Shown in pieces: positions 1 through 64,000 of a stretch of 64,000 bases of DNA. Positions within the stretch are counted from its first letter, which is position 1. The number at the start of each line of letters is the position of its first letter. The notes under the pieces were generated by a model. That model did not search any database. It was not told where the DNA came from and worked only from the letters and a program-made list of their open reading frames with translations. Where the stretch lies: IMG/VR virus record IMGVR_UViG_3300042691_055965, positions 165,189 to 229,188 of that record; one strand, written 5' to 3'. A program made the translations under genes and the position numbers.

Positions 1-708
1 ACAAATTTAATTGACAACAATGGAAAACCAATAACTGAACTATTTCTTACAATAGTAAACAGGGGTTATGCTGGTTGGTTCAATAAACCTGCACCAAACA
101 CAAATAAGGCAATAGATATTGGATGGGGATTTAACTTTCAAAAAAATAGTATAGATACTTGGTGGAATCACAATTCTTTGAATAATAAAGATAATATTAC
201 AACGGCATCTTATATTAATCAGGGGTATACTTTTTATTATAACAAATTTTTAAAGAAAGATGATGTCATAAAAGGTGATTTTTGTGAGTATAATGATTAT
301 GAACAAAAAGAATATGTTCTGTCACCAATATACCACAAATATTCAATAAATACAAATGTATTTTTTGACAATTCAACAAACGATTATCCATCAGGTTATG
401 TGTATCAACCACATAATAGTATTCCTATAAGGGTTTTTAGTGATTATGTAGAATCACAAAACGCAGAAAACGTGGCTAACGTTCCATTTTATTCGTATTT
501 TTCAGAAAAGACAAATCAATTTATTTGGAGAGATCTCTATAGTTATGGATATGTGGATAGTGAAAATTTGGGGTTAAACATACCGTTTACGAATGACGCT
601 CATTACCCTTTCAAAACTATAAACTTTTTGAATTACCCTGTTATTAGAGATGTGAACGCACCTACAACATCAGGGTATGAAGATCCAACAACTGACGATT
701 GTGAATAA
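1..708 (+). CDS. 5'-truncated virion/baseplate-region protein (frame open from base 1)
   Basis: No stop in this frame from 1 to 708; the track start at 178 is internal; lies in the structural block. Confidence 0.7.
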   Translation, partial: TNLIDNNGKPITELFLTIVNRGYAGWFNKPAPNTNKAIDIGWGFNFQKNSIDTWWNHNSLNNKDNITTASYINQGYTFYYNKFLKKDDVIKGDFCEYNDYEQKEYVLSPIYHKYSINTNVFFDNSTNDYPSGYVYQPHNSIPIRVFSDYVESQNAENVANVPFYSYFSEKTNQFIWRDLYSYGYVDSENLGLNIPFTNDAHYPFKTINFLNYPVIRDVNAPTTSGYEDPTTDDCE

Positions 709-1564
709 TAATTATAGAAAAATAGTAACAATAAACGATGAATTTGTTAATATTCCATTAGAATTAACTTTTGATTTTGATGGTAGAAGTGAAGCAATTG
801 CTGAATATGAAAGTGAAGTTTTAAGGGAAATAATAAATCCACCACAGGATTTTGAAATAACAAGATTTGCACACCAAGACTATACCACAAACATTACTAT
901 TGGACAAAACAACCAAATCACAATACAACAACTAAGAACTTCAATTAATTATGAATTCTTTTTTTATGATTTTTTATCAGAAGTAAGTGCATCAACTACC
1001 AATAATTGGGCAATAGATTACCAAAACGCTTCTTTCACTGATAGTGAAATTTATTATTTTGCAAACAATTTTAAAGGAAGTTTTTTCAAATTAGATTTTT
1101 ATGACACTTACGAATCAGAAACACAAAGAATACTTCTTTCAGTAATAATTCCAACACAACAAGGACTAAAAGAACCTGGTTTGGTTGGACCAGTTTCTAA
1201 TCAAATTAGTGTGGAAGTAAAAAAACCTAAATTTGTTTTGGATTCACAAGGGGCAGATAAAGAAGGTTTTTATGTTTATTGGTTGAAAGATAAAAACTAT
1301 TTTCCACCTAATGAATTTTATGTAGGTGCAAAGTTTTTTAATGCTAAAAAGGGACAGTTTATAAGAATGATTAATGTTCCGCAATCAACATTTGTTGGTC
1401 CAAATGTTTTTAATGTTAACAAACAATTGAATTTTTACTACAAGTACATTTTAAATTATGATACGTATGAATATGCTGCGTATACTGAAACTGCAAATGG
1501 TACATTAAATAGAAGGGGGACTGTTTTTAATCCCATAAGATGGTATGAATATGTAAATCCGTAA
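677..1564 (+). CDS. hypothetical structural-region protein (true start possibly GTG 701)
   Basis: 295-aa ORF coupled to its neighbours. Confidence 0.7.
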   Translation: MKIQQLTIVNNNYRKIVTINDEFVNIPLELTFDFDGRSEAIAEYESEVLREIINPPQDFEITRFAHQDYTTNITIGQNNQITIQQLRTSINYEFFFYDFLSEVSASTTNNWAIDYQNASFTDSEIYYFANNFKGSFFKLDFYDTYESETQRILLSVIIPTQQGLKEPGLVGPVSNQISVEVKKPKFVLDSQGADKEGFYVYWLKDKNYFPPNEFYVGAKFFNAKKGQFIRMINVPQSTFVGPNVFNVNKQLNFYYKYILNYDTYEYAAYTETANGTLNRRGTVFNPIRWYEYVNP

Positions 1565-2646
1565 TGACACCTGAAAAAATAAATATTGTAATTTCACCTG
1601 AAGTTCTTTCTTCAGACATCGTTCAAGAAACATATAAAAATAACAATTTTGGTGTTTATGAAGGATTGTCCTACATTTTAAGTGGTGGGACGGGAAATAC
1701 TTCGTTATTGACGGGTTTGACTATTCCCGTATTACTTACCCAAAAAATAAATGACATCGGTTATTATTCACCATTTGAAGGTTTTTTGGATCAGATAGAC
1801 ACAGTGACAAATTTTATATATTCAGGTAATCCGATAAACCCATACAACGTTAAAATATTTAATTCATCATCTTATAATACATCGAGTTTTTTGAATAATT
1901 CGACATATAAAATTAATTGGGGTGACGGAAACGAAACTTCGGTTTTGGATATAACAAACAACTTACAAGAACACACATATAATACTGTTAGTCAAACATA
2001 CACAATAACACTAACACAAACAAATTCTTGGGGAATCACACAAGTTGAAAAAACAGTATCACTACCTTTTACTGGTGTTACAATAGATAATCAATTAGGT
2101 AATGTTACTTTCAATCAGTTAGGTGGAAATTGGTCAGCTACACCAATTAGTTACAATTATATATTCACGGGTGATTCTAATAACAATATAAACCAACAAG
2201 TTTCAAGTTATTATACACCTGTTCCTTTTTTAGTTTCAGGATATACCATTTCAAGTTTAAACCAATTAAGAAGGTACGGACCTCAATCATATACTGTTGG
2301 ATACATACAAACATTAGGTAATGGAAGTATTGGGTATGTGACTGAAATTAATAGTTCTTATACTGCCTATACAATTGATAATATATTATATTATGATTTA
2401 AGTAATGGGAAAACACTTTTTCTATTAAACTCTTCAGGATTTACGTCTAACGATATTGTGGTTTCTGGGTTAACCAAAAATGAATATCTATTGGATTTTG
2501 TTATGGATCCTGAAATACAAACAGACATTCTACTTGAACGTGGTAGATATTCTGCATTAGAATCTTTATTAAGATTGGGTGAAGTAGATAATATTGGAGA
2601 CATGGAAAGATATGGATATGGTTTTTTCCGAATTAATACAACTTAA
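1564..2646 (+). CDS. putative virion protein with PKD-like motif
   Basis: YKINWGDG..HTY..TYTITLT PKD-like signature; Ser/Thr/Asn rich. Confidence 0.6.
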   Translation: MTPEKINIVISPEVLSSDIVQETYKNNNFGVYEGLSYILSGGTGNTSLLTGLTIPVLLTQKINDIGYYSPFEGFLDQIDTVTNFIYSGNPINPYNVKIFNSSSYNTSSFLNNSTYKINWGDGNETSVLDITNNLQEHTYNTVSQTYTITLTQTNSWGITQVEKTVSLPFTGVTIDNQLGNVTFNQLGGNWSATPISYNYIFTGDSNNNINQQVSSYYTPVPFLVSGYTISSLNQLRRYGPQSYTVGYIQTLGNGSIGYVTEINSSYTAYTIDNILYYDLSNGKTLFLLNSSGFTSNDIVVSGLTKNEYLLDFVMDPEIQTDILLERGRYSALESLLRLGEVDNIGDMERYGYGFFRINTT

Positions 2647-2682
2647 AAAAACCACATAAACTATTTATAAAATAAAACAATA

Positions 2683-3591
2683 ATGGCACTTGGAGCTTAT
2701 GGTATAGTTAGACCGGCAGATGTTTCACCACAGGACGTTGAAATAATTTTGCATTACACACCATCAAGGGATGTAACTACAAATTTCGTATTAAAAAAAT
2801 TAAATGCAGCAAATATCTTAACACCATATTTTCACAATTCAAATACAGGAGGTAATGCAAATGTTGAAATCTTAGGTGGTTTATACAACTTAAGATTACC
2901 TGCTAGTGAATTCACAAATGTTGGAATTTATACCTTGTATATTCGTCCCGCAGAAATCAGAACATCGATTACGGATTGTGGTGTGTTATCGGCACTTCCA
3001 AACGTAAAAGGAATTATCATAGATGTTAATGATGTTCCACAACAGTTCAGAAATAAATTTGTCAACCAAGGTTTAGTAGGTTTTAGAATAGAGTACTTAA
3101 ATTCAGATGGAACAAAAATTCCTAATTTTTATAGAATCGTAACGTCTGCATTCTTTTGTGAACCTGTAATTTCGGATCAAACTAACACGTCACAGAAGGC
3201 TATAAGATACCGATATGTTGAAGGAAACAGTGATTTAATATTTTTAACACTTTCGCCTAGTTCATCACCAACAAACAAACCAAATGCGACACCATTTATT
3301 GGACAACCAAATCAAAATATTATAATTACAAATACATTTTTTAATCCAGTGACTATGGAGGTTCAAATTGCTAATTATGATATAGACACATTGGCGATTG
3401 CTTTGTATGGTAACCAAACTAAAAGTATTGATGATGGGATTTATACATTATACGACACTGCTGGAAATATATACAAACAATACAACTTATTTGAAGTTAG
3501 GGATAACTTTAATGAACTACTTTATGAAGTTAGACAAGATAGAGGTGCTAACATTGATTTTAGTAAAAACTTTACAAATATTATTAGTTAA
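2683..3591 (+). CDS. putative baseplate/structural protein
   Basis: 302 aa; upstream TATTTATA motif at 2662; structural context. Confidence 0.55.
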   Translation: MALGAYGIVRPADVSPQDVEIILHYTPSRDVTTNFVLKKLNAANILTPYFHNSNTGGNANVEILGGLYNLRLPASEFTNVGIYTLYIRPAEIRTSITDCGVLSALPNVKGIIIDVNDVPQQFRNKFVNQGLVGFRIEYLNSDGTKIPNFYRIVTSAFFCEPVISDQTNTSQKAIRYRYVEGNSDLIFLTLSPSSSPTNKPNATPFIGQPNQNIIITNTFFNPVTMEVQIANYDIDTLAIALYGNQTKSIDDGIYTLYDTAGNIYKQYNLFEVRDNFNELLYEVRQDRGANIDFSKNFTNIIS

Positions 3592-6572
3592 TGGCTCAAA
3601 ATAAATTCATATGTCCAAAACCCGCACCAGTTGGTTCAGGAACTTTTTCTGATGATTTAGTTGGATTTCAAGTGGTTGCTGGTGGAGGGTTGACGCAAGG
3701 AAACTTTCAGTATACTACGGCAGTTTTTGACAAGGTTAATCGAAGTTTTGGGACTGGAATTTTTTCAGAACCGTTCAACTTAGAAAACCTGAACATAGGG
3801 ACAATAGAAGAAACGAAGTTATTAATAAAAAAAAATTTTAGTGTTTATCCTAACTTTGATTTATCACAAATAACAAGTTTTTCTTTATATGGTTCACTTC
3901 AAAAAAGAATTTCAGCATCGGTAACAAAAATAATTAATTTTTTTCCTGCAGCAATTCAAATCGATCAACAAAACTATAGTTTAAATACTGGTTACACCGC
4001 TTTTAATATAGTTTATGATGGGGTAGCAGATGAAACGTCATTTGAAGTTGACGTACAGTTTTTTAAAAATCCATTCGATATTGATTACAGTATAAACGCT
4101 GCACAAAATATATCCACAAGACCTTTTAAAATTAGTGATTTTAGAAACCTTACAAAAAACTACGAAGGGTATTCATTATACACTACAGATTTAACAACAG
4201 AATATCAAATTTTAGATTTTGTTCCAACACAAACATTAACTGCTGGAACAATTCCTATTATTGTTAAGGGTAAACCATTTTCATCAACAACCACAACCCA
4301 AACGTTAATATTGAAACCAAATAACTTGAACACTGAAAAAATATTTCAAGATGCGTTTGATGAAGTTGAAGATTATTTGTTAAATAGGAATGGGTTTCCT
4401 AAATATAGTGCGAAATTCAAATATCCTGACTACGATAGTAATGGGAACTATATTATGATTAATAATATTGTTACATGGAAGTTAGATGGTGTTTGGAACT
4501 TGGATATTGTCACATCGAATTTTGACAATTATTTAACAACACTTCAAGATATTTCAGAAAGGTTAGATCAGTTTAAAACCAATTTGATAAGTAGGTTTTT
4601 AACTTCAGGTAGTTTGAAAGAATTTGATACTCCCGATCAAAGATTGGAAAAAGTCCTTCAAATTTATGGTAGAAGTTTTGATGAAACAAAAAAGTTTATT
4701 GATTCTTTAAGTAATATTACATCAGTAAATTATATTGTTGGAAACGATATTCCATCACAATTGTTAAGTAATTTAGCGAAAACATTAGGATGGAACACCG
4801 ACATTTCACCAATAACTAATGAAAAGTTATTGGAGTCAATTTTTACAACAACAAATGATGTAATTTATCCTGGACAATCTAAAGAACAAACACCCGCAGA
4901 ATTAAATTATCAGTATTATAGAAACTTAATTTTAAATTCTGCTTTTTTATTCAAATCTAAAGGAACGAGAAAATCAATTGAATACATTCTAAGGATGGTA
5001 GGTGCGCCTGAAGCATTAATTGAATTCAATGAATATATTTACATTGCTGATCAGAAAATTTCAACGGATGAATTTTTCGAAGAATACATTACAATATCGG
5101 GTGGTACTAAATATGTTGAAACACCTGCACTTTTATCAAATAATACTTTTAAAATATGGGGAGTTCAATATACTGCATTTACAACAAATGGGCAAATTTT
5201 CAATGTAAATACAGATTTACCTGACTACCCAATAGATACTGATACTGGTTTCCCTCAAAGAGCTGTTTACACTGATGATTATTTCTTTCAAAAAGGGTCA
5301 GGGTGGTTTGAAGTGACACCTGAACACCGTTCACCTGAAGAAATAAGTTATTCTACATCTGATTTAAATTCACAAATACCTGTCATAAATTCTGTCCTTA
5401 CACCATTTACCTATGGAAAAGAATATTTAGATAGGTATCGGTCTTTTCCATTTATGGATTTAGGATTCAACATTACAAAAGTAATTGATAACAAGAAAAG
5501 TTGGGTAACAAATCAAGTTGGTTTACGAAAAAATCTTCAAGATTTAGCGGCTACAAATTATATAATTGAAGATGATAGACTTGCAATAAATGTTAAAAAC
5601 ATGGAAGTTTATTTGAATATGGGACAAGGTATAACGTATGACATTTGGAATATGTCTTCCACATATGGTTATCCAATACCAAACAGTGGGTTTACTTCAC
5701 CATATCCATCACCAGGAAATATCGATTGGACATACATTGATCCTAAACCGAATCAAAAAACATTTTTTGAATTTGCTCAAAATTTCTTTAATAATTTCAT
5801 TAATGTAAGAAATAGACAATATATATCCGATGGTAAAACAGGCGGATACCCAACACTACAGTCAATATTTTGGAAATACATCAACAGTGATCAGTCGTTG
5901 AATATTCCAAACAACGAATTCACATATCAAAAAATGATTGATTTTACTTTGAGTTTGGGTGACTATTGGGTTAGATTAGTTGAACAATTTGTTCCGGCAA
6001 CCACTTTGTGGAATACTGGACAAAAAATGGATAACTCTATTTTTCACAGACAAAAATATGTTTGGAGACGACAAAGAGGGTGTACCGTCACACCTCTTGT
6101 TGTTCCATGTTTTCCATGTACATATAATGGTGAACCATACACATATGATTGCATCGATCAAACTACTACTTGTGAATTACCATTATTCGATCCAATAGAC
6201 GTGTTGACAGAAAGTACTTTACAAGTTACCAATAATCTAACAAATTGTAATTTCAATAACTTGGAATCCAATTGGTATGTTATAGTATCATTAACGAATT
6301 TGGTTACTAATCAAGAAGATATTTTAATTAATGAATATTTTTATACAGGATATGGTCCGAATGCTATAGATAATATAAACGGTAACCCATTGACATACTT
6401 TGATGTTATAAATGCAATAGACAATAAACTACAGTATTTATATCAATACGGATTGAATTACTATTTTAGTGGTGGTTCACTAATAATTAGTAATTCTTCT
6501 TGTTATGCGGATTTCACGGATAAACTACTAAATCTAAAAATAGGTTTGGACATTAATATTGTTTGTGCATAA
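3591..6572 (+). CDS. putative baseplate wedge-like protein
   Basis: LAKTLGW...LFKSKGTRKSIEYILRMVG resembles the P2 gpI-type baseplate motif; 993 aa. Confidence 0.55.
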   Translation: MAQNKFICPKPAPVGSGTFSDDLVGFQVVAGGGLTQGNFQYTTAVFDKVNRSFGTGIFSEPFNLENLNIGTIEETKLLIKKNFSVYPNFDLSQITSFSLYGSLQKRISASVTKIINFFPAAIQIDQQNYSLNTGYTAFNIVYDGVADETSFEVDVQFFKNPFDIDYSINAAQNISTRPFKISDFRNLTKNYEGYSLYTTDLTTEYQILDFVPTQTLTAGTIPIIVKGKPFSSTTTTQTLILKPNNLNTEKIFQDAFDEVEDYLLNRNGFPKYSAKFKYPDYDSNGNYIMINNIVTWKLDGVWNLDIVTSNFDNYLTTLQDISERLDQFKTNLISRFLTSGSLKEFDTPDQRLEKVLQIYGRSFDETKKFIDSLSNITSVNYIVGNDIPSQLLSNLAKTLGWNTDISPITNEKLLESIFTTTNDVIYPGQSKEQTPAELNYQYYRNLILNSAFLFKSKGTRKSIEYILRMVGAPEALIEFNEYIYIADQKISTDEFFEEYITISGGTKYVETPALLSNNTFKIWGVQYTAFTTNGQIFNVNTDLPDYPIDTDTGFPQRAVYTDDYFFQKGSGWFEVTPEHRSPEEISYSTSDLNSQIPVINSVLTPFTYGKEYLDRYRSFPFMDLGFNITKVIDNKKSWVTNQVGLRKNLQDLAATNYIIEDDRLAINVKNMEVYLNMGQGITYDIWNMSSTYGYPIPNSGFTSPYPSPGNIDWTYIDPKPNQKTFFEFAQNFFNNFINVRNRQYISDGKTGGYPTLQSIFWKYINSDQSLNIPNNEFTYQKMIDFTLSLGDYWVRLVEQFVPATTLWNTGQKMDNSIFHRQKYVWRRQRGCTVTPLVVPCFPCTYNGEPYTYDCIDQTTTCELPLFDPIDVLTESTLQVTNNLTNCNFNNLESNWYVIVSLTNLVTNQEDILINEYFYTGYGPNAIDNINGNPLTYFDVINAIDNKLQYLYQYGLNYYFSGGSLIISNSSCYADFTDKLLNLKIGLDINIVCA

Positions 6573-9268
6573 TGGCTTGTATTTCGGGATTTACACTTGG
6601 TGGTTATTATAGTTATGTAGATTGTTGTGGTTTGGTTCAGGCGGGGGTTTCACCTGGACTTGAAAATGTTTGTGTAAGTGCATCAACTTCAGGAACATCA
6701 ATTGGGGTTTTACTTGATAGCGGTTCAACCTGTACGCAAAACTGTAATCAAGGACCTTTAAGTTATGTGTTTACTGTAACTGGGGTTTGTGGTAACCCAT
6801 CAGGGACTGTAACTATTCAATCTTTTGGTGGTATACCTCCGTATACTATTGATAATATTACTCCTGGAAGTTTATCAGCACAAACAAGTTCATCAGATAT
6901 CACTTTTACTGGTTTAACAGGTGGTACTTATGTCTTTAGATTAAATGACTCATTAGGTATACAAAATAATGAAATTTTATTTAATGTAGAAATTTCTGAT
7001 TGTTTTGTTGCGACAATAAATAATACAGATGGAACAACTTGTGGTAGCCAAAATGGTAGTTTTTCTATAGATGTAACTTCTACTGCCGCACCATATAATA
7101 TAGTTCTTTATAAAAATAATGCAATATTTTCGACATTTTTAACAAACACGGTTCCTTATAATGTTACATCATTAGATGAAGGAATATATTATGCAACTGT
7201 TTTTGATTATGGTATGGTAAGTGCCGTGACGGATAATGTTGTTATAAACCCAAGTAGTGGAACTACATTTGGTATATGGAAAGTTAATACATCTAACTGT
7301 GTACCTAATTCAGGAAAACTTGCGGTTACTGGATTGACAGGTAATGGACCTTATAGTTTTTTATGGTCTAATGGTGAAACAACACAAATTATTACTGGAC
7401 TTACTGTCGGAACTTACACAGTTACTGTCACTGATTTTTATGGTTGCGAAACTGTTGCGTCTGAAACGGTTGGTGTTGCTAATCCTTTAGGTGTAGGTTT
7501 AATTACTTCAGTTAACCCGTCTTGTTTTGATTCAAATGGTTCGATTACTGTTCAACTTACAGGAGGAACCGCTCCTTATACGATATCCGCTAATACAGGA
7601 TATCAAACTTTTACCTTAAGTGATACATTTACCGTACCAAATTTACCTACAGGTCCCTATAACATTTTGGTTAAAGATGCAAATCTTTGTCCTTTATTAG
7701 TAAACGCTTCTTTGACAACCGTAAATGGTTTTGACATTATAAGTACAAACATTACAAATACAACGTGTAATGGTAATGACGGTGAAGTGAATATTGTTTT
7801 AACTGGAATACCTCCATTCTTATTTCAATTAACAGCGCTTACAAACAATTCGATATCAACGCAATTTTCTTCAAATTTAAACACTACATTTAGTAATTTA
7901 AATTCGGGAAATTATTTATTGTCCATTTCAGGGCAATCAAGTGGATGTGAATTTATACAACCAATAACTATTCAAAATCAACAGAATTTCCAAGTTACAG
8001 CAACGACAATTGATAGTTCATGTGGAAGTGCTTCTGGATCGGTTATTATAGAAGTCGGAACAGGGTACACGTCACCTCTTGATTATTACCTTATTGACAA
8101 TCAAAATACTCAATCTATAATCGATTATCCTTTTTCATCTTTTACCTTCACATCTATTCTACCTGGAAATTATACAGTCCAAGTAGTTGATGGTAATAAC
8201 TGTACCGTATCAATTCCTGTCACAGTAGGTGCTGGTTCAAATTTTGTCAGTAACGTGATTACAACAAACTGTGTTTCAGGACAAGATGGTATTGCTCAAG
8301 TCGTCATATATGATGGGGTGCCGCCTTTTACTTATAGTTGGCAAGGAGTATTATCCGCTCAAACAGGTTCTACTGTTACAAATTTAAGTGGTGGTACTTA
8401 CACTGTTTCGGTTACAGATGCTAGTGGATGTACAAACTTTCATAATTTTACAATAGTATGTGGTTTCAATAGTTATAGTGGGTCGACAACATATCTTATA
8501 TGTGAAAGAGATTTTATCACAACAAGTGGAACTAAAAGAGGAATACCGGAAATGGTAAGTGAAGGTTTCTTGGATTTAACGACAGGGTACACTAATTGTA
8601 TTTTAAATTCAGCGTCCGTGACTTGTCAAATTACATTGAACGGAAGTGCGTTTACACAAACAATAGTTTTTTGGAATGACGCATCATGGCAAAGTGCAAT
8701 AGAAACAATATTAGGTAGTATTCCTGAAATAGGACAGTACGAAGTTAATTTATTAAATAATACTTTATATATAGAGTCAAATTGTCAGGGAGGAATTGAT
8801 CCATTAGGTGAAACTGATTTTACATTAGAATTGGTTGTAGATTATGACATTAGTTGTGCTGAAATTGCACCTACACCGACACCTACACCTACGCCAACAC
8901 CTACGCCAACACCTACACCTACGCCAACACCTACACCAACACCTTCGCCAACGCCTACTTATACATCAACAACGTGGTATTCTAATTCTGTTGTGTTTAG
9001 TACTGCAAACGCAACAAATCATTGTTTAACATTCCCTGATGATTGTAATGTGAATTTTTATACAAGTTCAGTGAGTTTAAATGTTGGTGATATTTTATAT
9101 GATGATCCATTACTGACTAATGATTCTGGAAATGTTGCGGTAAATTATGGACCATTTGGTGGTGGTTGGGGATGGATATATCTAACAGATACCTGTCCTA
9201 TATCAAGTACAATTTACCTCGTACAATTAAGAAGTAATGGTGAAATATTAGACATACAAACTTGTTAA
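6572..9268 (+). CDS. SprB-repeat, Cys-rich virion appendage/adhesin with (PT)n linker
   Basis: Repeated GG.PPYT..W / L..GTYTVTVTD..C units typical of SprB repeats; PT tract near the C-terminus. Confidence 0.7.
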   Translation: MACISGFTLGGYYSYVDCCGLVQAGVSPGLENVCVSASTSGTSIGVLLDSGSTCTQNCNQGPLSYVFTVTGVCGNPSGTVTIQSFGGIPPYTIDNITPGSLSAQTSSSDITFTGLTGGTYVFRLNDSLGIQNNEILFNVEISDCFVATINNTDGTTCGSQNGSFSIDVTSTAAPYNIVLYKNNAIFSTFLTNTVPYNVTSLDEGIYYATVFDYGMVSAVTDNVVINPSSGTTFGIWKVNTSNCVPNSGKLAVTGLTGNGPYSFLWSNGETTQIITGLTVGTYTVTVTDFYGCETVASETVGVANPLGVGLITSVNPSCFDSNGSITVQLTGGTAPYTISANTGYQTFTLSDTFTVPNLPTGPYNILVKDANLCPLLVNASLTTVNGFDIISTNITNTTCNGNDGEVNIVLTGIPPFLFQLTALTNNSISTQFSSNLNTTFSNLNSGNYLLSISGQSSGCEFIQPITIQNQQNFQVTATTIDSSCGSASGSVIIEVGTGYTSPLDYYLIDNQNTQSIIDYPFSSFTFTSILPGNYTVQVVDGNNCTVSIPVTVGAGSNFVSNVITTNCVSGQDGIAQVVIYDGVPPFTYSWQGVLSAQTGSTVTNLSGGTYTVSVTDASGCTNFHNFTIVCGFNSYSGSTTYLICERDFITTSGTKRGIPEMVSEGFLDLTTGYTNCILNSASVTCQITLNGSAFTQTIVFWNDASWQSAIETILGSIPEIGQYEVNLLNNTLYIESNCQGGIDPLGETDFTLELVVDYDISCAEIAPTPTPTPTPTPTPTPTPTPTPTPTPSPTPTYTSTTWYSNSVVFSTANATNHCLTFPDDCNVNFYTSSVSLNVGDILYDDPLLTNDSGNVAVNYGPFGGGWGWIYLTDTCPISSTIYLVQLRSNGEILDIQTC
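8870..8959 (+). repeat. Pro-Thr dipeptide coding repeat
   Basis: (ccN acN)n encoding PTPTPT...PSPTPT. Confidence 0.95.
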
Positions 9269-9269
9269 G

Positions 9270-9557
9270 ATGCCATATTCTATAGACATAACTTCTATGA
9301 GTGGTGGGTCAGCACCTGTCAGTTATTTCATTTGTGATGAAAATGGTAATAATTGTTCTTTTCTAGGTAATACTACAGGTGTTTATATATTACCCGCATT
9401 CTATCAACCTGCAACGACATTAATTGTTCAAGCAATAGACGGTAATAGTTGTTTATTATTTCAAGTAATAGTTTGTGCAGGACCTGAAACATTTTTACTT
9501 ACAACTGAAGATGGTTTTGTTCTTACAACAGAAGACGGTGACGGAATTTTATTCTAA
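9270..9557 (+). CDS. small Cys-containing structural/adaptor protein (paralogue 1)
   Basis: P.SYFICD..GN.C / LP..Y / ID.N.C pattern shared with 9579 and 15659. Confidence 0.6.
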   Translation: MPYSIDITSMSGGSAPVSYFICDENGNNCSFLGNTTGVYILPAFYQPATTLIVQAIDGNSCLLFQVIVCAGPETFLLTTEDGFVLTTEDGDGILF

Positions 9558-9578
9558 ATTTTATCATATTTATATTAT

Positions 9579-9863
9579 ATGATAATTCAAATCACAGGAG
9601 TAACAAGTGGAACGTCGCCTTATGATGTCTACATTTGTGATCCAACAAATACAGGGTGTTTTTTGGTATCAGGGAGTACAGCGATACCACCAACTGTAAC
9701 TATTGATAGTGATTTATTTTTTCCTTATGAAAATATTGTCTATGTCAAGTTGATTGATGTTTTTGGTTGCACGTTAACAGAAACGGTTGTTTGTGGTGGA
9801 AAAATTTTCCAAGACGATTTTGGTTTTGCATTTATGGATGATACTTATTTTGTGTTTCAATAA
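9579..9863 (+). CDS. small Cys-containing structural/adaptor protein (paralogue 2)
   Basis: Same pattern; C-terminal KIFQDD..F.FMD.T.F.FQ. Confidence 0.6.
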   Translation: MIIQITGVTSGTSPYDVYICDPTNTGCFLVSGSTAIPPTVTIDSDLFFPYENIVYVKLIDVFGCTLTETVVCGGKIFQDDFGFAFMDDTYFVFQ

Positions 9864-9891
9864 ACTATTTTGATACTATTTATAAAATAAA

Positions 9892-10905
9892 ATGCCAATA
9901 ACTTATCAATATTTAACCGATAGAACTTTTGCACCATCAAGTGCAATTACACCTAATGCGTTAATTCATATTGTAGATCCTAATGACATTTCACAAAACC
10001 CAGACGGTTCGTCATATAAAGTAGAATTAACAAATTTAACATCCATATTTGGTTCAAGTGGTGACACATTCGTAACAGGTGGAACATATTCTGCAGGAAC
10101 TGCAACATTCACAAATAATACTGGAGGAACATTCAATGTAACAGGATTTACGTTGGCATCAACTGGTGGTACAAATATTAATACAATTATAAGTGGTTCT
10201 ACTACTGTTATTAATTTGAATAATACCATAAATTTAACGGGAGTTACCGCAACTACAATAAGTGCAACAACATATCAAAATTTACCTGGTAGTTCATCGG
10301 CAAATTGTATAACTGAACTTTTTGTGGGTAGAATAAAACCATGTACAACAACTTTCACTGTAAGTGGTGTTACAGTACTTACAAATAGTCCGGGTAAAAA
10401 TCCTCTGAAAGTAGTTGCTTCTGGAAATAGTACTAGTGAACCTATTATGAGTGTTTCAGGAAGTAGTGGTGACTTATTTTCAGTAAAAGATAGTTTGACG
10501 GGAAATTTGTTTTCAGTAAACAACATTTCAGGAATCCCTATTATGGAAGTTTATGATAATAATAAAATGAAGTTGGGTTCATTTTCTTCACCAGCATCAT
10601 ATACTACAGTGAAATTTTTACCAACAACAGGTTTAACTGATGTCTTTTCTATTGATATTAGTGGAAATACGGGGGCGTGGTTTGACTATACTGTTGTAAA
10701 TGCAATAACACCAAGTGCCAGGGCGGGACAAATTATGGCAATTTTTAGTGCAAATACAGTAAACTATGTAGAATCAACAACAAGTAGTATTGGAGTTACA
10801 TCGGCAATTACTTTGAGTTTGTCTGCAAATTCAACAAACTGTATATTACAAACATCGGCAACCACTTTGGGGTGGGAAGTCAAAACAATAATAAGAAGTA
10901 TTTAA
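9892..10905 (+). CDS. putative tail fibre/appendage protein
   Basis: Thr/Ser/Gly rich; N-terminal LTD.T..LIHIV..ND..QN..GSSY shared with 15979. Confidence 0.6.
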   Translation: MPITYQYLTDRTFAPSSAITPNALIHIVDPNDISQNPDGSSYKVELTNLTSIFGSSGDTFVTGGTYSAGTATFTNNTGGTFNVTGFTLASTGGTNINTIISGSTTVINLNNTINLTGVTATTISATTYQNLPGSSSANCITELFVGRIKPCTTTFTVSGVTVLTNSPGKNPLKVVASGNSTSEPIMSVSGSSGDLFSVKDSLTGNLFSVNNISGIPIMEVYDNNKMKLGSFSSPASYTTVKFLPTTGLTDVFSIDISGNTGAWFDYTVVNAITPSARAGQIMAIFSANTVNYVESTTSSIGVTSAITLSLSANSTNCILQTSATTLGWEVKTIIRSI

Positions 10906-10914
10906 TTTTGAATT

Positions 10915-11181
10915 ATGGACATTTTTGAAAACAGAAGATATATGATTATAAACTATAGTGAAATCGATAGTGTAGATTTTAGTCAAATATTTCAAACTTA
11001 CAAAGACGAATTAAGACTATCGTTAGATGGTACAAAAACTGTAATTAAATGGGACGGGGACACACCAAGTTCAGTTGAATCATTGATATATAAAGACGGA
11101 CCATATACCCACAAAGATATTGTTACGATTATGGTTAGTGATGAATGGACTGATAACTCCGAAACCCCAAGAATTAGGTAA
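10915..11181 (+). CDS. small hypothetical protein accompanying fibre genes
   Basis: 88 aa, LRLSLDGTKTVIKW..YTH..I...M.S.EW. Confidence 0.6.
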   Translation: MDIFENRRYMIINYSEIDSVDFSQIFQTYKDELRLSLDGTKTVIKWDGDTPSSVESLIYKDGPYTHKDIVTIMVSDEWTDNSETPRIR

Positions 11182-11192
11182 TATTTAAGAAA

Positions 11193-11927
11193 ATGATAAA
11201 AGTAGGAGCAAAAGAAATAGTAAAAGAAGGATTGGTATGTTTTATGGATCCTGCAAACACGAGTTCATATCAACCAAGTGGTACAACATATTATGATTTG
11301 TCTAGTTTTGCTGCAAAAGCCGTTTTTCAAAATTTTGATACAAATAATAACTTCGATCCGAGTGACGGTGGTGGTAGTATAATTTTTGATGGTGTAGATG
11401 ATAGTATTCGTGTTTTTACATATGGTAGTGTAGGTATTACTAATAGTGCTGAAACTGACTCCTATTTATTTACTGATGAAGTAACATTAGAGGCGTTTGT
11501 AAAACCAACATCGTTTACTAGTCAACCTAACATAATAGGTAAAGGTACAAATTTAGGATATAGATGTAGATTTACGTCTGATCAAAGATTTTGGTTATAT
11601 TCTTCTAGTGGTGCTAGTATTAATAACATTCAAACCGCATCCAATTTGATAAACCCAAATGAATGGGTTCATGTTGTTGCGGTTTTTAGTCAGTCGGGTC
11701 TTTTTGCTTATGTAAATGGAGTGCTGCAGGCATCAAATTCACAACCATTTTTACCCGACATATTAAACCCAACGAGTATAGCTTGTGTATTACATTTTGG
11801 TAGATTTTGTAGTTCTGGTGAACTATTTGAAGGTAAAATGGGTATTATAAGGGTTTACCATGCGGCTCTTTCCGCTGATCAAGTACTATCAAACTTCAAT
11901 GCTGATAGGGATAGATACGGAATATAA
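11193..11927 (+). CDS. LamG/concanavalin A-like lectin domain protein
   Basis: FDGVDD, NEWVHVVAVF, YVNG, FEGKMGIIRVYHAALSADQV motifs. Confidence 0.8.
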   Translation: MIKVGAKEIVKEGLVCFMDPANTSSYQPSGTTYYDLSSFAAKAVFQNFDTNNNFDPSDGGGSIIFDGVDDSIRVFTYGSVGITNSAETDSYLFTDEVTLEAFVKPTSFTSQPNIIGKGTNLGYRCRFTSDQRFWLYSSSGASINNIQTASNLINPNEWVHVVAVFSQSGLFAYVNGVLQASNSQPFLPDILNPTSIACVLHFGRFCSSGELFEGKMGIIRVYHAALSADQVLSNFNADRDRYGI

Positions 11928-11990
11928 AATTATATATTTCTTTATACAATCTAACATTTATTAATTTTTCTATTTTCATAACATTCTAAT

Positions 11991-13187
11991 ATGAAAATAT
12001 TTGTACAAATTGCATCTTATCGTGATCCTGAACTTTTACCAACTATTAGGGATTGTATCAATAAGGCAAAATACCCTGAAAATTTAACTTTTGGTATCTG
12101 TTGGCAACGTGACGAAACAGAAACTTTGGAAGAATTTTTAAATGATTATAGATTTAGAATATTAGATTATCATTGGAGTGAAAGTAAAGGGCTGTGTTGG
12201 GCTCGAAGTGAAATACAAAAACTTTGGAAAGGGGAAGAATATACTCTACAATTAGATTCACATCATAGGTTTTTGAAAAATTGGGATGAAGAATTAATCG
12301 AAATGATGAACATGACAGGTTCGAAAAAACCAATAATTTCAACATATGCTGGAATGTATCAACCATCAGACGACAAGTTATTAAATTTTGAACCTTATAA
12401 AATGGTGGCATCTAATTTCACACCAGGTGGTACTATACTTTTTAGACCTCACGCAATCCCAAACTGGGAAACATTGGAAAAACCAATACCTGCAAGATTT
12501 GTCAGTGGACACTTTTTTTTCACAATTGGTAAACACTGTGAAGAATATAAATATGATCCAAACATATATTTTGCTGGTGATGAAATTAGTCTATCGATTC
12601 GTTCATTTACATTAGGTTATGATTTATTTCACCCATATAAGACAATTATTTGGCACGAATACACAAGGGAAGGTAGAACAAAACACTGGTCGGATTTCAA
12701 TGAGGAAAATAAAAATAAAGGTGTTGTTGAAAAACAATGGTGGGAAATGGATAATGAATCCAAAAGAAGATTGAGACATATGTTGCAAGAAGAAGATAAT
12801 AATATTGATCTTGGAATTTATGGGTTAGGAAATGAAAGGACACATAAAGAATACGAAGATTATGCTGGTATAAATTTTAGACTTAAAAAACTTCACCCCG
12901 AAACGTTAAAAGGTACAAATCCACCAATTAATGATACTACAGAATGGTATTTGGAAGAAGAAAAAACATATACCTATACTTTAGAAATACCCAAAACTGA
13001 AAATTTTAAATTCATATATATTGGTATAGAAAATGAAAAAGGTGATGTTTTATACAGACAAGATTTATTAGAATATCAAAATAAATTAGACATAACAATT
13101 AAAAGTTTTTCCAAACCACACAAATGGATTTATTGGGTAAACGATATCGATGGGAATTGGATTAATAGGGTAGATACAAATTTATGA
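11991..13187 (+). CDS. glycosyltransferase, Pfam GlcNAc / GT60 (Gnt1-like) family
   Basis: IFVQIASYRDPEL, GLCWARS..Q.L..GEEY.LQLDSH.RF..WD, FAGDEISLSIR..T.GYD motifs. Confidence 0.8.
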   Translation: MKIFVQIASYRDPELLPTIRDCINKAKYPENLTFGICWQRDETETLEEFLNDYRFRILDYHWSESKGLCWARSEIQKLWKGEEYTLQLDSHHRFLKNWDEELIEMMNMTGSKKPIISTYAGMYQPSDDKLLNFEPYKMVASNFTPGGTILFRPHAIPNWETLEKPIPARFVSGHFFFTIGKHCEEYKYDPNIYFAGDEISLSIRSFTLGYDLFHPYKTIIWHEYTREGRTKHWSDFNEENKNKGVVEKQWWEMDNESKRRLRHMLQEEDNNIDLGIYGLGNERTHKEYEDYAGINFRLKKLHPETLKGTNPPINDTTEWYLEEEKTYTYTLEIPKTENFKFIYIGIENEKGDVLYRQDLLEYQNKLDITIKSFSKPHKWIYWVNDIDGNWINRVDTNL

Positions 13188-13981
13188 AAATAGGAGCATT
13201 TTATCAGTCAGGACACAAGTTAGTTGCGTGTTATAAAGCATTGGAACAATTAAGAAAAGTATATCCTAATATACCTGTTGCTTTATATGAAGACGGTTCT
13301 AAAATATTGGAACAGGTAGCAAAAAAATTTAATTGTGATTATAAATGGATTGAACAACAAGGGACAAACCACCCTACATCTGGAAGGGTTTTTGTTAAAG
13401 AAGGTGGGCAAATTGATTGGCTACGAAGAATCTATGATGCTTGTTTGACAACACTAAAAGATGTTGAATGGGTGGTACACTACGAAGACGACGTTTGGTG
13501 TAGGTTTGAAATAACCAAACCACCAAAATTTGATATTTCAGGAGCCAATGGTCCATTATATACAAATGAATTATATTCATATTTAAAAAATAGATTTGAT
13601 GTTTACGATGAGTCAAGACATCATTGGAGTGAAAATGGTTCTTTACAAAGTTACGGTGCCTGTGGTGGTGCTATTTTTAATAGAGAAAAATTTATCTACA
13701 TATTTGAAAATATCGACAAAGTTCCGTGGGATTATATCTATAAATTGGATACCAGACCGATTGAGTGGTGTGATGCAACGCTTTCGTTTTTATTTCAGTA
13801 TTTTGGATTTACTAGTGGGGTATGGGAAGATTGGGCACAATACGATAGTAAAAATATAGGTAATTGGTGGGATAAAAGTGGTTGGTCGGTTCCTATGGAA
13901 GAACAACCTAATGTTGCTTTTATTCATGCGTATAAACATTATTATTGTTATAAACCTGAAGATATTGAAATAGATTTTTAA
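13184..13981 (+). CDS. putative GT-A fold glycosyltransferase
   Basis: ALEQLRKVYP..P.ALYEDG, WVVHYEDD (DxD-like), GACGGAIFN, D..LS..F; coupled to the upstream GT. Confidence 0.65.
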   Translation: MKIGAFYQSGHKLVACYKALEQLRKVYPNIPVALYEDGSKILEQVAKKFNCDYKWIEQQGTNHPTSGRVFVKEGGQIDWLRRIYDACLTTLKDVEWVVHYEDDVWCRFEITKPPKFDISGANGPLYTNELYSYLKNRFDVYDESRHHWSENGSLQSYGACGGAIFNREKFIYIFENIDKVPWDYIYKLDTRPIEWCDATLSFLFQYFGFTSGVWEDWAQYDSKNIGNWWDKSGWSVPMEEQPNVAFIHAYKHYYCYKPEDIEIDF

Positions 13982-14028
13982 AAAAATTTATGCAAATCAG
14001 ATTTTCAATTATTTATATATAAAAAAGA

Positions 14029-15657
14029 GTGCCAAATTTATTATTTGAAGGTTGTTGTTACGAGGGTTATCAGTATTTCACTGATGAAGCAGCTTGGATT
14101 GCAACTGGTGGAACCGCGACTACAGGACAAACATATCATTTTTCAGGTGACCCAATAGTTCCCGATGGTTGTTATACTATAGTATCGGCATTCACATCAG
14201 GTTTTACATCTGTATCATTTACAAATTTAGATGGTGTTTATACAACACAAACAGGATGTACCGATTCTTTGTGTTTGACAGGTGTTTGTTGTAGTAATGA
14301 TGTTTGCATTAACATTTCGGTTTCAACATATAGTGCGTATAGCGGTAATTATGTTGTTGCTGGAAGTTATAATTCTTACCCTTATTGGACAGGTGCAACA
14401 CAACCTGGGTATATTGGGTTCAATGGTACAAATTGGTGTCTTTCTGATTCACTAACCGGAACTTGTATTTTTTATGGGTCGAACCCAACATTATCAACTT
14501 GCCCTGATTTAGATACTTCAGTTTATAATACAGGAATTTGTCCACCTGTACCAACACCATTCGATCCGTGTGGTGCATTTGATTTTGATGTTTTAGTTGC
14601 TTGTGATATACCAACACCAACTCCAACACCAACACCGACACCAACACCTACACCGACTCCCACACCAAGTCCAACACCTAATTTATGTTCAGGATTTTCT
14701 GTGTCAATATCTTTTAGTGCTACAACACCTACACCAACACCAACACCAACACCTACACCAACGCCTACGGTTTATCCTTATCCAATAACTGGACAAAGTG
14801 TGACTTTTGTTATTGACGAAGGTTATTTTAATTGTGTTTCAATAAAACAATTACAGGATTGTGATAATGGTGAAACATATTTAGTTGCCGATCCTTTAAT
14901 TTTCCAATTATCGGCAATAACCACAGGCACTACGTTCTTGGGCGCTATAAATGGAGAATTCAAGTGTGTAACATATGTGGGTGATGTTTTGGGAAGTCCA
15001 TCCGATTTGTTAACATTTATATCACTTACATACAGTGGGGATTGTAGTTCATGTATCGCGCCAACACCAACTCCAACACCTACACCAAGCCCAACACCAA
15101 CACCGACACCTACACCGACACCTACACCGACACCAACATATAGTGCGAACACATCATTCGTGTTTACATCTTGTACATCAAATTCGATGATAATTCAAAG
15201 TTTGATTCCACCTACTAACATTTCTGTTGGTAACGTTGTAAAAAATAGTTCAGGAAATTGTTTCACTTATATTGGTTATTTTGTGAATTATACTCCACCA
15301 TCTGGGTTTATTTGGTCGACTATAAATTCATTTACGGGTGTTACTGCAACAACTTACACGACTTGTTTAGAGTGTTTGACACCAACACCAACACCTACAC
15401 CATTATTCAATACATATAACGGTAAAGGTGAATTCGGAGTATCGTGTCCTGTTTGTGAATTGACAAATGGTGGTACAAATGTGACTTTCTATAGGTCTTA
15501 TAGTACTTTATCTTTACAGACAGGGGATTATATTTATGAAGATACTGCACTTACCATACCTGTAATATTATCATACATTAAGTACGGTGGTAAAATATAC
15601 AGTGTTGATAGTAATGGTATGATAACAGAATTTTGTATAGTAAACGGTAATTGTTAA
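14029..15657 (+). CDS. Cys-rich virion appendage protein with four (PT)n tracts
   Basis: GTG start after TATTTATA; PT tracts separate small Cys-rich domains. Confidence 0.7.
14611..15402 (+). repeat. four Pro-Thr coding tracts (about 14611-14679, 14722-14769, 15061-15138, 15378-15402)
   Basis: ccaaca/cctaca/ccgaca hexamer runs. Confidence 0.9.
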
Positions 15658-15658
15658 T

Positions 15659-15958
15659 ATGGCGACATTTGTTACAGTAAACACAGCAACAGGACAGTTC
15701 CCAATAAATGTTTGGGTTTGTAATGATTGTACCACGGGGGCTACAAATATTTGTCAATACATAGACACAATTGATAATGTTGGTGAAATTCCGTTCACAT
15801 TTCAACTACCAACAATTTATGAAACAGCACTTTCATATTCCATCAAATTTATTGACAGTTTAGGATGTGAAGTGTGTGATGCTTATTCGACTTATAAACA
15901 ATTCCAAGATGGTGATCCATTTATTTTCATGGACGGCACAACTTATGAATTTCAATAA
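15659..15958 (+). CDS. small Cys-containing structural/adaptor protein (paralogue 3)
   Basis: C-terminal KQFQDGDPFIFMDGTTYEFQ matches 9579. Confidence 0.6.
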   Translation: MATFVTVNTATGQFPINVWVCNDCTTGATNICQYIDTIDNVGEIPFTFQLPTIYETALSYSIKFIDSLGCEVCDAYSTYKQFQDGDPFIFMDGTTYEFQ

Positions 15959-15978
15959 ACATTATATATATTAATTAA

Positions 15979-16506
15979 ATGGCAAGATTAACAGATAAAA
16001 CAACAGCAACTGCAGTAACCCAAAGTAGTTTAATTCACATTGTGAATACTAATGATGTTACACAAAATAGTGCGGGTTCATCGTATAGAGCCGATTTAGG
16101 ACAAGTAGCAAATGCGATTGGCGGGTATCAATATTATAGTGCCGTAACAATTACATCTTCAGATATATTAACTTCTAATTCAGTTCCTTTTGAAATATTA
16201 CCTAATCCTGGTGCTAATAGTTACTATGATGCTAAATTTATTATGGAATATACGTATAATACAACAGGATACGTTTCGGGTGCTGAAAGTGTTATTTCAG
16301 ACGGAGTAAATAGTGTTTATGCTTTGGGTGATTTGGCAAATTTTGTTACAGATACCGTAAATATCGTGCAAAGTATTGAAACCTTACAACCCGCAAAAAT
16401 GCAACCAAACAATCCTTTGTATTTCTTCACAGAAGTCGCGGATCCAACTACAGGTGATGGTGAAATACTACTTAAAATTTGGTATACAATAAGAACATTC
16501 GGATAA
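15979..16506 (+). CDS. putative short fibre protein
   Basis: N-terminal anchor shared with 9892. Confidence 0.55.
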   Translation: MARLTDKTTATAVTQSSLIHIVNTNDVTQNSAGSSYRADLGQVANAIGGYQYYSAVTITSSDILTSNSVPFEILPNPGANSYYDAKFIMEYTYNTTGYVSGAESVISDGVNSVYALGDLANFVTDTVNIVQSIETLQPAKMQPNNPLYFFTEVADPTTGDGEILLKIWYTIRTFG

Positions 16507-16507
16507 T

Positions 16508-18157
16508 ATGGCAGGATATACTGGAAATACTTGTGATATTTTAACCATCTTCCCAATGGGTTTGATTTGTAGTTCAACAAATGCGTATACTCCATTTACA
16601 AATGATGGTGCGATAACATTGTATATTACAGGAGGTACACCACCGTATACAATAAATTGGAGTAATGGTGCTCATTCACAAAATTTAACAAACTTACAAT
16701 CAGGAAATTACACTGCCACGGTAATTGATTACTATGGGGATTTTACAGCAACAACTACTTGTAATGTTGGATTTGATACTTTTTATTTAGAAAAATTCAC
16801 AAATTGTTTGGATTCAAACAATCAAATTTATTTTTTAGCAAATATTAATAATCAATACCAAGTTGATAAAGTTTATTCTTTAAGTTCACAACTTGGATGT
16901 TGGATTAGTGAAGGTTTACTTTTATATAGTGCTGAAACATATAGTAATTTTACAGCAACAACGGTTTCGGGACCTTTTGATACTTGTCCTGAATGTTTAC
17001 CAACAGTACCTGTGATTTTTAATACTTCTGGATTGTGTTTGACACTAACATCTTTTAATGTTGTAACACAAACACAATATTATTCAGGAGGTACAATCAA
17101 TGGATATCCGTCATGGACATCCAACACATCGAATGAAGTTATTTATTTTGATAACACACAATCTAAATGGAAAGTTTCTGGATGGACGGGTGGAGGTATC
17201 CCACAACTTCAATCAATACAAAGTCCACCAATCGGAGCTTGGACTGTAGTAGGGTTACCACAGTTATTGGCAGGTAATACTGCGGTTGCCGTAACACAAG
17301 GGGATTGTCAAGCAGTAATTGTTGCAAATATCAGTAGTACACCACCAAGTTGTGAAGGTGCAACCGATGGTTATATAAATGTAACATCGGTTATTGGCGG
17401 TACACCACCATATACATATTCATTAGTGAATGATCAAAATTTTTATCAAATATCAAATATATTCAATGGTTTGTCAGAAGGTGGTTATACAGTATATGTT
17501 CAAGACGTTTTTGGAAATATCACTATAAGTCAAGTTAATTTGAATTCTTTAGTTAGCCCAACATTATATACGTTGAATTTAGTTGTGCAACAAGTAAATC
17601 TTGGTAACAACTCGACAACAAACCAAACTAGAAATTGGACTTACCAAGTTACAGTATCACCAGCACTTCCAATAGGTAAACAGATCAATTTTGATATAAC
17701 ACACGTATCAACATCAATTTATGGAACAACCAACAATGGTTCACCTGTATTATCTTATACCCAATCAACAGGAACTACAGGTGGTGGACAATACTTAACA
17801 AGTACAACACCAACAACCACTTCTACTTCAGCAACAACTGTTGCATGTACCACATTAAATAATTACACACAACACGTAACAACTACAACCATAAGACAAT
17901 ATAACGCAAGGATAACAGGTACATTTGGAACGGATAGTGTTTTTGGTAACGTCACACAAAGTGTAACTGTTATAAATGGTGGAACACCATGTGCAGTATT
18001 CGGTAATATTAATGATAGTGTTTCAATAACAAATATACAATTGGTAAACCAAGCACCGTGTGAATTGGTGAACACAACCGTTCAACCCGTGTCTTTCGGT
18101 GTTTCTAAAACGGGAACACCTGGAATAGTTGGAAGTAATGTAAATGTGAGTGGATAA
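16508..18157 (+). CDS. SprB-repeat virion protein
   Basis: GGTPPYTINWSNG..NL..GNYT and GGTPPYTYSL..FNGL..G.YTVYVQD. Confidence 0.7.
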   Translation: MAGYTGNTCDILTIFPMGLICSSTNAYTPFTNDGAITLYITGGTPPYTINWSNGAHSQNLTNLQSGNYTATVIDYYGDFTATTTCNVGFDTFYLEKFTNCLDSNNQIYFLANINNQYQVDKVYSLSSQLGCWISEGLLLYSAETYSNFTATTVSGPFDTCPECLPTVPVIFNTSGLCLTLTSFNVVTQTQYYSGGTINGYPSWTSNTSNEVIYFDNTQSKWKVSGWTGGGIPQLQSIQSPPIGAWTVVGLPQLLAGNTAVAVTQGDCQAVIVANISSTPPSCEGATDGYINVTSVIGGTPPYTYSLVNDQNFYQISNIFNGLSEGGYTVYVQDVFGNITISQVNLNSLVSPTLYTLNLVVQQVNLGNNSTTNQTRNWTYQVTVSPALPIGKQINFDITHVSTSIYGTTNNGSPVLSYTQSTGTTGGGQYLTSTTPTTTSTSATTVACTTLNNYTQHVTTTTIRQYNARITGTFGTDSVFGNVTQSVTVINGGTPCAVFGNINDSVSITNIQLVNQAPCELVNTTVQPVSFGVSKTGTPGIVGSNVNVSG

Positions 18158-18183
18158 AATAAGATAAAAAGTATTTATAAAAT

Positions 18184-20385
18184 ATGTCATACATAATCAA
18201 AACAACAAGTGGTTTAATAAATACAATTCTAACAGACGCTGCTAGGAAAAAAATATCGCAAGGAAACTTTAAGATTTCTTATTTTCAAGTAGGTGATAGT
18301 GAAGTGTGTTATGATTGTATTACAGGATTGAAACCAACCAATCTAAATGTTTTGATGCCACAATATAACGCACAAAACACAACACCGGCACCTGAAAGTA
18401 ATCGTTTACAAGTAAAGTATCCACTTTACGTAGACTCTACATCAGGAAGTACTTACGGTATACCTTTTGATTCATCATTTGTTGATAACATCTATAATAC
18501 TGCAGCACCAAGAGGATTTTTTAGTGGTAATGGTTTGACTTACAGTGCGTACACATCATCGGCATATACAATTACACCTAATTTTATTGTTGATAACACA
18601 ACTTTAAATTCAGGGACTACTTTAGTATTGTCTGCTAACACTTTAGATGTTACCGTTTCAGGAACAGTAACTCCTGGTATGATATTAAATTTATTTACAA
18701 ATAATTCTGTCACACCATTAAGTGGAAACGCACCATTATTTACTTATGTTGTTGTTGGAATAACTGGTGATACCTATTCGGCAAACACAGTTACAGTTGA
18801 AGTTGATAGACAATTACCTGACTTTTTGAATATGGGTTACACAGGAAATTCTATTGCCATTTTCTACCCATCTGGAATGACTGCTCTTTATGATTCCGTG
18901 ACACCTGCACCTTATTGGGCTACAAATGTAATTAATTTCGAAACAAATTGTGACGTATCACAAGCTGACGTTAAAATATGGAATATGAACATTCCATGGA
19001 CTGAATCGCCAGCTGGTTTATTTGTCAGTCAAAATTTGGATTACAATTCGTTCAAATCTACAGGATATACGGGTTCTAAAGAATATTTTGGTTACAATAG
19101 TGATACAGGACAAGTGGATACTGGAGGTGTTTATTTTGTGAACTCTCTTGGACAAAAAATAACGTTAAATCCATCAGATTCAAAGGCAGTTGCAATATTA
19201 CACTATACAAACCAAGCTATTGATAATTTTTATGGTGAAAAGTTCGCTCAACAAGAATATGATTCATCAAATCCGGGTGGAACAGGACAAGCAAGAAACT
19301 TTAAAATAAGTATTCCTTGGTTGATGTGGCATAAAAATTCAAATGGCACAATTGGAGAAGAATTTTTTACTGATCCAAGTGGGTTTACTTCAATTGACTT
19401 ATTTCAAGTTTATTATATCAAATCTAAAAAAGATGCGGAATTCAACAACCCTGGTATTAGATATTACTATCTTTGGGATACACATGCTAACATCGATGGA
19501 TACCCAAACAGAGTTGGTAAAGTTTTCCCTGACTTGAAAATGGTAATTTTTGATGATGATGAAATTGTTGCAGCAATGTCATATAAATCAAACAGAAGTT
19601 GGACATTACCAGCACCTAAAATAGGTACAATAATTCCAAATGCTTGTGAAGGTGTTCTTGGATTAGATGAGGGTTTATTAAGTGCTAACACACAAACCGC
19701 ATTCGTTACGTATAGATTTAATAATAGTGCTTTTACAAATTCATTACATTGTAATTATTACACTAATATTTCACCACAGTTAGTTGATCCTATTCAAACA
19801 ACCTACAATATATTTTTAAAATTTGGAAACGAATTTCCGTTTTTAGTTTCGGACGTTAGTACTATACCAACTGGATATACCGCAAATGAAATGAAAGTAT
19901 TGGTACAAAAAGTGGCATCAGGTACAACAAGACCTAATCCTACACAATGGAAAGAAATTGATGTAATGTCACAACTATCGGCAACTACTAGTAACAATTT
20001 TTTAACACTATCAGGTTTGACAGGAGCAACTATACAAATTACCAAAGATATGTATGATACTGCACCAACATACAACTTGAATAACTATATTGATTTACCA
20101 ACAGCGGCATTAAGTGGAATTACTCTTAATTTTGGGGGTGAATACTTTTTCTACGGTTCAATTCAAACGGATATTCAAGCAACAATATATGTGATGAATT
20201 ATCTATGTAATTTGGGACAAACACAGTTTTTAAGTTCAACCAATCCGACTTGGGATGGGACACCACCGTACATCACTGAAGTTGCTCTTTACAATGAAAA
20301 TAAAGAACTTATGGTTATTTCAAAGATACAATCCCCTGAAAAAAGACAGGGAATCCAACAGTATCCAGTTAAACTTGATTTTTAA
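18184..20385 (+). CDS. conserved tail/baseplate structural protein
   Basis: N-terminal ILTD.ARKKI..G.F.ISYF..GDSE and C-terminal YITEVALYN...EL....K...P typical of tail-fibre attachment/baseplate proteins. Confidence 0.6.
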   Translation: MSYIIKTTSGLINTILTDAARKKISQGNFKISYFQVGDSEVCYDCITGLKPTNLNVLMPQYNAQNTTPAPESNRLQVKYPLYVDSTSGSTYGIPFDSSFVDNIYNTAAPRGFFSGNGLTYSAYTSSAYTITPNFIVDNTTLNSGTTLVLSANTLDVTVSGTVTPGMILNLFTNNSVTPLSGNAPLFTYVVVGITGDTYSANTVTVEVDRQLPDFLNMGYTGNSIAIFYPSGMTALYDSVTPAPYWATNVINFETNCDVSQADVKIWNMNIPWTESPAGLFVSQNLDYNSFKSTGYTGSKEYFGYNSDTGQVDTGGVYFVNSLGQKITLNPSDSKAVAILHYTNQAIDNFYGEKFAQQEYDSSNPGGTGQARNFKISIPWLMWHKNSNGTIGEEFFTDPSGFTSIDLFQVYYIKSKKDAEFNNPGIRYYYLWDTHANIDGYPNRVGKVFPDLKMVIFDDDEIVAAMSYKSNRSWTLPAPKIGTIIPNACEGVLGLDEGLLSANTQTAFVTYRFNNSAFTNSLHCNYYTNISPQLVDPIQTTYNIFLKFGNEFPFLVSDVSTIPTGYTANEMKVLVQKVASGTTRPNPTQWKEIDVMSQLSATTSNNFLTLSGLTGATIQITKDMYDTAPTYNLNNYIDLPTAALSGITLNFGGEYFFYGSIQTDIQATIYVMNYLCNLGQTQFLSSTNPTWDGTPPYITEVALYNENKELMVISKIQSPEKRQGIQQYPVKLDF

Positions 20386-20390
20386 TCATT

Positions 20391-20996
20391 ATGGCAGAAA
20401 AAACCGATTTGAAGAATTCACCAAAAGTGTTAGGTCTTGATATTTCGACTAAAACTATAGGATGGTCTTTATTTGAAATTCAAACACAAGATTTATTAGA
20501 ATTAACACACTTTTCACCTGTAATCAAACCTAAACCTGAAGATAAAATTGAAGAACTTATATTGAAAGTTCATGCCTTTGAGGAAAAATTACAAGGTTAT
20601 AAAAATCTTGGTATTACAAAAGTGATTATAGAAGAACCATTATTAAATTCAAACAATATTTGGACAGTCGGAACATTGTTAAGATACAATTCAATGATTA
20701 CCAAATCAATTTATGATATTTTAGGGATTGTACCTAACTACATTTCTACATACAATTCAAGAAAGTTTGCTTGGCCTGATTTGGTACAAGAAAACGATAA
20801 AGGTAAAAGAGTTTTGTTTGGTGGGTTACCAAAAGATATCGACAAAAAAGAAATTGTTTGGAAAAAAGTATCAGACAAGGAGCCACAAATTACTTGGTTA
20901 TATACAAAAAATAACACACTGAAAAAAGAATGTTTCGACATGGCAGATTCTTATACTTGTGTTTTGGGGTATATGAAACAAGAAAAAATTTGGTAA
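20391..20996 (+). CDS. RuvC-like Holliday junction resolvase
   Basis: VLGLDISTKTIGW, IIEEP, DMADS acidic RNase H-fold motifs. Confidence 0.75.
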   Translation: MAEKTDLKNSPKVLGLDISTKTIGWSLFEIQTQDLLELTHFSPVIKPKPEDKIEELILKVHAFEEKLQGYKNLGITKVIIEEPLLNSNNIWTVGTLLRYNSMITKSIYDILGIVPNYISTYNSRKFAWPDLVQENDKGKRVLFGGLPKDIDKKEIVWKKVSDKEPQITWLYTKNNTLKKECFDMADSYTCVLGYMKQEKIW

Positions 20997-21079
20997 TATC
21001 ATCATAATAAACGATAACTAAAAATATCGTATAAATCCCCGATAATTGACATTTCATTCATAATTCTTATTTTTTATGT

Positions 21080-22018
21080 ATGAAAGAAGATTCACTGTTA
21101 ATTGATTTAATTGAAACCATTTTTGGTGAACCAAAAAGTGTGAACGAGTACAGTGGACAAATTTCAGTAGATTGCCCTGTTTGTTCATATGAAATCAAAG
21201 GATTAAGTAAAACTGATGGTAAGGGTAATCTAGAAATTAACTACCAACAACACGTTTATAAATGTTGGGCATGTGCAGAAACACATGGAACACATGGACA
21301 TTTAGGAAAATTAATCGATCAGTTTGGTTCAAAAAAAGATAAAAAAACATACAAGTTAATTCGTCCTGACAAGTTTGAAAAGAAAGAAAAAGTCTACAAG
21401 AAATTAGAACTACCAAAAGAATACAAAAAGTTTGAAGATATTCATCCCGTTCATATTCCAAGAAAAGAGGCTTTTAATTATTTGAAAAAAAGAGGAATCA
21501 CACAAGAAATTATAGATAAGTATAATATTGGACTTTGTGTTGAAGGTGATTATGCTGGAAGAATAATTGTACCATCATATAATAAAAAAGGTGAATTAAA
21601 TTTTTTTGTTTCAAGATCTTGGAACCCAAAATCAAAGTTGAAATATAAAAATCCTGAAGCGGCAAAAGACTTTTTGATTTTCAATGAAAGTCACATAGAT
21701 TGGAAAAAAGACATTTATCTTGTAGAAGGGGTGTTTGATTCATTTTTCTTAGATAACTCAATTGCGTTGTTAGGTAAATACGTAAATGATAATTTATGGG
21801 AAAAACTGTATTCAAAAGCAAAAAAAAATATAATAGTGTGTCTTGATGGTGATGCGTTTGAAGATGCTAAAAATATATATCAAAAATTAAATGGGGGTAC
21901 TTTGTACAATAGAGTAAAACTTGCTAAACTACCGAAAGACAAGGATGTTTGCGATTTGAAAGGTGAAATAAACCAATACATATTGGAAGAAAAAGATGAA
22001 TTTAAAATTAATTGCTGA
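21080..22018 (+). CDS. DNA primase (Zn finger + TOPRIM)
   Basis: CPVC..YKCWAC, YLKKRGI, KYKNP, LVEGVFD, CLDGD, KD..D. Confidence 0.85.
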   Translation: MKEDSLLIDLIETIFGEPKSVNEYSGQISVDCPVCSYEIKGLSKTDGKGNLEINYQQHVYKCWACAETHGTHGHLGKLIDQFGSKKDKKTYKLIRPDKFEKKEKVYKKLELPKEYKKFEDIHPVHIPRKEAFNYLKKRGITQEIIDKYNIGLCVEGDYAGRIIVPSYNKKGELNFFVSRSWNPKSKLKYKNPEAAKDFLIFNESHIDWKKDIYLVEGVFDSFFLDNSIALLGKYVNDNLWEKLYSKAKKNIIVCLDGDAFEDAKNIYQKLNGGTLYNRVKLAKLPKDKDVCDLKGEINQYILEEKDEFKINC

Positions 22019-22853
22019 AGAAATAAGAAATATACTATTTGAAAAACAAAAAGAGTTTCAATTAACTTTCGAAGAAGACAAACATAAATATACTATGGTT
22101 GATTCGAAAGGGAAAATACGTGACGATTTTCCGTCTGTGTCAAAAGTAATGAAACTTTTCTATGATGAATTTCCAACAGAGGAGGCGGCATATAATAAAG
22201 CGAAAGGTGATCCATATGAAGCGGAAAGATTAATGGAAGAATGGGCTCTTGCGGGTAAGAATTCAACAAATATGGGAAGTAGGGTTCACTATGAATTAGA
22301 AATTGAAACCTTAAAAAGGTTCAAATTAAATAAAGAAGTTAGACAACCTTTATATGAATGTGATTTGGAACTTTTGATGAAGGGAGATAAAATGATTAAA
22401 GCGGGTAAAAAATATTTGGATTTGATGGAAGAACGAGGTGCGGTATTACTTGATACTGAAACAGTTTTAGGACACCCTGAATTAGGGTATACAGGACAAC
22501 CCGACAAAAATTGGTTGATGTTTAATAAAAACAGAACCGGATTTGGTATAGTAACAACGGATTGGAAAACAAATAAGAAAAAAAACTTTGAAAAAAACGG
22601 GTTCACAAAACCAATGAAAAATCCTTTTGAATACTTACCAAATAATGCACTTGGACACTATAATACTCAATTACCTTTCTATGGAAAATTATTACTTAAA
22701 ATGTTAGAAGGTACAAAATATGAAGGTATTAGTTACTATGGTTGTGTCATTGTACACTTAGATGAAGAAACCAATTTTACTGAACACAGAGTATCAAGGG
22801 ATGTGATTGATACAATTTTGAAAATGGACATGAGTAAGTACTTGAAATTATAA
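21996..22853 (+). CDS. PD-(D/E)xK exonuclease
   Basis: PSVS, GSRVH, E, GQPD, DWKT, QL..Y motifs. Confidence 0.75.
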   Translation: MNLKLIAEEIRNILFEKQKEFQLTFEEDKHKYTMVDSKGKIRDDFPSVSKVMKLFYDEFPTEEAAYNKAKGDPYEAERLMEEWALAGKNSTNMGSRVHYELEIETLKRFKLNKEVRQPLYECDLELLMKGDKMIKAGKKYLDLMEERGAVLLDTETVLGHPELGYTGQPDKNWLMFNKNRTGFGIVTTDWKTNKKKNFEKNGFTKPMKNPFEYLPNNALGHYNTQLPFYGKLLLKMLEGTKYEGISYYGCVIVHLDEETNFTEHRVSRDVIDTILKMDMSKYLKL

Positions 22854-22961
22854 ATAAAATAAATTATATTGAATTATGGAATCGGAAATTGAATTTGCAT
22901 GGTGGTATAATACCACATGGGATAAACAAATTGGAAAAATAAAAGTTAATTATATATTAAA

Positions 22962-23210
22962 ATGAAAATTTACATGACAAAAACTTATGAGGTTTATGAA
23001 TCATATGGACCTTTAGAAGTTAATTTAGAAGACTATCCTGAATTAGAAGGAAAAACAGAAGAAGATGTATTGGAATACTTAAACAGTATTATGTATGAAG
23101 AAAACATTAAGAATGGGAGTGAAGACACATTGGTTGATGAGTTTCAGTTTAATACTGAAATGATAAAACAAAAATATACTAACGAAGAAGAAGAAATCGT
23201 TAAATTTTAA
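22962..23210 (+). CDS. small acidic hypothetical protein
   Basis: 82 aa, Glu-rich. Confidence 0.6.
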   Translation: MKIYMTKTYEVYESYGPLEVNLEDYPELEGKTEEDVLEYLNSIMYEENIKNGSEDTLVDEFQFNTEMIKQKYTNEEEEIVKF

Positions 23211-23212
23211 TT

Positions 23213-23428
23213 ATGGATGAAATTATAAAACCTAAAATAGATTTAAGACAACAACCAACTGTTGAATGTGAAGGTTGTAAGTCTATCTTTTTCAAAGAAG
23301 TTGTAATTTTGAAAAAAGTATCAAAAATCCTAACAGGTGGTGGCGAAGATACAATTGTACCATTCCCAACATATTCATGTTCAGAATGTGGACATATCAA
23401 TGAAGATTTTAAAATATTTAACAAGTAA
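23213..23428 (+). CDS. Zn-ribbon protein
   Basis: CEGC...CSEC. Confidence 0.7.
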   Translation: MDEIIKPKIDLRQQPTVECEGCKSIFFKEVVILKKVSKILTGGGEDTIVPFPTYSCSECGHINEDFKIFNK

Positions 23429-23574
23429 TGAATTTTGGAAAACTAACCATATCAGAAATTTATCCACATTTAAAACTGATTGCGGATATGTACGGATTCA
23501 GGTTAAACAGGGTTAAGGAATTTGATATGGTAAGGAAAATATTCATTAACCAATTTTATTGGAACACATTATGA
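23428..23574 (+). CDS. small hypothetical protein (48 aa, not in ORF track)
   Basis: Fills the gap with TAATG and ATGA coupling to both neighbours. Confidence 0.5.
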   Translation: MNFGKLTISEIYPHLKLIADMYGFRLNRVKEFDMVRKIFINQFYWNTL

Positions 23575-23810
23575 CACACAAAGAATTTTATATTTGGTTA
23601 GAAGGATATCTTTATGGTAAACTTGAAAATAAACATATAGACATTTCACCTATTGTTGAAAAAATGGGACAAGTTAAAGACGAAACAAAATTTGGTATTG
23701 CTGAACCATACAGAGTACCTATACCTGTAAATCCATTCCCAATACAGGACAACCCATACAAACCACCTTATGAAATATATTGTGGAAACAAAAATAAATT
23801 AGATGATTAA
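23571..23810 (+). CDS. hypothetical protein
   Basis: MTHKEFYIWLEGY start; coupled to neighbours. Confidence 0.6.
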   Translation: MTHKEFYIWLEGYLYGKLENKHIDISPIVEKMGQVKDETKFGIAEPYRVPIPVNPFPIQDNPYKPPYEIYCGNKNKLDD

Positions 23811-24582
23811 AAAACTTATACACTTTTCTGACTTACACATTCGTCTTTATAAAGATCACGACTTGTACAAGTCAATCTTAGAGACTGCAATCAACCAATG
23901 GAAAGAAATAAACCCTGATAGGATTGTATTTACGGGAGATTTGGTTCATTCTAAAAACCAAATGACTCCTGAACTAATTGAAATGGTTAGATGGTTACTT
24001 TTGGAATGTTCTTTTATTGCAAAAACAATCATTATACCGGGTAACCACGATTTTCTTGTAAATAATGTTGAAAGGTTAGACGCACTTACACCTGTCATAA
24101 GTTCGTTAAATAATGAAAACATAGTTTATTACAAAGACAGAGGGGTATATGAAGATGATAATATCAGTTGGTGTGTTTATTCACAATACCAAGGTAATGT
24201 ACCACCTGACTTAAACGATGCAAAAGGTATAAAAGTTGGGTTGTTTCATGGACCGATTCAGGGAATGAAAACGGATTTGGGGTTCGATTTTGGTGAAGAA
24301 GCGTATGATGTTGAAAAGTTCAACGGACTTGATATCGTATTATGTGGTGATATTCACAAAAGACAAGAGTTTAAATTCAAAACAGGAAAAGGTTATATGA
24401 TTGGTAGTCCAATTCAACAGAATATTGGGGAAAGTATCAGAAATCATGGTTTTGGAACTTACGATTTTGAAACCAAACAATATACATATACTGATTTGGA
24501 AAATCCAAAACCTTTTTTAAAGTTCACAATAAATAGTTTTGAAGACATAGAAAATGGAGCTGAACTTCTCAAAAATCTTTGA
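23803..24582 (+). CDS. SbcD/Mre11/gp47-like metallophosphoesterase nuclease
   Basis: SDLH, GD, PGNHD, FHG, GDIH motifs. Confidence 0.85.
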   Translation: MIKKLIHFSDLHIRLYKDHDLYKSILETAINQWKEINPDRIVFTGDLVHSKNQMTPELIEMVRWLLLECSFIAKTIIIPGNHDFLVNNVERLDALTPVISSLNNENIVYYKDRGVYEDDNISWCVYSQYQGNVPPDLNDAKGIKVGLFHGPIQGMKTDLGFDFGEEAYDVEKFNGLDIVLCGDIHKRQEFKFKTGKGYMIGSPIQQNIGESIRNHGFGTYDFETKQYTYTDLENPKPFLKFTINSFEDIENGAELLKNL

Positions 24583-25246
24583 TAAAAAAATAATGCAGGC
24601 GGTGTCTGCATTTTGTAAATTAAATAAAATCGAAGATTATGAAATGTTTGTAAAAAAATGTTTTACAGATGGGTTCAATATTGAAAAGTACGGGCTTTTG
24701 GGAAAACCACTTAATGAAGGTGAAAAAGACTTAAAAATAGACGGGATTCGAGAAAAATGGGTGGAAAAGGAGGTAATTATTGAAAAACGAGTGGAAATTC
24801 CTGTTGAAGTAATAAAAGAAGTTGAAAAAATAATTGAAGTACCAGTTGAAGTTGTGAAAGAAATAGTAATAGAAAAAGAGGTAATAAAAGAAGTTCCTGT
24901 TGAAAAAATTGTCACAAAAATAGAGTATGTAAGTGACAAAAGTACCGAAGAAGAACTAATCAATAAGTTGAATAGTTTACAAGATGAAATGTCTAAAAAA
25001 GATGAAAAGTTAGACGAATTTAGACGTACTTTAGACATTTCTAGACAAACTTTAGCTGAACAATCAAATAATGAAAAGACAAACCTCCTTCAACAAACTA
25101 TACAAAATTTGAATAATGAAATAAGGGAATTAAAAAAAATAAATAAAGAATTAGAAAAAAAATTGTTAGAAACCCCAAGTCAACCTGGCGACATTTCCGC
25201 CAAGTTCTATGGTAGTTCTAACCTAAACGATGATATATACAAATAA
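24554..25246 (+). CDS. coiled-coil protein with (EK..V/I.VP) repeats
   Basis: EKRVEIPVEVIKEVEKIIEVPVEVVKE repeats followed by a heptad region. Confidence 0.65.
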   Translation: MELNFSKIFDKKIMQAVSAFCKLNKIEDYEMFVKKCFTDGFNIEKYGLLGKPLNEGEKDLKIDGIREKWVEKEVIIEKRVEIPVEVIKEVEKIIEVPVEVVKEIVIEKEVIKEVPVEKIVTKIEYVSDKSTEEELINKLNSLQDEMSKKDEKLDEFRRTLDISRQTLAEQSNNEKTNLLQQTIQNLNNEIRELKKINKELEKKLLETPSQPGDISAKFYGSSNLNDDIYK

Positions 25247-25247
25247 T

Positions 25248-25643
25248 ATGAATTTAGTAATTTGGGCAATGGTTGCCTACGGAATGACAAACATTTTAGT
25301 TTATGGATCTATTTTTAGTGGTTTAAGAAACGGAATACATAAATGGGGTAATGATGAATATTTACGATTTAATTTTTTAGGTAAATTTTTATCGGGATTG
25401 ATTGGGTGTGTATTATGTACAAGCACTTGGGTTGGGTTTTTTCTATCCATGGCTTATTTTTCACCAAATGTTGAAATAATTGGACTTAATAAAATATTAT
25501 CTGTATTCTTTGATGGTATGTTATCTGCTGGATTTGTGTGGGCAATAAATTCGGTTATTGAGTGGTTTGAAGAAAATCGACCATCAAATCAACCAATAAT
25601 TTTACCACCATCAAAAGATATACAAGGAAAAGAAAACGACTAA
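25248..25643 (+). CDS. DUF1360-like membrane protein
   Basis: Hydrophobic helices with L..C..C...W.G motif. Confidence 0.55.
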   Translation: MNLVIWAMVAYGMTNILVYGSIFSGLRNGIHKWGNDEYLRFNFLGKFLSGLIGCVLCTSTWVGFFLSMAYFSPNVEIIGLNKILSVFFDGMLSAGFVWAINSVIEWFEENRPSNQPIILPPSKDIQGKEND

Positions 25644-25654
25644 TAATTTATAAA

Positions 25655-25909
25655 ATGGGAAAAAAGGCAAAAGAACACAGAAAAAGAGTGGCAAAAAGAA
25701 ATGCTAACATTAAACAACAAGAAAAGTATATTCAAAAGGTTTGGCAAGAAGCGTTTGAAAAACAAATGGAAGTGTTAAAAGAAAAGTTCGAAACCATGTC
25801 TGGTGACACTATGGAAGAACTTGTAGGATTATTAGAAGATGAGGAACATTTACAACAAGAAAACCAACAAGAAGAATCCGAGTCAGTTGAACCTGTTCAA
25901 GGAGAGTAA
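25655..25909 (+). CDS. hypothetical protein, basic N-terminus and acidic C-terminus
   Basis: 84-aa ORF. Confidence 0.6.
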   Translation: MGKKAKEHRKRVAKRNANIKQQEKYIQKVWQEAFEKQMEVLKEKFETMSGDTMEELVGLLEDEEHLQQENQQEESESVEPVQGE

Positions 25910-25928
25910 ACCATTTAATTTTAATAAA

Positions 25929-28262
25929 ATGAATAAAGATTTAGATTATTCTAAATTTGTCAACCCAGTCATTCAGGTGACTTGGGAAGACTATGCTGAA
26001 AACTTTACACAAGATAAAATAAAAAGTGTTAAACATTATTTTCAAAAAAAGTATAACACACCTAATGTGAATATCTTAACAAAAGTTAAGAACGTTAAAG
26101 AAGATGGTGAACAAACCGTAGATGTTTCTGTAAATATTATGGACGGAAACTATCAAGTTGATTTACTAAAACAATACTTAAAAAGTAAGGGATTAGAAGA
26201 ATATACTGAAAAAGTATTAAATCACAATAGAATTGTTGAAAATAAAATGCAAGAAAATGAAACAGATTCGTCTGTGTTCAAAAAGTGGTATATTAAAAAC
26301 ATTGAGTTTTCAAACTTTCTTTCGTATGGACAAAATCAAAAGTTGGATTTTGAAAAGTGTAACGGAATCACGGTTATTGAATCCAATCCACCTAACTTTG
26401 GTGGTAAAACTGTATTGAGTGTCGACTTATTATTGTTTTTGTTCTTCAATGAAACCACAAAAACAACAAAGGCGGAAGAAATATTTAACAGGTTTACAGA
26501 TGCAGATACAGTTTCAGTAAAAGGTGAAATCATTATTGATGGTGAAGAATACGTTATTATTAGAAACATTGAAAGAAAGATGTCCAAAAAAGGTGAATGG
26601 AATGTCAAAACTGAATTGGACTTCTTTAAGAAATTATCAGATGGTAGTCTTCAAAACTTCACAGGTGAACAAAGAAGGGAAACTGAAAAGTTTATCAAAG
26701 ATTCTATAGGTACAAAAGATGATTTCTTGATGACAATTTTGACTACCGCAACAAACCTTGAAGAACTAATAGATTCAAAACCAACCGCAAGAGGACAGGT
26801 TTTATCAAGATTTATGGGACTTGAATTTTTGAAAAGAAAAGAAGATATTGCAAAATCAATCTACTCTGATTTTTCAAAGTCAATGTTATCTAATCTTTAC
26901 AACACCGAAGAACTTAAATCCAAAAACGTTGATAATGAAAACCAAATTCAAGAACAAAAAACATTAGTTGAAGAAAAGACAAAAGAACTTGAAACAATTG
27001 AAGACAACATAACAAAGGGAAAACAATATCGTGATGATATGTTAAAGAAAAAACATACCAATATTGATAATGAATTAAGTAGATTGAACCCAAGTCAAGT
27101 AAAACAAGAAATTGAAGGACACGAATATCAAATTGAACAGACAAAAGTAAAACTTGGAGAACTTAACGTTGTTGAACCAACTGAGTTTTATAAAGAAACT
27201 GAACACGACAAGACTAAAGAAGAATATTCAAAACTTAATAAAGAGTTAATTCAGATTGAAACAAAAATAGAAGAGGTTGAAAAACTAAAGAGTTCTGTTG
27301 AGGGTGGAATCAAATGTGAACATTGTGGGATTGATTTGATGAATGCTAGTATTACACAACAAAAGATATCCGAACTTGATGGTTATATCAGTCAAAAAGA
27401 TAATGTTTGGACTACGATGCAGGTTTTATCAGGCATAGAACAAACTTTTGTTAGGTTGAAAAAAGAGTTTGATGAATATGAAAAAAACAAACTTATCAAA
27501 GAAAAGTATGATGCAACTATTGAAAATTATCAGTTAAAAATTGACGGACTTCAATCAAAGTTGACAGAGTATGATAAGATGTTGGATAAAATTAAAGAAA
27601 ATGAACATATTGATAGTATGTTGATTAAAGCGGATATAAGGTTATCCGATTTAGAAACAAGTAAAACCAATACTGTTCAAACAATTAATAATAGTAATTA
27701 CACCATCAAAACGTTAGAGGAAAACATCAAAAATAATTTGAACACCATTATCAAAATTGCAGAAGAGCAAGAAAAAGAAAAAATCCATAAGATTTTCTTG
27801 GATGCATATGGTAAGAACGGAATATCCAAAATCATAATGAAAACAATGATGCCACTTATCAATTCAGAACTTCAAAGATTGATGGAAGATAGTTGTTATT
27901 TCAAATTGGAAGTTAGAATCAGTGACAAAAATGAAGTAGAATTCATTATGATAGATAATGGTACTGGTGTTGAAAAATTAATGGCGTCAGGTTCAGGTTA
28001 TGAAAGAACGATAGCATCATTGGCATTGAGATCGGTTTTAAGTAAAATTTGTTCTTTACCTAAACCAAATGTTATAGTTTTCGATGAGGTATTTGGAAAA
28101 ATATCAAATGACAATTTGGAATTAGTGTCTGAATTTTTTGTCAAAATAAAAGATTACTTCGAAAAGATATTTTTGATTACACATAATCCGATGGTAAATC
28201 AATGGGCTGATAGTATAGTTAAAATTAAAAAAGAAGATAATATTTCAAAAGTTTATCAATAG
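25929..28262 (+). CDS. SbcC/Rad50/gp46-like ATPase
   Basis: NFLSYG, Walker A-like NFGGKT, coiled coil with CEHC hook, SGYE signature, Walker B IVFDE, ITH. Confidence 0.9.
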   Translation: MNKDLDYSKFVNPVIQVTWEDYAENFTQDKIKSVKHYFQKKYNTPNVNILTKVKNVKEDGEQTVDVSVNIMDGNYQVDLLKQYLKSKGLEEYTEKVLNHNRIVENKMQENETDSSVFKKWYIKNIEFSNFLSYGQNQKLDFEKCNGITVIESNPPNFGGKTVLSVDLLLFLFFNETTKTTKAEEIFNRFTDADTVSVKGEIIIDGEEYVIIRNIERKMSKKGEWNVKTELDFFKKLSDGSLQNFTGEQRRETEKFIKDSIGTKDDFLMTILTTATNLEELIDSKPTARGQVLSRFMGLEFLKRKEDIAKSIYSDFSKSMLSNLYNTEELKSKNVDNENQIQEQKTLVEEKTKELETIEDNITKGKQYRDDMLKKKHTNIDNELSRLNPSQVKQEIEGHEYQIEQTKVKLGELNVVEPTEFYKETEHDKTKEEYSKLNKELIQIETKIEEVEKLKSSVEGGIKCEHCGIDLMNASITQQKISELDGYISQKDNVWTTMQVLSGIEQTFVRLKKEFDEYEKNKLIKEKYDATIENYQLKIDGLQSKLTEYDKMLDKIKENEHIDSMLIKADIRLSDLETSKTNTVQTINNSNYTIKTLEENIKNNLNTIIKIAEEQEKEKIHKIFLDAYGKNGISKIIMKTMMPLINSELQRLMEDSCYFKLEVRISDKNEVEFIMIDNGTGVEKLMASGSGYERTIASLALRSVLSKICSLPKPNVIVFDEVFGKISNDNLELVSEFFVKIKDYFEKIFLITHNPMVNQWADSIVKIKKEDNISKVYQ

Positions 28263-28298
28263 TATTGTTTTTTATTGTATATTTGAAAAAAAAGTAAA

Positions 28299-28994
28299 AT
28301 GACAGATAAAAAAATTTTGGTTAAGGATTTAGTTGTTCATTTAAAAAGAATGGATTTTGTAAAACACATGGTTGATTATATCAACAACGAAATTCCTTTA
28401 ACTATCTTTCCTATTGCAAAAAGAGAAGGGTTAACGATAAATGAATGGGTTAAGGATGTTGAGGATGATACAAAACAACATACTGTATTGACGACTACTA
28501 GAATATCATACGATGGTGTTAAATCATTTTTAGTGTATAGATTTAATAAAATCTTATCATCATATAAAGATGCGAATATTAAAGTACTCAAAATTGCTGA
28601 AGTTGAAAGTACCGATAATGAAGAAATTAAACATAAATCTTTTGACGCTATATTTGATTTTAATGGTGATATTATCATAATTGAGATAAAAGTAACACAA
28701 AGTGATTCAGGATTTACAGGTGCAACACACACAACATCAAAGGCTAATACTTATCTTTTAATTTCTTTAAAAGTTAACAGAAATAAAAAAGTAATAATAG
28801 ATGAAAAATATATTGATGGGGCATTTGCAATGTTGATTAATTTAGAAAAAACAGAATGGAAGGGGGAACCTAAAAAATCGAGTAGTTTTAGCTCATTTAA
28901 GTTATTATCAAAGGATAATCATGATGAAAATATTATTTGTGGTAAACTCAAAAAAAATAAAGTTAATAAAAAGATAATTTTTGAAAAAATATGA
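28299..28994 (+). CDS. putative PD-(D/E)xK restriction-type endonuclease
   Basis: SFDAIF......IEIKVT motif; overlaps the downstream MTase. Confidence 0.5.
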   Translation: MTDKKILVKDLVVHLKRMDFVKHMVDYINNEIPLTIFPIAKREGLTINEWVKDVEDDTKQHTVLTTTRISYDGVKSFLVYRFNKILSSYKDANIKVLKIAEVESTDNEEIKHKSFDAIFDFNGDIIIIEIKVTQSDSGFTGATHTTSKANTYLLISLKVNRNKKVIIDEKYIDGAFAMLINLEKTEWKGEPKKSSSFSSFKLLSKDNHDENIICGKLKKNKVNKKIIFEKI

Positions 28995-29887
28995 ATGAAG
29001 TTATATTAGGTAACGCTATTGAAGTATTACAAAGATATGAAGATAACACGTTTGATTTGACGGTAACGTCACCACCTTACGATAACTTAAGAACGTATAA
29101 CGGGAAAATTAAGGATGAAGTCGTTTTTGAAGATGGATTTAGTTTTCCCTTTGTTGAAATGGCTCGTGAACTATATAGAGTTACCAAAAAAGGAGGTGTT
29201 GTGGTTTGGGTTGTAAACGATCAAGTAAAAAACGGAGGTGAAACTGGTAGTTCATTCAAACAGGCTCTTAAATTTATGGAAATTGGATTTACATTGTATG
29301 ATACGATGATTTATCATAAAAATGGTGCACCATTTCCTGAAACGGGTAGATATTCACAAGTTTTTGAATATATGTTCATATTAACAAAGGGTAAACCAAA
29401 AACCGTTAATCTTTTAAAAGATAAACCAAACAGATGGGCAGGGCATTCAAACTTTGGTGATCCGTCAAAAAGGGAAAAAGATGGAAACTTGAAAAAAGTT
29501 GATAAGTTTACTGTTGCTGAATTTGGAACAAGGTATAATGTTTGGTATATAAATAATGGAAAAGGGTTTTCATCCAAAGACGATATCGCATTTCAACATC
29601 CTGCAATATTTCCTGAATCACTTGCCGAAGATCACATTTTATCTTGGAGTAATGAAGGTGATTTGGTATTGGATCCGATGTGTGGCAGTGGAACAACATT
29701 GAAAATGGCAAAATTAAATAACAGAAATTATGTTGGAATCGACATCAATGTTGAGTATGTTGAGTTGTCAGAAAAAAGAGTAGAATCGGTAGTACCATAC
29801 ACTGAAGAAAATATAAATCCAAAGGTTAAATTTATATTATCTAAACAGGATGCATTGTTGAAAAGAAAAAGTAAAAAAGAAATTTAA
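28991..29887 (+). CDS. beta-class N4-C/N6-A DNA methyltransferase
   Basis: TSPPY, HPAIFP, LDPMCGSGTT. Confidence 0.9.
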   Translation: MNEVILGNAIEVLQRYEDNTFDLTVTSPPYDNLRTYNGKIKDEVVFEDGFSFPFVEMARELYRVTKKGGVVVWVVNDQVKNGGETGSSFKQALKFMEIGFTLYDTMIYHKNGAPFPETGRYSQVFEYMFILTKGKPKTVNLLKDKPNRWAGHSNFGDPSKREKDGNLKKVDKFTVAEFGTRYNVWYINNGKGFSSKDDIAFQHPAIFPESLAEDHILSWSNEGDLVLDPMCGSGTTLKMAKLNNRNYVGIDINVEYVELSEKRVESVVPYTEENINPKVKFILSKQDALLKRKSKKEI

Positions 29888-29961
29888 ATATTTATATATA
29901 GAATATGTTTGTGGTTAATAGAATTATACGTAAATTTGTTTTGTGGTTAACAACAAAGAAA

Positions 29962-30552
29962 ATGAGTAGAAAAAAAACTAATACAAAACAAAAAAAAGAC
30001 CCCCAATATATGTTATTTGTTTTTGGGGATTTAGCCGAATCAAGTGAGGTTACACAATACATTTCTAGTCAATTACTTACAATTGTTAGTTCACAGTTTT
30101 TGAAATATACTTATGGTGAATATGGAATTGTTTTCAACTTTAGAAGTGATGAAACATTCGATGACTTGAAAGAATATGTTGATATGGCTCTTTCAGATTT
30201 AACCGACCAGTACTTCTTATTAGAAACAACAAAAAACTTTGAAATAAAAATGCCAAGAAAGATGAAAAAAGATTTCTTGAACATAGACAACCAATTAAGT
30301 AACGATATACCAATTGCGGGTTCTATTTCGAAAGAAGAAAAACCTAAATTTAATTGGGATGAGAAAAAAATTATTACTTTTGATTTTTTATTACCGGTAA
30401 TCAATCAAAATTTTGAAAACATAACAGAAGAAATAGTAGAAGAAGAACCGTCAATAGACGACATTTTAGATAAAATATCAGAGAGAGGAATAGATTCATT
30501 AACAAAAAGAGAAACAGAAATTTTAGAGAATTATGGAAAGAGAAAGAATTGA
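29962..30552 (+). CDS. hypothetical protein with C-terminal DUF6576-like motif
   Basis: IDDILDKISERGIDSLTKRETEIL; start placed after the TAAATTTG promoter at 29931. Confidence 0.55.
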   Translation: MSRKKTNTKQKKDPQYMLFVFGDLAESSEVTQYISSQLLTIVSSQFLKYTYGEYGIVFNFRSDETFDDLKEYVDMALSDLTDQYFLLETTKNFEIKMPRKMKKDFLNIDNQLSNDIPIAGSISKEEKPKFNWDEKKIITFDFLLPVINQNFENITEEIVEEEPSIDDILDKISERGIDSLTKRETEILENYGKRKN

Positions 30553-31348
30553 AGAAGTAAAAAACAGTAATCCTTTAAATCAGGATGAAATCCAAATTTA
30601 TTTGAAAGACATTCGAAAGTTAAAAGTAATGACACCTGAAAGGGAAAAGATTCTTTCAGAAAGAATCACGTCAAATAATTGTACAGCAAGAGAAAGGGAA
30701 CTTATCTATAAAGAACTGTTAGAGGGTAATTTGAGATTCGTGATTACTGTTGCTAAACAATATCAAAATCAAGGAATTGATTTATCTGATTTAATTGCTG
30801 AAGGTAATTTTGGTTTAATGAAGGCTATCAAAAACTTTGATTGGAGTAAAAAGAATCGTTTTATTTCATACGCAGTTTGGTGGATTAAACAATCTATCTT
30901 ACAATCACTTAATGAAAATTCAAGAACAATCAGACTACCAGTGAACGTTGTTCAAGATATGCAAAAAGAAAAAAGACAAATCGAAAATACAAATAAAGAA
31001 TTGTCTAGTAAGTTTGCAAATCTACCTAAAATTATAGATTTGGATATGCACATCAATGAAGATGGTGATACATTGATTGATGTTATAAAAAATGAAAATG
31101 TTGAATCCCCTGATGAAATTTTTTCTACACAAGATACTTTAAAAGAAAAAATGATGTCAATTATGTCTGTTTTGGATGAAAGAGAAAGAACAATAGTTGA
31201 AGATTACTATGGTTTGTCAGGAACACCAAGAACATTAGAAGACATTGGTATGGACTTTGGTTTAACAAAAGAAAGGGTAAGGCAAATTAAAGAAAAGGCA
31301 CTTCGCAAGTTAAGAAACGAATGTTCTGAATTATTTGATTATTTATAA
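30533..31348 (+). CDS. RNA polymerase sigma-70 factor (RpoD/RpoS-like)
   Basis: YLKDI (1.2), NLRFVI..AK.Y, DLI.EGN.GL, FISYAVWWI (region 2), TLEDIG..FGLTKERVRQI (region 4). Confidence 0.95.
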   Translation: MERERIEEVKNSNPLNQDEIQIYLKDIRKLKVMTPEREKILSERITSNNCTARERELIYKELLEGNLRFVITVAKQYQNQGIDLSDLIAEGNFGLMKAIKNFDWSKKNRFISYAVWWIKQSILQSLNENSRTIRLPVNVVQDMQKEKRQIENTNKELSSKFANLPKIIDLDMHINEDGDTLIDVIKNENVESPDEIFSTQDTLKEKMMSIMSVLDERERTIVEDYYGLSGTPRTLEDIGMDFGLTKERVRQIKEKALRKLRNECSELFDYL

Positions 31349-31350
31349 AA

Positions 31351-31395
31351 AAATTTGGCAGAATCAAACCTTTATCATATCTTTGTATCACAAAC
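31351..31395 (+). promoter_or_regulatory. Bacteroidota-type promoter, repeat copy 1
   Basis: TTTG at about -33 and TATCTTTG (-7) at 31378; 40/45 identical to 31787-31831. Confidence 0.75.
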
Positions 31396-31409
31396 AAAAA
31401 AGGTAAGAT

Positions 31410-31802
31410 ATGACGATGACTGAAAAAATTACAAAACTTCAAGAGTTGAACAAAGAAATTGGTTCAATCAAAAACAACTTCAAAACTGATATGTTCAATT
31501 TTATTATTGGGGAGTTCGAAAAAAGAGGTTTTGTAACTGATCCACGAGGTAAAGGGTTTGAAAGAGGATTATATAATCCTGAATTGAAAGTGTCAATTCA
31601 TGTTGGTAATATTTCAAATATGTCCGTAGGAATTTCTGTTATTGATATGGTAAATAATGGAATGAATTGGGGAACCGCATACAACTCGTTAACTAACGGA
31701 ACTGAAATCAGGTTTAATTATCTTAAAAATGATTTTGAAAAGTTTTACAACACAACTTTCAAAAATCGTGTAAAAAAATTGGAAGAAATTTTGGCAGATT
31801 AA
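31410..31802 (+). CDS. hypothetical protein between repeated promoters
   Basis: 130-aa ORF. Confidence 0.65.
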   Translation: MTMTEKITKLQELNKEIGSIKNNFKTDMFNFIIGEFEKRGFVTDPRGKGFERGLYNPELKVSIHVGNISNMSVGISVIDMVNNGMNWGTAYNSLTNGTEIRFNYLKNDFEKFYNTTFKNRVKKLEEILAD

Positions 31803-31831
31803 AATCTCTATCATATCTTTGTATCACAAAC
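31787..31831 (+). promoter_or_regulatory. Bacteroidota-type promoter, repeat copy 2
   Basis: TATCTTTG at 31814; direct repeat of 31351-31395. Confidence 0.75.
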
Positions 31832-31976
31832 GATGAGAGATTAGTCAATCATAATTTGTAACGGGAAGCTTACTCCTGGAGTCGTAAGTCGTCGTGACAC
31901 CGCGGTTAGTGTGTCGGGTTTAAATTCCTCGAATCGGACCGAAAAAAATTAAAAGGGTGGGTTTTCCCACCCTTTT
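31827..31976 (+). ncRNA. candidate small RNA
   Basis: ORF-free, GC-enriched segment between a promoter and a terminator; local hairpins. Confidence 0.4.
31951..31976 (+). terminator. intrinsic terminator
   Basis: aaaagggtggg-tttt-cccaccctttt. Confidence 0.8.
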
Positions 31977-32124
31977 ATATTTATATAATAATATTTTGGT
32001 GTCAGAATACATCAAAACAACCATAGTCAGAATACTATGGTTGTTTTTTGTTAAGATGATGTTTTATTTTAAAAAATCCCTATTTGTTTTATTTTTTGAT
32101 ATTTATTGATTATATTTTACTATT

Positions 32125-33279
32125 ATGAATGAAAAATTCTTACCGTGGTTTCTTTTATTTTGTGCTCTTGGACTTTCGGGGACTGCCGCTTACTATAGTG
32201 TTGTAGGTTTAAGTATTGTATTTGTTGGTGTGGCAATACCAGTAATAATAATGGGAAGTTTTTTGGAAATTTCTAAAATTGCAATTGCCACATATCTACA
32301 CGAAAATTGGAAAAATACTTATGGTGCCTTGAAAATTTATATGACAATTGCGCTTGTAACACTTTCTATTATTACTTCATTAGGGATTTATGGGCTTTTA
32401 AGTACAGGATTTCAAGGAAACATTGCAAAACTTGAAATAAATGAAAAACAAGTAAAAAATGTCGAAGTAAAGAAAAAAAGATTTGATGAAATTAAAATCG
32501 AATTAACAAAAGAAAAAACAATCTTGGATGGTGACATAACTAAGTTGAGGGATGGTTTATCGAATAACACAACAACACAGACTGTAGATAGAAAAACTGG
32601 ACAGGTTATCACTAAGGCAAATAATGCAAATAGAAAATCATTTGAAGGACAATTAAAAGAAGCACAAGTAAGACGTGACACAATTGCAAAAAGAATTGAT
32701 GCAATGAATGATAGTATCACAAATCTTGAAGTCCAAATACTAAACATGGAGTCAGAAGAAATTTCAGGTAGTGAACTTGGTGCTATTAAGTATGTTAGTG
32801 AAATATTGGATTGGGACATCAAAAGAACTGCAAACTTATTTATATTGATTCTTATATTTGTATTCGATCCACTTGCCATTACTTTAGTTATTGCTACAAA
32901 TCAAGCATTTAAATCAAGAAGAAAAGTAAAAGAAGAACCAGAACCAACATCAACCCAAGAGGAAGAGATTTATCCCGTAAATACACCTGATTACCCCGTA
33001 AGTACCCCACTAGTTACCCCACAAGTTGAGGTGGACATTGATGTCCCCCACGAAAAAGAAACCAAACAAGCACCGACTAACTACCAAACAAGTACCGAGC
33101 AAGTAATTGAAGATACAATTGTTAAAAGTGTTGAAGTTACAGAAATACAAGAAGACGAAATAAAAACTGAAGACACAAAACAGGTAATAATAGAAGAATC
33201 AATCGATAATCAACCTAAAAAATTATCATACCTTAACAGAGATGGTTATGGAAAATCTTTACGAATTGACAGATTTTAA
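32125..33279 (+). CDS. multi-pass membrane protein with large coiled-coil
   Basis: Three N-terminal TM segments, coiled coil, TM with IFVFDPLAI, acidic tail. Confidence 0.7.
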   Translation: MNEKFLPWFLLFCALGLSGTAAYYSVVGLSIVFVGVAIPVIIMGSFLEISKIAIATYLHENWKNTYGALKIYMTIALVTLSIITSLGIYGLLSTGFQGNIAKLEINEKQVKNVEVKKKRFDEIKIELTKEKTILDGDITKLRDGLSNNTTTQTVDRKTGQVITKANNANRKSFEGQLKEAQVRRDTIAKRIDAMNDSITNLEVQILNMESEEISGSELGAIKYVSEILDWDIKRTANLFILILIFVFDPLAITLVIATNQAFKSRRKVKEEPEPTSTQEEEIYPVNTPDYPVSTPLVTPQVEVDIDVPHEKETKQAPTNYQTSTEQVIEDTIVKSVEVTEIQEDEIKTEDTKQVIIEESIDNQPKKLSYLNRDGYGKSLRIDRF

Positions 33280-33853
33280 ATCAATCGGTTTAAACGATAA
33301 GAAAACACAAATTATTCTTGGGGACACAAGAAGAGATTACAAAAATTATATCAATTCATTAAAGTATAGGTATAACAAGAAAAATCCTTATTTACCAAAC
33401 TACGTCATTACCAAAAATGGTAAAATTTTTCAAGTAATTCCACCAAATGCTTATTCCAATTACATGGAAAAAGAATCTATTGACAAAAAGTCTATAATTA
33501 TTGTTTTGGAAAATATGGGTTGGCTCAAAAAAAATCCATTGGACAATACGTATACAAATTGGTTAGGTGATATTTATAAAAAGGAAGTTTTCGAAAAAAG
33601 ATGGAGAGATGAAATTTTTTGGGAACCTTATAATAAAAAACAAATAAAAACACTATCTGAACTTATTTTAACATTGTGTGAAAAGTTCAGTTTACCAAAG
33701 AATATGGTAGAAACAAATGTGATTTGTGATGGTGTTGAAAACATAAAAGGAATTACAAGTAAAAGTAATTTTGATATAACATATAAAGATGTTAACCCAT
33801 CTTTTGATTTTAAACTTTTAAAAAAATTAATACAAAATGATGAATCAATATGA
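33248..33853 (+). CDS. Amidase_2-like protein, apparently lacking Zn ligands
   Basis: PNYVITKNGKIFQ, SIIIVLEN.G, QIKTL..LI..LC.KF.LP, KDVNP.FDF; expected His/Glu replaced. Confidence 0.55.
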   Translation: MENLYELTDFKSIGLNDKKTQIILGDTRRDYKNYINSLKYRYNKKNPYLPNYVITKNGKIFQVIPPNAYSNYMEKESIDKKSIIIVLENMGWLKKNPLDNTYTNWLGDIYKKEVFEKRWRDEIFWEPYNKKQIKTLSELILTLCEKFSLPKNMVETNVICDGVENIKGITSKSNFDITYKDVNPSFDFKLLKKLIQNDESI

Positions 33854-34382
33854 CGAAATAAAATCTTTACTTAAAAGGTCTAGAATGTTAATGGAGCAAA
33901 CAGGTCCAATTAACATGGCTAAAAGTATTGAAGATGAAATCGAATCAGACACACAAGACACAAAAGAAGTCGATCCAGAAGAAGTAAAAAAAGAAAAAAG
34001 TAAAACGTATAGAATATCAGGTGGGTTACTAAGTCTTTATAGTAAAGACAAAAAAGATTTGGAACTTACATCAGAAGAAAAAAGTGCGTTTCAGGAAACT
34101 ATGGATGATTTTGTTGAAGATGTATCCAATCTAACGGAATTTGGAAAACTTAATGTTTATGAAAATTCAGTTGAATGGAGTGGTAAAATAATGGACGCTG
34201 ACATCGAATTTTTCTATACTATTGGTGAAGAAACAGGTGTTTATATCAATGGAGATATGATAAAACTTGATGATAAATTAGTAGAATTAATAAACAAACT
34301 AACCACTTTTTATGAAAAGTTCAAAACAAAGTGGGCTAAAGTTATAGGATTAAGAAAGAAAACAAAAGAACAAGAAAAATGA
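33837..34382 (+). CDS. hypothetical, possibly head-associated protein
   Basis: YDEIKSLLKRSRMLMEQ leader-like N-terminus. Confidence 0.6.
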   Translation: MMNQYDEIKSLLKRSRMLMEQTGPINMAKSIEDEIESDTQDTKEVDPEEVKKEKSKTYRISGGLLSLYSKDKKDLELTSEEKSAFQETMDDFVEDVSNLTEFGKLNVYENSVEWSGKIMDADIEFFYTIGEETGVYINGDMIKLDDKLVELINKLTTFYEKFKTKWAKVIGLRKKTKEQEK

Positions 34383-34732
34383 AAAAATTTTTAACAGAAA
34401 ACTTCAGATACGTAATTTACGGGTTGATAGCCATTTTGGGTTTTTATCTTATTTCAGTGTGGATGAATCCAAAAGTTGATATGAGTGAACTTGACAAATA
34501 CAAATTAGATCAGTTGAATCAAAACATAAAAGATATTACAGATAATCAAAAGAAACTTGACAGTACTATTCAAAATTATAACAACGAATTAACAAAAATT
34601 GATTCAACCATATCACAAGTTAGAAATCAAAAAACAATAATTAAGGAATATTACAAAGGAAAAGGTGAAGAAATTGATACAATGACATCTTCACAGTTAG
34701 ATAGTCTGTTCCATAAAAGATATAGTTATTAA
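34379..34732 (+). CDS. N-terminal TM + coiled-coil protein (spanin-like candidate)
   Basis: Single TM followed by heptads. Confidence 0.45.
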   Translation: MKKFLTENFRYVIYGLIAILGFYLISVWMNPKVDMSELDKYKLDQLNQNIKDITDNQKKLDSTIQNYNNELTKIDSTISQVRNQKTIIKEYYKGKGEEIDTMTSSQLDSLFHKRYSY

Positions 34733-34733
34733 T

Positions 34734-35141
34734 ATGAAAAAATTAATTTACATTCTAATAATGATTTTACCTTTTCCACTTTTGAGTCAGGTAAAAAAAG
34801 ACACATCTATGGTTTGTTTACCATATAGTGTGGCAAAACAAGTTGCTTTGGATTTGAATAAGTTGGATTCCATTATTGAAATCAACAATTTGACAAATGA
34901 AGAATTAAAGCAGACAGAAAGAAAAGTAATATATAAGGATAGTATTATTACGGTAATGAAAGAAAAAGAAGTCAATTATGAAACAATTATCACAAAAGAA
35001 AGAGAAAAGTTCAAAATTGTTGACGATCAAAACACTAACTTAAGAGATGAGTTAACAAAGGTAAGAAGAAGAAGAACCTTTTTGGAAATATTTGGAGGAG
35101 CGGTAATTGGTACATTAGGAGGAATATTAATATTAAAATAA
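34734..35141 (+). CDS. signal peptide + coiled-coil + C-terminal TM protein (spanin-like candidate)
   Basis: MKKLIYILIMILPFPLLS-Q signal; C-terminal Gly-rich TM. Confidence 0.45.
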   Translation: MKKLIYILIMILPFPLLSQVKKDTSMVCLPYSVAKQVALDLNKLDSIIEINNLTNEELKQTERKVIYKDSIITVMKEKEVNYETIITKEREKFKIVDDQNTNLRDELTKVRRRRTFLEIFGGAVIGTLGGILILK

Positions 35142-35390
35142 ATGGCACTTTCAAGTTCAGACAAAAAAGAAATAGAGTCGATTATTAGAAAAGAAATCAA
35201 AAGTTTCCTTAATGCTCCTACTGTAAAAAAATTTGAAGATAGTATTATAGAAAAAATTAAAAAAGATATGGAAAAAGGTAATTTAAGAGGAGACATTAAC
35301 GAGTATATCAGAAAGGCGTTTGTTGAATTTTATTATTTCCTTTGGAGTAAACGTTCCACTTGGGAAAATTCAATTAAAAATATAAAATGA
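35142..35390 (+). CDS. hypothetical protein
   Basis: 82-aa coupled ORF. Confidence 0.6.
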   Translation: MALSSSDKKEIESIIRKEIKSFLNAPTVKKFEDSIIEKIKKDMEKGNLRGDINEYIRKAFVEFYYFLWSKRSTWENSIKNIK

Positions 35391-35860
35391 TGTACACCAA
35401 AAAGTTTATACAAAATTTAATTTCAGAAGCATTCAAAGAAACAATTGAAGCAACATCAACAGGTTCTTCAGGTTCATTTGAACCATTATTTGGTGATGTT
35501 GAAGAAGAAAATAATGAAGAAGAGTTCACCGAAGCCACATCATCAAGTAGTTCAGGTTCTTATGAAACTGCATCGTTTTTAGCAAAAGATTTAAAGAATT
35601 GGGGACCTTCAAAAAGAACACAAATACCTGGTGGACAGTTTGTTTCAGTAAAAGAAAAATGTAAAACTTTCCCTTATTGTAACCAAGGAATAGGTGCCCT
35701 TGAATTTTCTAATAGTAAAACTAAAGCAATAAAAAATTTAACGAAAAGAAAACCCAAAAAAAAGAGACCTTTAGATGAAGCAATTCACAATGTTTCTTTG
35801 AAAACGGGATTATCTGAACAGGAAATAAAAAACATAATATTATCGGTGATAAACCGGTAA
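35387..35860 (+). CDS. hypothetical head-associated protein
   Basis: Two EATS..SSGS[FY]E repeats; CKTFPYC. Confidence 0.6.
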   Translation: MMYTKKFIQNLISEAFKETIEATSTGSSGSFEPLFGDVEEENNEEEFTEATSSSSSGSYETASFLAKDLKNWGPSKRTQIPGGQFVSVKEKCKTFPYCNQGIGALEFSNSKTKAIKNLTKRKPKKKRPLDEAIHNVSLKTGLSEQEIKNIILSVINR

Positions 35861-35888
35861 TTTATAAAATTGTTGATATTTATAGGTT

Positions 35889-36986
35889 ATGGACAGAGAA
35901 ATATTAAATATAGTAAATAAAGTTTTGTCAGAAGAATTGTCTGGTAAAATTTCTAATGTAAAAAGAAAAATTTACGAAGGTAAAAAAATGTGTGAACAAT
36001 GTGGTTCAGCAATGAATGAAGGTGCGTGTAATGAATGTGGTTATATGGAAGGTGAAATGCAAGAAAAATTACATGGCAAACAAAAGAAAATTGATTTAAA
36101 CAAAAATAATAAAATAGATGCTGAAGATTTCAAACTATTGAGAAGAAAAAAGAAAAGACACACTAATGAAGGTGACGTTGAAGAAGGAAACGCATTTACA
36201 GGTGCACTAGAAAGGGCAAGAGAAGAAAATAAAAAAACATTTACAGTTGGGGGTAAAAAATTTCCAGTAAAAGAATCGGTATATAGAATAGACATTGACG
36301 GGGAAAAATACTTTTTCAATGAAAACGAAATGGTTGATGTTATTGAAAATATTGTTTTAGAAGAAAAGAAGAAGAAGAAGAAAACAACAACAAAAAAGAA
36401 AACGGTAGATCCAATCAAATTAACAAAAGATAATATTTCTAAGTCTGGTAAAGAAAATGAAGATTACATTGATAGTGTCATCAAAAAAATGAAAGATTAT
36501 CTTAAAGATGGTTCTAAAGGAAAATATGAAATGAATCCAAAAGATTTCCCAAGAGGTAATGGTGAAATTGAAAAGATGGAAAAAATGGCTTACATACCAT
36601 CAAATGCGGTACAAGATTACGTTGATAATTTTACAGCGGCTAGTTTGGAAAATTTAGATTACGATGGTATTTCACCAAACGAAGATTGGGTAGATGATTT
36701 AATGGTAGGTGCATCAAGAACAGGAAATAATCCTGAATGGGCAAATGCTGTTGAAACCCCAGCAAACAAAAAACGTAATAAAATCAGACAAGATAACTTA
36801 CTTGCAAAGATTAAAAGAAAGGCGTACAACAAGTCAGCACAACCAGTGGTTGGTGACAAGAGTGGTAGTGAAACAGATGCTGGATCTAAAATTTTGATGA
36901 AATTAGAATCTAAAGAAGAAACAAAAGTAATTAGCGACATCGAAAAAATGAAAAATTTGATGGAGTATCACAAAAAAACACAATAA
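35889..36986 (+). CDS. putative prohead core/internal protein
   Basis: Multiple xxE-G sites, CxxC pairs, EF-hand-like DLNKNNKIDAEDF, GNAFTGAL; TATTTATA upstream. Confidence 0.5.
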   Translation: MDREILNIVNKVLSEELSGKISNVKRKIYEGKKMCEQCGSAMNEGACNECGYMEGEMQEKLHGKQKKIDLNKNNKIDAEDFKLLRRKKKRHTNEGDVEEGNAFTGALERAREENKKTFTVGGKKFPVKESVYRIDIDGEKYFFNENEMVDVIENIVLEEKKKKKKTTTKKKTVDPIKLTKDNISKSGKENEDYIDSVIKKMKDYLKDGSKGKYEMNPKDFPRGNGEIEKMEKMAYIPSNAVQDYVDNFTAASLENLDYDGISPNEDWVDDLMVGASRTGNNPEWANAVETPANKKRNKIRQDNLLAKIKRKAYNKSAQPVVGDKSGSETDAGSKILMKLESKEETKVISDIEKMKNLMEYHKKTQ

Positions 36987-37025
36987 AATAGTTTAGATTT
37001 ATTACGACCCGTATTATTATTTAGT

Positions 37026-37517
37026 ATGACATTAGATAGTAATATGGGTCGTTTTTTCGATTGGTTAGTCAAACCAATGAATGATGACGATGTTATAGCT
37101 TGGAATTTAGCAAATAACATTACACCCGAATTAACCGAACTTTTCAGAGATTTTTGTTTTTCGTTTATCACGTTACTTAAAGACACATACTTAGGTGATG
37201 ACTTTGATACTAACACACAAACAAAAGTTGGAATGACTTTGGAACAAAAAAAAGGACATTTTTTGTGGTGTTGGAATAAAAACATAGAAAACTTCAAAAA
37301 AGAAAGTATCAACTTTAATTTTACAAATGGTGATGTGGAATTTTTTGAAGGGTTTTTCTTTGAAGTTTTTTATAATCAAACCGATAACAAAATAAAAGAA
37401 ACGATGGATGAATTTTTCAGACAAATATTTGAACGTCATGGTAAAAAGACAAAATCAGACATTGAAATATTCACAGACATTTATAAACTTTTGGAAAGAT
37501 CTTTGAAAACAGTATAA
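37026..37517 (+). CDS. hypothetical protein
   Basis: 163-aa ORF. Confidence 0.6.
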   Translation: MTLDSNMGRFFDWLVKPMNDDDVIAWNLANNITPELTELFRDFCFSFITLLKDTYLGDDFDTNTQTKVGMTLEQKKGHFLWCWNKNIENFKKESINFNFTNGDVEFFEGFFFEVFYNQTDNKIKETMDEFFRQIFERHGKKTKSDIEIFTDIYKLLERSLKTV

Positions 37518-37584
37518 AAGTTTATTTACTATTAAACTTTAATAATTTATGTTTAAAACAAAATAAAAAATAATATTAATAAAA

Positions 37585-37767
37585 ATGGAAACACTTGAAC
37601 AAATCAAATCTTTAGTTGAAACTTTAGTAGTTGATGCAACTAAATTTTATAATGGAAATAAGTCTGCTGGTGTTAGAGCAAGAAAACTTTCACAAGAATT
37701 GAAATCGGCAGCACAAAAATTAAGAACTGAAATTTTAAACGAAAGTAAAAAAGAAAAGGATGCATAA
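37585..37767 (+). CDS. Hc1 / histone H1-like DNA-binding protein
   Basis: DATKF..GNKSAGVRARK.SQEL..A..LR matches the Hc1 family signature. Confidence 0.75.
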   Translation: METLEQIKSLVETLVVDATKFYNGNKSAGVRARKLSQELKSAAQKLRTEILNESKKEKDA

Positions 37768-37951
37768 TTTCTTCCCCGCATTTACTTGTTTCCTTTTCGT
37801 TTTTTCAATAATAGCCCTTTTAAGATTAGTTTTTAATTTTATTAGGGCTCTTTTTTCGGCACCTCCAAAACCTTTGGAATTGTCATTGTTAGAAACAACG
37901 ATATACGGGGTATTTGTATCATACATAATAACGTATTTAATTTTTATATAA
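37760..37951 (+). CDS. small two-TM membrane protein
   Basis: Two hydrophobic segments. Confidence 0.55.
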   Translation: MHNFFPAFTCFLFVFSIIALLRLVFNFIRALFSAPPKPLELSLLETTIYGVFVSYIITYLIFI

Positions 37952-37955
37952 AAAC

Positions 37956-38378
37956 ATGGTTTACAGTAATTTTATAAATAAAACAACTAAATATTTGAAG
38001 TCAGTAAGAGTATTGAAAAACTATGTAAGTTTTGATATGATTTTCCCTAAGACTTGGGTATTTCCAAAAAATTATCCACAAGGAATCGAAGTTTTAGTTA
38101 ATGAAAATGATGAAGCAACTATTCATTCATTTGTTTCAGAAAACACCAATGATTTGATTGACTCAATTGAAAAATTGATAGACACTCTTGTCAAAACTAA
38201 TATAGAAAGGGAAGAAAAAGAAAAACTTTTCAAAAGTAAAGTTCAAGAACTTAAAAGTATTTTTGATAAAGAAAAACTTGAAAACCTTAAAGGTTTAAAA
38301 TTTGATATCGAAGAATTTACAAAACTTTTAGAAAATGGAACAGAAAAACTTGACGCCGAAGTTGAAGAAAGAGCTTGA
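37956..38378 (+). CDS. hypothetical protein
   Basis: 140-aa ORF. Confidence 0.6.
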   Translation: MVYSNFINKTTKYLKSVRVLKNYVSFDMIFPKTWVFPKNYPQGIEVLVNENDEATIHSFVSENTNDLIDSIEKLIDTLVKTNIEREEKEKLFKSKVQELKSIFDKEKLENLKGLKFDIEEFTKLLENGTEKLDAEVEERA

Positions 38379-38547
38379 AAGTCTGATGGAAGAAAGAATG
38401 ATGTCAGAAAAAATTAACGAAAAAAATAAAATGATTTTTTCAGAACAACTGAAAAAGATGAACCCTAAAGAAATTAAAAATACAATTAAAGAAGAAAAGA
38501 AGATTAGTTTATGGGGGAGAATCAAGAGAGTTTTAGGAATGAACTGA
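38335..38547 (+). CDS. hypothetical protein
   Basis: 70-aa overlapping ORF. Confidence 0.5.
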   Translation: MEQKNLTPKLKKELESLMEERMMSEKINEKNKMIFSEQLKKMNPKEIKNTIKEEKKISLWGRIKRVLGMN

Positions 38548-38729
38548 TAAAACTTGCAGAGTCCGTCGAAATATTAGAAAATAGTTTTATCGGTAAACAC
38601 AATATTGAAATAAGTGTATCATTAGACGAAAGTGATTTTTCTAACGTTAAAGATTATGTTAATGAAAAATCAAGTGATAGAATAATAATTTCTATTGGAA
38701 AAGTTAATTTTACCTTTTCGAAAAAGTAG
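38511..38729 (+). CDS. hypothetical protein
   Basis: 72-aa ORF. Confidence 0.5.
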   Translation: MGENQESFRNELIKLAESVEILENSFIGKHNIEISVSLDESDFSNVKDYVNEKSSDRIIISIGKVNFTFSKK

Positions 38730-39354
38730 TCTTAAGTCTGTATAGTCTTTTTTTGTCAAATCCTTTTTCTTCTAAAACGCTATATATCCATTTTCTTTGT
38801 GTTATAGAAATATCACGTACAAACAACCCATCCATTCTATTATTTTCCATAAAATGACTTTGAAGTATATCTAAAAACCTTTCAGATTCATCAGAATCTT
38901 TTAATGAAAAAAGGGATACTGATGTTTCTATCTGTACACACAGTTTGTTATTAAGGGTGTAGACACTTTTAAATTCTTTATCATTCAGATACTTTTTTAA
39001 AAATTCATCGAACGAAATCTTTTTTTGTTCTTGCCAATCGAACAGAAGTTCTTCTACTTTATATTTTTTTATATCCAAAAAGACAAATTCGGGATTATCT
39101 AAGTTCACTGGTAAGTTCCTACCTAAGTCATCTGTTAAAAATAAAGAAGTCTGTATTTTAGTTTTATTTGTTAAAATTGCTAATTCGTAGTCTACAGGGG
39201 TTGCATTTTCAATTTTCTTATCAAAACAAATTTTATCATTTTCTTTAATTAATTGATTGAATTTTTCCCTGGCACTTTTTTCTGTTGCATAACGTTTGAT
39301 AATTTTTCTTTTTTTCTTATTCTTAAATAAAACTATTAAATAATTGTTTGCCAT
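38710..39354 (-). CDS. hypothetical basic protein (minus strand)
   Basis: 214-aa ORF with no competing plus-strand ORF. Confidence 0.7.
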
Positions 39355-40333
39355 GAAAAATTATTATGAAATATTAGGTGTTAATGAAAGTGCTTCGCAA
39401 GACGATATAAAAAAAGCCTATAGAAAATTAAGTAAAAAATATCATCCAGATGTAAACCCCAACGGGGAAGAAAAGTTCAAAGATATTACTGAAGCTTATG
39501 AAGTATTGGGTGATGAAAATAATAGAAGAAAGTATGACAACCGTGGATCTGGTGGTTTTGACATCAACAGTATGTTTGAACAAATGATGGGTGGAGGTAT
39601 GAGACAAAAACCAAAGGCACCAGATAAAGTTATGGAAATAGTCATTTCGCCACTTGATTCTTATTTCGGGGTTAAAAAAGACATCGATGTAACGTCACTT
39701 GATTGTTGTGGTGGGTGTAATGGTAATGGTGGACAAAGAAACACTTGTAATCACTGTAAAGGTTCGGGTTACATCACACAAAGATTTGGTATGGGACATT
39801 TTATGCAACAAATCCAAACAGGATGTCCTATGTGTAAAGGACAGGGGTCAGTAATATCCGTTGCCTGTAACACTTGTGGAGGTAGAGGTGTGACACCAAA
39901 AAAAGAAAAATTGAATGTAACAATACCTTCTAATGTCGATAATGGTGATTTTATGCGAGTAAAAGGAAGGGGTGATTATAATTTGAATGTAAGGGATAAA
40001 GGTGATATCATATTAAAGGTGATTATGGCAAATGATAACGACTTTGAAAAAATTGGAAGAGATTTGGTTTTCAAAATGAAGGTGACGCCTATTGATATTC
40101 TTATGGATACACCAATAGAAATTCCACATCCTGATGGAAAATTAAAAATACATTTACCTGATGTGTTTGATAGTGAAAAACCGTTGAGGGTTTCTAATAA
40201 AGGATACAAGTATTCTGATAGAAATGGTGACTTATATATAAAAGTTACTGTCACTAATAATAAAATTAGCAACAGTAAAATTGTGGAAGGATTAAAAGGA
40301 TTGTTAGAACAAACTGAAAATGTTCCTGATTAA
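39353..40333 (+). CDS. dnaJ: DnaJ chaperone
   Basis: J domain with HPD, G/F linker, four CxxCxGxG repeats, C-terminal domain. Confidence 0.92.
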
Positions 40334-40474
40334 TTCAATAGTGCCATAAGCAGATGATATTAACATATATACGGCAATTACTATCATCCATTTTTGTGAA
40401 GTACTAACCCCTTTTTTACAAGTTTTGCAACCTTCTTTTTTTGTTTCTTGTTGTAATGTTTCTATATTTTCCAT
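40304..40474 (-). CDS. small CxxC + TM protein (56 aa, not in ORF track)
   Basis: [22 protein letters not shown]...[16 protein letters not shown]. Confidence 0.55.
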
Positions 40475-40567
40475 AATAAATAATTATATCTTAAATTATT
40501 ATATAAGTGAATAAATTTTAAGTTTGATTTGAACATAAAAATAAACTATATTTAGATAAAAAAACAA

Positions 40568-41407
40568 ATGTTAAGTTATATAGGTGGTAAAAGTAAAATA
40601 GGTAAATGGATAGTCCCTTATTATCCAAAAGATATGGAAACGTATTTAGAAACATTTGGGGGGATGTATTGGTGTTTCTTTAATATGGACTTGAAAGAAT
40701 ACCCAAATCTTAAGAAAGTGGTTTACAACGACTTTAACCCGTTGAACTATAACCTTTTTAAATGTGTTCAAAATCCGACAGAATTATTAAAAGTAATTAA
40801 TTCAATAGAATGTCAACAGTTCGGGGTTGAAGTTACACCACCACAGATGAAAGAACAATTTTTAAGCTTTCAGACTGAAATTTTTAATGAAGGTTTCAGC
40901 GTAACCCCTGGTGATTATGAAGTAGCTGCTAAGTATGTTTATATTTTAACTCAAGTGTTTAGTGGTTCAAAACCAGAAACAAGTTCATTTATTGACTTGA
41001 AGGGTAAATACAAATCAAAATACCTTACGTTTAGGGATAAATTATCTAAACCTGATTGGATTGAACATTTCTTAAAAATCACAGACGTTGAAAACATGGA
41101 TTTTGCTGACGTAATCAACAAATACGATTCAGAATCCACATACATTTATTTAGATCCACCATATTGGAAAACGGAAGATTATTACTCGAATCATGATTTT
41201 GATAGACAAGATCACGAAAGATTGGCAAAAGTATTACACAACGTAAAAGGAAAATTTAGTCTTTCATATTATGACTTTGAACTTTTACATGAATGGTTTC
41301 CTGAAGACAAATACAAATGGGAAAAGAAACAATTTGCTAAAGCAGCTGCAGCAAAAAAGGGTACAAAACAAAATATGGGTGAAGAATTGTTGATTATGAA
41401 TTACTGA
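40568..41407 (+). CDS. Dam-like (D12 class) N6-adenine DNA methyltransferase
   Basis: YIGGK, ETFGG, YNDFN, YLDPPY. Confidence 0.88.
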   Translation: MLSYIGGKSKIGKWIVPYYPKDMETYLETFGGMYWCFFNMDLKEYPNLKKVVYNDFNPLNYNLFKCVQNPTELLKVINSIECQQFGVEVTPPQMKEQFLSFQTEIFNEGFSVTPGDYEVAAKYVYILTQVFSGSKPETSSFIDLKGKYKSKYLTFRDKLSKPDWIEHFLKITDVENMDFADVINKYDSESTYIYLDPPYWKTEDYYSNHDFDRQDHERLAKVLHNVKGKFSLSYYDFELLHEWFPEDKYKWEKKQFAKAAAAKKGTKQNMGEELLIMNY

Positions 41408-41457
41408 ATCAATAATTTTTATTACCAATCTAATATTTATTAATAAAACTAAAAGTA

Positions 41458-42828
41458 ATGGCATTAAGATTTACAACCCTTTTGAGGGATTTGATTATCG
41501 AAAATTCAAGATTCGATGTTTTATATGACAAATTTGTAAAACCAAAAAAAGATAGAAAACCGTCAATGACGTTTCAAATTCTTTTTGATATTATATCAGC
41601 GGATCCAACATCAAGAATACCTGAAGGTATGACTTCAGATAATGCAAATCCGCAGGACATGGAAAAGGTAAAAATTGGAAAATATACCCAATGGTTACTT
41701 AAAAACTATGCAACACCAAATATGCAAGTAATCGGAATTGAAGATCCCAATGATCCTGCAGTTAAAAGTGCGATTAAACGATATCAAGATATGTTTATGG
41801 AAGACTTGTACAAAGTTACAGGTGACTTAATGAAATATGAAAAGTTTAAAAATAGATTACCCCAAGAATATAGGGACATTAATAAATTAACACCATCTGA
41901 ACTTTATGATCAAGTAAAAGACTTTAGTTTAGAAAAAACAAAGGCGACTGCTGAAGAGAAAAAAGAAGCGTCTACCACTTATAAACATCCAGGTGCTGAA
42001 ATTGTGTACCGAGGTGGTAATTGGACTGTTGCAAAAATTTCAGATACCGGACAGTTAGGTAAAGATGCTGCTTGTTTTTATGGTGGTTATTATTTGGAAC
42101 CATCAAGAGGGGAAACTAGATGGTGTACGTCTTCACCGGGACTAACATGGTTTGATAGATATATTAAAGACGGACCACTTTACGTTGTTATTCCAAATTC
42201 GCCACAAAAATATACAGGTTCTATGGATACTGGTGAAAAATCAGGGTTACCCGCTTACAGATACCAATTCCATTTTCCATCAAACCAATATATGGATCCT
42301 GCAGATAGACAAATTAATCTTATTGAATTTTTGAACAGTCAAGAAGAAGGATTGAAACAATTCTTTAAACCTGAATTCATGAAAGGTTTAACAACTGCGG
42401 ATGGTAAGAAAATAGCAGTAAACTATCCTGATGACTCCGCATCCAAGTTCATTGCACTTTATGGATTCGAAGAATTTTTCGATAGTTTACCATCAGACAT
42501 TATTAGATTAGAATTTACTAAAAAAGGAAAAGATAGTTTTGAATTACCAATACCTGAAAGTTTAGGAAGATTTCAGCAACTTACATCACTTCATTTAGTT
42601 GGGTGCGTTTCCAAAATACCTGAAAGCATTTGTAACCTTAAAAAGTTACAGTTCCTTTCATTACCTGACAACCCAAATATGGAAATGTTACCATCTTGTT
42701 TGGCGGATTTACCTAATTTGAATTTGGTGAATTTGAGTAGATCGAATCCAGAAAAAACATTACCTGATTCGTTGAAACAAAGACAAGAAACGGATGAAGA
42801 TTTTCACGTATTTCCTCCTACGGCTTAA
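41458..42828 (+). CDS. phage protein with C-terminal leucine-rich repeats
   Basis: IPESLGRFQQLTSLHL / IPESICNLKKLQFLSL / LPSCLADLPNLNLVNL; central TRWCTS..YQFHF domain. Confidence 0.7.
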   Translation: MALRFTTLLRDLIIENSRFDVLYDKFVKPKKDRKPSMTFQILFDIISADPTSRIPEGMTSDNANPQDMEKVKIGKYTQWLLKNYATPNMQVIGIEDPNDPAVKSAIKRYQDMFMEDLYKVTGDLMKYEKFKNRLPQEYRDINKLTPSELYDQVKDFSLEKTKATAEEKKEASTTYKHPGAEIVYRGGNWTVAKISDTGQLGKDAACFYGGYYLEPSRGETRWCTSSPGLTWFDRYIKDGPLYVVIPNSPQKYTGSMDTGEKSGLPAYRYQFHFPSNQYMDPADRQINLIEFLNSQEEGLKQFFKPEFMKGLTTADGKKIAVNYPDDSASKFIALYGFEEFFDSLPSDIIRLEFTKKGKDSFELPIPESLGRFQQLTSLHLVGCVSKIPESICNLKKLQFLSLPDNPNMEMLPSCLADLPNLNLVNLSRSNPEKTLPDSLKQRQETDEDFHVFPPTA

Positions 42829-42886
42829 ATAATTTTTGTATAATTCAAAATATTATTTTATCTTTGTTTAAATTAAAAGTTGTAAA

Positions 42887-43156
42887 ATGAAAAATTTAGA
42901 CATAGACATATACATGAGCAACTTCAAAGGGTTTTTTGAAAGAAACCCCGATCAGTTAAAAAAATTGATAGGAAACGCTAAACCTGAAAAGTTTTTCGAA
43001 GGTATTAGAAATATTGTTGAATCAAATTCCAAAGACGAAGAAAAACCACTTGAACCAACAAAGCAACAAATCATAGAGTTGGTGTTAAAGTTGAATGTCC
43101 CAAAAAAAATCCCAACTTATTTTAATCACCACATGGGTGATATTTGTTTGAACTAA
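42887..43156 (+). CDS. hypothetical protein
   Basis: 89 aa; TATCTTTG promoter at 42859. Confidence 0.6.
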   Translation: MKNLDIDIYMSNFKGFFERNPDQLKKLIGNAKPEKFFEGIRNIVESNSKDEEKPLEPTKQQIIELVLKLNVPKKIPTYFNHHMGDICLN

Positions 43157-43175
43157 TTTCATTTCATTTATAATC

Positions 43176-44816
43176 ATGGAAACAATATACAGACAGGAAA
43201 AAGTTTTATACTACACCGAGTTATTCAAAAATTACAATAAATTCCCTATTGAAACTAAACCAAAACCAGATAATGATTTTGACATTGAATACTATATAAA
43301 TTTCAAAAAAGGTTTTACTTATGAAAAGGGCAATGATACAGAAGAATGTTTTGTAAAAAACTACTCAAACCCATTTGCTTCTATTAGTATGTTAAGAAAA
43401 ACATTTGTAGTAGAAAAAAATGAAGACAAAATTTCTATGAAATTGTTTTCATACAAAAGATCGAGAGGATTAGAAAAAAAGTATTTCACAGTAAGAAGGG
43501 AAGTTAATTTTCTAACATTTTCATTTAAGACAAAAATGTTTTATAGTGGCTTCACAAATTTTAAGAAAAAAATAAAGTTAGGTGGAAGATTTAGAGTCAA
43601 TAGGACTAATTTGGTTAGTTTGGAAGTTTTTAATAATTTGACAAAAACATTTATAGATGATGATGTAAAAAAAGATGTGTTTAACAATTTCCTTGATGAA
43701 ATAATTAAAAGATTGAATTTGAAATTACAAGTTGATACTGACAATATTCCATCGAAATACTACCAAATTATTTTATTGAACAATAAAATTAAATTTCCTG
43801 ATTCTTACTTCAAATTTGCAGGTTTTTATTTGACAAAAAAAATCTTAAAAAACTTTGATTTCAATTTAGTAACATGGTTTATGAAAACAAATGAAATGAA
43901 AGGTACTAAAATCAGAAGATTACTTAATCGATATGATTTTTTAGATTTGAGCAATATTAAATTTTATTATGATTTATTAGGTGTGGATTTGTTCAATAAA
44001 ATCAAAGATGATGTTTTTTTGACTTCGACTTTAAGTGATGTGTACAATGGATCGAATTTTAGTACTCCTATTATAATATCAAAAAAAGAAAAAGAAAATA
44101 TTGTTAGTATTTTGAATACAACAACCACTAGTGAATTTACATTTTCGTTATTGGATCATTTTCAGTTCAAAAAAGATTTAGAAAAATATGGTGAATTTGT
44201 GAAAATAAATGCAAAAACACATGATGAATTTGTGGTTGAACATTCTGAATGGTCGTCATTGTTACAATCATACAGAACGGGTGTGGTAGATAGGTTTTAT
44301 GGTGATGATGCATATTTGGTAGAAAAACCAATCAAATACAATGATGAAACTTTTTATCCTGTATTACTAAAGAATACTGAACAATATGAAAATGAATCCA
44401 TGGTTCAGAAAAATTGTGTTAGAACTTACAGTGAAAAACCACATTGTTTTATAGTTTCACTAAGAAAGGGTGATAAAAATTCAAACATACGGGCAACGAT
44501 AGAGTTTCAATTTAGAAAAAAAGAACTTTTAAGAATACAGACATTAGGTAGATTCAATAAATTATTGTCAGAAGAATGGAATAGTCCGGTTGAAGAATTA
44601 ACAAATTTTGCAAATTATTTGTATCAAAAAGAATTTATCAAATTACCACGAATGACTAAAAAATACATGAATGGAAAAGTGAACGTATTACAATCTTCAT
44701 TTTTTGAAGTAGAAACAGAAAAGGGGGTAGTTCATAGAATGACACCAAGTTGGAGTGGACAAAACACTTTACAAGAAATAATAGTGGATTATCATTTTTT
44801 TGACGAACTGTATTAA
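43176..44816 (+). CDS. PcfJ-like domain protein
   Basis: E.ES..QKNCV.TY..FIVSLR..RATIE..Q..GRFN. Confidence 0.7.
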   Translation: METIYRQEKVLYYTELFKNYNKFPIETKPKPDNDFDIEYYINFKKGFTYEKGNDTEECFVKNYSNPFASISMLRKTFVVEKNEDKISMKLFSYKRSRGLEKKYFTVRREVNFLTFSFKTKMFYSGFTNFKKKIKLGGRFRVNRTNLVSLEVFNNLTKTFIDDDVKKDVFNNFLDEIIKRLNLKLQVDTDNIPSKYYQIILLNNKIKFPDSYFKFAGFYLTKKILKNFDFNLVTWFMKTNEMKGTKIRRLLNRYDFLDLSNIKFYYDLLGVDLFNKIKDDVFLTSTLSDVYNGSNFSTPIIISKKEKENIVSILNTTTTSEFTFSLLDHFQFKKDLEKYGEFVKINAKTHDEFVVEHSEWSSLLQSYRTGVVDRFYGDDAYLVEKPIKYNDETFYPVLLKNTEQYENESMVQKNCVRTYSEKPHCFIVSLRKGDKNSNIRATIEFQFRKKELLRIQTLGRFNKLLSEEWNSPVEELTNFANYLYQKEFIKLPRMTKKYMNGKVNVLQSSFFEVETEKGVVHRMTPSWSGQNTLQEIIVDYHFFDELY

Positions 44817-44818
44817 TA

Positions 44819-45154
44819 ATGGAAGAAAAAGAAGAAATACCTAGCCACATTTTCGATAGATACCGTTCTATAAACAAATTTGAGTTTCATCCAAACATAG
44901 TAAGAACTAAAAACATAATAAGGGATGGTGTTGACGTATTAATCAAAAAAAACAAGTTACTTTGGACTAACTCAAATTATGATAAAGGGTATATACACAA
45001 TGAAGGTTTAATAGTTTGGGGAGTTGAATTTTTGTATTTCAAAAAATTAGATAATGACACTACTTATAAATTATACATTTTAACACAAGATATTACTAAA
45101 GTTGAAATGTTAATTTTCGGATTGAATAAATATTTCACAATAGATAAAATATGA
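44819..45154 (+). CDS. hypothetical protein
   Basis: 111-aa ORF. Confidence 0.6.
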   Translation: MEEKEEIPSHIFDRYRSINKFEFHPNIVRTKNIIRDGVDVLIKKNKLLWTNSNYDKGYIHNEGLIVWGVEFLYFKKLDNDTTYKLYILTQDITKVEMLIFGLNKYFTIDKI

Positions 45155-45438
45155 AAGTTGTTATTTTGTTCACAATGCAGGGTTGCCCCTTTTGTGGTAT
45201 GATTAAAGATGAATTTGAAAAAAATGATATCGACTATATTGAAAGAGATATCCAAGAACACAGAGAAGAATATAATGCGTTTAGTGAGGCAACAGAAAAC
45301 GATTTTCTTCCAGCATTTATGTTAATGACTTTTACAGATAAAGATGAGGTGCACAACGTCAAATTATGTGCACCTGATAGAGATTTTGAAGATATATTTG
45401 GTGGTGTTGAATTGGTAAAAGAATATCTATCAATATAA
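45151..45438 (+). CDS. glutaredoxin-like protein
   Basis: FTMQGCPFC, LPAF cis-Pro motif. Confidence 0.85.
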   Translation: MKVVILFTMQGCPFCGMIKDEFEKNDIDYIERDIQEHREEYNAFSEATENDFLPAFMLMTFTDKDEVHNVKLCAPDRDFEDIFGGVELVKEYLSI

Positions 45439-46311
45439 TATAAGTTCAGAAACCAAGTCCAAATTTTGCCAGCAAGCTTGTTCATTTGTTGGGGTTAGTA
45501 CTTTTAGTAAATTACATTCGGAAAGATTCAAGTTATCATAAATTTCATTCATACGAAATGGAAACACATCTAGTATCAAAGATTCTAACCATTCTTGGTT
45601 TACTATAATTTTACTACCATTCAAGTTTAACGATACGTTTAAGTTATCTATTTCATCATAAAAAGAATTAGATTTTATTCCAATAACCAATTTTGACGAA
45701 ATCCCTTTTTGAAATAAATGGTTTTTAATGTAAAGAAGAAGGATGTGATAAAGTTTTTCATAGTTCATTGATAATCCATAAAATCTATCAGAAACGTAAA
45801 TTTCATTAGATAAATCTACTTTCAGTGTAGAGTAGTTTGGAAACTTTTCTTTAATTAAATAGTTAACTTTTTCAACATCCTTTGCGTCGCAATCAAACAA
45901 AATGGTTGAATTTTGTTCATCCAGTTGGCAATTAAAAAATAAGTCATTAGTCGAATGATACTTTACAAATTCATCAAAAGAATCATGTAAAGTATTTTTT
46001 TCAAAAACCTCTGACAAATTTAAAAAATTGAAAGAAAATGGTGAATTATATAGTAAAGTGTCAATTACCCTTAAATTTTCTACAGATTTTTTTGTTGATG
46101 TTTTTAGGTAGTTAGAAAATATATCAGTAATATTTAATACCGTGGTTGACGTAGTCCGCCCTTTTACTACAAAAAAATTCCCGACATTTACCACTGAAAT
46201 TTCAGTTTTAACGTCGGGAGATTCTTTTTGTAATTCGTCAACAATAAGATTTGCAAAAATATTACATAGGTTCTTACCGTCAAGGTAATTATAAAAACAT
46301 TTTAGATTCAT
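45430..46311 (-). CDS. degenerate S-adenosylmethionine synthetase (MetK)-like protein
   Basis: N- and C-terminal segments align by eye with MetK, but GHPDK, GAGDQG and GGGAFSGKD are absent. Confidence 0.5.
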   Translation of the reverse strand: MNLKCFYNYLDGKNLCNIFANLIVDELQKESPDVKTEISVVNVGNFFVVKGRTTSTTVLNITDIFSNYLKTSTKKSVENLRVIDTLLYNSPFSFNFLNLSEVFEKNTLHDSFDEFVKYHSTNDLFFNCQLDEQNSTILFDCDAKDVEKVNYLIKEKFPNYSTLKVDLSNEIYVSDRFYGLSMNYEKLYHILLLYIKNHLFQKGISSKLVIGIKSNSFYDEIDNLNVSLNLNGSKIIVNQEWLESLILDVFPFRMNEIYDNLNLSECNLLKVLTPTNEQACWQNLDLVSELILY

Positions 46312-46391
46312 ATGTAAGTGTTTAATTTTTATTTTTTACAATCTTAAGTAAAAAAAAAATTACCCTAAACACTTAATTTTATGAACTTAAA

Positions 46392-46529
46392 TTATTTTTT
46401 ACTATAATATTTTTCTACAATCTTTGTTACAACATTCTTTACAGATTCATTTGTTTGTTGTTGAGTCTGTACTGGTTGTGGTTGAACCGTTTGGTTACCG
46501 TTGTTTTTATTTTTGCATCCGCAGCCCAT
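46392..46529 (-). CDS. small MGCGCK peptide (45 aa, not in ORF track)
   Basis: MGCGCKNKNNGNQ...NESVKNVVTKIVEKYYSKK; minus-strand TATTTATA at 46560-46567. Confidence 0.6.
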   Translation of the reverse strand: MGCGCKNKNNGNQTVQPQPVQTQQQTNESVKNVVTKIVEKYYSKK

Positions 46530-46615
46530 GATATTATTTTTTATTAGTTTATGTTTTTATATAAATATTTAATAATATAAAATAGTCATTTGTCAATAAC
46601 TTATATTTATATAAT

Positions 46616-47788
46616 ATGTCAATTAAAAACATCATAAAAAAAGTTTTATTAGAAGAAACTGAACAAAATCAGTGGGTTGAAGTCGATCCTCAAGATTATT
46701 TAGAATTACTAAAATACGTGGACGGAAACGGTGCTATGATTAGTAAATTACCACAATATAAAAACAAAAAAATTGCAATCAACGGGGATTTGAAAATAAA
46801 TTCAAATGATGTAAAAAACATTGATAGTATTGACTATGTTCAGGGTAATTTGGATATTAGTTATTCTGGTATTGAACATTTTGATAAAAGTAAAGTAAAA
46901 GGTAGTTTTTATAACTATAATTCAAAAATGTTTCATGAAGAAGAAAAAAAGAAATTACAAAAAAAATACGACTATTTAGAAAGTTTAAGACAAGAAGATA
47001 GTTGGGATGTTAAAAATGAAGAAGATGTTTCAGAAAGAACAGAAGCGTTATACCAACATTTAAAATCAGAAGGTCACCTTGGTGAAGATGAAGATAAATA
47101 TTTTATTTATCCTCTAAATTATGGAAGGACTAAAATGTATGAATGGTTGGGTGAAAACATCTTTCAAAGTGAATGGGAAGTTTATAGAGACGATGAGTTA
47201 GACGATGCTGCTTATGATTATGTTACGAATCTAATTGATGATGTTGGTTTAGATGCGTTCAGGGATTGGATTTATGAACAGAATTTAGATAAAGATGCTG
47301 TAAGACAATTTTATCGTGAATATTATGAAGATGTAGTTTATGATAATCCTGAAGAATATGGTGTTAAAAAACAATTATCATCAGAACAGATTAAATTCAA
47401 AGAAGTTTTTCAAAAAAAATTGAATAATTTGTATAATAAATTACAACAGGCAACAACTGAAGAAGAAAAAGAATCCTTAGAAGACAATATAAATAATACA
47501 AAAGAATTAATTCAAGATATTGATGATAATCCTGAAGGAGGTTATGATGAAGACGATATTGATGATGCGTTAACTAATTTGGCTGAAGATAGGTTGGATA
47601 ATTTTTTTGAAGATATCAAAAACTTTGGTTTCGAAAAAGACTTCATTTTAGATTATATAGATTTAAAAGGAGTAACAGAAGACGTTGTAAGACATGACGG
47701 ATATGGTGCACTATTAAATGGTTATGATGGTTCTGATGAAGAATATGAAATTAATGGAACCACTTATCATGTGATGAGACAAAATTAA
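46616..47788 (+). CDS. acidic protein with leader (candidate internal head protein)
   Basis: MSIKNIIKKVLLEE leader; TATTTATA at 46604. Confidence 0.6.
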   Translation: MSIKNIIKKVLLEETEQNQWVEVDPQDYLELLKYVDGNGAMISKLPQYKNKKIAINGDLKINSNDVKNIDSIDYVQGNLDISYSGIEHFDKSKVKGSFYNYNSKMFHEEEKKKLQKKYDYLESLRQEDSWDVKNEEDVSERTEALYQHLKSEGHLGEDEDKYFIYPLNYGRTKMYEWLGENIFQSEWEVYRDDELDDAAYDYVTNLIDDVGLDAFRDWIYEQNLDKDAVRQFYREYYEDVVYDNPEEYGVKKQLSSEQIKFKEVFQKKLNNLYNKLQQATTEEEKESLEDNINNTKELIQDIDDNPEGGYDEDDIDDALTNLAEDRLDNFFEDIKNFGFEKDFILDYIDLKGVTEDVVRHDGYGALLNGYDGSDEEYEINGTTYHVMRQN

Positions 47789-47836
47789 TTACTTTACTGT
47801 GTTATTTATATTTCTTAATTTTTATCATCATTTAAA

Positions 47837-48586
47837 ATGGAAACAAATTGGATTTTACAAGAACCTATAGATTTAGAACATAAACAGTATGTCCTTTTAG
47901 ATTATTTACAAAAACTTGATAAAAATCTTAATAGCTTCAAACTTTATCCACAGTTTCAAGAAATTTCTTTACATTTAGCAAATATTAATCTTTTAGTTGA
48001 AAAAGGACAAATATTATCACTCAATAGGGTTTTGAAAGATCCTGATGATGAAATACTATTGTCTGATTTGGCTCCTAAAATTTTACCAGAGTTTAATGCG
48101 GACGAAATATTAGAAATATATAAGATTTGTCAGTATACATCACCAAAGTTAACGGACTACTTTAATCATGCAAAGGCGATTTGGGAAATAGTTAATGACA
48201 CAGTTTCGATTAATCCAATTCAAAACAGAAAAAAAATTGAACCAAAACAAGGTTTGTTTTATTTAGAGTATAACGACAAAACACTTTTGTATGAATTTAT
48301 ATTAAAACCAATCAAACGAGGTGTATCTGAAACAAAGTGTCATATTAAAAAAATATCAGAATGTGAAAAAAAGAATTTTGAAAATGTAATAAAACAAGTT
48401 AAGCGTCCTTTGATTAAAAACTTACAAGAAGAATTAGTACATAAAAATTTGATACTATTCAAAGTAAGTCATAATAACGCATTCCCACTTAAAGAAACAC
48501 TTTTACCGATAGTCAAAAGAAAAATTATGAATTATATGATTCAATCTAAAATTATTGAAAATAAAAGTTTGACTAATGGACTTTAA
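47837..48586 (+). CDS. hypothetical protein
   Basis: 249-aa ORF. Confidence 0.65.
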   Translation: METNWILQEPIDLEHKQYVLLDYLQKLDKNLNSFKLYPQFQEISLHLANINLLVEKGQILSLNRVLKDPDDEILLSDLAPKILPEFNADEILEIYKICQYTSPKLTDYFNHAKAIWEIVNDTVSINPIQNRKKIEPKQGLFYLEYNDKTLLYEFILKPIKRGVSETKCHIKKISECEKKNFENVIKQVKRPLIKNLQEELVHKNLILFKVSHNNAFPLKETLLPIVKRKIMNYMIQSKIIENKSLTNGL

Positions 48587-48603
48587 TTTCTTATTTTTCC
48601 CAT

Positions 48604-48795
48604 ATGGGTTTTAATAAAAGATTTTTGAATAAAAAAAGTATAATCAATAATGTTCATGATATTTTAAGTTACCTTAATGTAGATGCTTTTTACATTAACG
48701 ATGACTTTTCCTATGATGTTTATCGATTGTACATTGAAGGTAAATCAGAAGAAGAAATACTAAAATACATTAATGAAAATAAAGATGAAGATTAA
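48604..48795 (+). CDS. hypothetical protein
   Basis: 63 aa after TTGACT-17-TATTTT. Confidence 0.55.
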   Translation: MGFNKRFLNKKSIINNVHDILSYLNVDAFYINDDFSYDVYRLYIEGKSEEEILKYINENKDED

Positions 48796-50002
48796 ACTTG
48801 AATACGTGTGGCTTGACGGGTACACACCAGAACCAAACCTTAGAAGTAAAGTTAAAATAGTTAATCATGGCGATGTTAAAGACGCTATGATTACAGGTAA
48901 ATTTCCTATGTGGAATTTTGACGGGTCGTCCACCAATCAGGCGCAAACAGATAGTTCAGACTGTTTATTAAAACCAGTTCGACATTATATGATTGATACT
49001 TTGTCGACGGTATATGTTTTTTGTGAAGTTTTAAATGCAGATGGTACGCCACATCAATCAAATACACGTTCCAAATTAATTGGTGAAGAAAAAAATATTT
49101 GGTTTGGTTTTGAACAAGAATATTTTATTTTCGATAGAAAGAACAAATGTATTTTGGGGCATGACGAAAATAACTTGGAACCGCAAGGTAAATATTACTG
49201 TGGTGTTGGTGAATATGTTGCTGGTAGAAGTTTTGTAAATGAACACCTACATATGTGTTTGAATTATGGAATCGACATCACAGGAATAAATGCAGAAGTT
49301 GCACTTGGACAATGGGAATATCAAGTGTTTTCAAAAGGAAAATTAAAGGCGGGTGATGACTTATGGATGACTAGATATTTCTTACATAAAATTGCAGAAA
49401 AATACGATTACAAAATTGAGTTACATCCAAAACCTTTACAAAAAGGTGAATGGAATGGTTCAGGACTTCACACCAATTTTTCGACAGAAAAAATGAGGGA
49501 AAAAGGTGGTGAAGAATATTTCAAATCATTATTTTCAAGTTTAGAAACACGACATTGGAAACATATAGAAGATTATGGTTCTTCGAATGATTTAAGACTT
49601 ACTGGAAAATTTGAAACACAATCAATAAACAAATTCAGTTGGGGTATTTCAGATAGGGGTGCATCAATTAGGGTTCCACAAACAACAGCAAATGAATGGA
49701 AGGGATATTTGGAAGACAGACGACCTGCATCAAACGCCGACCCATATAAAATCATATATCAATTATGTGAATCAATCAAAAATGCTGAAGCAATTAATGA
49801 TATAAAACACAAAATGAATTTCAAAGGAAACTTTGATGAAATTATCAATAGATACAACGGTGTGCTTCAAACCGAAGAGTTATTGGAAGAATATCAAAAT
49901 GATGATAATTTTGAAGTGGAAAAAGAAACTATGGTAGAAAATAGAAATAATATATCAACAACAGAAATAGAATTTAATTTAAATGGAAATGACACTAAAT
50001 GA
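48773..50002 (+). CDS. glnII: glutamine synthetase, type II-like (auxiliary metabolic gene)
   Basis: LEYVWLDG, WNFDGSST, GFEQEY, GINAEV..GQWEYQ, HPKP..WNGSGLHTNFS, RLTG..ET, RGASIRVP, YLEDRRP.SN.DPY. Confidence 0.92.
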   Translation: MKIKMKIKLEYVWLDGYTPEPNLRSKVKIVNHGDVKDAMITGKFPMWNFDGSSTNQAQTDSSDCLLKPVRHYMIDTLSTVYVFCEVLNADGTPHQSNTRSKLIGEEKNIWFGFEQEYFIFDRKNKCILGHDENNLEPQGKYYCGVGEYVAGRSFVNEHLHMCLNYGIDITGINAEVALGQWEYQVFSKGKLKAGDDLWMTRYFLHKIAEKYDYKIELHPKPLQKGEWNGSGLHTNFSTEKMREKGGEEYFKSLFSSLETRHWKHIEDYGSSNDLRLTGKFETQSINKFSWGISDRGASIRVPQTTANEWKGYLEDRRPASNADPYKIIYQLCESIKNAEAINDIKHKMNFKGNFDEIINRYNGVLQTEELLEEYQNDDNFEVEKETMVENRNNISTTEIEFNLNGNDTK

Positions 50003-50168
50003 GTTAAGACAAGAAAAGGAGTATGGTTATAAAAATCCATCAATTAGAAGTAACCAATCAGTAGATGATAAACACATCATTAATTTGGTAAAAAAATATC
50101 CTAATGATGCCGATCTAGGTAGGGAAGTAAGAAAATATTTAATCAACTTAGGGTTATATGGAAAATGA
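49983..50168 (+). CDS. hypothetical protein
   Basis: KKYPNDADLGREVRK. Confidence 0.55.
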   Translation: MEMTLNELRQEKEYGYKNPSIRSNQSVDDKHIINLVKKYPNDADLGREVRKYLINLGLYGK

Positions 50169-50382
50169 ACAAGTAAACCACCCAAATCATTATGGTGGTG
50201 AAACAAACATTTACGAAGCAATCAAAGTAATTGATGCTTGGGACTTAGGGTTTTCACTTGGTAACACGGTTAAATATATTTCAAGAGCAGGCAAAAAGAA
50301 TAAAGATAAAGAATTGGAAGATTTAAAAAAGGCACTTTGGTATTTAAATCACCACATTGAAACATTAGAAAAAAATGATTGA
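50158..50382 (+). CDS. DUF3310 (T7 gp1.7 nucleotide kinase-like) protein
   Basis: VNHPNHY, GN.VKY..RAGKK, EDLKKA.WYL. Confidence 0.85.
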   Translation: MENEQVNHPNHYGGETNIYEAIKVIDAWDLGFSLGNTVKYISRAGKKNKDKELEDLKKALWYLNHHIETLEKND

Positions 50383-51223
50383 AACAGGAAAAATTATAAA
50401 TGGTGATTGTATTGAAGTAATGAAAACATTACCTGAATGTTCTGTCGATTTGATTGTTACATCACCACCCTATGGTGTTGGAATTGATTACGACGTTCAT
50501 GAAGATGATGTACCATTTGATGAATATTTGGTGTTTGCCAAAAATTGGTTAACTGAAGCGTATAATCTATTAAAAGATGACGGTAGAATTGCTTTGAACA
50601 TTCCATACGAAATCAATAGACAGAAGAAAGGGGGAAGAATTTTCTTTGTTTCAGAAATGTGGCAAATAATGAAAGAAATTGGGTTTGGGTTCTTTGGTAT
50701 CGTGGATTTAGAGGAACAATCACCTCATCGAAGTAAGACAACTGCTTGGGGATCTTGGATGAGTCCTAGTTCACCATATATTTATAATCCAAAGGAATGT
50801 GTCATTTTGGCATACAAAAAACACCACATTAAAAAGGTGAAAGGCGAACCGCAGTGGAAAGGGACACCAACTGAAATTCAACAGGAGGATGGAACCATAA
50901 AAACTAAAGTTGTGTATGAAGAAACAGATAAGAAGGAGTTTATGGAGCTTGTTTTTGGTCAGTGGAATTACTTTGCAGATACTAAATCACTCACCAAGGC
51001 AACGTTTTCGATGGACATCCCAACGAAAGCAATCAAAATACTATCCTACAAAAACGATGTGATTTTAGATCCATTTGCCGGTAGTGGTACAACATTAGTG
51101 GCGGCTGAAGTGTTAGGTAGACGATGGTTAGGTATTGAATTATCACCAAATTATAGTGAAATTGCAAAAACAAGGGTTGAATATTTCAAAACATTACAAA
51201 CAATACAAGAACTCCCACTTTAA
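50375..51223 (+). CDS. beta-class N4-C/N6-A DNA methyltransferase
   Basis: TSPPY, LDPFAGSGTT. Confidence 0.9.
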   Translation: MIETGKIINGDCIEVMKTLPECSVDLIVTSPPYGVGIDYDVHEDDVPFDEYLVFAKNWLTEAYNLLKDDGRIALNIPYEINRQKKGGRIFFVSEMWQIMKEIGFGFFGIVDLEEQSPHRSKTTAWGSWMSPSSPYIYNPKECVILAYKKHHIKKVKGEPQWKGTPTEIQQEDGTIKTKVVYEETDKKEFMELVFGQWNYFADTKSLTKATFSMDIPTKAIKILSYKNDVILDPFAGSGTTLVAAEVLGRRWLGIELSPNYSEIAKTRVEYFKTLQTIQELPL

Positions 51224-51237
51224 AAGTGGGTTTTTTT
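51214..51237 (+). terminator. intrinsic terminator
   Basis: cccactt-taa-aagtggg + T run. Confidence 0.7.
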
Positions 51238-51260
51238 ATTTTTGTAACTATTTATAAGTT

Positions 51261-53507
51261 ATGAAAATTATAATCACAGAATCGCAATACAGACAAATAA
51301 TTAAAGAATCAGGTATCAGGGATATTAAAAAAATCGCAGAAAGATACCCTAAAGCAAAAATTTACTTCCATCAAGACTTAGATGGTGTAACTACCGCAAT
51401 TGCAATGAAAAACTATCTTGAACAAAACGGCATCAAAGTAGTTGATGCTGAAGTGATTCAATATGGTGATAAAGAGTTTTCAGTTAAAAAACTTGACGCA
51501 GAAGGTGATGTGATGCCAGTGTTAGTTGACTTTGCACACGGCAAACCAATGTTTGTCATTCATACCGATCACCACGATACACAAGCTGGTGTTGAATCAG
51601 GAACTGCAACAAGTTTCAAGGCATCTAGATCGAATGTTGAAACAATATCCCAAACGATATCACCAAAAGATATTTTTCCATCTGATGACTTACTTCTTAT
51701 ATCTACTGTCGATTCTGCCAATTTCCTTGCACATGATATAACTTTTGACATGGTAATGAATTATATTTTCAAAATGGATAAGGATCAATCACTTCAAAGA
51801 AATAAAATGATGATGGGATTGGTGACAAACAAATTGTTACTTGCATTTAAAAACAAACCAAAATTTTTAGAAACATTGGTTATGAAAAGTAACCCATCTT
51901 TGTTAAGTATTTTAAATAATATTAGAGATATAATGAAGGTGGAAGGTTATGCTGAACCTGAAGAACTAGAACAAAACAAACAGAATTATATTGAAAAAAT
52001 GAAAGAATTCCCTAAAGTACAGGGTAAAGTTATTGTACAGTATGGTGGGGGTTCTATGACAAAACCAGGTTCATATGATAGATATACGCCGTTTAAGAAT
52101 AATCCTGATGCTGACTTCTTGGTAATTGCTTGGCCGACAGGAATTGTTCAAGCTTCTTGTAATGCATATAAAGGTGAACGTTCACTTAAAGGTGTTAATC
52201 TTGGTGAAATGAAAGATGAGGTTCTTAAAAAGTTTGAACCGGAATTAAGTAAATTAAAAATAAGTTTTGGTACATTAAAAAGAGTTTCTGAATCAAAGGC
52301 TGGTGAGGGTTCCGTTGGTTTTACTCTCAAAGATTTTTTAGCGATATATGGAAATGCACCATCATTGAAGATTGAAGGAAATAAAGAAGATACATTAAGT
52401 GAAATAAATAAACTTTCAGATAAGTTATATTCCACTTTAACTTTCGAAGAAAAAATGAATTTGGAAAAAGCCAGTGTTAATGGTATGGATGTCGTGAAAG
52501 CAAATTCAGGTGGACATAAATGTATTACAAACATTTCTGGTTTAAGTTATCTTTACACAAACATTAGAAGGTATAAAGATGACGAATTAAAGATGATACA
52601 AAAATATGGTGGATCAAACAATTTTGTTTTGGACATCCAAAGAAAGTTGAAGTCGATGAAAAAAAATCAAGAACTTACTGAAAAGCAAAAAACTGCAGCA
52701 GTAAACCAAATCAAAAAAGAAATAGAATCAGGAAGGTATAACCCAGACATAGACAATAAGGTAACATCATATGTAGATATGATTAAGAAAATTCAACAAG
52801 AGTTTGTAAAAGTACTTGAAAGTTATATAGAAAAAGAATCCATCAACGAAAATGTCGTTGAAAAAAAAAAGTACTATATAGACGATAGTGACATTAAAGG
52901 TGCGGGAAAAGGGGTATTTGCAAAAACAAATATCAAAAAAGGTGAACGTATCGGATTGCTTCACACAATAAAAAAAATGGGTGTCAATTATGATTTTACT
53001 GAATTGGGTAAAATGCATAATCATAGTGGTAAACCCACTTGTCATAATGAAAAAGTTGGAAATAAAAGATACTTAGTCGCATCCAAAGATTTAAAAAAAG
53101 GTGAAGAACTGACAACCAATTACAGATTACAACCAGATTTGGAACAACCAAAAGAAGGTTGGGGTAATTTGAAAGAAGAAAAAGAATTTAAACCACACAT
53201 AGATGGTTACCGTACATATTCACCATTCAAAGATTTGCCATACATAATAGTCAAAGGGAATGGTATTGACTGTGATAATATTGTTCATGACTTGGTTTTA
53301 GTAGGTGACAATAAAAAGGTTAAATACTGTAAAAAAAACACTGGAGTTTATAAAATTACAGGAGCAAGTAAAATTGTAGAATTACCTGTTGATAAAACTG
53401 AAGATGTTGAAGAAATATTTAAAAGTCCTGAAAATGTGGAACTGTGGGTTAAAGAAAAAATTAAATCAGTGGATAAAAAAGGGGAAATTAGAAGAATGAT
53501 GAATTAA
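51261..53507 (+). CDS. leader + DHH-family phosphoesterase + SET domain + unknown C-terminal domain
   Basis: HQDLDG, VD, DHH, GGH; then S.IKGAGKGVFA..IKKGE, NHS, A.KDLKKGEELT.NY. Confidence 0.8.
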   Translation: MKIIITESQYRQIIKESGIRDIKKIAERYPKAKIYFHQDLDGVTTAIAMKNYLEQNGIKVVDAEVIQYGDKEFSVKKLDAEGDVMPVLVDFAHGKPMFVIHTDHHDTQAGVESGTATSFKASRSNVETISQTISPKDIFPSDDLLLISTVDSANFLAHDITFDMVMNYIFKMDKDQSLQRNKMMMGLVTNKLLLAFKNKPKFLETLVMKSNPSLLSILNNIRDIMKVEGYAEPEELEQNKQNYIEKMKEFPKVQGKVIVQYGGGSMTKPGSYDRYTPFKNNPDADFLVIAWPTGIVQASCNAYKGERSLKGVNLGEMKDEVLKKFEPELSKLKISFGTLKRVSESKAGEGSVGFTLKDFLAIYGNAPSLKIEGNKEDTLSEINKLSDKLYSTLTFEEKMNLEKASVNGMDVVKANSGGHKCITNISGLSYLYTNIRRYKDDELKMIQKYGGSNNFVLDIQRKLKSMKKNQELTEKQKTAAVNQIKKEIESGRYNPDIDNKVTSYVDMIKKIQQEFVKVLESYIEKESINENVVEKKKYYIDDSDIKGAGKGVFAKTNIKKGERIGLLHTIKKMGVNYDFTELGKMHNHSGKPTCHNEKVGNKRYLVASKDLKKGEELTTNYRLQPDLEQPKEGWGNLKEEKEFKPHIDGYRTYSPFKDLPYIIVKGNGIDCDNIVHDLVLVGDNKKVKYCKKNTGVYKITGASKIVELPVDKTEDVEEIFKSPENVELWVKEKIKSVDKKGEIRRMMN

Positions 53508-53511
53508 TCGT

Positions 53512-53540
53512 TTGACTAATTATCATTTTTGATTTATAAT
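53512..53540 (+). promoter_or_regulatory. canonical sigma-70 promoter
   Basis: TTGACT-17-TATAAT. Confidence 0.65.
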
Positions 53541-53575
53541 TACAAAAGAATTTAATCACATTAAAAAGTATTTAT

Positions 53576-53722
53576 ATGACAGAAACAACAAAAGAAGTTG
53601 AAAACGTTATTTACTCTTATGTAAATGACAGAAACGAAAAAGTATACACACCTAACTTGGAATTTGCCCACATTATGGCAAAAAAGTATGGTACTGATGA
53701 TGTCTTCGTCGAAAAAAATTAA
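53576..53722 (+). CDS. small hypothetical protein (48 aa, not in ORF track)
   Basis: MTETTKEVENVIYSYVNDRNEKVYTPNLEFAHIMAKKYGTDDVFVEKN. Confidence 0.5.
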   Translation: MTETTKEVENVIYSYVNDRNEKVYTPNLEFAHIMAKKYGTDDVFVEKN

Positions 53723-53734
53723 AAAAATTTTACA

Positions 53735-53877
53735 AGGTACTTGTCAAATCAAAATAAAAGACTTAACTTTGTAAAAGATTTGAAACTAAAGGTGATGAAA
53801 GATACTCGTTGTCGAATCGAAAAAAAAAGTTCACAAAGTACTTGACAAATAGAAATAAAAGTCGTAACTTTGTAAAA
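53735..53877 (+). promoter_or_regulatory. tandem promoters P1/P2, 101 bp apart
   Basis: TTGTCA-17-TAACTTTG (53741/53764) and TTGACA-17-TAACTTTG (53842/53865); near-identical 42-bp repeats. Confidence 0.8.
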
Positions 53878-53881
53878 CAAA

Positions 53882-53912
53882 TTCGGAAACGTCCGAAATC
53901 GTTCTTTGAAAA
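53882..53912 (+). promoter_or_regulatory. boxB-like hairpin + boxA-like antitermination element
   Basis: ttcgga-aacg-tccgaa followed by GTTCTTTGAAAA, resembling rrn leader boxA. Confidence 0.6.
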
Positions 53913-53914
53913 TT

Positions 53915-54770
53915 GAATTATCCGTTCAGGAGTAAGTAATGAAACTGATAAAGATATTCGGCGGTGTATAGTCGTTAAATAAACCACGAAAGTGGGATAA
54001 AGTGAATCAGAAGTGTAACTGATTTGCGGTTTGGGTAACCGAACTTGAGTACACAAGCGGGATACCGTATAACCTTTAGTACCGAGGGCAACGCTGTAGG
54101 GAAAGTGGTTAGACGATTGGGCGATGTGGGTCGTTCGATTGAGGTGGGAACATCAATAGGAAGAACCCGTAGGAATATTGCAAAAAATAAGATTATCCAA
54201 TTTTATTATTGCGTTTTCCAATATGATAGGATACTTAAAACCGAAAGGTATGATAACAAACAGGTGGTGCTGACATTATCCTTGATAAACTCCTACCAAG
54301 GGGTTAATCACGAAGTAGTCTTGAAATATGGAAATGGGGACATTTCACGGAGTAGTTGAGTATCGATTCGTTCAAAAGATGGGTTGGCTCGGGTGGCGGA
54401 CCACTACTTCGAAAATCCACGACACAATACTTATGATTTAAAAAGTTGAATCAAATTAACTAAGAAAGCTATAAGGAAAAGTGTCCGTCAGGTTTGGATG
54501 AAAGGTGACTACATAGTAATGAGCTGTTCATTGCACACAGAGATCCCAAGTCAATGTGTAATTATCCGAAAAACCTTTAGTCCCGCAAGGACGAACTGGG
54601 GAGGCATCCTCGGAAAGAGTCAAGTAAGATGAGAGTAATTCAAACCTCAAGGAGTGGTTTACCTAAATAACCGTCATTGAGTTTTACTTTCCAAAAGAAA
54701 GTGGATACGAAGGGAAACAATAATACTTCTAAAGAAACTCACAAAAAACTGTAATCTCAGGTTTTTATTT
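53915..54770 (+). ncRNA. large structured ncRNA (about 850 nt; GOLLD/ROOL-class candidate)
   Basis: No credible ORF, GC above background, GNRA-capped and GU-rich stems, own promoters and terminator; ends approximate. Confidence 0.7.
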
Positions 54771-54800
54771 TAGGTTAAAAATCTTATAAGGAATTTATTG

Positions 54801-54834
54801 GGGAAACAACAAATAGTTGCTTCCCTTTTTTTTT
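54801..54834 (+). terminator. intrinsic terminator of the ncRNA unit
   Basis: gggaaacaac-aaata-gttgcttccc + T9. Confidence 0.75.
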
Positions 54835-54867
54835 ACCATAGAGGTATAAATTTTGAAAAAAATTATT

Positions 54868-55161
54868 ATGGAAATGTTATATTTTTCATTCGGGTTTCTT
54901 ACCGTAATTGCTTTGATATTCATCTGTGTTTTCATCGTGGGAATTATCAAAATCTTTAGACTTAAAAAGGAAGTTGATAATCAAAAAGAAACTTTAAGAC
55001 ATGAATTTGAATGGTTTAGTCGTTCATTACACGAAAAAGAACGTGATTGGAGGGAATCGTTGGATAGTGTTCACCGAAATATAGATAGGATAACACAAGA
55101 AACAATCAATTATATTGATAAAAAAATCGAAAAAACAAATAAACAAAAAAAAGAAAAATGA
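54868..55161 (+). CDS. N-terminal TM + coiled-coil protein
   Basis: Hydrophobic N-terminus. Confidence 0.6.
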   Translation: MEMLYFSFGFLTVIALIFICVFIVGIIKIFRLKKEVDNQKETLRHEFEWFSRSLHEKERDWRESLDSVHRNIDRITQETINYIDKKIEKTNKQKKEK

Positions 55162-55165
55162 TATT

Positions 55166-55192
55166 AATCCCATCATCTGATGGGATTTTTTT
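55166..55192 (+). terminator. intrinsic terminator
   Basis: aatcccatca / tgatgggatt + T run. Confidence 0.7.
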
Positions 55193-55253
55193 GTAGATTG
55201 ATATATTTATAATTAAATAACAAATAAATAAACAAAAAAATTGAAAAAAAGTT

Positions 55254-55733
55254 ATGAAAAGAATTGTTAGATTAACAGAATCAGATCTTGCAAGAATAGT
55301 CAAAAGAGTTATTAATGAAGGTAGCGAAAAAGCGGTATTGGATGCGGGTTGGAACAGGGACGCAACAAAAATGGCAGTTGCATTCGGTACTCCCACGGCA
55401 TCTGATGGGGGTGTATCATCTGGAATCCAAGGTGTAAAAGTAGTGTTTGATGGGCTTATTTATAATGCATCCAATAAAGTAACATATGAAGGAAAAATGG
55501 CGTTCTATGGTCGTTGTGACAAAAATGGTAACCCTGGTGCTATGTCAGGTGTTGATTTGAATGATGTACTGAGTGGAGGTTCATATTATCTTTTCGGTTA
55601 TGGTGGAAAAGTTGACACCGTTGCTAGAAATTGGTGTAAAACAAAGACAGGTGTTAAACCAACAGGTTATGTAGATTCCGATTTTGTTAGTATGGCAAAA
55701 GAAGATATGGCTAAAGGACTTAAAAGATCTTAA
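55254..55733 (+). CDS. leader-bearing protein (candidate capsid cargo)
   Basis: MKRIVRLTESDLARIVKRVINE. Confidence 0.7.
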   Translation: MKRIVRLTESDLARIVKRVINEGSEKAVLDAGWNRDATKMAVAFGTPTASDGGVSSGIQGVKVVFDGLIYNASNKVTYEGKMAFYGRCDKNGNPGAMSGVDLNDVLSGGSYYLFGYGGKVDTVARNWCKTKTGVKPTGYVDSDFVSMAKEDMAKGLKRS

Positions 55734-55749
55734 AAACAAAACAAAATGA

Positions 55750-55777
55750 AAAAAATCCCCTACTTGGGGATTTTTTT
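55750..55777. terminator. bidirectional terminator
   Basis: aaaaaatcccc-tactt-ggggatttttt between convergent genes. Confidence 0.75.
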
Positions 55778-55780
55778 ATT

Positions 55781-56206
55781 TTAAAAGAATGCTACTTTAG
55801 TAGTATTACCACTTTTATATTTAAAAACCAAATCACTCTTGAATTTAGTGTTAAGACTGATTAAACAAGTGACGTTTCCAAAATCCTCAGTATTGATGTC
55901 AAATTTAACATAATCATCTGTTGTAACTAAATTATTTATTACTGAAACTTTTTTAATTCCTTCATTTTCACCGACATATCTGTGAACGAAAGTTTTATTA
56001 TCCAAATCAATTTCGTAATGATTAAATCCTTCAGTCCAAACGGTATTTTGGGAATTTGGACCATTCTGTAATAAAGTTGATAAACTAGTTTTGGAATTGG
56101 AATAGTCCATTTTGTAAAAACCAAACCCAACAAAATTGAATTGTGTTTGACAAAAAGAAATAAAAGACACGAACAAAAAAGAAAGATTCAAAAAAATAGT
56201 TTTCAT
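55781..56206 (-). CDS. secreted protein with Bacteroidota-type signal peptide
   Basis: MKTIFLNLSFLFVSFISFC-Q; minus-strand TATCTTTG at 56244-56251. Confidence 0.65.
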   Translation of the reverse strand: MKTIFLNLSFLFVSFISFCQTQFNFVGFGFYKMDYSNSKTSLSTLLQNGPNSQNTVWTEGFNHYEIDLDNKTFVHRYVGENEGIKKVSVINNLVTTDDYVKFDINTEDFGNVTCLISLNTKFKSDLVFKYKSGNTTKVAFF

Positions 56207-56332
56207 GTTTTCAGTTTTAAATGATTAATAAAATATTACAATACAAAGATATATTAATTTTTCACATAAACAAAAAAAAATTAATTTTTTATTTCATTTT
56301 GCCAAATCAAATATTTTTTCTAAATTTGTTTT

Positions 56333-56722
56333 ATGGAACACGTAAAGAAATTTGGTAAATCAATTGCAGATAAACAGGTAAAGTTTGCTAAAAAATATTT
56401 CAAAAAAACTACCTTACTTTTTGATAAAAAAATCCCATATTACAATGAATTGAATAATAGTGTTTTGAAAATCAAAAACATTAGAAAGTATAGGCACAGT
56501 TGGGGTGCTGAATATGGTTATGTTTATGAAATTGACTTGATTGTTGATTTAAGTAACAATGAATATAGCTATTCATTTACTAATGAAAAGGCGAACAGAA
56601 GAAAAAGAAGATACAATTCTTGGTATAGAGATAAGTTTCAAGACAGACTTATGGAAGAATTGAAATATTTCGAAATAACAAATATAGTAGTATCAAAAAT
56701 AGAGTACAAAAAAATTGATTAA
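56333..56722 (+). CDS. hypothetical basic protein
   Basis: TAAATTTG promoter at 56321. Confidence 0.6.
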   Translation: MEHVKKFGKSIADKQVKFAKKYFKKTTLLFDKKIPYYNELNNSVLKIKNIRKYRHSWGAEYGYVYEIDLIVDLSNNEYSYSFTNEKANRRKRRYNSWYRDKFQDRLMEELKYFEITNIVVSKIEYKKID

Positions 56723-56749
56723 TTGAAAAAAGTTTTATAATTTTACAAC

Positions 56750-57016
56750 ATGGCACAAGTAAAACAAGTAACAGTAATACATCCTAAGTTTGGGGAAATA
56801 TTGAATGAATCTTTTTTGGATGAAGTTCAGTTCAAAATCTTTCTTACAATGTTACATAGTTCATTGGAAATGAATCAGAAGTTGACATCATTCAATGGTA
56901 AAGACTTTTTGATTCATATACCAAACGACATATTAAAAGAATGTTTAATTATCGGAAACACAAAGGAGGTCTCTATGGCTGAAGTAGTATCGGCAAAATC
57001 TAAAATAGAGTCCTAA
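56750..57016 (+). CDS. hypothetical protein
   Basis: 88-aa ORF. Confidence 0.6.
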   Translation: MAQVKQVTVIHPKFGEILNESFLDEVQFKIFLTMLHSSLEMNQKLTSFNGKDFLIHIPNDILKECLIIGNTKEVSMAEVVSAKSKIES

Positions 57017-57080
57017 CAGTTTCTTTGTTTATCTTCAAAACAAAGTGGTGGAAGTTAGATTCACATTCCGTGAACGACCC

Positions 57081-57113
57081 AAAAAAGGTGAGTGTAGTTG
57101 CTCACCTTTTTTT
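57081..57113 (+). terminator. intrinsic terminator
   Basis: aaaaaaggtgag-tgtagttg-ctcacctttttt. Confidence 0.8.
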
Positions 57114-57134
57114 GTTTTAAAGGTATTTATGTAT

Positions 57135-57689
57135 ATGAAAACATTAATATCCGAAAATATGAATTACCATTTGGATAATGGTATTCCACTAACTGAAAAC
57201 GTATTCAGACCTTTTTCGCCTGAATTTTTTAACTTGATTAATGAGGCAAGAACATTATATAATAAAGGTTTAATTGATGTTGACAATGAAGAAAAGTGGA
57301 TTGTGGAATCTGACTTTGGAAAAAAAATAAGATTGTCAAATGGTAAAGTTGTAAGACTTGAAGTACCCATTTTGGAAAATAGTATTAACGAAGCAGAATA
57401 CAAAGGAAGAAAAGTTCAACTTGGTAGACCGATGCGAAACACTGGTGGAGGAAAAAAATATGTGGTTTATGTTATGAACCCATCAACAAGAAAAGTTAAG
57501 AAAATAAGTTTTGGTGATGTTCACGGTGGATTAACTGCGAAAGTTTCTAACCCCAAAGCAAGAAAGGCATTTGCTTCAAGACACAACTGTAAAGCAAAAA
57601 AAGATAGAATGACTGCTGGTTATTGGGCGTGTAGAATAAATAGGTATGGACATCTTTGGGGTGGTAAAACATACGGTGGATATTGGTGA
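57135..57689 (+). CDS. two-domain protein with basic C-terminal domain (KKISFGD..ARKAFASRHNC..AGYWAC)
   Basis: Start re-assigned downstream of the terminator and TATTTATG; internal SINE-A junction. Confidence 0.65.
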   Translation: MKTLISENMNYHLDNGIPLTENVFRPFSPEFFNLINEARTLYNKGLIDVDNEEKWIVESDFGKKIRLSNGKVVRLEVPILENSINEAEYKGRKVQLGRPMRNTGGGKKYVVYVMNPSTRKVKKISFGDVHGGLTAKVSNPKARKAFASRHNCKAKKDRMTAGYWACRINRYGHLWGGKTYGGYW

Positions 57690-58249
57690 TGAAAATTATA
57701 CTTACAGAAAAACAATTGAAAGAAATGAAAGAAGATCTTCATTCTGAAAAAAAAATAAAACTTGTCAATAAGTTTTATCAGCAAGGGTTTTCATATCAAG
57801 AAATTTCAAATTATACATCTTTACCGTTGGGGGAAGTTGTGACTCTTTTAAAGGATTACGATATGGAAATCGATTGTAAAATGGCGTATGATTTAATCAC
57901 CACCCTTTATGATAAAACAGATTTATTTCGCAAAGTAGTTCGTACAGAAAATTACACACTTGAGTTTTTTTTCAGTAAAATGGAAGGAGCAATTGAATAT
58001 AGTTACGAAACTGAAAAATATGGATTATACGGTTATGGAACACCGTATTGGAATCAAGAATGTTACCTCCCTATCGAAAATGTTGAAATTACTGATAATG
58101 TCAACGGTGAGACTGAAGACTATGAACCATATTCTAAAATAGATTTACCAAATAGATTTGATACCTTATCTGAATTACTTGATTGGTTTAATAACGATTA
58201 TTTTAAAATAATGAAAAAAACCCTTGAACAGTTTTCAAAAGATTATTAA
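57689..58249 (+). CDS. leader-bearing protein
   Basis: MKIILTEKQLKEMKE. Confidence 0.65.
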   Translation: MKIILTEKQLKEMKEDLHSEKKIKLVNKFYQQGFSYQEISNYTSLPLGEVVTLLKDYDMEIDCKMAYDLITTLYDKTDLFRKVVRTENYTLEFFFSKMEGAIEYSYETEKYGLYGYGTPYWNQECYLPIENVEITDNVNGETEDYEPYSKIDLPNRFDTLSELLDWFNNDYFKIMKKTLEQFSKDY

Positions 58250-58251
58250 CA

Positions 58252-58527
58252 ATGAAAAAACATTTACCCTTCAAACAAAAAAATATTGACGAAAAAAAAA
58301 TTAGAACGTTCGATGAAAATATCGATCCGATTGAATTGAAATGGCACAGGGATAAAGAAGATAGAAAAGTTAAAATAATTGAGTCAACAAATTGGAAATT
58401 CCAAATGGATAATGAATTACCAAAATTATTGAAAAAAGGTGATACATTAGTCATTCCAAAAGAAACATTCCATCGTGTAATCAAAGGTGATGGTAATTTG
58501 GTAATTGAGGTTGAATTTATTGATTGA
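58252..58527 (+). CDS. cupin-like protein
   Basis: WHRD..E, GD.LVIPK..FHRVIKG. Confidence 0.6.
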   Translation: MKKHLPFKQKNIDEKKIRTFDENIDPIELKWHRDKEDRKVKIIESTNWKFQMDNELPKLLKKGDTLVIPKETFHRVIKGDGNLVIEVEFID

Positions 58528-58545
58528 ATTGATATTTATAATATT

Positions 58546-59013
58546 ATGCATAGAAGTTTTATAATTAGTGAAGAAGAAAAGAAAAGAATTTTGATTCAAC
58601 ATCAAAACGCAACTAGTTCGTTATATTTGAATTTGAAAGAAGGAACAGAAACGATTTCTTTAGATGATATGCAAAAGTTCCTTAATGATACAAAAGAAGA
58701 AATACTTCAAACATTTGATTCATTGGATTCAAATAATTTGCAAACAGAAAAACTTAATTTGAAAAAAAAGATAGAATCAATTTTGAATCAAATAAAATTT
58801 GTTAATGGTGCAAAAATCGATCAACAAAAATTAAACAATATTGTAAAAGATACTGAAAGGTTAAAATTGCTTTTAGATAAATTGGATTTAAAAAACATAA
58901 AACAAATCAAAACGGAATTTCAAACCTCATTTTCATCATTATATGCATTAATTGCTGATGAAATTAAAAAGGCAAACCTCAAAGGAAAAATGATAACACA
59001 ACAAACATCATAA
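58546..59013 (+). CDS. leader-bearing helical protein
   Basis: FIISEEEKKRILIQH..YLNLKE. Confidence 0.65.
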   Translation: MHRSFIISEEEKKRILIQHQNATSSLYLNLKEGTETISLDDMQKFLNDTKEEILQTFDSLDSNNLQTEKLNLKKKIESILNQIKFVNGAKIDQQKLNNIVKDTERLKLLLDKLDLKNIKQIKTEFQTSFSSLYALIADEIKKANLKGKMITQQTS

Positions 59014-59015
59014 AA

Positions 59016-59315
59016 ATGGGAAAAATTATTATAACAGAAAAACAATTAGAAAATGTCATAAGAACAATCAAGGAAGAACATAAAGAAGGTTCATACATGG
59101 CAAAGCAACAACTTTTCACAATAGCAACACTTGCTTACAAAATGTGGGAAATGTTGGAAGATGAAGAAACTTTGGAAGATTGGATGGAAACAAAAATTGC
59201 ACAATCAGAACAATCCATTTCATCAGTTGTTAAGTCCTTTATGTATGATGAAGCAGAAGAAAGGATGAAAGGAAACAACCAAATAGATTTAGACGATTTG
59301 GTAATTGGAAAATAA
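59016..59315 (+). CDS. leader-bearing protein
   Basis: MGKIIITEKQLENVIRTIKEE; MAKQQL..LEDWMETKI. Confidence 0.65.
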   Translation: MGKIIITEKQLENVIRTIKEEHKEGSYMAKQQLFTIATLAYKMWEMLEDEETLEDWMETKIAQSEQSISSVVKSFMYDEAEERMKGNNQIDLDDLVIGK

Positions 59316-59319
59316 TTTG

Positions 59320-59346
59320 AACCCTCTTGATTGACAAGGGGGTTTT
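59320..59346 (+). terminator. intrinsic terminator overlapping a TTGACA promoter
   Basis: aaccctcttg-attga-caagggggtt + T run. Confidence 0.6.
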
Positions 59347-59364
59347 TATTTTTATATTTATTTT

Positions 59365-59544
59365 ATGTACGTAATAATCAAACACCTCAGATCGGCATCA
59401 GGAAATAAAAAAGTTCCTGTTATTTTATTAAACACAGAAAGTGAAATTTGGGAATTCAATTCTTTTGAAGAAGCAGAAAAAATGAAAGACATATTCCAAA
59501 CCAATTCAGATTCTGGATATACTTACGAAGTAAAAAAAATATAA
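59365..59544 (+). CDS. small hypothetical protein (59 aa, not in ORF track)
   Basis: MYVIIKH...EIWEFNSFEEAEKMKDIFQ. Confidence 0.55.
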   Translation: MYVIIKHLRSASGNKKVPVILLNTESEIWEFNSFEEAEKMKDIFQTNSDSGYTYEVKKI

Positions 59545-59665
59545 TTATGGAAGATTTATTTGAAATGATGCATAATGAATTCATTAATTCAGAATTATTT
59601 GAACAATTTATGTTCGAACAATCACAACATCAGTGTTAATCGAAAAGTGATATATTTATAAGGAT

Positions 59666-60604
59666 ATGTCATTATCAGATAATAAAATTATATCTTTAGG
59701 TAAAGTATTATTAAATATTGCTAAAGAAGAGTACGGACAAGATTTAATTACTCTACGTAAATTCTATACGTTATGTCAATCTGTTGAAATGGCACAAACC
59801 ATCTTGTCTTCAACTAATTTGATGTCAGACAAAGTAAAAACAATATATTCAGCATTTTTCATACAATCTAATAAAACAAAAGAGGAAATTACAAAATTAA
59901 TTAATGATTTATATTTTGTAACAATTGATTTTTACGATGACACAGGTTATATAGAAAATGAATGTTCAAGTTGCTATGGTGATGGATACCAAGACTGTTC
60001 TAATTGCGAAGGTACAGGAAAAGAATATTGTAGAACTTGTGATGGGGATGGTGGAATAGATTGTGATAGTTGCGGTGGTGGTGGTACAGAAGATTGTAGA
60101 CATTGTGACGGTAAAGGTACAGAAACAGAAGAAGACGAAGAAGGTGATGAAATAGAAGTTGAATGTGTTATTTGTGATGGTTCAGGTGTAGAAAAGTGCA
60201 GAGATTGTTCGGGGAGTGGAAATTTTGAGTGCCCAAATTGTGAAGGGAGTGGAAATGAAGAATGTGGTAGTTGTGATGGGGGTGGAAATGAAATGTGTGA
60301 CGAATGTGACGGTACAGGTGAAACAAAAAGTGAAGAAGAATTTTATAATATTACAAAACGACAATATGTTACAGTTGGAAACCTGATTGAAAAATATGAT
60401 GGTGAAATTATGTTATATGAAATATTTGAAGAAAAAGATTCAAATTTTGAAATGTTGGTAGATGAATTAAATTTATTTTCTTCGATTTATTACGACGATA
60501 TACCTGCAGATGAAAGAAATAATTCAGCTGATGTTGAAGATTATTTTGTTGAAATAGTTGATGTATTAAAATTGGAAAGAGTTAACAAGAGATTAGCTTT
60601 TTAA
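59666..60604 (+). CDS. protein with ten DnaJ-type CxxCxGxG zinc-finger repeats
   Basis: 5+5 repeats around an acidic loop; no J domain. Confidence 0.8.
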   Translation: MSLSDNKIISLGKVLLNIAKEEYGQDLITLRKFYTLCQSVEMAQTILSSTNLMSDKVKTIYSAFFIQSNKTKEEITKLINDLYFVTIDFYDDTGYIENECSSCYGDGYQDCSNCEGTGKEYCRTCDGDGGIDCDSCGGGGTEDCRHCDGKGTETEEDEEGDEIEVECVICDGSGVEKCRDCSGSGNFECPNCEGSGNEECGSCDGGGNEMCDECDGTGETKSEEEFYNITKRQYVTVGNLIEKYDGEIMLYEIFEEKDSNFEMLVDELNLFSSIYYDDIPADERNNSADVEDYFVEIVDVLKLERVNKRLAF

Positions 60605-60634
60605 TAAACCCACAATATTTATAAATAAAAATAT

Positions 60635-61243
60635 ATGAAATCGAGATTAACTGAATCAGACATAAGAAGAATAGTCAATAAAACTTTGTTTGAGATGAAC
60701 CACGATGACGATGACTTTGAAATGAATCATTCGATGGGAAGAGATGAAGAGTGGGGTGAAACCGACAAAGGAGAACAAAAACTTCAAGATTTGTTAGATG
60801 AAGCAAGAGATATATTGGAAAATGAATGTGGATTTACATTTGAAGAATTAAATCAAATGGATGAAATGGATGTTGCAACTGCATTGGAAGAAAATGCTGA
60901 AAAGTGTGAAGAAACGGAAACACAATACATTTATATGTTAGTTGATCAGATTATTGATTTGTTATATGAAGAAGGTTTCGAAGGTGACTTGGAAGAAGGT
61001 TTTGATGACGAAAGAACAAAAAGACACTACGACGATTATTCACCAAAGACATATAGAAGAATGCCAAAAAACATATTTCAACCAGGTGCTGAAGACCCTG
61101 AAGGAACAATGTTAATGAAAAGAGACGACGATGAAGAATATAACGCACATTTTGAAGACGATTTCAATTTTGATGATTTTCTTGACAAAGATGATGAAGA
61201 CAAAGAAGATTGGGATTACGATGATGAAGAATTTGAATATTAA
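60635..61243 (+). CDS. leader-bearing, very acidic protein
   Basis: MKSRLTESDIRRIVNKTLFE; D/E-rich. Confidence 0.7.
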   Translation: MKSRLTESDIRRIVNKTLFEMNHDDDDFEMNHSMGRDEEWGETDKGEQKLQDLLDEARDILENECGFTFEELNQMDEMDVATALEENAEKCEETETQYIYMLVDQIIDLLYEEGFEGDLEEGFDDERTKRHYDDYSPKTYRRMPKNIFQPGAEDPEGTMLMKRDDDEEYNAHFEDDFNFDDFLDKDDEDKEDWDYDDEEFEY

Positions 61244-61245
61244 TA

Positions 61246-61271
61246 AAAAAAGTCGGTTATACCGACTTTTT
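61246..61271. terminator. bidirectional terminator
   Basis: aaaaagtcggt-tat-accgacttttt between convergent genes. Confidence 0.75.
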
Positions 61272-61853
61272 CATTAATAAGTTGTTTAGTTTATAATATC
61301 CAATAAATACCAAACCACCAATAATACCGTAAAAGTGTCCTACTGCGGTAAAGTTTAATTCAGGAGAAGGTTTTAATGAGATTAATGTGTCAAAAATAAA
61401 GACAACAGAAAGGAATTTTAATTTATTATCATTAGAAAAGAAAAGAAAAACTGTCACTATTGTTGCAACAAAACCTGAACTACCCACCAAAGAATCATCA
61501 CCTTGTAAAACAAATAGAACGTTTATTAATATGACGTTAACGACAATACTTATTACCAACATTATCAGGTAGTTAGTTTTACTAATCATATTTTCAAGTT
61601 GAGATGAAAATATTATAAAGAAAGAAAGATTCCACAACAAATGGGTTGGTTCTTGAGCATGAAATAATGGGTAAGTTAAAACTTGATGAAGTTGAAATTT
61701 TGGAGAATCAAATGAATGTAAAGCAAGTGAATTCATCAACACCTGACTTATTGGTATTATAACAAAAATGGACAACAAGTAACAATAAACTAAAATTTTT
61801 GAAATTTTTGTAGTAATGTTATCTGACTTTCTGATAAAAATTATGTTTTTCAT
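61257..61853 (-). CDS. rhomboid-family intramembrane serine protease
   Basis: TY..FH....HL..N, GSSG catalytic Ser, H..G...G catalytic His; about six TMs. Confidence 0.8.
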   Translation of the reverse strand: MKNIIFIRKSDNITTKISKILVYCYLLSIFVIIPISQVLMNSLALHSFDSPKFQLHQVLTYPLFHAQEPTHLLWNLSFFIIFSSQLENMISKTNYLIMLVISIVVNVILINVLFVLQGDDSLVGSSGFVATIVTVFLFFSNDNKLKFLSVVFIFDTLISLKPSPELNFTAVGHFYGIIGGLVFIGYYKLNNLLMKKSV

Positions 61854-61945
61854 TTTTCTAATTTTTTTGGTTTGAAATACAAATATAGTGTTTTTTTTTA
61901 ATCAAGATATATTTATATAAAAAATAAAAAAAGAAAAAAAATATT

Positions 61946-62392
61946 ATGAAAAGAAAAAAAATAATTAGATTGTCGGAGTCACAATTGACAAAATTTATTA
62001 GACGTGTTGTGAATGAAGCTGCAGTATCAACTCAAGATGCTGCGGAAATTAAAAAAGGAACCGCAGCTGGAAATGCTTGGGTAGATTGTTCGATTGCTGC
62101 AAAAATATATAATTCACAAGGATATATTTATGATGATTTATTTATGTTACGCGACGCTCTTGCAGAGATTAAAGATAAAGCTCAATATTACCGAGTGGAA
62201 GAATGTTTGGAAAGTATAAGTGATGGTGACTATGATGATATCATCGATTACATTAATAACTTTGCTGCGGGATTGGAATTAGGTAGGGCTAATATACCTT
62301 ATCATATTCAACGATTACTAGGTAATTCAGAAATGGAAAGATTGAATACCGAAAAAACTTTTGGTGATTATTTCTATAAAGCGGGTGCGTAA
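61946..62392 (+). CDS. leader-bearing protein
   Basis: MKRKKIIRLSESQLTKFIRRVVNEA. Confidence 0.7.
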   Translation: MKRKKIIRLSESQLTKFIRRVVNEAAVSTQDAAEIKKGTAAGNAWVDCSIAAKIYNSQGYIYDDLFMLRDALAEIKDKAQYYRVEECLESISDGDYDDIIDYINNFAAGLELGRANIPYHIQRLLGNSEMERLNTEKTFGDYFYKAGA

Positions 62393-62431
62393 TAGTCCTC
62401 ACTAAATAGAAATTAATTATAATTTATTATT

Positions 62432-62460
62432 AAGACTCCCTTTTTGGAGTCTTTTTTTTT
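62432..62460 (+). terminator. intrinsic terminator
   Basis: aagactcc-cttttt-ggagtctt + T run. Confidence 0.75.
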
Positions 62461-62491
62461 GATGTCAAATTATTTTTTGTATCTTTGTGAT

Positions 62492-62989
62492 ATGAAAAAC
62501 AGACTACCATACGAAATGACATCAAAGGCAATCAAGGGATATTCTAATTCTGCAATTGCCAAAGGAGAAACAAAAGATTGTGTTGTCAGGGCATTTGCTT
62601 CTTCATTCGAAATTCCTTATGATGTTGCTCACGAATATGTTGCGACACACTTCAATCGTAAACCACGATGTGGGACTTTTGGAACATCTCTTAAGTTGGT
62701 TAAAATGGCAAATGAGGAAGTTGTTGTAAACCAAAAAAAAGTTTATTTAGTTGGATACCGATTTACCCCATCAATGTTTGGAACATTGTCATATGATGTT
62801 AAAGTCAAAGGTGAGGTTAAAAAACGAAATATGACGGTTGGAACATTTATTAAGAAAAATCCAATTGGGACATTTTTTGTTATAGTTTCAGGACACGCAT
62901 TCACAATCAAAGATGGTGTTGTTATCGGAAACTATGAAGATTCAGTTAAAATAAAAAGAGTAATGAAATGTGCATTTGAAATTAAATGA
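62492..62989 (+). CDS. hypothetical protein with DCVVRA..GH motif (possible Cys-His peptidase fold)
   Basis: Start placed after TATCTTTG at 62480. Confidence 0.55.
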   Translation: MKNRLPYEMTSKAIKGYSNSAIAKGETKDCVVRAFASSFEIPYDVAHEYVATHFNRKPRCGTFGTSLKLVKMANEEVVVNQKKVYLVGYRFTPSMFGTLSYDVKVKGEVKKRNMTVGTFIKKNPIGTFFVIVSGHAFTIKDGVVIGNYEDSVKIKRVMKCAFEIK

Positions 62990-63162
62990 TATTTCAAAAT
63001 ATGTATTGTAAAACAATCATATGAAAAATATACTACCTTGGTTCTTGTTATTGATATTATTTTTTAATACATTTTTCAGTATATACATCGATAATATTGT
63101 TGCAACACTTGGATGGACGGTTGCAAGCTTATTACAAATTAAAAATTGCATAATAAAAGAAA

Positions 63163-63447
63163 ATGAAAACATTTGACGATATAGAATTCAAAGAACATTC
63201 AGCCGGTGATGGGTATCATGGAAAAATATTCTTTGATAATGGATATGGTGTGTCAGTTGTTAGATTCAAAATCAATGGACGATACGGATCTTACACTAAT
63301 ACTGACAATCAATGGGAACTTGCGGTTCTTTTTGGTAATGAAAATGAGTGGGAAATAACTTATAATACACCCATCACAAATGATGTTATCGGTTATTTAT
63401 CTTCTGATGAGGTAACTGAAATTATGAAAAAAGTTCAAGAACTTTGA
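63163..63447 (+). CDS. hypothetical protein
   Basis: FDNGYGVSVV..WELAVL..TPITNDVIGYL. Confidence 0.65.
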   Translation: MKTFDDIEFKEHSAGDGYHGKIFFDNGYGVSVVRFKINGRYGSYTNTDNQWELAVLFGNENEWEITYNTPITNDVIGYLSSDEVTEIMKKVQEL

Positions 63448-63477
63448 AAAAACACTTCACGGGGTGTTTTTTTTTTT
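63447..63477 (+). terminator. intrinsic terminator
   Basis: aaaaaacacttc / gggtgttttttt. Confidence 0.65.
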
Positions 63478-63532
63478 GTTCAAAGGTATATTTACTTATA
63501 TAAGTAGCATAATCTGATTTAATTAAAAAAAA

Positions 63533-64000
63533 ATGAATTTAAACGAACACATCAAAAGAATGAAAACCCTGTTCAATGCTGAACATGGAATAGTAAAACC
63601 ATTAGTTTCTGAACAGGTAGCAAAATACGAACGATTACCAACATTCAAAACTTTTTCTGAATACTGTACATCTACAATTACACCAAGGGAAACTGCGGAA
63701 TATGTCGAAGAATTGAAAAATATGGGATTTAAATGTGTTGGTAGTGTCCAAATGTTAGAACCAAATTATCCTTCATCGGATCCAGAAAAACAAGCAAGAA
63801 CAATTACTTTAATGAAACCAATGCCATTAGATGGTGGTACTTTATATATAGATTTACACGAAGTAAAATTTATACATCCTGTGAGTACTTTTGGATATTA
63901 TGTAGAATATGCCAGTGGACGTGGAGAAGAAGGAAACGTAGAAGGAACAGAAGGTGTTAAGGATTTAGAAGAAAGATTGGACGCTGAATTCAGAAAATAA
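63533..64000 (+). CDS. leader-bearing protein
   Basis: MNLNEHIKRMKTLF..PLVSE. Confidence 0.6.
   Translation: MNLNEHIKRMKTLFNAEHGIVKPLVSEQVAKYERLPTFKTFSEYCTSTITPRETAEYVEELKNMGFKCVGSVQMLEPNYPSSDPEKQARTITLMKPMPLDGGTLYIDLHEVKFIHPVSTFGYYVEYASGRGEEGNVEGTEGVKDLEERLDAEFRK

What the first reader, a model, noticed from the sequence alone, without database searches (positions are those of the whole stretch)
9892..20385. Pervasive [S/T]-[G/A]-x-T tetrapeptide in structural proteins: possible modification sequon
Seen: SGDT, TGGT, SAGT, TGFT, SGST, TGVT, SATT, SANT, SAIT, TGYT, SAYT, SAFT, SGMT, SGFT and SGIT recur densely in 9892, 14029, 16508, 18184, 6572 and 1564, and appear rare in the replication genes (not counted). 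Inference: this may be more than Ser/Thr richness and could be the recognition sequon of the adjacent phage glycosyltransferases. It differs from the host Bacteroidota D-[ST]-x sequon.
Basis: inference. Interest (0 to 1): 0.6.

Follow-up and report, generated by a model that had tools for sequence, protein, structure and literature searches.

The report
Four-residue Ser/Thr word in phage tail proteins
A short amino-acid word (hydrophobic)-[Ser/Thr]-[Gly/Ala]-x-Thr is about five times too frequent in the tail, fibre and sheath proteins of an uncultured 229-kb phage that also carries an unusually large set of sugar-transfer genes, so it may mark where the phage sugar-coats its own tail, though nobody has tested this.

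Summary
In the window, seven virion ORFs carry 94 [ST][GA]xT words against 18-24 expected (z = 16-20 under local-block and dipeptide-preserving shuffles). The 57 downstream replication-type ORFs have 7 against 6.7. The word is sharply defined: permuted or offset versions are about 1x, position 4 must be Thr, and an aliphatic residue at -1 raises enrichment to 9x. It is a protein-level signal. Part of it comes from repeats (fibre modules, SprB/Ig domains). However, 13 mutually dissimilar virion proteins still show 101 against 18.8.

Across relatives, the motif classes are under purifying selection. At deep divergence the density is kept while about half of the sites move. T4, XacN1 and an unrelated phage (G002) lack the signature.

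The adjacent genes are a GT60-family polypeptide GlcNAc-transferase homolog and a GT6-like GT-A enzyme. Elsewhere the genome holds a 16-kb glycan island with a strain-variable cassette.

The best reading is a virion O-glycosylation sequon (confidence about 0.45). The specific link to the adjacent GT is unproven and partly contradicted, because the GT occurs in phages without the signature. The main rival is a lineage-specific structural idiom.

The parts
1..708 (+). C-terminal part of a 567-aa virion-module protein (G000 164193-165896); the whole protein has 3 motifs vs 0.7 expected, and its homologs in G007 and G001 have 5 and 8 motifs at different positions
1564..2646 (+). Motif-rich virion protein with no family hit; 8 motifs vs 0.8. 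Motif Ser/Thr are far more conserved than other Ser/Thr (0.92/0.87 vs 0.46/0.45)
3591..6572 (+). 993-aa virion-module protein; 5 motifs vs 1.3, of which 4 are shared with the G007 ortholog
6563..9268 (+). 901-aa protein built from repeated SprB/Ig-type domains plus a PT-rich linker; 22 motifs vs 4.3, many inside 'TGLTxGTY' and 'TGGTxPYT' domain signatures
9892..10905 (+). 337-aa fibre-like protein; 17 motifs vs 2.3. It shares paralogous repeat modules with six fibre-like proteins elsewhere in the genome, and no full-length ortholog was found in related loci (hypervariable)
11193..11927 (+). Concanavalin-A-like (Laminin_G_3) domain virion protein; 2 motifs vs 0.4
11991..13187 (+). Glycosyltransferase of the PF11397 / CAZy GT60 family (polypeptide alpha-GlcNAc-transferase family); candidate initiating enzyme. 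It carries no motif itself
   Evidence: 228.5 bits, cut-off 21; phrog_24687, E = 4e-98; present in every near-complete genome of the lineage
13184..13981 (+). Second glycosyltransferase: GT-A fold closest to GT6 (ABO transferases, BoGT6a), with an invariant H-Y-E-D-D-V-W block. Its start overlaps the stop codon of the GT60-like gene
14029..15657 (+). 542-aa virion protein with PT-rich linkers; 14 motifs vs 2.9. Turnover is high: site retention is 0.38, and orthologs carry 7.6 motifs at other columns
15979..16506 (+). 175-aa protein whose N-terminus resembles that of 9892-10905; 2 motifs vs 0.7
16508..18157 (+). 549-aa SprB-repeat protein; 9 motifs vs 2.9
18184..20385 (+). 733-aa non-repetitive virion protein; 19 motifs vs 1.9 (the highest z). 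Homologs keep 10-21 motifs down to about 30% identity

Best explanation
The word [LIV]-[S/T]-[G/A]-x-T (x is not Pro or Lys; I/Y/A is preferred next, then N/S) is probably a recognition sequon for phage-encoded, cytoplasmic O-glycosylation of tail, fibre, baseplate-type and outer-sheath proteins.

Inferred mechanism:
1. During late infection a soluble glycosyltransferase recognises the word on newly made virion proteins and attaches a first sugar to one of its hydroxyl residues. The most likely enzyme is the GT60-family homolog at 11991-13187. The acceptor is either the invariant Thr or the S/T at position 1.
2. The overlapping GT6-like enzyme (13184-13981), and GTs from a 16-kb glycan island elsewhere in the genome, extend the sugar into a strain-variable glycan.
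3. Selection keeps many such sites on exposed virion proteins while individual sites come and go.

Shown here: the enrichment, its specificity, its restriction to virion proteins, class-level conservation, site turnover, the enzyme families, and the variable glycan cassette.

Inferred only: that any glycan is attached, which residue is the acceptor, and which GT reads the word.

Some copies (the 'LSGGTxTG'-type fibre repeat and the SprB/Ig signatures) are probably structural in origin whether or not they are also modified.
For: (1) Enrichment is robust: 94 vs 18-24, z = 16-20.

(2) The word is narrowly defined. Controls are about 1x, Thr is obligatory at position 4, and Asn/Asp cannot replace S/T at position 1.

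(3) The signal is protein-level, not DNA-level.

(4) It is confined to about 25 virion ORFs genome-wide, while 184 other ORFs are at chance (42 vs 40). In the sheath, 9 of 11 copies lie at residues 124-361 and none lie in the conserved C-terminal core at 792-1069.

(5) It is not just repeats. Thirteen mutually dissimilar proteins have 101 vs 18.8, and hhalign finds no hidden homology for p18184 or p1564.

(6) Purifying selection acts on the classes. S/T is kept in 81-83% of orthologs vs 56-63% background, A to G swaps are 3x background, Thr at position 4 is kept in 73% vs 51%, and x is free. There are 6-22 conserved motif columns per family against 0-4 for control motifs.

(7) Density is kept while positions turn over. 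Even with +-6 columns of tolerance, 50 sites match and 100 do not, and most unmatched sites lie in aligned columns. Orthologs carry more motifs at new columns than chance allows for the whole protein.

(8) The same word, with the same specificity, appears in the distant relative G007 (102 vs 22.7) and in lineage-specific proteins.

(9) It is not generic for tail proteins. T4 virion proteins have 24 vs 27.8, XacN1 has 163 vs 170 and G002 has 68 vs 51.

(10) The enzymes fit. There is a PF11397/GT60 hit at E = 2e-67. GT60 enzymes are polypeptide alpha-GlcNAc-transferases, and the Skp1 enzyme of that family is a soluble cytosolic protein (PMC8724618). The T. cruzi enzyme acts on Thr (PMC3769586). 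The neighbouring gene has a GT6-like fold.

(11) The glycan island holds at least 9 GT domains, an RmlB/C/D-like pathway, a UDP-GlcNAc 2-epimerase and methyltransferases. A different, fucose-type cassette occupies the same slot in G007.

(12) No lipid-carrier initiating transferase is encoded. No hydroxymethylase or C5-methyltransferase needed for DNA glycosylation was found.
Against: There is no direct evidence that any of these proteins is glycosylated.

The GT60-like gene is horizontally mobile and does not track the signature. G002 shares only 5 genes with this phage yet has the GT at 71% identity and almost no enrichment. XacN1 has a 36-42% homolog and no enrichment. G001 has a 75% identical GT but a weaker signature than loci with a 40-48% GT.

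Every near-complete genome of the lineage has the GT, so the association is a single phylogenetic event.

About 65% of copies in the enriched G000 proteins lie in paralogous fibre modules or SprB/Ig domains (185 of 286).

The flanking preference for hydrophobic residues at -1 and +4 is what a strand-turn-strand element would show.

In the p18184 model, the motifs' coil/edge location is no different from that of other Ser/Thr, and exposure could not be computed.

The major head protein is not enriched (3 vs 1.2).

Non-virion phage proteins show no avoidance of the word.
Confidence: 0.45

Rival explanations
1. Lineage-specific structural idiom. The word is a preferred way for this lineage's beta-rich tail proteins to end or start a strand: a small residue allows a tight turn, a beta-branched Thr starts the next strand, and hydrophobic residues on both sides pack into the core. 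It is inherited and re-invented by ordinary folding constraints, with no modification. The glycosyltransferases act on something else.
For: Hydrophobic preference at -1 and +4 and avoidance of charge. 17 of 19 copies in the p18184 model lie in coil or at element edges. Many copies sit in recognised domain signatures such as SprB repeats and 'GLxxGTY' corners and in fibre repeat modules. Many sites are positionally conserved at 50-70% identity. The GT does not track the signature.
Against: T4, XacN1 and G002 tail, fibre and sheath proteins of similar composition show no enrichment, so it is not a general folding rule. About half of the sites move within the same fold at deeper divergence while density stays 4-8x above chance. 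Asn/Asp do not substitute for S/T at position 1, Ser does not substitute for Thr at position 4, and Gly and Ala are interchangeable. That pattern is unusual for turn geometry. The word also occurs in at least 13 unrelated proteins.
Confidence: 0.3
2. The word is read by a trans-acting factor other than a glycosyltransferase. Examples are another modifying enzyme (kinase, methyltransferase), an assembly chaperone, or a host or environmental binding partner. The glycan genes serve DNA modification or remodelling of the host surface.
For: The sequence evidence shows selection for a word but does not say what reads it. Phage GT clusters can glycosylate DNA, and some lie next to structural genes (10.1101/2023.12.21.572611). 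The GT60-like gene moves between unrelated phages like an accessory gene. In many relatives it lies among non-structural genes.
Against: No thymidylate-synthase/hydroxymethylase family and no C5-methyltransferase were found in the 229 kb. The TET search was uninformative, and the record is only 76% complete. No candidate kinase or other writer was identified. A word made of two hydroxyl residues and a small residue, next to polypeptide-type GT genes, fits glycosylation most simply.
Confidence: 0.12
3. By-product of composition and paralogy. The excess comes only from Ser/Thr/Gly richness plus duplicated repeat modules, and the word itself is not selected.
For: Seven fibre-like paralogs and two SprB proteins hold 185 of the 286 copies in the enriched G000 proteins.
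Against: Local-block and dipeptide-preserving shuffles still give z = 16-20. Thirteen dissimilar proteins give 101 vs 18.8. Control words of identical composition are at chance. The underlying DNA 12-mers are all different.
Confidence: 0.03

Closest known systems
Mycobacteriophage virion glycosylation (Freeman et al. 2023, as cited in PMC12619734)
   Same: Phage-encoded glycosyltransferases are reported to decorate the phage's own structural proteins with glycans inside the host cytoplasm.
   Different: In that system the glycans sit on C-terminal stretches of the capsid and tail-tube subunits, and only a few GTs are involved; that no short sequon is defined there is from my own knowledge. Here the candidate targets are tail, fibre and sheath proteins, the head protein is not enriched, a defined four-residue word is scattered through folded proteins, and the toolkit has at least 11 GT domains. 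Nothing here has been shown experimentally.
Chlorovirus (PBCV-1) and giant-virus self-encoded glycosylation (reviewed in PMC9614988, PMC7019647; details from my own knowledge)
   Same: The virus encodes its own GTs and sugar-nucleotide and methyl-sugar enzymes, glycosylates structural proteins in the cytoplasm independently of host machinery, and uses atypical sequons.
   Different: Those are eukaryotic viruses with N-linked glycans on the major capsid protein. Here it is a bacteriophage, the linkage would be O-linked, and the targets are tail proteins.
CAZy GT60 polypeptide alpha-GlcNAc-transferases (Dictyostelium Gnt1/Gnt2, T. cruzi TcOGNT2; PMC8724618, PMC3769586)
   Same: ORF 11991-13187 matches the family model far above threshold. 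Family members transfer GlcNAc directly to protein hydroxyls. One is a soluble cytosolic enzyme, and the T. cruzi enzyme acts on Thr.
   Different: The known acceptors are Thr-rich mucin repeats or a hydroxyproline of Skp1, not a [ST][GA]xT word. No bacterial or phage member has been characterised. Donor and acceptor are unknown here.
Bacteroidota general O-glycosylation, sequon D-[S/T]-[A/I/L/V/M/T]
   Same: A three-to-four residue O-glycosylation sequon in the presumed host phylum.
   Different: That system is periplasmic and lipid-carrier based, and its sequon is not enriched here (12 vs 16). No lipid-carrier transferase is encoded by the phage.
SprB repeat / Ig-like domains and phage tail-fibre repeats
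   Same: p6563 and p16508 contain PF13573 repeats. The fibre paralogs contain repeat modules with 'SGGT' and 'TGGT' cores. These account for part of the counts.
   Different: They do not account for the 13 dissimilar proteins. T4 fibres, which are rich in repeats, show no enrichment.
Phage DNA sugar hypermodification clusters (Pyle et al., 10.1101/2023.12.21.572611)
   Same: Multi-GT clusters in phage genomes, sometimes near structural genes.
   Different: Those depend on a cytosine methyltransferase plus TET-type dioxygenase or a hydroxymethylase. None was found here, and they would not explain a protein word.

Membership tests
PF11397 / CAZy GT60 (ORF 11991-13187) | Sequence match to the family model above the curated threshold | tested here: met
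   228.5 bits against a cut-off of 21, E = 2.1e-67, covering profile positions 91-350 plus an N-terminal stretch; phrog_24687 'glycosyltransferase', E = 4e-98
PF11397 / CAZy GT60 (ORF 11991-13187) | Transfers GlcNAc from UDP-GlcNAc to a protein hydroxyl (Thr, Ser or Hyp) | not testable with these tools
   No characterised bacterial or phage member; no PDB relative by sequence; complex prediction gave no verdict
GT6 (ORF 13184-13981) | GT-A fold resembling GT6 structures | tested here: met
   AF2 model pLDDT 78, pTM 0.84. Foldseek top 50 are all GT6 enzymes: ABO GTA/GTB, alpha3GalT, BoGT6a; probability 1.0, E = 8e-9, TM about 0.5
GT6 (ORF 13184-13981) | Sequence membership (Pfam/HMM hit) and a DxD-type metal site | tested here: inconclusive
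   No Pfam hit at E <= 0.01 and no PDB hit with a profile. An invariant E-D-D block is present in 19 orthologs. I therefore call it GT6-like in fold, not a family member
Protein O-glycosylation sequon | Short word containing a hydroxyl acceptor, enriched in the target protein class over composition-matched controls | tested here: met
Protein O-glycosylation sequon | Sites lie on solvent-exposed surfaces of the folded or assembled protein | tested here: inconclusive
   Sheath copies avoid the conserved core, and 17/19 copies in the p18184 model are coil or edge, but so are other Ser/Thr. No coordinates were available to compute accessibility
Protein O-glycosylation sequon | The signature co-occurs with the cognate transferase across independent genomes | tested here: not met
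   For the GT60-like gene alone: G002 (71% identity) has 68 vs 51 and XacN1 (36-42%) has 163 vs 170. The wider GT frame (GT2, GT2_5+GT4 fusion) is shared only by genomes with the signature, but that is a single lineage
Protein O-glycosylation sequon | Glycan detected on the word by mass spectrometry | not testable with these tools
   Uncultured phage; no proteomic data
Bacteroidota general O-glycosylation | Enrichment or use of D-[ST]-[ALVIMT] on target proteins | tested here: not met
   12 observed vs 16.1 expected in the seven window proteins
SprB repeat (PF13573) proteins | Pfam match above threshold | tested here: met
   6563-9268: 64 bits; 16508-18157: 48 bits; cut-off 28. Internal domain repeats confirmed by hhalign
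Fold-intrinsic structural motif | Copies occupy the same positions in homologs that share the fold | tested here: inconclusive
   Retention is 0.38-0.80 at 40-70% identity. Across G000/G007/G001 about half of the sites are unmatched even with +-6 columns of tolerance, while density stays high

The most novel reading that the evidence does not exclude
A lineage of freshwater jumbo phages runs its own sequon-directed, cytoplasmic O-glycosylation system. A GT60-type polypeptide transferase starts a glycan on the word [LIV]-[S/T]-[G/A]-x-T on tail, fibre and outer-sheath proteins. A conserved GT frame plus a swappable gene cassette (a rhamnose/ManNAc type in this genome, a fucose type in a relative) then builds strain-specific glycans. 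The phage tail would thus have a variable sugar coat, comparable to bacterial O-antigen variation.
Probability: 0.3. Interest if true: 0.85.

Novelty: new variant of a known kind. Interest (0 to 1): 0.68.

Why it matters
Virion glycosylation by phage-encoded enzymes has so far been reported only in mycobacteriophages, as far as my literature searches showed; that no sequon is defined there is from my own knowledge. If this word is a sequon, three things follow.
- It would give the first predictive rule for locating glycosylation sites on phage tails.
- It would assign a substrate to bacterial and phage members of the GT60 family, none of which has been characterised.
- It would explain why a freshwater jumbo-phage lineage keeps several glycosyltransferases as core genes, a role left open in the 2025 moraphage description (PMC12619734).

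A variable glycan cassette on the adsorption apparatus would bear on host range, on evasion of host or grazer recognition, and on particle stability.

Even if the word proves to be purely structural, a four-residue word selected five-fold in unrelated proteins of one virus lineage, with moving sites, would be an unusual case of lineage-specific protein 'grammar'. The hypothesis can be tested directly with synthetic genes and peptides.

Tried and rejected
- **DNA-level cause.** Rejected: codons are diverse and the pattern occurs only in the coding frame.
- **Pure composition, local composition or dipeptide bias.** Rejected.
- **Repeats or paralogy as the sole cause.** Rejected.
- **Generic property of beta-rich tail proteins.** Rejected by the T4, XacN1 and G002 controls.
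- **Host Bacteroidota sequon.** Not enriched.
- **Testing the link by GT absence.** Impossible, because every near-complete genome of the lineage has a PF11397 gene.
- **Megablast of the region against cultured phages.** No match.
- **phmmer of the GT and a profile of p13184 against PDB sequences.** Nothing found.
- **Fold search of the p18184 model (pLDDT 64).** No significant match, so its virion role stays unknown.
- **Secondary-structure mapping of the motifs.** Not discriminating. Model coordinates are not exposed, so no accessibility could be computed.
- **Complex prediction of the GT with residues 50-130 of p9892.** No verdict, score 0.00; this is evidence neither for nor against.
- **Presence of p13184.** It does not correlate with motif richness across loci.
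- **TET/JBP search.** Uninformative, because the control genomes were silent.
- **Genome-collection scan for the GT.** Gave only a Verrucomicrobiales MAG contig (50%) and an Arcticibacterium MAG (34%), so there is no firm host call.
- **Literature searches for a [ST][GA]xT sequon or for GT60 in phages.** Nothing found.
- **Not used.** The reads tools, the search for homologous proteins and the large protein search were not needed.


Full report
**What the window is.** The window is the last 64 kb (positions 165189-229188) of a 229-kb IMG/VR virus record, estimated 76% complete. GC content is about 30%. The genome encodes a 1072-aa tail sheath, tail-fibre-like proteins, 'virion structural proteins' and a major head protein, so it is a jumbo myovirus. 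Megablast of the region against cultured phages found nothing. Window 1-20385 is the end of a structural module. From 20391 onward come a RuvC-like resolvase, primase, exonuclease, an SbcCD-like nuclease and similar genes.

**Check of the observation.** I counted [ST][GA]xT in every ORF against composition-preserving shuffles. Six proteins stand out.

| Window ORF | Observed | Expected |
|---|---|---|
| 9892-10905 | 17 | 2.3 |
| 18184-20385 | 19 | 1.9 |
| 6563-9268 | 22 | 4.3 |
| 14029-15657 | 14 | 2.9 |
| 1564-2646 | 8 | 0.8 |
| 16508-18157 | 9 | 2.9 |

- ORF 3591-6572 is weaker (5 vs 1.3).
- Harder nulls do not remove the excess. Pooled over the seven proteins, 94 copies compare with 17.7 under shuffling within 15-residue blocks (z = 20), 18.4 within 10-residue blocks, and 24.3 under dipeptide-preserving shuffles (z = 16).
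- The 57 ORFs downstream of 20390 have 7 against 6.7.
- Genome-wide the count is 366 against 118. All of the excess sits in about 25 ORFs, and the remaining 184 ORFs have 42 against 40.

**The word is narrowly defined.**
- The reverse word, the two permutations, and versions with the gap shortened or lengthened are 1.0-1.6x.
- Ser in place of the final Thr gives 0.9x.
- Asn or Asp in place of the first S/T gives about 1x.
- Ser, Asn or Pro in place of G/A gives 1x or less.
- All four sub-forms (SG, SA, TG, TA) are enriched.
- A hydrophobic residue at -1 raises the ratio to 9.1x. Over 286 copies, L/I/V are favoured and D/E/K/G avoided at -1, P and K are avoided at x, I/Y/A are favoured at +4, and N/S at +5.
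- An unbiased scan of residue pairs finds only sub-parts of this word, plus P.P from PT-rich linkers.
- The host-type sequon D[ST][ALVIMT] is not enriched (12 vs 16).
- The signal is at the protein level. Ser uses both codon families, 93 of 94 underlying 12-mers differ, and the degenerate DNA pattern occurs almost only in frame.

**What the copies sit in.** There are three components.
1. Seven fibre-like proteins, including window 9892-10905, share paralogous repeat modules that contain the word several times: 154 copies vs 36.8.
2. Two proteins (6563-9268 and 16508-18157) are strings of SprB/Ig-type domains (PF13573; hhalign probabilities up to 99%). There the word is part of signatures such as 'TGLTxGTY' and 'TGGTxPYT': 31 vs 8.1.
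3. Thirteen proteins have no detectable similarity to each other or to the above, by BLAST or by profile-profile comparison for those with alignments. They still carry 101 copies vs 18.8 (z about 19), with no extended consensus beyond the hydrophobic flank.

This third group includes 18184-20385, 1564-2646, 14029-15657 and the sheath. In the sheath, 9 of 11 copies lie at residues 124-361, two lie at 667-680, and none lie in the C-terminal core that matches sheath families (792-1069). From established knowledge of T4 gp18, the middle of a sheath protein forms the outer domains. The major head protein is not enriched (3 vs 1.2).

**Evolution.** I collected 65 viral contigs holding the GT and 80 holding homologs of 18184-20385.
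- In alignments at 40-70% identity, motif residues are more conserved than the same residues elsewhere. In 1564-2646, Ser is 0.92 vs 0.46 and Thr is 0.87 vs 0.45.
- Selection acts on classes. Position 1 stays S/T in 81-83% of orthologs against 56-63% for other S/T. A to G exchange at position 2 is three times background. Position 4 stays Thr in 73% and is rarely Ser. The x position is as free as an average residue.
- Each family has 6-22 motif columns conserved in at least half of its members, against 0-4 for control words.
- Sites also move. Orthologs keep the same total count but carry 1.8-10.7 copies at other columns, more than chance allows for the whole protein.
- Between this genome and two distant relatives (G007, 321 kb, complete; G001, 203 kb), seven families keep enrichment down to 28-33% identity. 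Even with +-6 columns of tolerance, only 50 sites match while 100 do not, and most unmatched sites lie in aligned columns.
- G007 shows the same word with the same specificity (102 vs 22.7; all control words about 1x). Each distant genome has one enriched protein with no homolog here.

Density maintained over moving sites is what one expects of a word read by something in trans. It is less expected of a fold-intrinsic element.

**Controls.** Three phages with beta-rich, Ser/Thr-rich virion proteins lack the signature.
- T4 virion set of 21 proteins: 24 vs 27.8.
- Xanthomonas jumbo phage XacN1, all 477 ORFs: 163 vs 170.
- The unrelated complete 154-kb phage G002: 68 vs 51.

So the word is not a general feature of tails and fibres.

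**The enzymes.**
- ORF 11991-13187 matches PF11397 at 228.5 bits (cut-off 21). This is CAZy GT60, the polypeptide alpha-GlcNAc-transferases that start mucin-type O-glycans in protists. Its Skp1-modifying member is a soluble cytosolic enzyme (PMC8724618). The T. cruzi enzyme acts on Thr (PMC3769586).
- The next ORF (13184-13981) overlaps the GT's stop codon and has an invariant H-Y-E-D-D-V-W block. Its model (pLDDT 78, pTM 0.84) matches GT6 enzymes that extend glycans (probability 1.0, E = 8e-9). It has no Pfam or PDB sequence hit, so I call it GT6-like in fold only.
- Outside the window, the genome has a 16-kb island (G000 83145-98720, minus strand). It holds at least 9 GT domains (GT2, GT4, GT32-like), an RmlB/C/D-like set, a UDP-GlcNAc 2-epimerase and two methyltransferases.
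- The island's outer genes are conserved in G001 and G007 and are absent from G002 and XacN1. The inner 11 genes are unique to this genome.
- G007 carries a different cassette in the same slot: a GDP-fucose route, GT11- and GT10-type transferases, a GT2 and methyltransferases. That layout resembles surface-glycan loci.
- No lipid-carrier initiating transferase is encoded (with working controls). This fits direct transfer to a soluble acceptor.
- No hydroxymethylase or C5-methyltransferase was found. That weakens, but does not exclude, the DNA-glycosylation alternative described by Pyle et al..

The GT60-like gene does not track the signature.
- It is present in every near-complete genome of the lineage, so absence cannot be used as a test.
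- It is also present at 71% identity in G002, which shares only five genes with this phage and has almost no enrichment.
- It is present at 36-42% identity in XacN1, which has none.
- Within the lineage, GT identity does not predict signature strength.
- The gene therefore behaves as a mobile accessory gene.

This argues against 'this GT alone implies the word'. It does not argue against 'the lineage's glycosylation system reads the word', because a newly acquired GT would still find chance-level sites, and only this lineage has the wider GT frame. It is still a single lineage, so it counts as one evolutionary observation.

**Structure.** The model of 18184-20385 (40-sequence alignment, pLDDT 64) places 17 of 19 copies in coil or at element edges, but other Ser/Thr tetrads do the same (87%). 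The fold search found no relative. The complex prediction of the GT with a motif-dense fragment gave no verdict and is not evidence either way.

**Verdict.** The word is real, specific, selected, restricted to tail-type virion proteins, and particular to one jumbo-phage lineage.
- The best explanation is a sequon for phage-encoded O-glycosylation of the tail apparatus (confidence about 0.45). The adjacent GT60-like enzyme is the most likely initiator, though this is unproven.
- The main rival is a lineage-specific strand-turn idiom (about 0.3).
- Part of the count certainly reflects repeats and Ig-type domain signatures.
- The lineage may be the 'moraphages' described in 2025, or related to them. 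Those are freshwater phages with predicted Flavobacteriia hosts and four core GT families of unassigned role (PMC12619734). I did not test membership.

Noticed in passing
G000 83145-98720 (outside the window; loci L007:3145-18720, minus strand): A 16-kb glycan-synthesis island: at least 9 GT domains, an RmlB/C/D-like deoxy-sugar set, a UDP-GlcNAc 2-epimerase, and FkbM-type and other methyltransferases. The outer genes are conserved in relatives. The inner 11-gene cassette is unique to this genome and is replaced in G007 (L188:3737-9907) by a GDP-fucose route plus GT11/GT10 fucosyltransferase-type genes.
   Followed up: partly
window 11991-13187; G002 31282-32523 (L086); L224 8001-9203: The GT60-like gene is horizontally mobile. 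It is 71% identical in an unrelated complete 154-kb phage that shares only 5 genes with this one, and 50% identical on a contig binned as a Verrucomicrobiales MAG. Within the lineage it sits either in the tail module or among non-structural genes.
   Followed up: partly
window 14029-15657 (residues about 230-250 and 360-372) and 6563-9268 (residues about 730-820): Pro-Thr dipeptide linkers (runs of TPTPTP) join domains. They give the strongest residue-pair signal (P.P, z = 9.2) and a spurious profile match between the two proteins. Such linkers are themselves classic O-glycosylation substrates in other systems.
   Followed up: no
window 9892-9960 and 15979-16050: The N-termini of the 337-aa fibre-like protein and the 175-aa protein resemble each other: each has a Thr-rich stretch with one motif copy followed by '...LIHIV'. 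This may be a shared attachment or adaptor segment.
   Followed up: no
window 11193-11927: A concanavalin-A-like (Laminin_G_3) lectin-fold virion protein lies directly upstream of the two glycosyltransferase genes. It has only two distant counterparts (about 28% identity) in the 65 related loci.
   Followed up: no
L201 (Xanthomonas phage XacN1, AP018399.1 213850-223508): In XacN1 the GT60-like gene is followed by a carbamoyltransferase, and a GT9-family gene lies nearby, next to a 3313-aa protein and a baseplate wedge gene. XacN1 has no motif signature at all.
   Followed up: partly
G000 whole record: IMG/VR classes the 229-kb record as a 'provirus', yet every region I annotated looks phage-like. 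I did not look for host flanks or an integrase.
   Followed up: no
window 9892-10905 versus related loci L014-L077: The most motif-dense protein has no full-length ortholog in any of the 65 syntenic loci. Only its repeat modules recur, which is the behaviour expected of a fast-evolving receptor-binding fibre.
   Followed up: no

What the first reader, a model, noticed from the sequence alone, without database searches (positions are those of the whole stretch)
45430..46311. Catalytically dead MetK (SAM synthetase) look-alike
Seen: KNLCNIFANLIVDELQKESPDVKTEISVVNVGNFFVVKGRTTS parallels the MetK N-terminus (DKICDQISDAILD..DP.ARVA.E.....V.V.GEITT). The C-terminal YIKNHLFQKGISSKLVIGI..LILDVFPFR..I...LNL..WQNLDLVSEL parallels MetK AKNIVAAGLA..C.IQ..FDLRP..I...LDL..WEK.D. 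The catalytic GHPDK, GAGDQG and GGGAFSGKD motifs are absent. Known: MetK is an obligate oligomer, and lowering SAM is a phage anti-restriction strategy (T3 SAM lyase). Inference: a pseudo-enzyme that poisons or tunes host MetK, or a repurposed SAM binder. The window also carries three DNA MTases and a SET domain.
Basis: partly seen in the sequence, partly recalled or inferred. Interest (0 to 1): 0.7.

Follow-up and report, generated by a model that had tools for sequence, protein, structure and literature searches.

The report
Dead, trimmed MetK-fold phage protein
A freshwater T4-like jumbo phage carries a shrunken, strongly conserved copy of the enzyme that makes S-adenosylmethionine; it keeps the enzyme's shape but has lost every part needed to make SAM, so it is a new non-catalytic offshoot of a very conserved enzyme family, and its job is unknown.

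Summary

Profile-profile alignment to MetK is colinear (E 3e-6). A rare 338-343 aa clade bridges the two: it passes Pfam's MetK thresholds and sits in a similar gene neighbourhood in related contigs.

At most one of 16 MetK catalytic or ligand residues may survive. The GAGDQG/gating loop, the loop carrying D238/R244 and the GGGAFSGKD loop are deleted. The protein cannot be a SAM synthetase.

It is not decaying. dN/dS is 0.10-0.15, there are 216 clusters at 50% identity, and it holds the same inverted gene slot in all 44 related phage loci. Shorter relatives (248 aa) keep the fold.

The genome is a T4-like freshwater jumbo phage. Neither it nor three nearly complete relatives have a true metK, and all carry DNA methyltransferases.

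The proposed function (poisoning or tuning host MetK, or binding SAM) is untested; the one complex prediction gave no answer. Indirect evidence argues against SAM starvation and against SAM binding in the old pocket. My best reading is an exapted binding scaffold derived from a phage metK, partner unknown.

The parts
45430..46311 (-). CDS of the 293-aa MetK-fold pseudoenzyme (P0001)
46270..46284 (-). Codons 10-14 (L-D-G-K-N), the position of MetK's GHPDK loop. The catalytic His and the Mg-binding Asp are replaced.
   Evidence: Alignment mapping. The loop is invariant or nearly invariant in the close family but variable in the wider family.
46048..46053 (-). Codons 87-88, the junction of a 26-residue deletion that removes MetK's Q98, gating loop and GAGDQG (D118)
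   Evidence: hhalign gap; residue mapping.
45769..45801 (-). Codons 171-181 (I-Y-V-S-D-R-F-Y-G-L-S), the remnant of MetK's KIIVDTYGG strand and loop. It holds the family's most conserved polar cluster (S174, D/E175, G179, S181). The 16-residue loop before it, which carries D238 and R244 in MetK, is deleted.
45760..45765 (-). Codons 183-184, the junction of a 12-residue deletion that removes the GGGAFSGKD triphosphate loop (K265, K269)
   Evidence: hhalign gap; mapping.
45556..45591 (-). Codons 241-252 (W-L-E-S-L-I-L-D-V-F-P-F), a conserved C-terminal-domain helix. It is homologous to the MetK segment that ends in FDLRP. S244 and D248 are invariant in 76 family members.
46392..46529 (-). Co-oriented upstream small ORF (45 aa; N-terminus MGCGCK, Q-rich linker, conserved ...VEKYYxKK tail). 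With the MetK-like gene it forms the only minus-strand pair in this block. It is not specific to MetK-like genes elsewhere.
   Evidence: Found upstream of the gene in all 40 core-family loci L003-L042 and in the bridging clade. It is called as a gene in a relative. In a capped IMG/VR sample, only 21 of 99 such ORFs are followed by a MetK-like gene.
46604..46611 (-). TATAAATA (T4 late-promoter-like octamer), 82 nt upstream of the small ORF's ATG
   Evidence: Present 82-102 nt upstream in 21 of 21 distinct upstream regions, against about 0.03 expected per 110 nt. Genome-wide evidence that the phage uses this motif as a promoter is weak.
45151..45438 (+). Glutaredoxin gene, convergent with the MetK-like gene and overlapping its 3' end by 9 bp. 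This is a conserved neighbour; a functional link is not shown.
   Evidence: Pfam PF00462. The same convergent pairing occurs in the loci that reach far enough, including the distant L044 and L045.

Best explanation
The gene descends from a phage-borne metK that has become a pseudoenzyme.

Shown:
- It keeps the three-lobed MetK architecture.
- It has lost the catalytic His, the Mg/K and triphosphate ligands and the methionine and adenine contacts, mostly through deletion of the loops that line the MetK active site.
- It is kept under strong purifying selection as a fixed-position gene of a widespread clade of uncultured freshwater T4-like jumbo phages.
- These phages have no true metK but do have several DNA methyltransferases.

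Inferred:
- It works by binding, not by making SAM.
- The constrained polar residues (N17, T53, D84, Y88, S174, D/E175, S181, K/R186) lie close in sequence to the positions of the old active site. In MetK that region is also the dimer face.
- A hydrophobic stripe (V41, F46, V48, I83) appears to persist on that sheet face.
- I therefore think this face still engages a partner, either a second copy of itself or another protein. The partner is unknown; host MetK is one candidate (about 0.2).
- The segment equivalent to MetK residues 129-233 is dispensable. It is variable in the family and is cut down to a hairpin in the 248-aa relative.
For: Fold:
- AF2 pLDDT 89.8.

Homology:
- hhalign of the family against a MetK profile gives E 3e-6 and is colinear.
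- The bridging clade P0252/P0272/P0273 is hit by the family profile (E 4e-8; hhalign E 4e-12).
- That clade passes Pfam gathering scores for S-AdoMet_synt_N and S-AdoMet_synt_C and hits genuine phage MetKs by tblastn (6e-19).
- P0272 has the MGCGCK small ORF upstream. Both P0272 and P0273 have glutaredoxin and PcfJ-like genes a few kb downstream on the opposite strand.

Loss of catalysis:
- 0 of 16 key residues are kept; D271 may be retained as E185.
- Three loops are deleted.

Selection and breadth:
- dN/dS median 0.147, maximum 0.286.
- At least 338 sequence homologues in metagenomes, clustered at 90% identity, and 216 clusters at 50% identity.
- The same inverted slot in 44 of 44 loci.
- The DNA occurs in many freshwater, lake and plankton metagenomes.

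Phage identity: a T4 gp23 capsid protein, E 4e-64.

No true MetK in G000 or in three relatives 96-100% complete.

Conserved polar sites lie near ex-active-site positions: 8 of 12 against 22.5% expected, post-hoc p about 0.001.

Against: - No direct evidence for any binding partner or for oligomerisation; the only complex prediction returned no answer.
- No coordinates were available, so residues were placed on faces by alignment parity, not in 3D.
- The local alignment is uncertain by a few residues around positions 122-127 and 171-186; the direct and transitive mappings differ.
- About half of the universally conserved residues (N17, G51, D175, G179, K186, F250, W281) align with positions that are also conserved in the MetKs I aligned. 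They may be fold determinants rather than a functional site.
- The close family has a nearly invariant new motif at the GHPDK position, which could mean a new catalytic or ligand site rather than pure binding.
Confidence: 0.72

Rival explanations
1. Dominant-negative or tuning subunit of host MetK. The pseudo-MetK pairs with a host MetK monomer through the flat sheet face. Each MetK active site needs residues from both subunits, so the heterodimer would be inactive or altered, and SAM supply would change during infection.
For: - It is a true MetK homologue that retains the sheet architecture.
- The constrained polar residues sit near the old interface and active site.
- The phage has no metK of its own, so host MetK is the only SAM source.
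- There is precedent for phage proteins that bind and inactivate MetK: T3 SAMase (PMC8406200; bioRxiv 10.1101/2023.02.27.530186; PDB 8bb1 appears among the structural hits).
- From general knowledge, dead paralogues of oligomeric enzymes often regulate the live enzyme (for example the AdoMetDC prozyme).
Against: - The phage clade conserves SAM-consuming DNA methyltransferases and a SET-domain protein, so starving SAM looks self-defeating.
- Positions aligned to the MetK interface and active-site residues E42 and E55, and their strand neighbours, are highly variable: entropy 2.4-3.6 bits at positions 37, 39, 43, 50, 52 and 87. Host MetK's face is nearly invariant (established knowledge).
- The loops that make much of the MetK interface are deleted.
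- The complex prediction gave no answer.
Confidence: 0.2
2. A neo-functionalised pocket. The remodelled cleft at the former active site binds a new small ligand or catalyses a new reaction, probably in a homodimer.
For: - In the close family the loop replacing GHPDK (N8, L10, D11, G12, K13, N14, C16, N17) is invariant or nearly so. So are many Asn, Asp, Lys and Ser residues (N42, N89, N127, D140, K164, D166, S168, S174, D175), down to about 42% identity.
- Conserved polar residues cluster near ex-active-site positions.
Against: - The loop motif is not conserved in the wider family or in the 210-250 aa relatives. A function shared by the whole family cannot depend on it.
- No known nucleotide- or phosphate-binding motif remains.
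Confidence: 0.15
3. A late-expressed virion-associated or structural protein that merely reuses a stable fold; it might be packaged and delivered into the next host.
For: - A T4 late-promoter-like TATAAATA sits upstream of the small-ORF/MetK-like pair in 21 of 21 distinct loci.
- The pair is transcribed opposite to all its neighbours, which suggests separate timing.
Against: - Genome-wide enrichment of TATAAATA upstream of genes is weak: 16% against a control mean of 6% and a control maximum of 17%.
- The neighbours are metabolic or DNA-modification genes, not structural ones.
- No expression or proteome data; no RNA run was listed.
Confidence: 0.1
4. It is still a working, very divergent SAM synthetase.
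For: The whole-length MetK fold. The phage's methyltransferases would benefit from it.
Against: - H14, D16, K17, E42, E55, Q98, D118, D163, K165, F230, D238, R244, K245, K265 and K269 are all substituted or deleted in both alignment routes.
- About 90 residues of active-site loops are missing.
- Genuine phage MetKs keep GHPDK and are 345-400 aa long.
Confidence: 0.02
5. A decaying relic with no function.
For: Loss of all catalytic features; progressive shortening across the family (384, 338, 293, 248 and 210 aa).
Against: - dN/dS 0.10-0.15 with no stops or frameshifts in 35 gene copies.
- Conserved over 216 clusters at 50% identity.
- Confidently foldable models.
Confidence: 0.01

Closest known systems
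Bacterial MetK / methionine adenosyltransferase (e.g. E. coli MetK, PDB 1XRA, 7LOO; U. urealyticum 6RK7)
   Same: - Colinear profile alignment.
- Shared scaffold motifs: the first helix after the GHPDK position, the G-x-T hairpin, the VDTYGG-like strand, the FDLRP-like segment and the PWE Trp.
   Different: - 293 aa rather than about 384 aa, and about 12-14% identity.
- GHPDK replaced; the gating/GAGDQG loop, the D238/R244 loop and the GGGAFSGKD loop deleted; 0-1 of 16 catalytic or ligand residues kept.
- Fails the Pfam MetK models.
- Found only in viral or metagenomic contigs, with none in 185,579 species genomes.
- Evolves fast, whereas MetK is among the most conserved enzymes (general knowledge).
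Genuine phage-encoded MetK (Streptococcus Javan prophages, Erysipelothrix phage phi1605, Microcystis phage Mel-JY01)
   Same: A phage-borne MetK homologue. It probably represents the ancestral state, an auxiliary gene feeding phage methyltransferases; one sits next to an adenine methyltransferase in Javan630.
   Different: These keep GHPDK and full length (345-400 aa), are 41-63% identical to E. coli MetK, and are annotated as active enzymes. The window's protein is not detectably similar to them by BLAST.
The 338-343 aa bridging clade (P0252, P0272, P0273; unnamed metagenomic phage proteins)
   Same: - P0272 has the MGCGCK small ORF upstream, and all have glutaredoxin and PcfJ-like genes downstream.
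- Hit by the family profile.
- Also lacks most catalytic residues; only H14 and K265 of 16 are kept.
   Different: - Still recognisable as MetK by Pfam and BLAST.
- About 45 residues longer.
- Rare: 3 clusters.
- Followed by a ClpP gene, which is absent at this position in the window.
T3 SAM lyase (SAMase), a functional comparison only
   Same: A phage protein aimed at the host SAM economy. It binds MetK and blocks it (PMC8406200; bioRxiv 10.1101/2023.02.27.530186).
   Different: An unrelated fold, and a real enzyme (SAM cleavage), found in a phage without DNA methyltransferases. No evidence here for MetK binding or an effect on SAM.
Pseudoenzyme regulators such as the trypanosomatid AdoMetDC prozyme (from general knowledge, not tested here)
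   Same: A catalytically dead homologue of an oligomeric enzyme of SAM and polyamine metabolism, retained under selection.
   Different: The prozyme is known to pair with its live paralogue within the same genome. Here the only live homologue is the host's, and no pairing has been shown.

Membership tests
MetK/MAT superfamily (homology and fold) | Three intertwined beta-alpha-beta-beta-alpha-beta repeats forming the MetK fold | tested here: met
   [not shown]
MetK/MAT superfamily (homology and fold) | Sequence match to Pfam S-AdoMet_synt_N/M/C (PF00438, PF02772, PF02773) at gathering score | tested here: not met
   No Pfam hit for P0001 even at E 10. Some family members give sub-threshold PF02773 hits, best 21 bits against a cut-off of 25. 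The bridging clade passes. Profile-profile E 3e-6.
Active SAM synthetase (EC 2.5.1.6) | GHPDK loop (His14 acid catalyst, Asp16 Mg ligand, Lys17) | tested here: not met
   The aligned residues are L10-D11-G12-K13-N14. His aligns with Asp and Asp with Lys. K13 could equal Lys17 if the loop register is shifted by one residue.
Active SAM synthetase (EC 2.5.1.6) | Gln98, the gating loop and GAGDQG (Asp118) | tested here: not met
   26-residue deletion between residues 87 and 88.
Active SAM synthetase (EC 2.5.1.6) | Triphosphate and metal ligands: Lys165, Asp238, Arg244, Lys245, GGGAFSGKD (Lys265, Lys269), Asp271 | tested here: not met
   16- and 12-residue deletions remove most of them, and the rest are substituted. 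Only Asp271 may survive, as E185, which is present in 36 of 76 members.
Active SAM synthetase (EC 2.5.1.6) | SAM synthesis from ATP and methionine | not testable with these tools
   Needs an enzyme assay.
MetK-type oligomer (tight dimer through the sheet face) | Homodimer, or heterodimer with MetK | tested here: inconclusive
   Complex prediction with a Flavobacterium MetK returned no answer, because the phage chain was not folded (pLDDT 34). By alignment parity the outward sheet positions are partly hydrophobic and conserved (F46, V48, I83) and partly very variable.
Pseudoenzyme (dead homologue kept by selection) | Loss of catalytic residues together with purifying selection | tested here: met
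   residues; dN/dS 0.10-0.15; breadth and fixed gene position.
Acidic DNA-mimic anti-restriction proteins (Ocr/ArdA-like), considered | Extreme negative charge | tested here: not met
   pI 4.8 and net charge -12 on 293 aa. This is similar to MetK and to the phage's own proteome, median pI 5.3.

The most novel reading that the evidence does not exclude
A phage has turned its own former metK into a dead homologue that docks onto the host's MetK, or onto the phage's own methyltransferases, to control where SAM is made or used during infection. That would be a homologue-derived prozyme or anti-enzyme for the cell's main methyl-donor supply. It would also be the first non-catalytic radiation of the MetK fold, with stepwise domain loss (384, 338, 293, 248 and 210 aa).
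Probability: 0.2. Interest if true: 0.8.

Novelty: new variant of a known kind. Interest (0 to 1): 0.6.

Why it matters
MetK is one of the most conserved enzymes known. To my knowledge its fold has a single function, and I found no paper describing a MetK-like phage protein. A large, fast-evolving, non-catalytic branch in abundant freshwater jumbo phages shows that this fold can be exapted. The series from 384 to 210 aa gives a natural view of which parts of the fold are dispensable.

SAM supply is a known battleground between phages and SAM-dependent defences such as Type I restriction-modification and BREX. These phages methylate their own DNA heavily, so a MetK-derived binding protein is a concrete, testable candidate for a new way of managing host SAM metabolism.

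If the function turns out to be unrelated to SAM, the family is still a cleanly defined, uncharacterised, widely conserved gene of a widespread phage clade.

Tried and rejected
- Direct sequence searches with P0001 found nothing: Pfam, PHROGs, PDB by phmmer and by profile, and tblastn against 50,697 phage records. A distant relative also had no match in cultured phage records.
- A scan of one genome for each of 185,579 prokaryote species with the family alignment found no relative. The gene is therefore not seen as a prophage gene, and IMG/VR's 'provirus' label for this record looks doubtful.
- Complex prediction of P0001 with Flavobacterium johnsoniae MetK gave no answer. The engine folded the phage chain at pLDDT 34, and the controls were not run. 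This is not evidence either way.
- ESM Atlas feature search returned only low-overlap hits, to unnamed clusters and to M16/M44 peptidases (at most 118 of 256 shared features). I treated it as noise.
- No RNA sequencing run was listed for the gene, so expression timing is unknown.
- The look-up of encoding contigs for the 88%-identical relative returned no DNA. dN/dS was computed on other pairs instead.
- DNA-mimic idea rejected on charge.
- I considered that the upstream MGCGCK peptide is a dedicated partner of the MetK-like protein. I rejected it as specific: in a capped IMG/VR sample, only 21 of 99 such ORFs are followed by a MetK-like gene. 54 are followed by an unrelated protein family of about 349 aa and 13 by a family of about 435 aa. 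Neither resembles MetK by hhalign, probability at most 0.3%.
- A search for an intact MetK in the same slot found none. No MGCGCK-linked downstream gene gave a strong MetK-profile hit. A scan with the bridging-clade alignment found one unrelated true MetK.
- TATAAATA as a proven late promoter is left open; genome-wide enrichment is weak.
- Host identification was not pursued. SprB-repeat proteins hint at a Bacteroidota host, but that is inference only.

Full report
**The object**

Window 45430-46311 (minus strand) is an ATG-started ORF of 293 aa. It is one of very few minus-strand genes in a long run of plus-strand genes. Its 3' end overlaps, convergently, the 3' end of a glutaredoxin gene at 45151-45438. 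A 45-aa ORF lies 80 nt upstream on the same strand (46392-46529).

The window is the last 64 kb of a 229-kb IMG/VR virus record. That record encodes a T4-type major capsid protein (PF07068, E 4e-64) and no NCLDV capsid. It is therefore a large T4-like tailed phage, about 30% G+C. The same DNA occurs in many freshwater, lake and plankton metagenomes.

**Checking the observation**

Direct sequence searches find nothing in Pfam, PHROGs, PDB or cultured phage genomes. The protein does have a large metagenomic family:
- at least 338 homologues, clustered at 90% identity;
- 216 clusters at 50% identity;
- 43 IMG/VR loci, on contigs up to 317 kb.

An AlphaFold2 model built on 31 homologues is confident (pLDDT 89.8, pTM 0.88) and shows three beta-alpha-beta-beta-alpha-beta repeats. 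Every structural search returns MetK:
- Foldseek against PDB and Swiss-Prot: E about 1e-14, TM 0.65-0.73 by query, covering residues 1-290 against MetK 1-390.
- AFDB clusters: the named top hits are MetK or MAT.
- ESM Atlas: the single family set reported for the 99 nearest models is MetK.

**Sequence-level homology**

A 76-member family profile aligns colinearly with a MetK profile (E. coli plus seven phage MetKs). The alignment covers residues 13-290 against MetK 17-377, with E 3e-6 and 88% probability.

A rare 338-343 aa clade (P0252, P0272, P0273) bridges the gap:
- The family profile finds it (E 4e-8; hhalign E 4e-12).
- It passes Pfam's gathering scores for the MetK N and C domains.
- It aligns to MetK at E 6e-29 and hits real phage MetKs by tblastn at 6e-19.
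- P0272 has a small MGCGCK ORF just upstream. Both P0272 and P0273 have glutaredoxin and PcfJ-like genes a few kb downstream on the opposite strand.

Homology to MetK is therefore established, not just likeness of fold.

**Is it dead?**

I mapped 16 E. coli MetK residues that, from the literature as I recall it, are catalytic or ligand-binding: H14, D16, K17, E42, E55, Q98, D118, D163, K165, F230, D238, R244, K245, K265, K269 and D271. The E. coli sequence has the expected residue type at each of these positions, which checks my numbering.

In P0001 none is conserved by either the direct or the transitive alignment. The one possible exception is D271, which may survive as E185.

The losses are mostly deletions of active-site loops:
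- 26 residues covering Q98, the gating loop and GAGDQG;
- 16 residues covering D238 and R244;
- 12 residues covering GGGAFSGKD.

GHPDK becomes L-D-G-K-N. The local register is uncertain by a few residues in two regions, but no register restores the active site. The bridging clade keeps only H14 and K265, so it is dead too. I conclude that SAM synthesis is lost. This is shown by alignment, not by assay.

**Is it functional?**

Yes, by several measures:
- Pairwise dN/dS (NG86) among 35 intact gene copies is 0.10-0.15 for unsaturated pairs (median 0.147, maximum 0.286).
- In all 44 loci the gene holds the same inverted slot. The gene order fam1, fam2, then the MetK-like gene in the opposite direction, then glutaredoxin, fam7 and PcfJ-like recurs in nearly all core-family loci. 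The convergent redoxin neighbour persists even in the most divergent relatives.

The segment equivalent to MetK 129-233 is thus dispensable. The parts equivalent to MetK's central and C-terminal domains are the conserved unit.

**Clues to mechanism**

- Conserved polar positions across the wide family (N17, T36, T53, D84, Y88, S174, S181, K/R186, S244, D248, W281, D/E289) lie near ex-active-site positions more often than expected. The count is 8 of 12 against 22.5% expected, post-hoc p about 0.001. In MetK that region is both the active site and the dimer face.
- Several of these residues align with positions that are also conserved in the MetKs I aligned, so they may be fold determinants.
- By alignment parity, the outward face of the first sheet keeps a hydrophobic stripe (V41, F46, V48, I83). 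The positions aligned with E42 and E55, and their strand neighbours, are very variable at 2.4-3.6 bits.
- The close family has a nearly invariant new motif at the GHPDK position. The wide family does not.
- The protein is only mildly acidic (pI 4.8), like the rest of the phage's proteins, so it is not an Ocr-like DNA mimic.

**Context that bears on the SAM idea**

The window has three DNA methyltransferases and a SET-domain protein. Five related phage records all have N6/N4 methyltransferases. Neither this record nor three relatives that are 96-100% complete have a true metK.

These phages therefore consume SAM and depend on the host's MetK. A plausible history is that an ancestral phage metK, of the kind still found intact in 138 phage records, lost catalysis and was exapted. 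The same context makes a T3-like SAM-starvation role unattractive.

The heterodimer test with a Flavobacterium MetK gave no answer.

**Verdict**

The functional inference (poisoning or tuning host MetK, or binding SAM) is untested.
- I give the MetK-partner idea about 0.2.
- A remodelled ligand or catalytic pocket: about 0.15.
- A late or virion role: about 0.1.
- Residual SAM synthetase activity: about 0.02.

My best-supported statement is that this is a MetK-derived pseudoenzyme acting as a binding scaffold through the former active-site and dimer face, with its partner unknown.

I found no description of such a family in Pfam, PHROGs or the searchable literature. It is a new non-catalytic variant of a known enzyme family.

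Noticed in passing
window 46392-46529 (-); also L003-L042 just upstream of the MetK-like gene; L054:7819-7944; L059-L178: A widespread family of small phage ORFs (about 24-60 aa). It has an invariant N-terminus M-(G/S)-C-G-C-K, a Q/T/P-rich linker of variable length, and often a conserved tail ...(V/I)(Q/N)ES(V/I)KK(I/V)VEKYYNKK. Some loci carry two tandem copies. A capped IMG/VR scan gave 120 stretches; 114 were complete small ORFs. They are followed by different genes in different lineages: a MetK-like gene in 21 of 99, an unrelated family of about 349 aa in 54, and a family of about 435 aa in 13. G000 has one copy. The function is unknown; the CGC motif next to a glutaredoxin gene may hint at thiol or metal chemistry.
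   Followed up: partly
window 46604-46611 (-) and the equivalent sites in 21 distinct loci: TATAAATA, the T4 late-promoter consensus, lies 82-102 nt upstream of the small ORF in 21 of 21 non-identical upstream regions. A second conserved block (...AAATATTTATATA...ATAAAC) lies 20-45 nt upstream. Genome-wide, TATAAATA is only weakly enriched upstream of genes: 14 of 86 sites against a control mean of 6%.
   Followed up: partly
window 45151-45438 (+) against 45430-46311 (-): The MetK-like gene and a glutaredoxin or thioredoxin gene are convergent with overlapping or abutting 3' ends. This holds in essentially all loci, including very divergent ones (L044, L045) where the other neighbours differ. 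No terminator-like hairpin lies between them. It could be a functional link or could allow antisense interference.
   Followed up: partly
G000:C1:63818-65377 (outside the window): A T4 gp23-type major capsid gene. The record is labelled 'provirus' by IMG/VR, yet the MetK-like family has no relative in 185,579 prokaryote species genomes. The label is probably wrong, or reflects host-like genes.
   Followed up: partly
window 48773-50002 (+): A phage-encoded glutamine synthetase (Gln-synt_N plus Gln-synt_C, 409 aa), conserved in 34 of 44 related loci. It is an auxiliary nitrogen-metabolism gene.
   Followed up: no
window 51261-53507 (+): A 748-aa protein that combines a weak N-terminal DHH phosphoesterase-like hit with a C-terminal SET methyltransferase domain. 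This is an unusual combination for a phage.
   Followed up: no
window 6563-9268, 16508-18157 (+); 11991-13187 (+): Large proteins with SprB repeats; SprB is the Bacteroidota gliding adhesin (my knowledge). There is also a eukaryote-type GlcNAc glycosyltransferase (PF11397, E 2e-67). The SprB repeats hint at a Bacteroidota host.
   Followed up: no
window 39344-40333 (+), 30533-31348 (+), 61257-61853 (-): The phage encodes a full DnaJ (J domain, zinc-finger domain and C-terminal domain), a sigma-70 family factor and a rhomboid-like membrane protease.
   Followed up: no
L053:9048-9928; L054:9021-9689: In the phages that carry the 338-343 aa bridging MetK-like gene, it is followed directly by a ClpP protease gene. 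In L053 a ribosomal protein S21 gene comes next.
   Followed up: no
window 43176-44816 (+): A 546-aa protein with a sub-threshold PcfJ-like match (23.8 bits against a cut-off of 25). It is conserved two genes from the MetK-like gene in 34 of 44 loci, and also near the bridging clade.
   Followed up: no

What the first reader, a model, noticed from the sequence alone, without database searches (positions are those of the whole stretch)
51261..53507. DHH-SET protein looks like a protease-processed polyprotein
Seen: domain boundaries coincide with leader-like Glu motifs: IIKE/SG after the leader, ESINE/N before the SET, and NLKE/E before the last domain. Similar junctions occur in 57135 (ENSINE/A), 35889 (IYE/G, MNE/G, TNE/G, VEE/G, VKE/S) and 60635 (LEE/G). 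Known: T4-type head proteases cut after Glu at multiple sites. Inference: modules are concatenated and released as separate enzymes at head maturation. A DHH phosphoesterase could degrade cyclic/oligonucleotide signals and act as anti-defence.
Basis: inference. Interest (0 to 1): 0.65.

Follow-up and report, generated by a model that had tools for sequence, protein, structure and literature searches.

The report
Capsid-targeted DHH–SET effector precursor
A T4-like jumbo phage encodes an 85-kDa protein whose leader, phosphodiesterase, methyltransferase and end domain are joined by exposed linkers that each carry the cutting motif of the phage's own head protease, and thousands of relatives swap their cargo exactly at these joints, so it is probably packed into the head, cut up and injected, though no cut has been observed.

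Summary
Window 51261-53507 (+) encodes 748 aa. It has a 16-aa leader, a divergent DHH/DHHA1 phosphodiesterase (17-530), a SET methyltransferase (531-639) and a small beta-rich domain (640-748). The three [LI]-x-E motifs (E16, E530, E639) lie in the low-confidence leader segment and in the only two long disordered stretches of an AlphaFold model. The other five [LI]-x-E sites outside the leader are buried in confident structure.

The genome encodes a T4-type prohead protease (Peptidase_S77); T4's cuts after L/I-x-E. In relatives, 94 of 106 distinct leaders end in [LIVM]-x-E just before the core, and seven relatives start exactly at the predicted mature end. Core-only relatives stop 5-9 residues after the last core helix. 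All 62 longer ones carry [LIV]-x-E a few residues later, then unrelated cargo: SET, GNAT, sigma factor, M23 or GH19 wall hydrolases, SAM lyase.

SET and the last domain also travel as one unit in crAss-like giant proteins, without the motif. The gene carries the promoter-like word shared with tail and head genes.

Packaging and cleavage are inferred, not shown. Verdict: interpretation partly supported; a new variant of T4-type capsid targeting and processing.

The parts
51214..51240 (+). Terminator-like hairpin plus T-run that closes the upstream DNA methyltransferase gene and sets the DHH-SET gene apart as its own transcription unit
   Evidence: 7-bp stem with 4 GC pairs, followed by a T-run; the sequence itself.
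51249..51255 (+). TATTTAT, a promoter-like word 12 nt before the ATG, shared with structural (late-type) genes
   Evidence: 193 copies in the genome, and 63 genes carry it within 50 nt upstream (about 5 expected); carriers include tail sheath, tail tube, baseplate wedge, tail spike and head protease. DNA polymerase, RNR, UvsX, SSB and the methyltransferase lack it.
51261..53507 (+). ORF of 748 aa (84.9 kDa), the proposed precursor
51261..51308 (+). Leader, aa 1-16, ending I-K-E (nt 51300-51308). Proposed capsid-targeting propeptide, removed after E16.
   Evidence: low-confidence helix 7-15; 94 of 106 distinct leaders in homologues end [LIVM]xE at this point; seven homologues start M-SG with no leader; 12 ORFs of the genome share the leader type.
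51309..52850 (+). DHH/DHHA1 phosphodiesterase core, aa 17-530 (58 kDa), with helical inserts and a long C-terminal helix (504-525)
   Evidence: fold matches; conserved D39, D41, D90, D103-H104-H105, D151, G417-G418-H419; the family has more than 3,696 members.
52836..52871 (+). Linker 2, aa 526-537, with I528-N529-E530 (nt 52842-52850). Proposed cut E530/N531.
   Evidence: pLDDT below 50 at 528-533; 62 of 62 longer homologues carry [LIV]xE here, and 11 core-only homologues end 5-9 aa after the helix.
52851..53177 (+). SET-domain lysine methyltransferase, aa 531-639 (12.4 kDa)
   Evidence: Pfam SET. PDB profile hits. Z 11.7. The GxG, NHS and ELTTNY motifs are read from the sequence.
53145..53222 (+). 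Linker 3, aa 629-654, with L637-K638-E639 (nt 53169-53177). Possible cut E639/E640.
   Evidence: pLDDT below 50 in both models; 17 of 19 distinct linkers in DHH-fused SET proteins carry [LIVM]xE. The 17 distinct linkers from giant crAss-type and stand-alone SET-unit proteins are mostly shorter (13-18 aa) and all lack it.
53178..53504 (+). C-terminal beta-rich domain with two terminal helices, aa 640-748 (12.6 kDa); fold not identified
   Evidence: confident model; no Pfam or Atlas match; it always follows SET in other proteins.

Best explanation
The gene encodes a capsid-targeted effector precursor of a T4-like jumbo phage.

Proposed sequence of events:
1. The gene is transcribed with the structural genes.
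2. The 16-residue N-terminal leader directs the 85-kDa protein into the prohead core, as the capsid targeting sequence does for T4 internal proteins and Alt.
3. During head maturation the phage's Peptidase_S77 prohead protease cuts after Glu in exposed [LIV]-x-E motifs. It removes the leader (E16/S17). It frees the 58-kDa DHH/DHHA1 phosphodiesterase from its C-terminal cargo (E530/N531). It possibly separates the SET methyltransferase from the last domain (E639/E640).
4. The pieces stay in the head and enter the cell with the DNA.
5. There the DHH enzyme hydrolyses short or cyclic oligonucleotides, and the SET unit methylates a lysine of a host or phage protein.

Shown: domain identities, exposed linkers, motif conservation, module exchange at the joints, presence of the protease, and the shared promoter-like word.

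Inferred: packaging, every cleavage, injection, and both substrates.
For: Protease and its specificity:
- A Peptidase_S77 / phrog_207 protease lies in the same genome, inside a terminase-portal-protease-capsid block.
- It is also present in both near-complete 291-kb relatives.
- T4 gp21 cuts after L/I-X-E, and T4 propeptides are 10-19 aa with processing determinants at P3 and P1 (PMC9026906).
- The T4 targeting sequence follows Y-x-x-F-I-x-E (PMC8442874). The spacing is echoed by Y10-x-x-I-I-x-E16 here, and by the KY.QF[IL]NEE leaders of the huge-phage homologues.

Junction 1:
- 94 of 106 distinct leaders, 5-24 aa long and of several unrelated types, end [LIVM]xE.
- Seven homologues begin M-SG, one with a stop codon directly upstream.

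Junction 2:
- 62 of 62 longer homologues carry the motif against 0.44 expected per sequence. The Glu mostly lies 11-13 aa after the anchor.
- Cargo after it is unrelated from protein to protein: SET, GNAT, ECF sigma factor, M23, PG-binding plus GH19, SAM lyase.
- P0104 and P0109 differ by one module excised between two LxE sites.

Structure: both linkers and the leader are the low-confidence parts of the model.

Cargo types (wall hydrolases, SAM lyase, sigma factor) fit proteins that act at entry.

The SET unit also heads giant proteins in the structural block of a crAss-like phage.

The promoter-like word is shared with tail and head genes.
Against: - There is no proteomic or biochemical evidence for packaging or for any cut.
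- In SPN3US, nearly all known prohead-protease cuts remove N-terminal propeptides. They do not release C-terminal enzymes (PMC10052503).
- SET and the last domain form a conserved pair, so junction 3 may be a flexible hinge rather than a cut.
- Two lineages have Lys in place of the Glu at junction 3.
- One leaderless homologue (P0196) still has [LIV]xE after the core.
- The linkers are rich in Glu and in aliphatic residues, so the motif is cheap to produce. Homologues are related, so the counts are not independent.
- The promoter-like word also precedes one helicase gene.
Confidence: 0.5

Rival explanations
1. Only the leader is removed. The rest is packaged and injected as one multidomain 'polyvalent' protein. 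The [LIV]xE motifs at the inner joints are leftovers of the leaders that once headed separate genes before fusion, or sites that are cut rarely.
For: - Known giant-phage protease cuts are almost all N-terminal.
- Stand-alone SET units carry their own short leader ending L-I-E or V-F-E at the same distance from the domain (P0201, P0263). This fits fusion of leader-bearing genes.
- SET and the last domain stay together in other phages.
- Polyvalent proteins are an established concept (PMC5512222).
Against: - A relic would decay. Instead the Glu and the aliphatic P3 residue persist across 62 of 62 diverged linkers whose other residues vary.
- New cargo of many kinds always arrives with the motif.
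- An exposed gp21-type site inside a prohead full of active protease is hard to keep uncut.
Confidence: 0.3
2. The protein is an ordinary cytoplasmic late enzyme that is neither packaged nor processed. The leader is just an N-terminal helix, and the motifs reflect linker composition or helix capping.
For: - The total motif count equals chance.
- The linkers are Glu- and Lys-rich.
- There is no direct evidence of packaging.
- The gene lies far from the head module (about 155 kb away).
Against: - The leader type is shared by 12 otherwise unrelated ORFs of the genome, one of them next to the protease gene.
- Leaders of unrelated sequence and length all end in the same motif, and homologues start exactly after it.
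- Wall-hydrolase cargo (M23, GH19) makes little sense for a cytoplasmic fusion.
- The same SET unit lacks the motif in crAss-like proteins, so the motif is not a need of the fold.
Confidence: 0.15
3. The joints are cut, but by another protease (host or phage) or after injection, not by the prohead protease during maturation.
For: Polyvalent proteins are thought to be processed by their own metallopeptidase domains, before or after delivery.
Against: - No peptidase domain was found in this protein.
- The motif matches the specificity of the protease family that the genome does encode.
Confidence: 0.05

Closest known systems
T4 internal proteins IPI-III and Alt: capsid targeting sequence plus gp21 processing
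   Same: - A short N-terminal propeptide ends in L/I-x-E.
- The phage encodes a Peptidase_S77 protease.
- The leader is shared by a set of otherwise unrelated small proteins.
- The cargo includes host-modifying and anti-defence enzymes.
   Different: - Here a large enzyme carries further cargo behind additional inner protease-type sites.
- T4 IPs are cut once (PMC8442874).
- Nothing here has been tested at the bench.
Polyvalent proteins of phages and conjugative elements (Iyer et al. 2017, PMC5512222)
   Same: - Several unrelated effector domains (methyltransferase, GNAT, nuclease or phosphoesterase types) sit in one polypeptide that is thought to enter with the DNA.
- Release of the domains by proteolysis is predicted.
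   Different: - Those proteins are built around MPTase or other peptidase hubs and are thought to cut themselves.
- This family has no peptidase domain. It uses joints that match the head protease.
- Its constant part is a DHH enzyme.
Stand-alone DHH/DHHA1 phosphodiesterases (NrnA, DhhP, GdpP catalytic domain, PggH, TM1595)
   Same: - Two-lobed DHH plus DHHA1 fold.
- All metal-binding motifs and the GGH motif are present.
   Different: - Only 10-14% identity.
- It scores below Pfam's cut-off.
- It has about 190 extra residues, as helical inserts and a C-terminal helical tail.
- The substrate is unknown.
Minimal SET methyltransferases (PBCV-1 vSET; MLL and SETD8 SET cores)
   Same: - The fold matches (Z up to 11.7; vSET TM 0.66 by target).
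- The GxG, NHS and catalytic Tyr motifs are present.
   Different: - No post-SET zinc module.
- It is always followed by a conserved beta-rich domain of unknown fold.
- The target is presumably bacterial or phage protein, not a histone.
Prohead-protease maturation in giant phages (phiKZ, SPN3US)
   Same: - Many head and ejection proteins are cut after Glu at a three-residue motif.
- Some are cut at several sites (PMC10052503).
   Different: - The motif there is A/S/G-x-E, and the cuts clear long N-terminal propeptides.
- Release of several folded enzymes from one chain has not been described in the papers read.

Membership tests
DHH/DHHA1 phosphoesterase superfamily | Motifs I-IV (DxD, D, DHH, D) and the DHHA1 GGGH-type motif | tested here: met
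   D39/D41, D90, D103-H104-H105, D151 and G417-G418-H419 are present. They are at least 90% conserved in 29- and 64-sequence alignments.
DHH/DHHA1 phosphoesterase superfamily | Two-domain DHH plus DHHA1 fold | tested here: met
   Foldseek probability 1.0, E 1e-7 to 1e-5, to DhhP, GdpP, PggH, NrnA, TM1595 and RecJ. The model has pLDDT 88.7.
DHH/DHHA1 phosphoesterase superfamily | Pfam DHH (PF01368) above the curated cut-off | tested here: not met
   21.5 bits against 28.1. Homologues score 20-28 bits. This is a divergent branch, recognised by motifs and fold.
DHH/DHHA1 phosphoesterase superfamily | Metal-dependent phosphodiesterase activity on a defined substrate | not testable with these tools
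   Needs an enzyme assay.
SET-domain lysine methyltransferase | Pfam SET above the cut-off, and the SET fold | tested here: met
   36.3-40.6 bits against 22.4. Z 11.7, rmsd 3.3 over 101 residues to MLL1.
SET-domain lysine methyltransferase | SAM-binding GxG, the NHS motif and the catalytic Tyr in ELxxNY | tested here: met
   GAGKG (547-551), HNHS (582-585) and ELTTNY (616-621), read. They align with MLL and SETD8 motifs.
T4-type capsid-targeted, gp21-processed head proteins | The phage encodes a Peptidase_S77 prohead protease | tested here: met
   84.1 bits against a cut-off of 27, at G000:C1:60719-61135. phrog_207 E 2.8e-45.
T4-type capsid-targeted, gp21-processed head proteins | N-terminal propeptide of about 10-19 aa ending L/I-x-E | tested here: met
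   16 aa ending I-K-E. The site is conserved in 94 of 106 distinct leaders.
T4-type capsid-targeted, gp21-processed head proteins | Protein present in virions and cut at the motif | not testable with these tools
   No cultured relative was found in the phage collection. No proteome is available.
Polyvalent proteins (Iyer et al. 2017) | Several unrelated effector domains in one chain of a phage | tested here: met
   DHH plus SET plus an unknown domain. Relatives carry GNAT, sigma factor, M23, GH19 and SAM lyase.
Polyvalent proteins (Iyer et al. 2017) | Own peptidase hub (MPTase or other) for self-processing | tested here: not met
   No peptidase family in Pfam or PHROGs scans of the protein. 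M23 in P0126 is cargo of the wall-hydrolase type.
Viral polyprotein | Cleavage at every joint by a viral protease, giving separate functional products | not testable with these tools
   Only the sites, their exposure and their conservation can be shown.

The most novel reading that the evidence does not exclude
T4-like jumbo phages of Bacteroidota-type hosts, and some huge phages, use a general 'cargo grammar'. One capsid-targeting leader and a constant DHH enzyme carry interchangeable effector modules: methyltransferase, acetyltransferase, sigma factor, wall hydrolases, SAM lyase. The modules are strung together by head-protease sites. A single targeting signal therefore loads several enzymes into the head, and maturation releases them as separate injected proteins. 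If so, [LIV]-x-E joints could be used to read the injected effector repertoire of thousands of uncultured phages straight from sequence.
Probability: 0.4. Interest if true: 0.8.

Novelty: new variant of a known kind. Interest (0 to 1): 0.66.

Why it matters
Proteins injected with phage DNA act before any phage gene is expressed. They decide the first minutes of the contest with host defences. For uncultured phages they are almost unknown.

If head-protease motifs mark the joints of swappable cargo, three things follow:
- Injected effectors could be predicted from sequence alone.
- The cargo found here points to chromatin-like protein methylation, signal-nucleotide hydrolysis, SAM removal and transcription takeover as early strategies.
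- The leader plus joint could serve as a natural design for loading several proteins into phage heads, as is done by hand with the T4 targeting sequence.

Tried and rejected
- Nucleotide search of the phage collection found nothing. The protein search found only four uncultured huge phages, and those matched the DHH part alone.
- Sequence search of PDB with the single protein gave nothing usable. Only the profile and the fold searches worked.
A1 was used instead.
- The fold of the last domain (640-748) could not be named. There was no Pfam hit and no usable Atlas hit (TM below 0.5). The wide PDB scan was filled by SET matches.
- I tested whether the last domain also occurs without SET, in the P0071/P0082-type cargo. 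BLASTP gave E 0.18-0.34. hhalign gave probability 29%, E 6e-4 over 48 columns. This is inconclusive and is not used as evidence.
- I tested whether a stand-alone SET unit (P0201) sits next to a separate DHH gene, as a fission or fusion pair. The 523-aa neighbour is not a DHH protein.
- I looked for co-variation between the leader and the presence of the protease. Leaderless homologues lie on short contigs, so it could not be tested. The huge phages gave only weak S77-like matches.
- A literature search for the leader words found nothing relevant.
- Chance alone was considered and rejected on the comparative counts, not on the single sequence, where P is only about 0.005-0.04.
Full report
**What is there.** Window 51261-53507 (+) is a 748-codon ORF. 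It lies in a 229-kb IMG/VR virus record, of which the window is the last 64 kb. CheckV rates the record 76% complete, and IMG/VR labels it 'provirus'. The phage belongs to the T4 superfamily. It has a block of large terminase, portal, head maturation protease (phrog_207; Pfam Peptidase_S77 at 84 bits) and major head protein (phrog_138). It also has tail sheath, tail tube and baseplate wedge genes. Its capsid protein is nearest to those of Microcystis phage Mel-JY01 and Flavobacterium phage immuto, at 41-43% identity.

**Domains.**
- Pfam finds SET above its cut-off and DHH below it.
- An AlphaFold2 model built on 64 homologues (mean pLDDT 88.7) matches DHH/DHHA1 phosphodiesterases with Foldseek probability 1.0: DhhP, the GdpP catalytic domain, PggH, NrnA, TM1595 and RecJ. 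It also matches SET domains.
- All DHH motifs are present and at least 90% conserved: D39, D41, D90, D103-H104-H105, D151 and G417-G418-H419.
- A second model of residues 531-748 (pLDDT 89.6) gives Z 11.7 to MLL1 SET for residues 531-639.
- Residues 640-748 form a confident beta-rich domain with two terminal helices. It has no Pfam, PDB or Atlas assignment.

**The observation.** The protein has nine [LI]-x-E sites, which is what its composition predicts. The evidence is therefore in where they lie.
- In the model, the only segments below pLDDT 50 are 1-3, 528-533, 629-650 and 652-654.
- E530 and E639 each lie in one of the two interdomain linkers. E16 ends a low-confidence N-terminal helix, and E7 lies within that helix.
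- The other five sites (27, 316, 381, 474, 707) are inside confident helices or strands.
- Four of nine sites in 63 flexible residues gives binomial P 0.0045. A site in all three segments arose in 159 of 20,000 shuffles.
- On this one sequence the signal is modest. The comparative data make the case.

**The family.** The DHH part has more than 3,696 relatives in metagenomes and 793 representatives at 50% identity. The constant part runs from the residue after the leader to a conserved last helix (the IQxEFVxxL motif, ending near residue 525).

**Junction 1.**
- Upstream of the conserved S/G-G-I/L-R start there are 106 distinct leaders of 5 aa or more (nearly all 5-24 aa). They belong to several unrelated sequence types, and 94 end in [LIVM]-x-E.
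- Most of the remainder end in I/L/V-N-E-E or Y-L-E.
- Seven homologues have no leader and begin M-S-G. In one of them a stop codon lies directly upstream, so the start is real.
- The huge-phage homologues (LR745206, LR756502) begin with K-Y-x-Q-F-I-N-E-E. This is close to the T4 capsid targeting sequence MKTYQEFIAE (PMC8442874).
- T4 work places the targeting determinants at residues 4 and 7 and the processing determinants at residues 8 and 10 (PMC9026906). The window's leader keeps the same spacing: Y10, I13, I14, E16.

**Junction 2.**
- Eleven distinct core-only homologues end 5-9 residues after the anchor Leu of the last helix.
- All 62 distinct longer tails carry [LIV]-x-E within 28 residues. 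The Glu mostly lies 11-13 residues after the anchor. Composition-matched shuffles give 0.44 per sequence.
- What follows the motif is unrelated from one protein to the next:
  - SET;
  - GNAT (P0078, P0113);
  - an ECF sigma factor (P0129);
  - Peptidase_M23 (P0126);
  - a peptidoglycan-binding domain plus GH19 (P0125);
  - S-adenosylmethionine lyase/DUF3293 (P0177, P0199);
  - several unnamed modules.
- P0104 and P0109 are near-identical except that one small module, bounded by L-S-E and L-D-E, is missing from P0109.
- Stand-alone SET units have their own short leader ending L-I-E or V-F-E at the same distance from the domain (P0201, P0263).

**Junction 3.**
- Among DHH-fused SET proteins, 17 of 19 distinct linkers between SET and the last domain carry [LIVM]-x-E. 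The other two have Lys in place of Glu.
- The same SET-plus-last-domain unit also occurs in giant proteins of 745-2,382 aa: at the start of most, after about 47 residues in some, internally in one and at the C-terminus of one. One of these lies beside a crAss ring protein, in the structural block of a crAss-like phage.
- There the linker is shorter, Gly-rich and lacks the motif. The motif is therefore not needed by the fold. It appears in the lineage that has the DHH fusion.
- Equally, SET and the last domain are a conserved pair. They probably work together, whether or not they are cut apart.

**Context that bears on packaging.**
- Twelve ORFs of the genome share the leader type (x-L/I-T-E-S-D/Q-L/Y-x-x-I-V... 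ending [LIV]-x-E). One is a 98-aa ORF next to the protease gene, and five lie in the window near this gene. A second leader type also exists.
- The gene follows a terminator-like hairpin. It has TATTTAT 12 nt before its ATG.
- That word occurs 193 times in the genome. It lies within 50 nt upstream of 63 genes, where about 5 are expected.
- Annotated carriers are tail sheath, tail tube, baseplate wedge, tail spike and head protease, plus one helicase. DNA polymerase, ribonucleotide reductase, UvsX, exonuclease, SSB, SbcC and the methyltransferase lack it. This suggests, on a small sample, co-expression with virion genes.
- Both near-complete relatives (291 kb) that carry a DHH homologue also encode Peptidase_S77.

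**Mechanism proposed.** The steps, and the split between what is shown and what is inferred, are as stated under best explanation: late expression, targeting to the prohead core by the leader, then cuts by the S77 protease after E16 and E530 and possibly E639. The predicted products are 2.0, 58.0, 12.4 and 12.6 kDa. The pieces would be retained in the head and ejected with the DNA. The DHH enzyme would then hydrolyse short or cyclic oligonucleotides. Which ones is open. The nearest folds act on pApA, pGpG, c-di-AMP, pAp and nanoRNA. An anti-signal role was already proposed for jumbo-phage DHH enzymes (PMC7824862). The SET unit would methylate a lysine of a nucleoid or other protein.

**What argues against.**
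- In SPN3US, all identified prohead-protease cuts except its self-cleavage remove N-terminal propeptides (PMC10052503). Release of C-terminal enzymes would be a departure from that.
- The main rival is that only the leader is removed and the inner motifs are relics of fused leader-bearing genes.
- Against a mere relic stand two points: the motif persists in linkers whose other residues drift, and it arrives with every new cargo.
- A purely cytoplasmic protein is hard to square with the shared leaders and with the wall-hydrolase cargo.

**Relation to what is known.** The nearest system is T4's capsid targeting sequence with gp21 processing of internal proteins and Alt. The nearest concept is that of polyvalent proteins, which are thought to be cut by their own metallopeptidase domains (PMC5512222). 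This family has no such domain. From memory, not checked here: MuF-fused polymorphic toxins of temperate phages also pair a constant head-protein part with variable C-terminal cargo. I found no paper that describes head-protease motifs as the joints of a swappable cargo family. The search was limited to the held library.

**Verdict.**
It is strong for the leader and for the DHH/cargo joint as natural module borders with a protease-type motif. It is weaker for the SET/last-domain joint. It is untested for actual cleavage, packaging and the anti-defence role.
- It is a new variant of a known kind.

Noticed in passing
window 54348-54763 (+), within the ORF-poor stretch 53508-54850: A GOLLD RNA (Rfam RF02032; 313.7 bits, E 1.8e-90, full model) lies directly downstream of the DHH-SET gene. 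Its variable 5' part probably fills part of 53600-54347. No tRNA gene was found in the window.
   Followed up: partly
window 55254, 57689, 59016, 60635, 61946 (ORF starts); genome C1: 1433, 3697, 4283, 50164, 50713, 61583: Twelve otherwise unrelated ORFs share one N-terminal leader, with an inner L/I-T-E site and an end [LIV]-x-E about 9-13 residues later. They look like a T4-style set of internal proteins. One is a 98-aa ORF next to the protease gene.
   Followed up: partly
window 33837, 58546, 63533; genome C1: 1, 5040(-), 15142(-), 19452, 19872, 22139, 26018, 147630: A second leader type (E-I-x-R-x-x-x-L-M ... ending I/L-S/N-E before Q or G) heads further ORFs, among them proteins of 753, 805 and 998 aa.
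   Followed up: no
whole genome; in the window e.g. 51249-51255: TATTTAT is a strongly placed promoter-like word. It has 193 copies, and 63 genes carry it within 50 nt upstream. It is found before tail, baseplate and head-protease genes and most leader-bearing genes, but not before replication genes.
   Followed up: partly
The module that follows it (begins A-E-Y-K-G-R-K-V) is preceded by an aliphatic-N/x-E site in most of 58 distinct homologues. Some homologues start M-N-E-A-E or M-T-E-A-E, right at the joint.
   Followed up: partly
ORF 35889 has a weak double-zinc-ribbon hit. Similar multi-part proteins flank a stand-alone SET gene in L010. Conservation of these joints was not tested.
   Followed up: no
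L012 8511-15659 (P0227) and proteins P0228-P0262: The SET-plus-beta-domain unit occurs in giant proteins (745-2,382 aa), at the N-terminus of most. P0227 lies next to a crAss ring protein gene. P0238 carries an H-E-F-T-H (zincin-like) word further on. These look like crAss-type virion cargo proteins.
   Followed up: partly
L010 11044-11220: A 58-aa Hc1-like (PF07432, histone H1-like) gene lies 2.4 kb from a stand-alone SET-unit gene. It is a possible lead to the SET target, since a chlamydial SET enzyme is reported to methylate Hc1 (from memory).
   Followed up: no
homologues P0090 and P0103: A weak Ntn-hydrolase-like (AAT, PF03417, E 3e-4) cargo begins with Cys directly after an L-N-E site. 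A cut there would expose the N-terminal Cys that such enzymes use as nucleophile.
   Followed up: no
L013 (IMGVR_UViG_3300031857_001163, 26.6 kb): A gene 100% identical at protein level to the DHH-SET gene lies on a second IMG/VR contig, so the same phage was assembled more than once.
   Followed up: no
window 50375-51223 (+): The gene just upstream is a DNA methyltransferase (phrog_67, E 1.3e-45). It ends in the terminator-like hairpin and lacks the TATTTAT word.
   Followed up: partly
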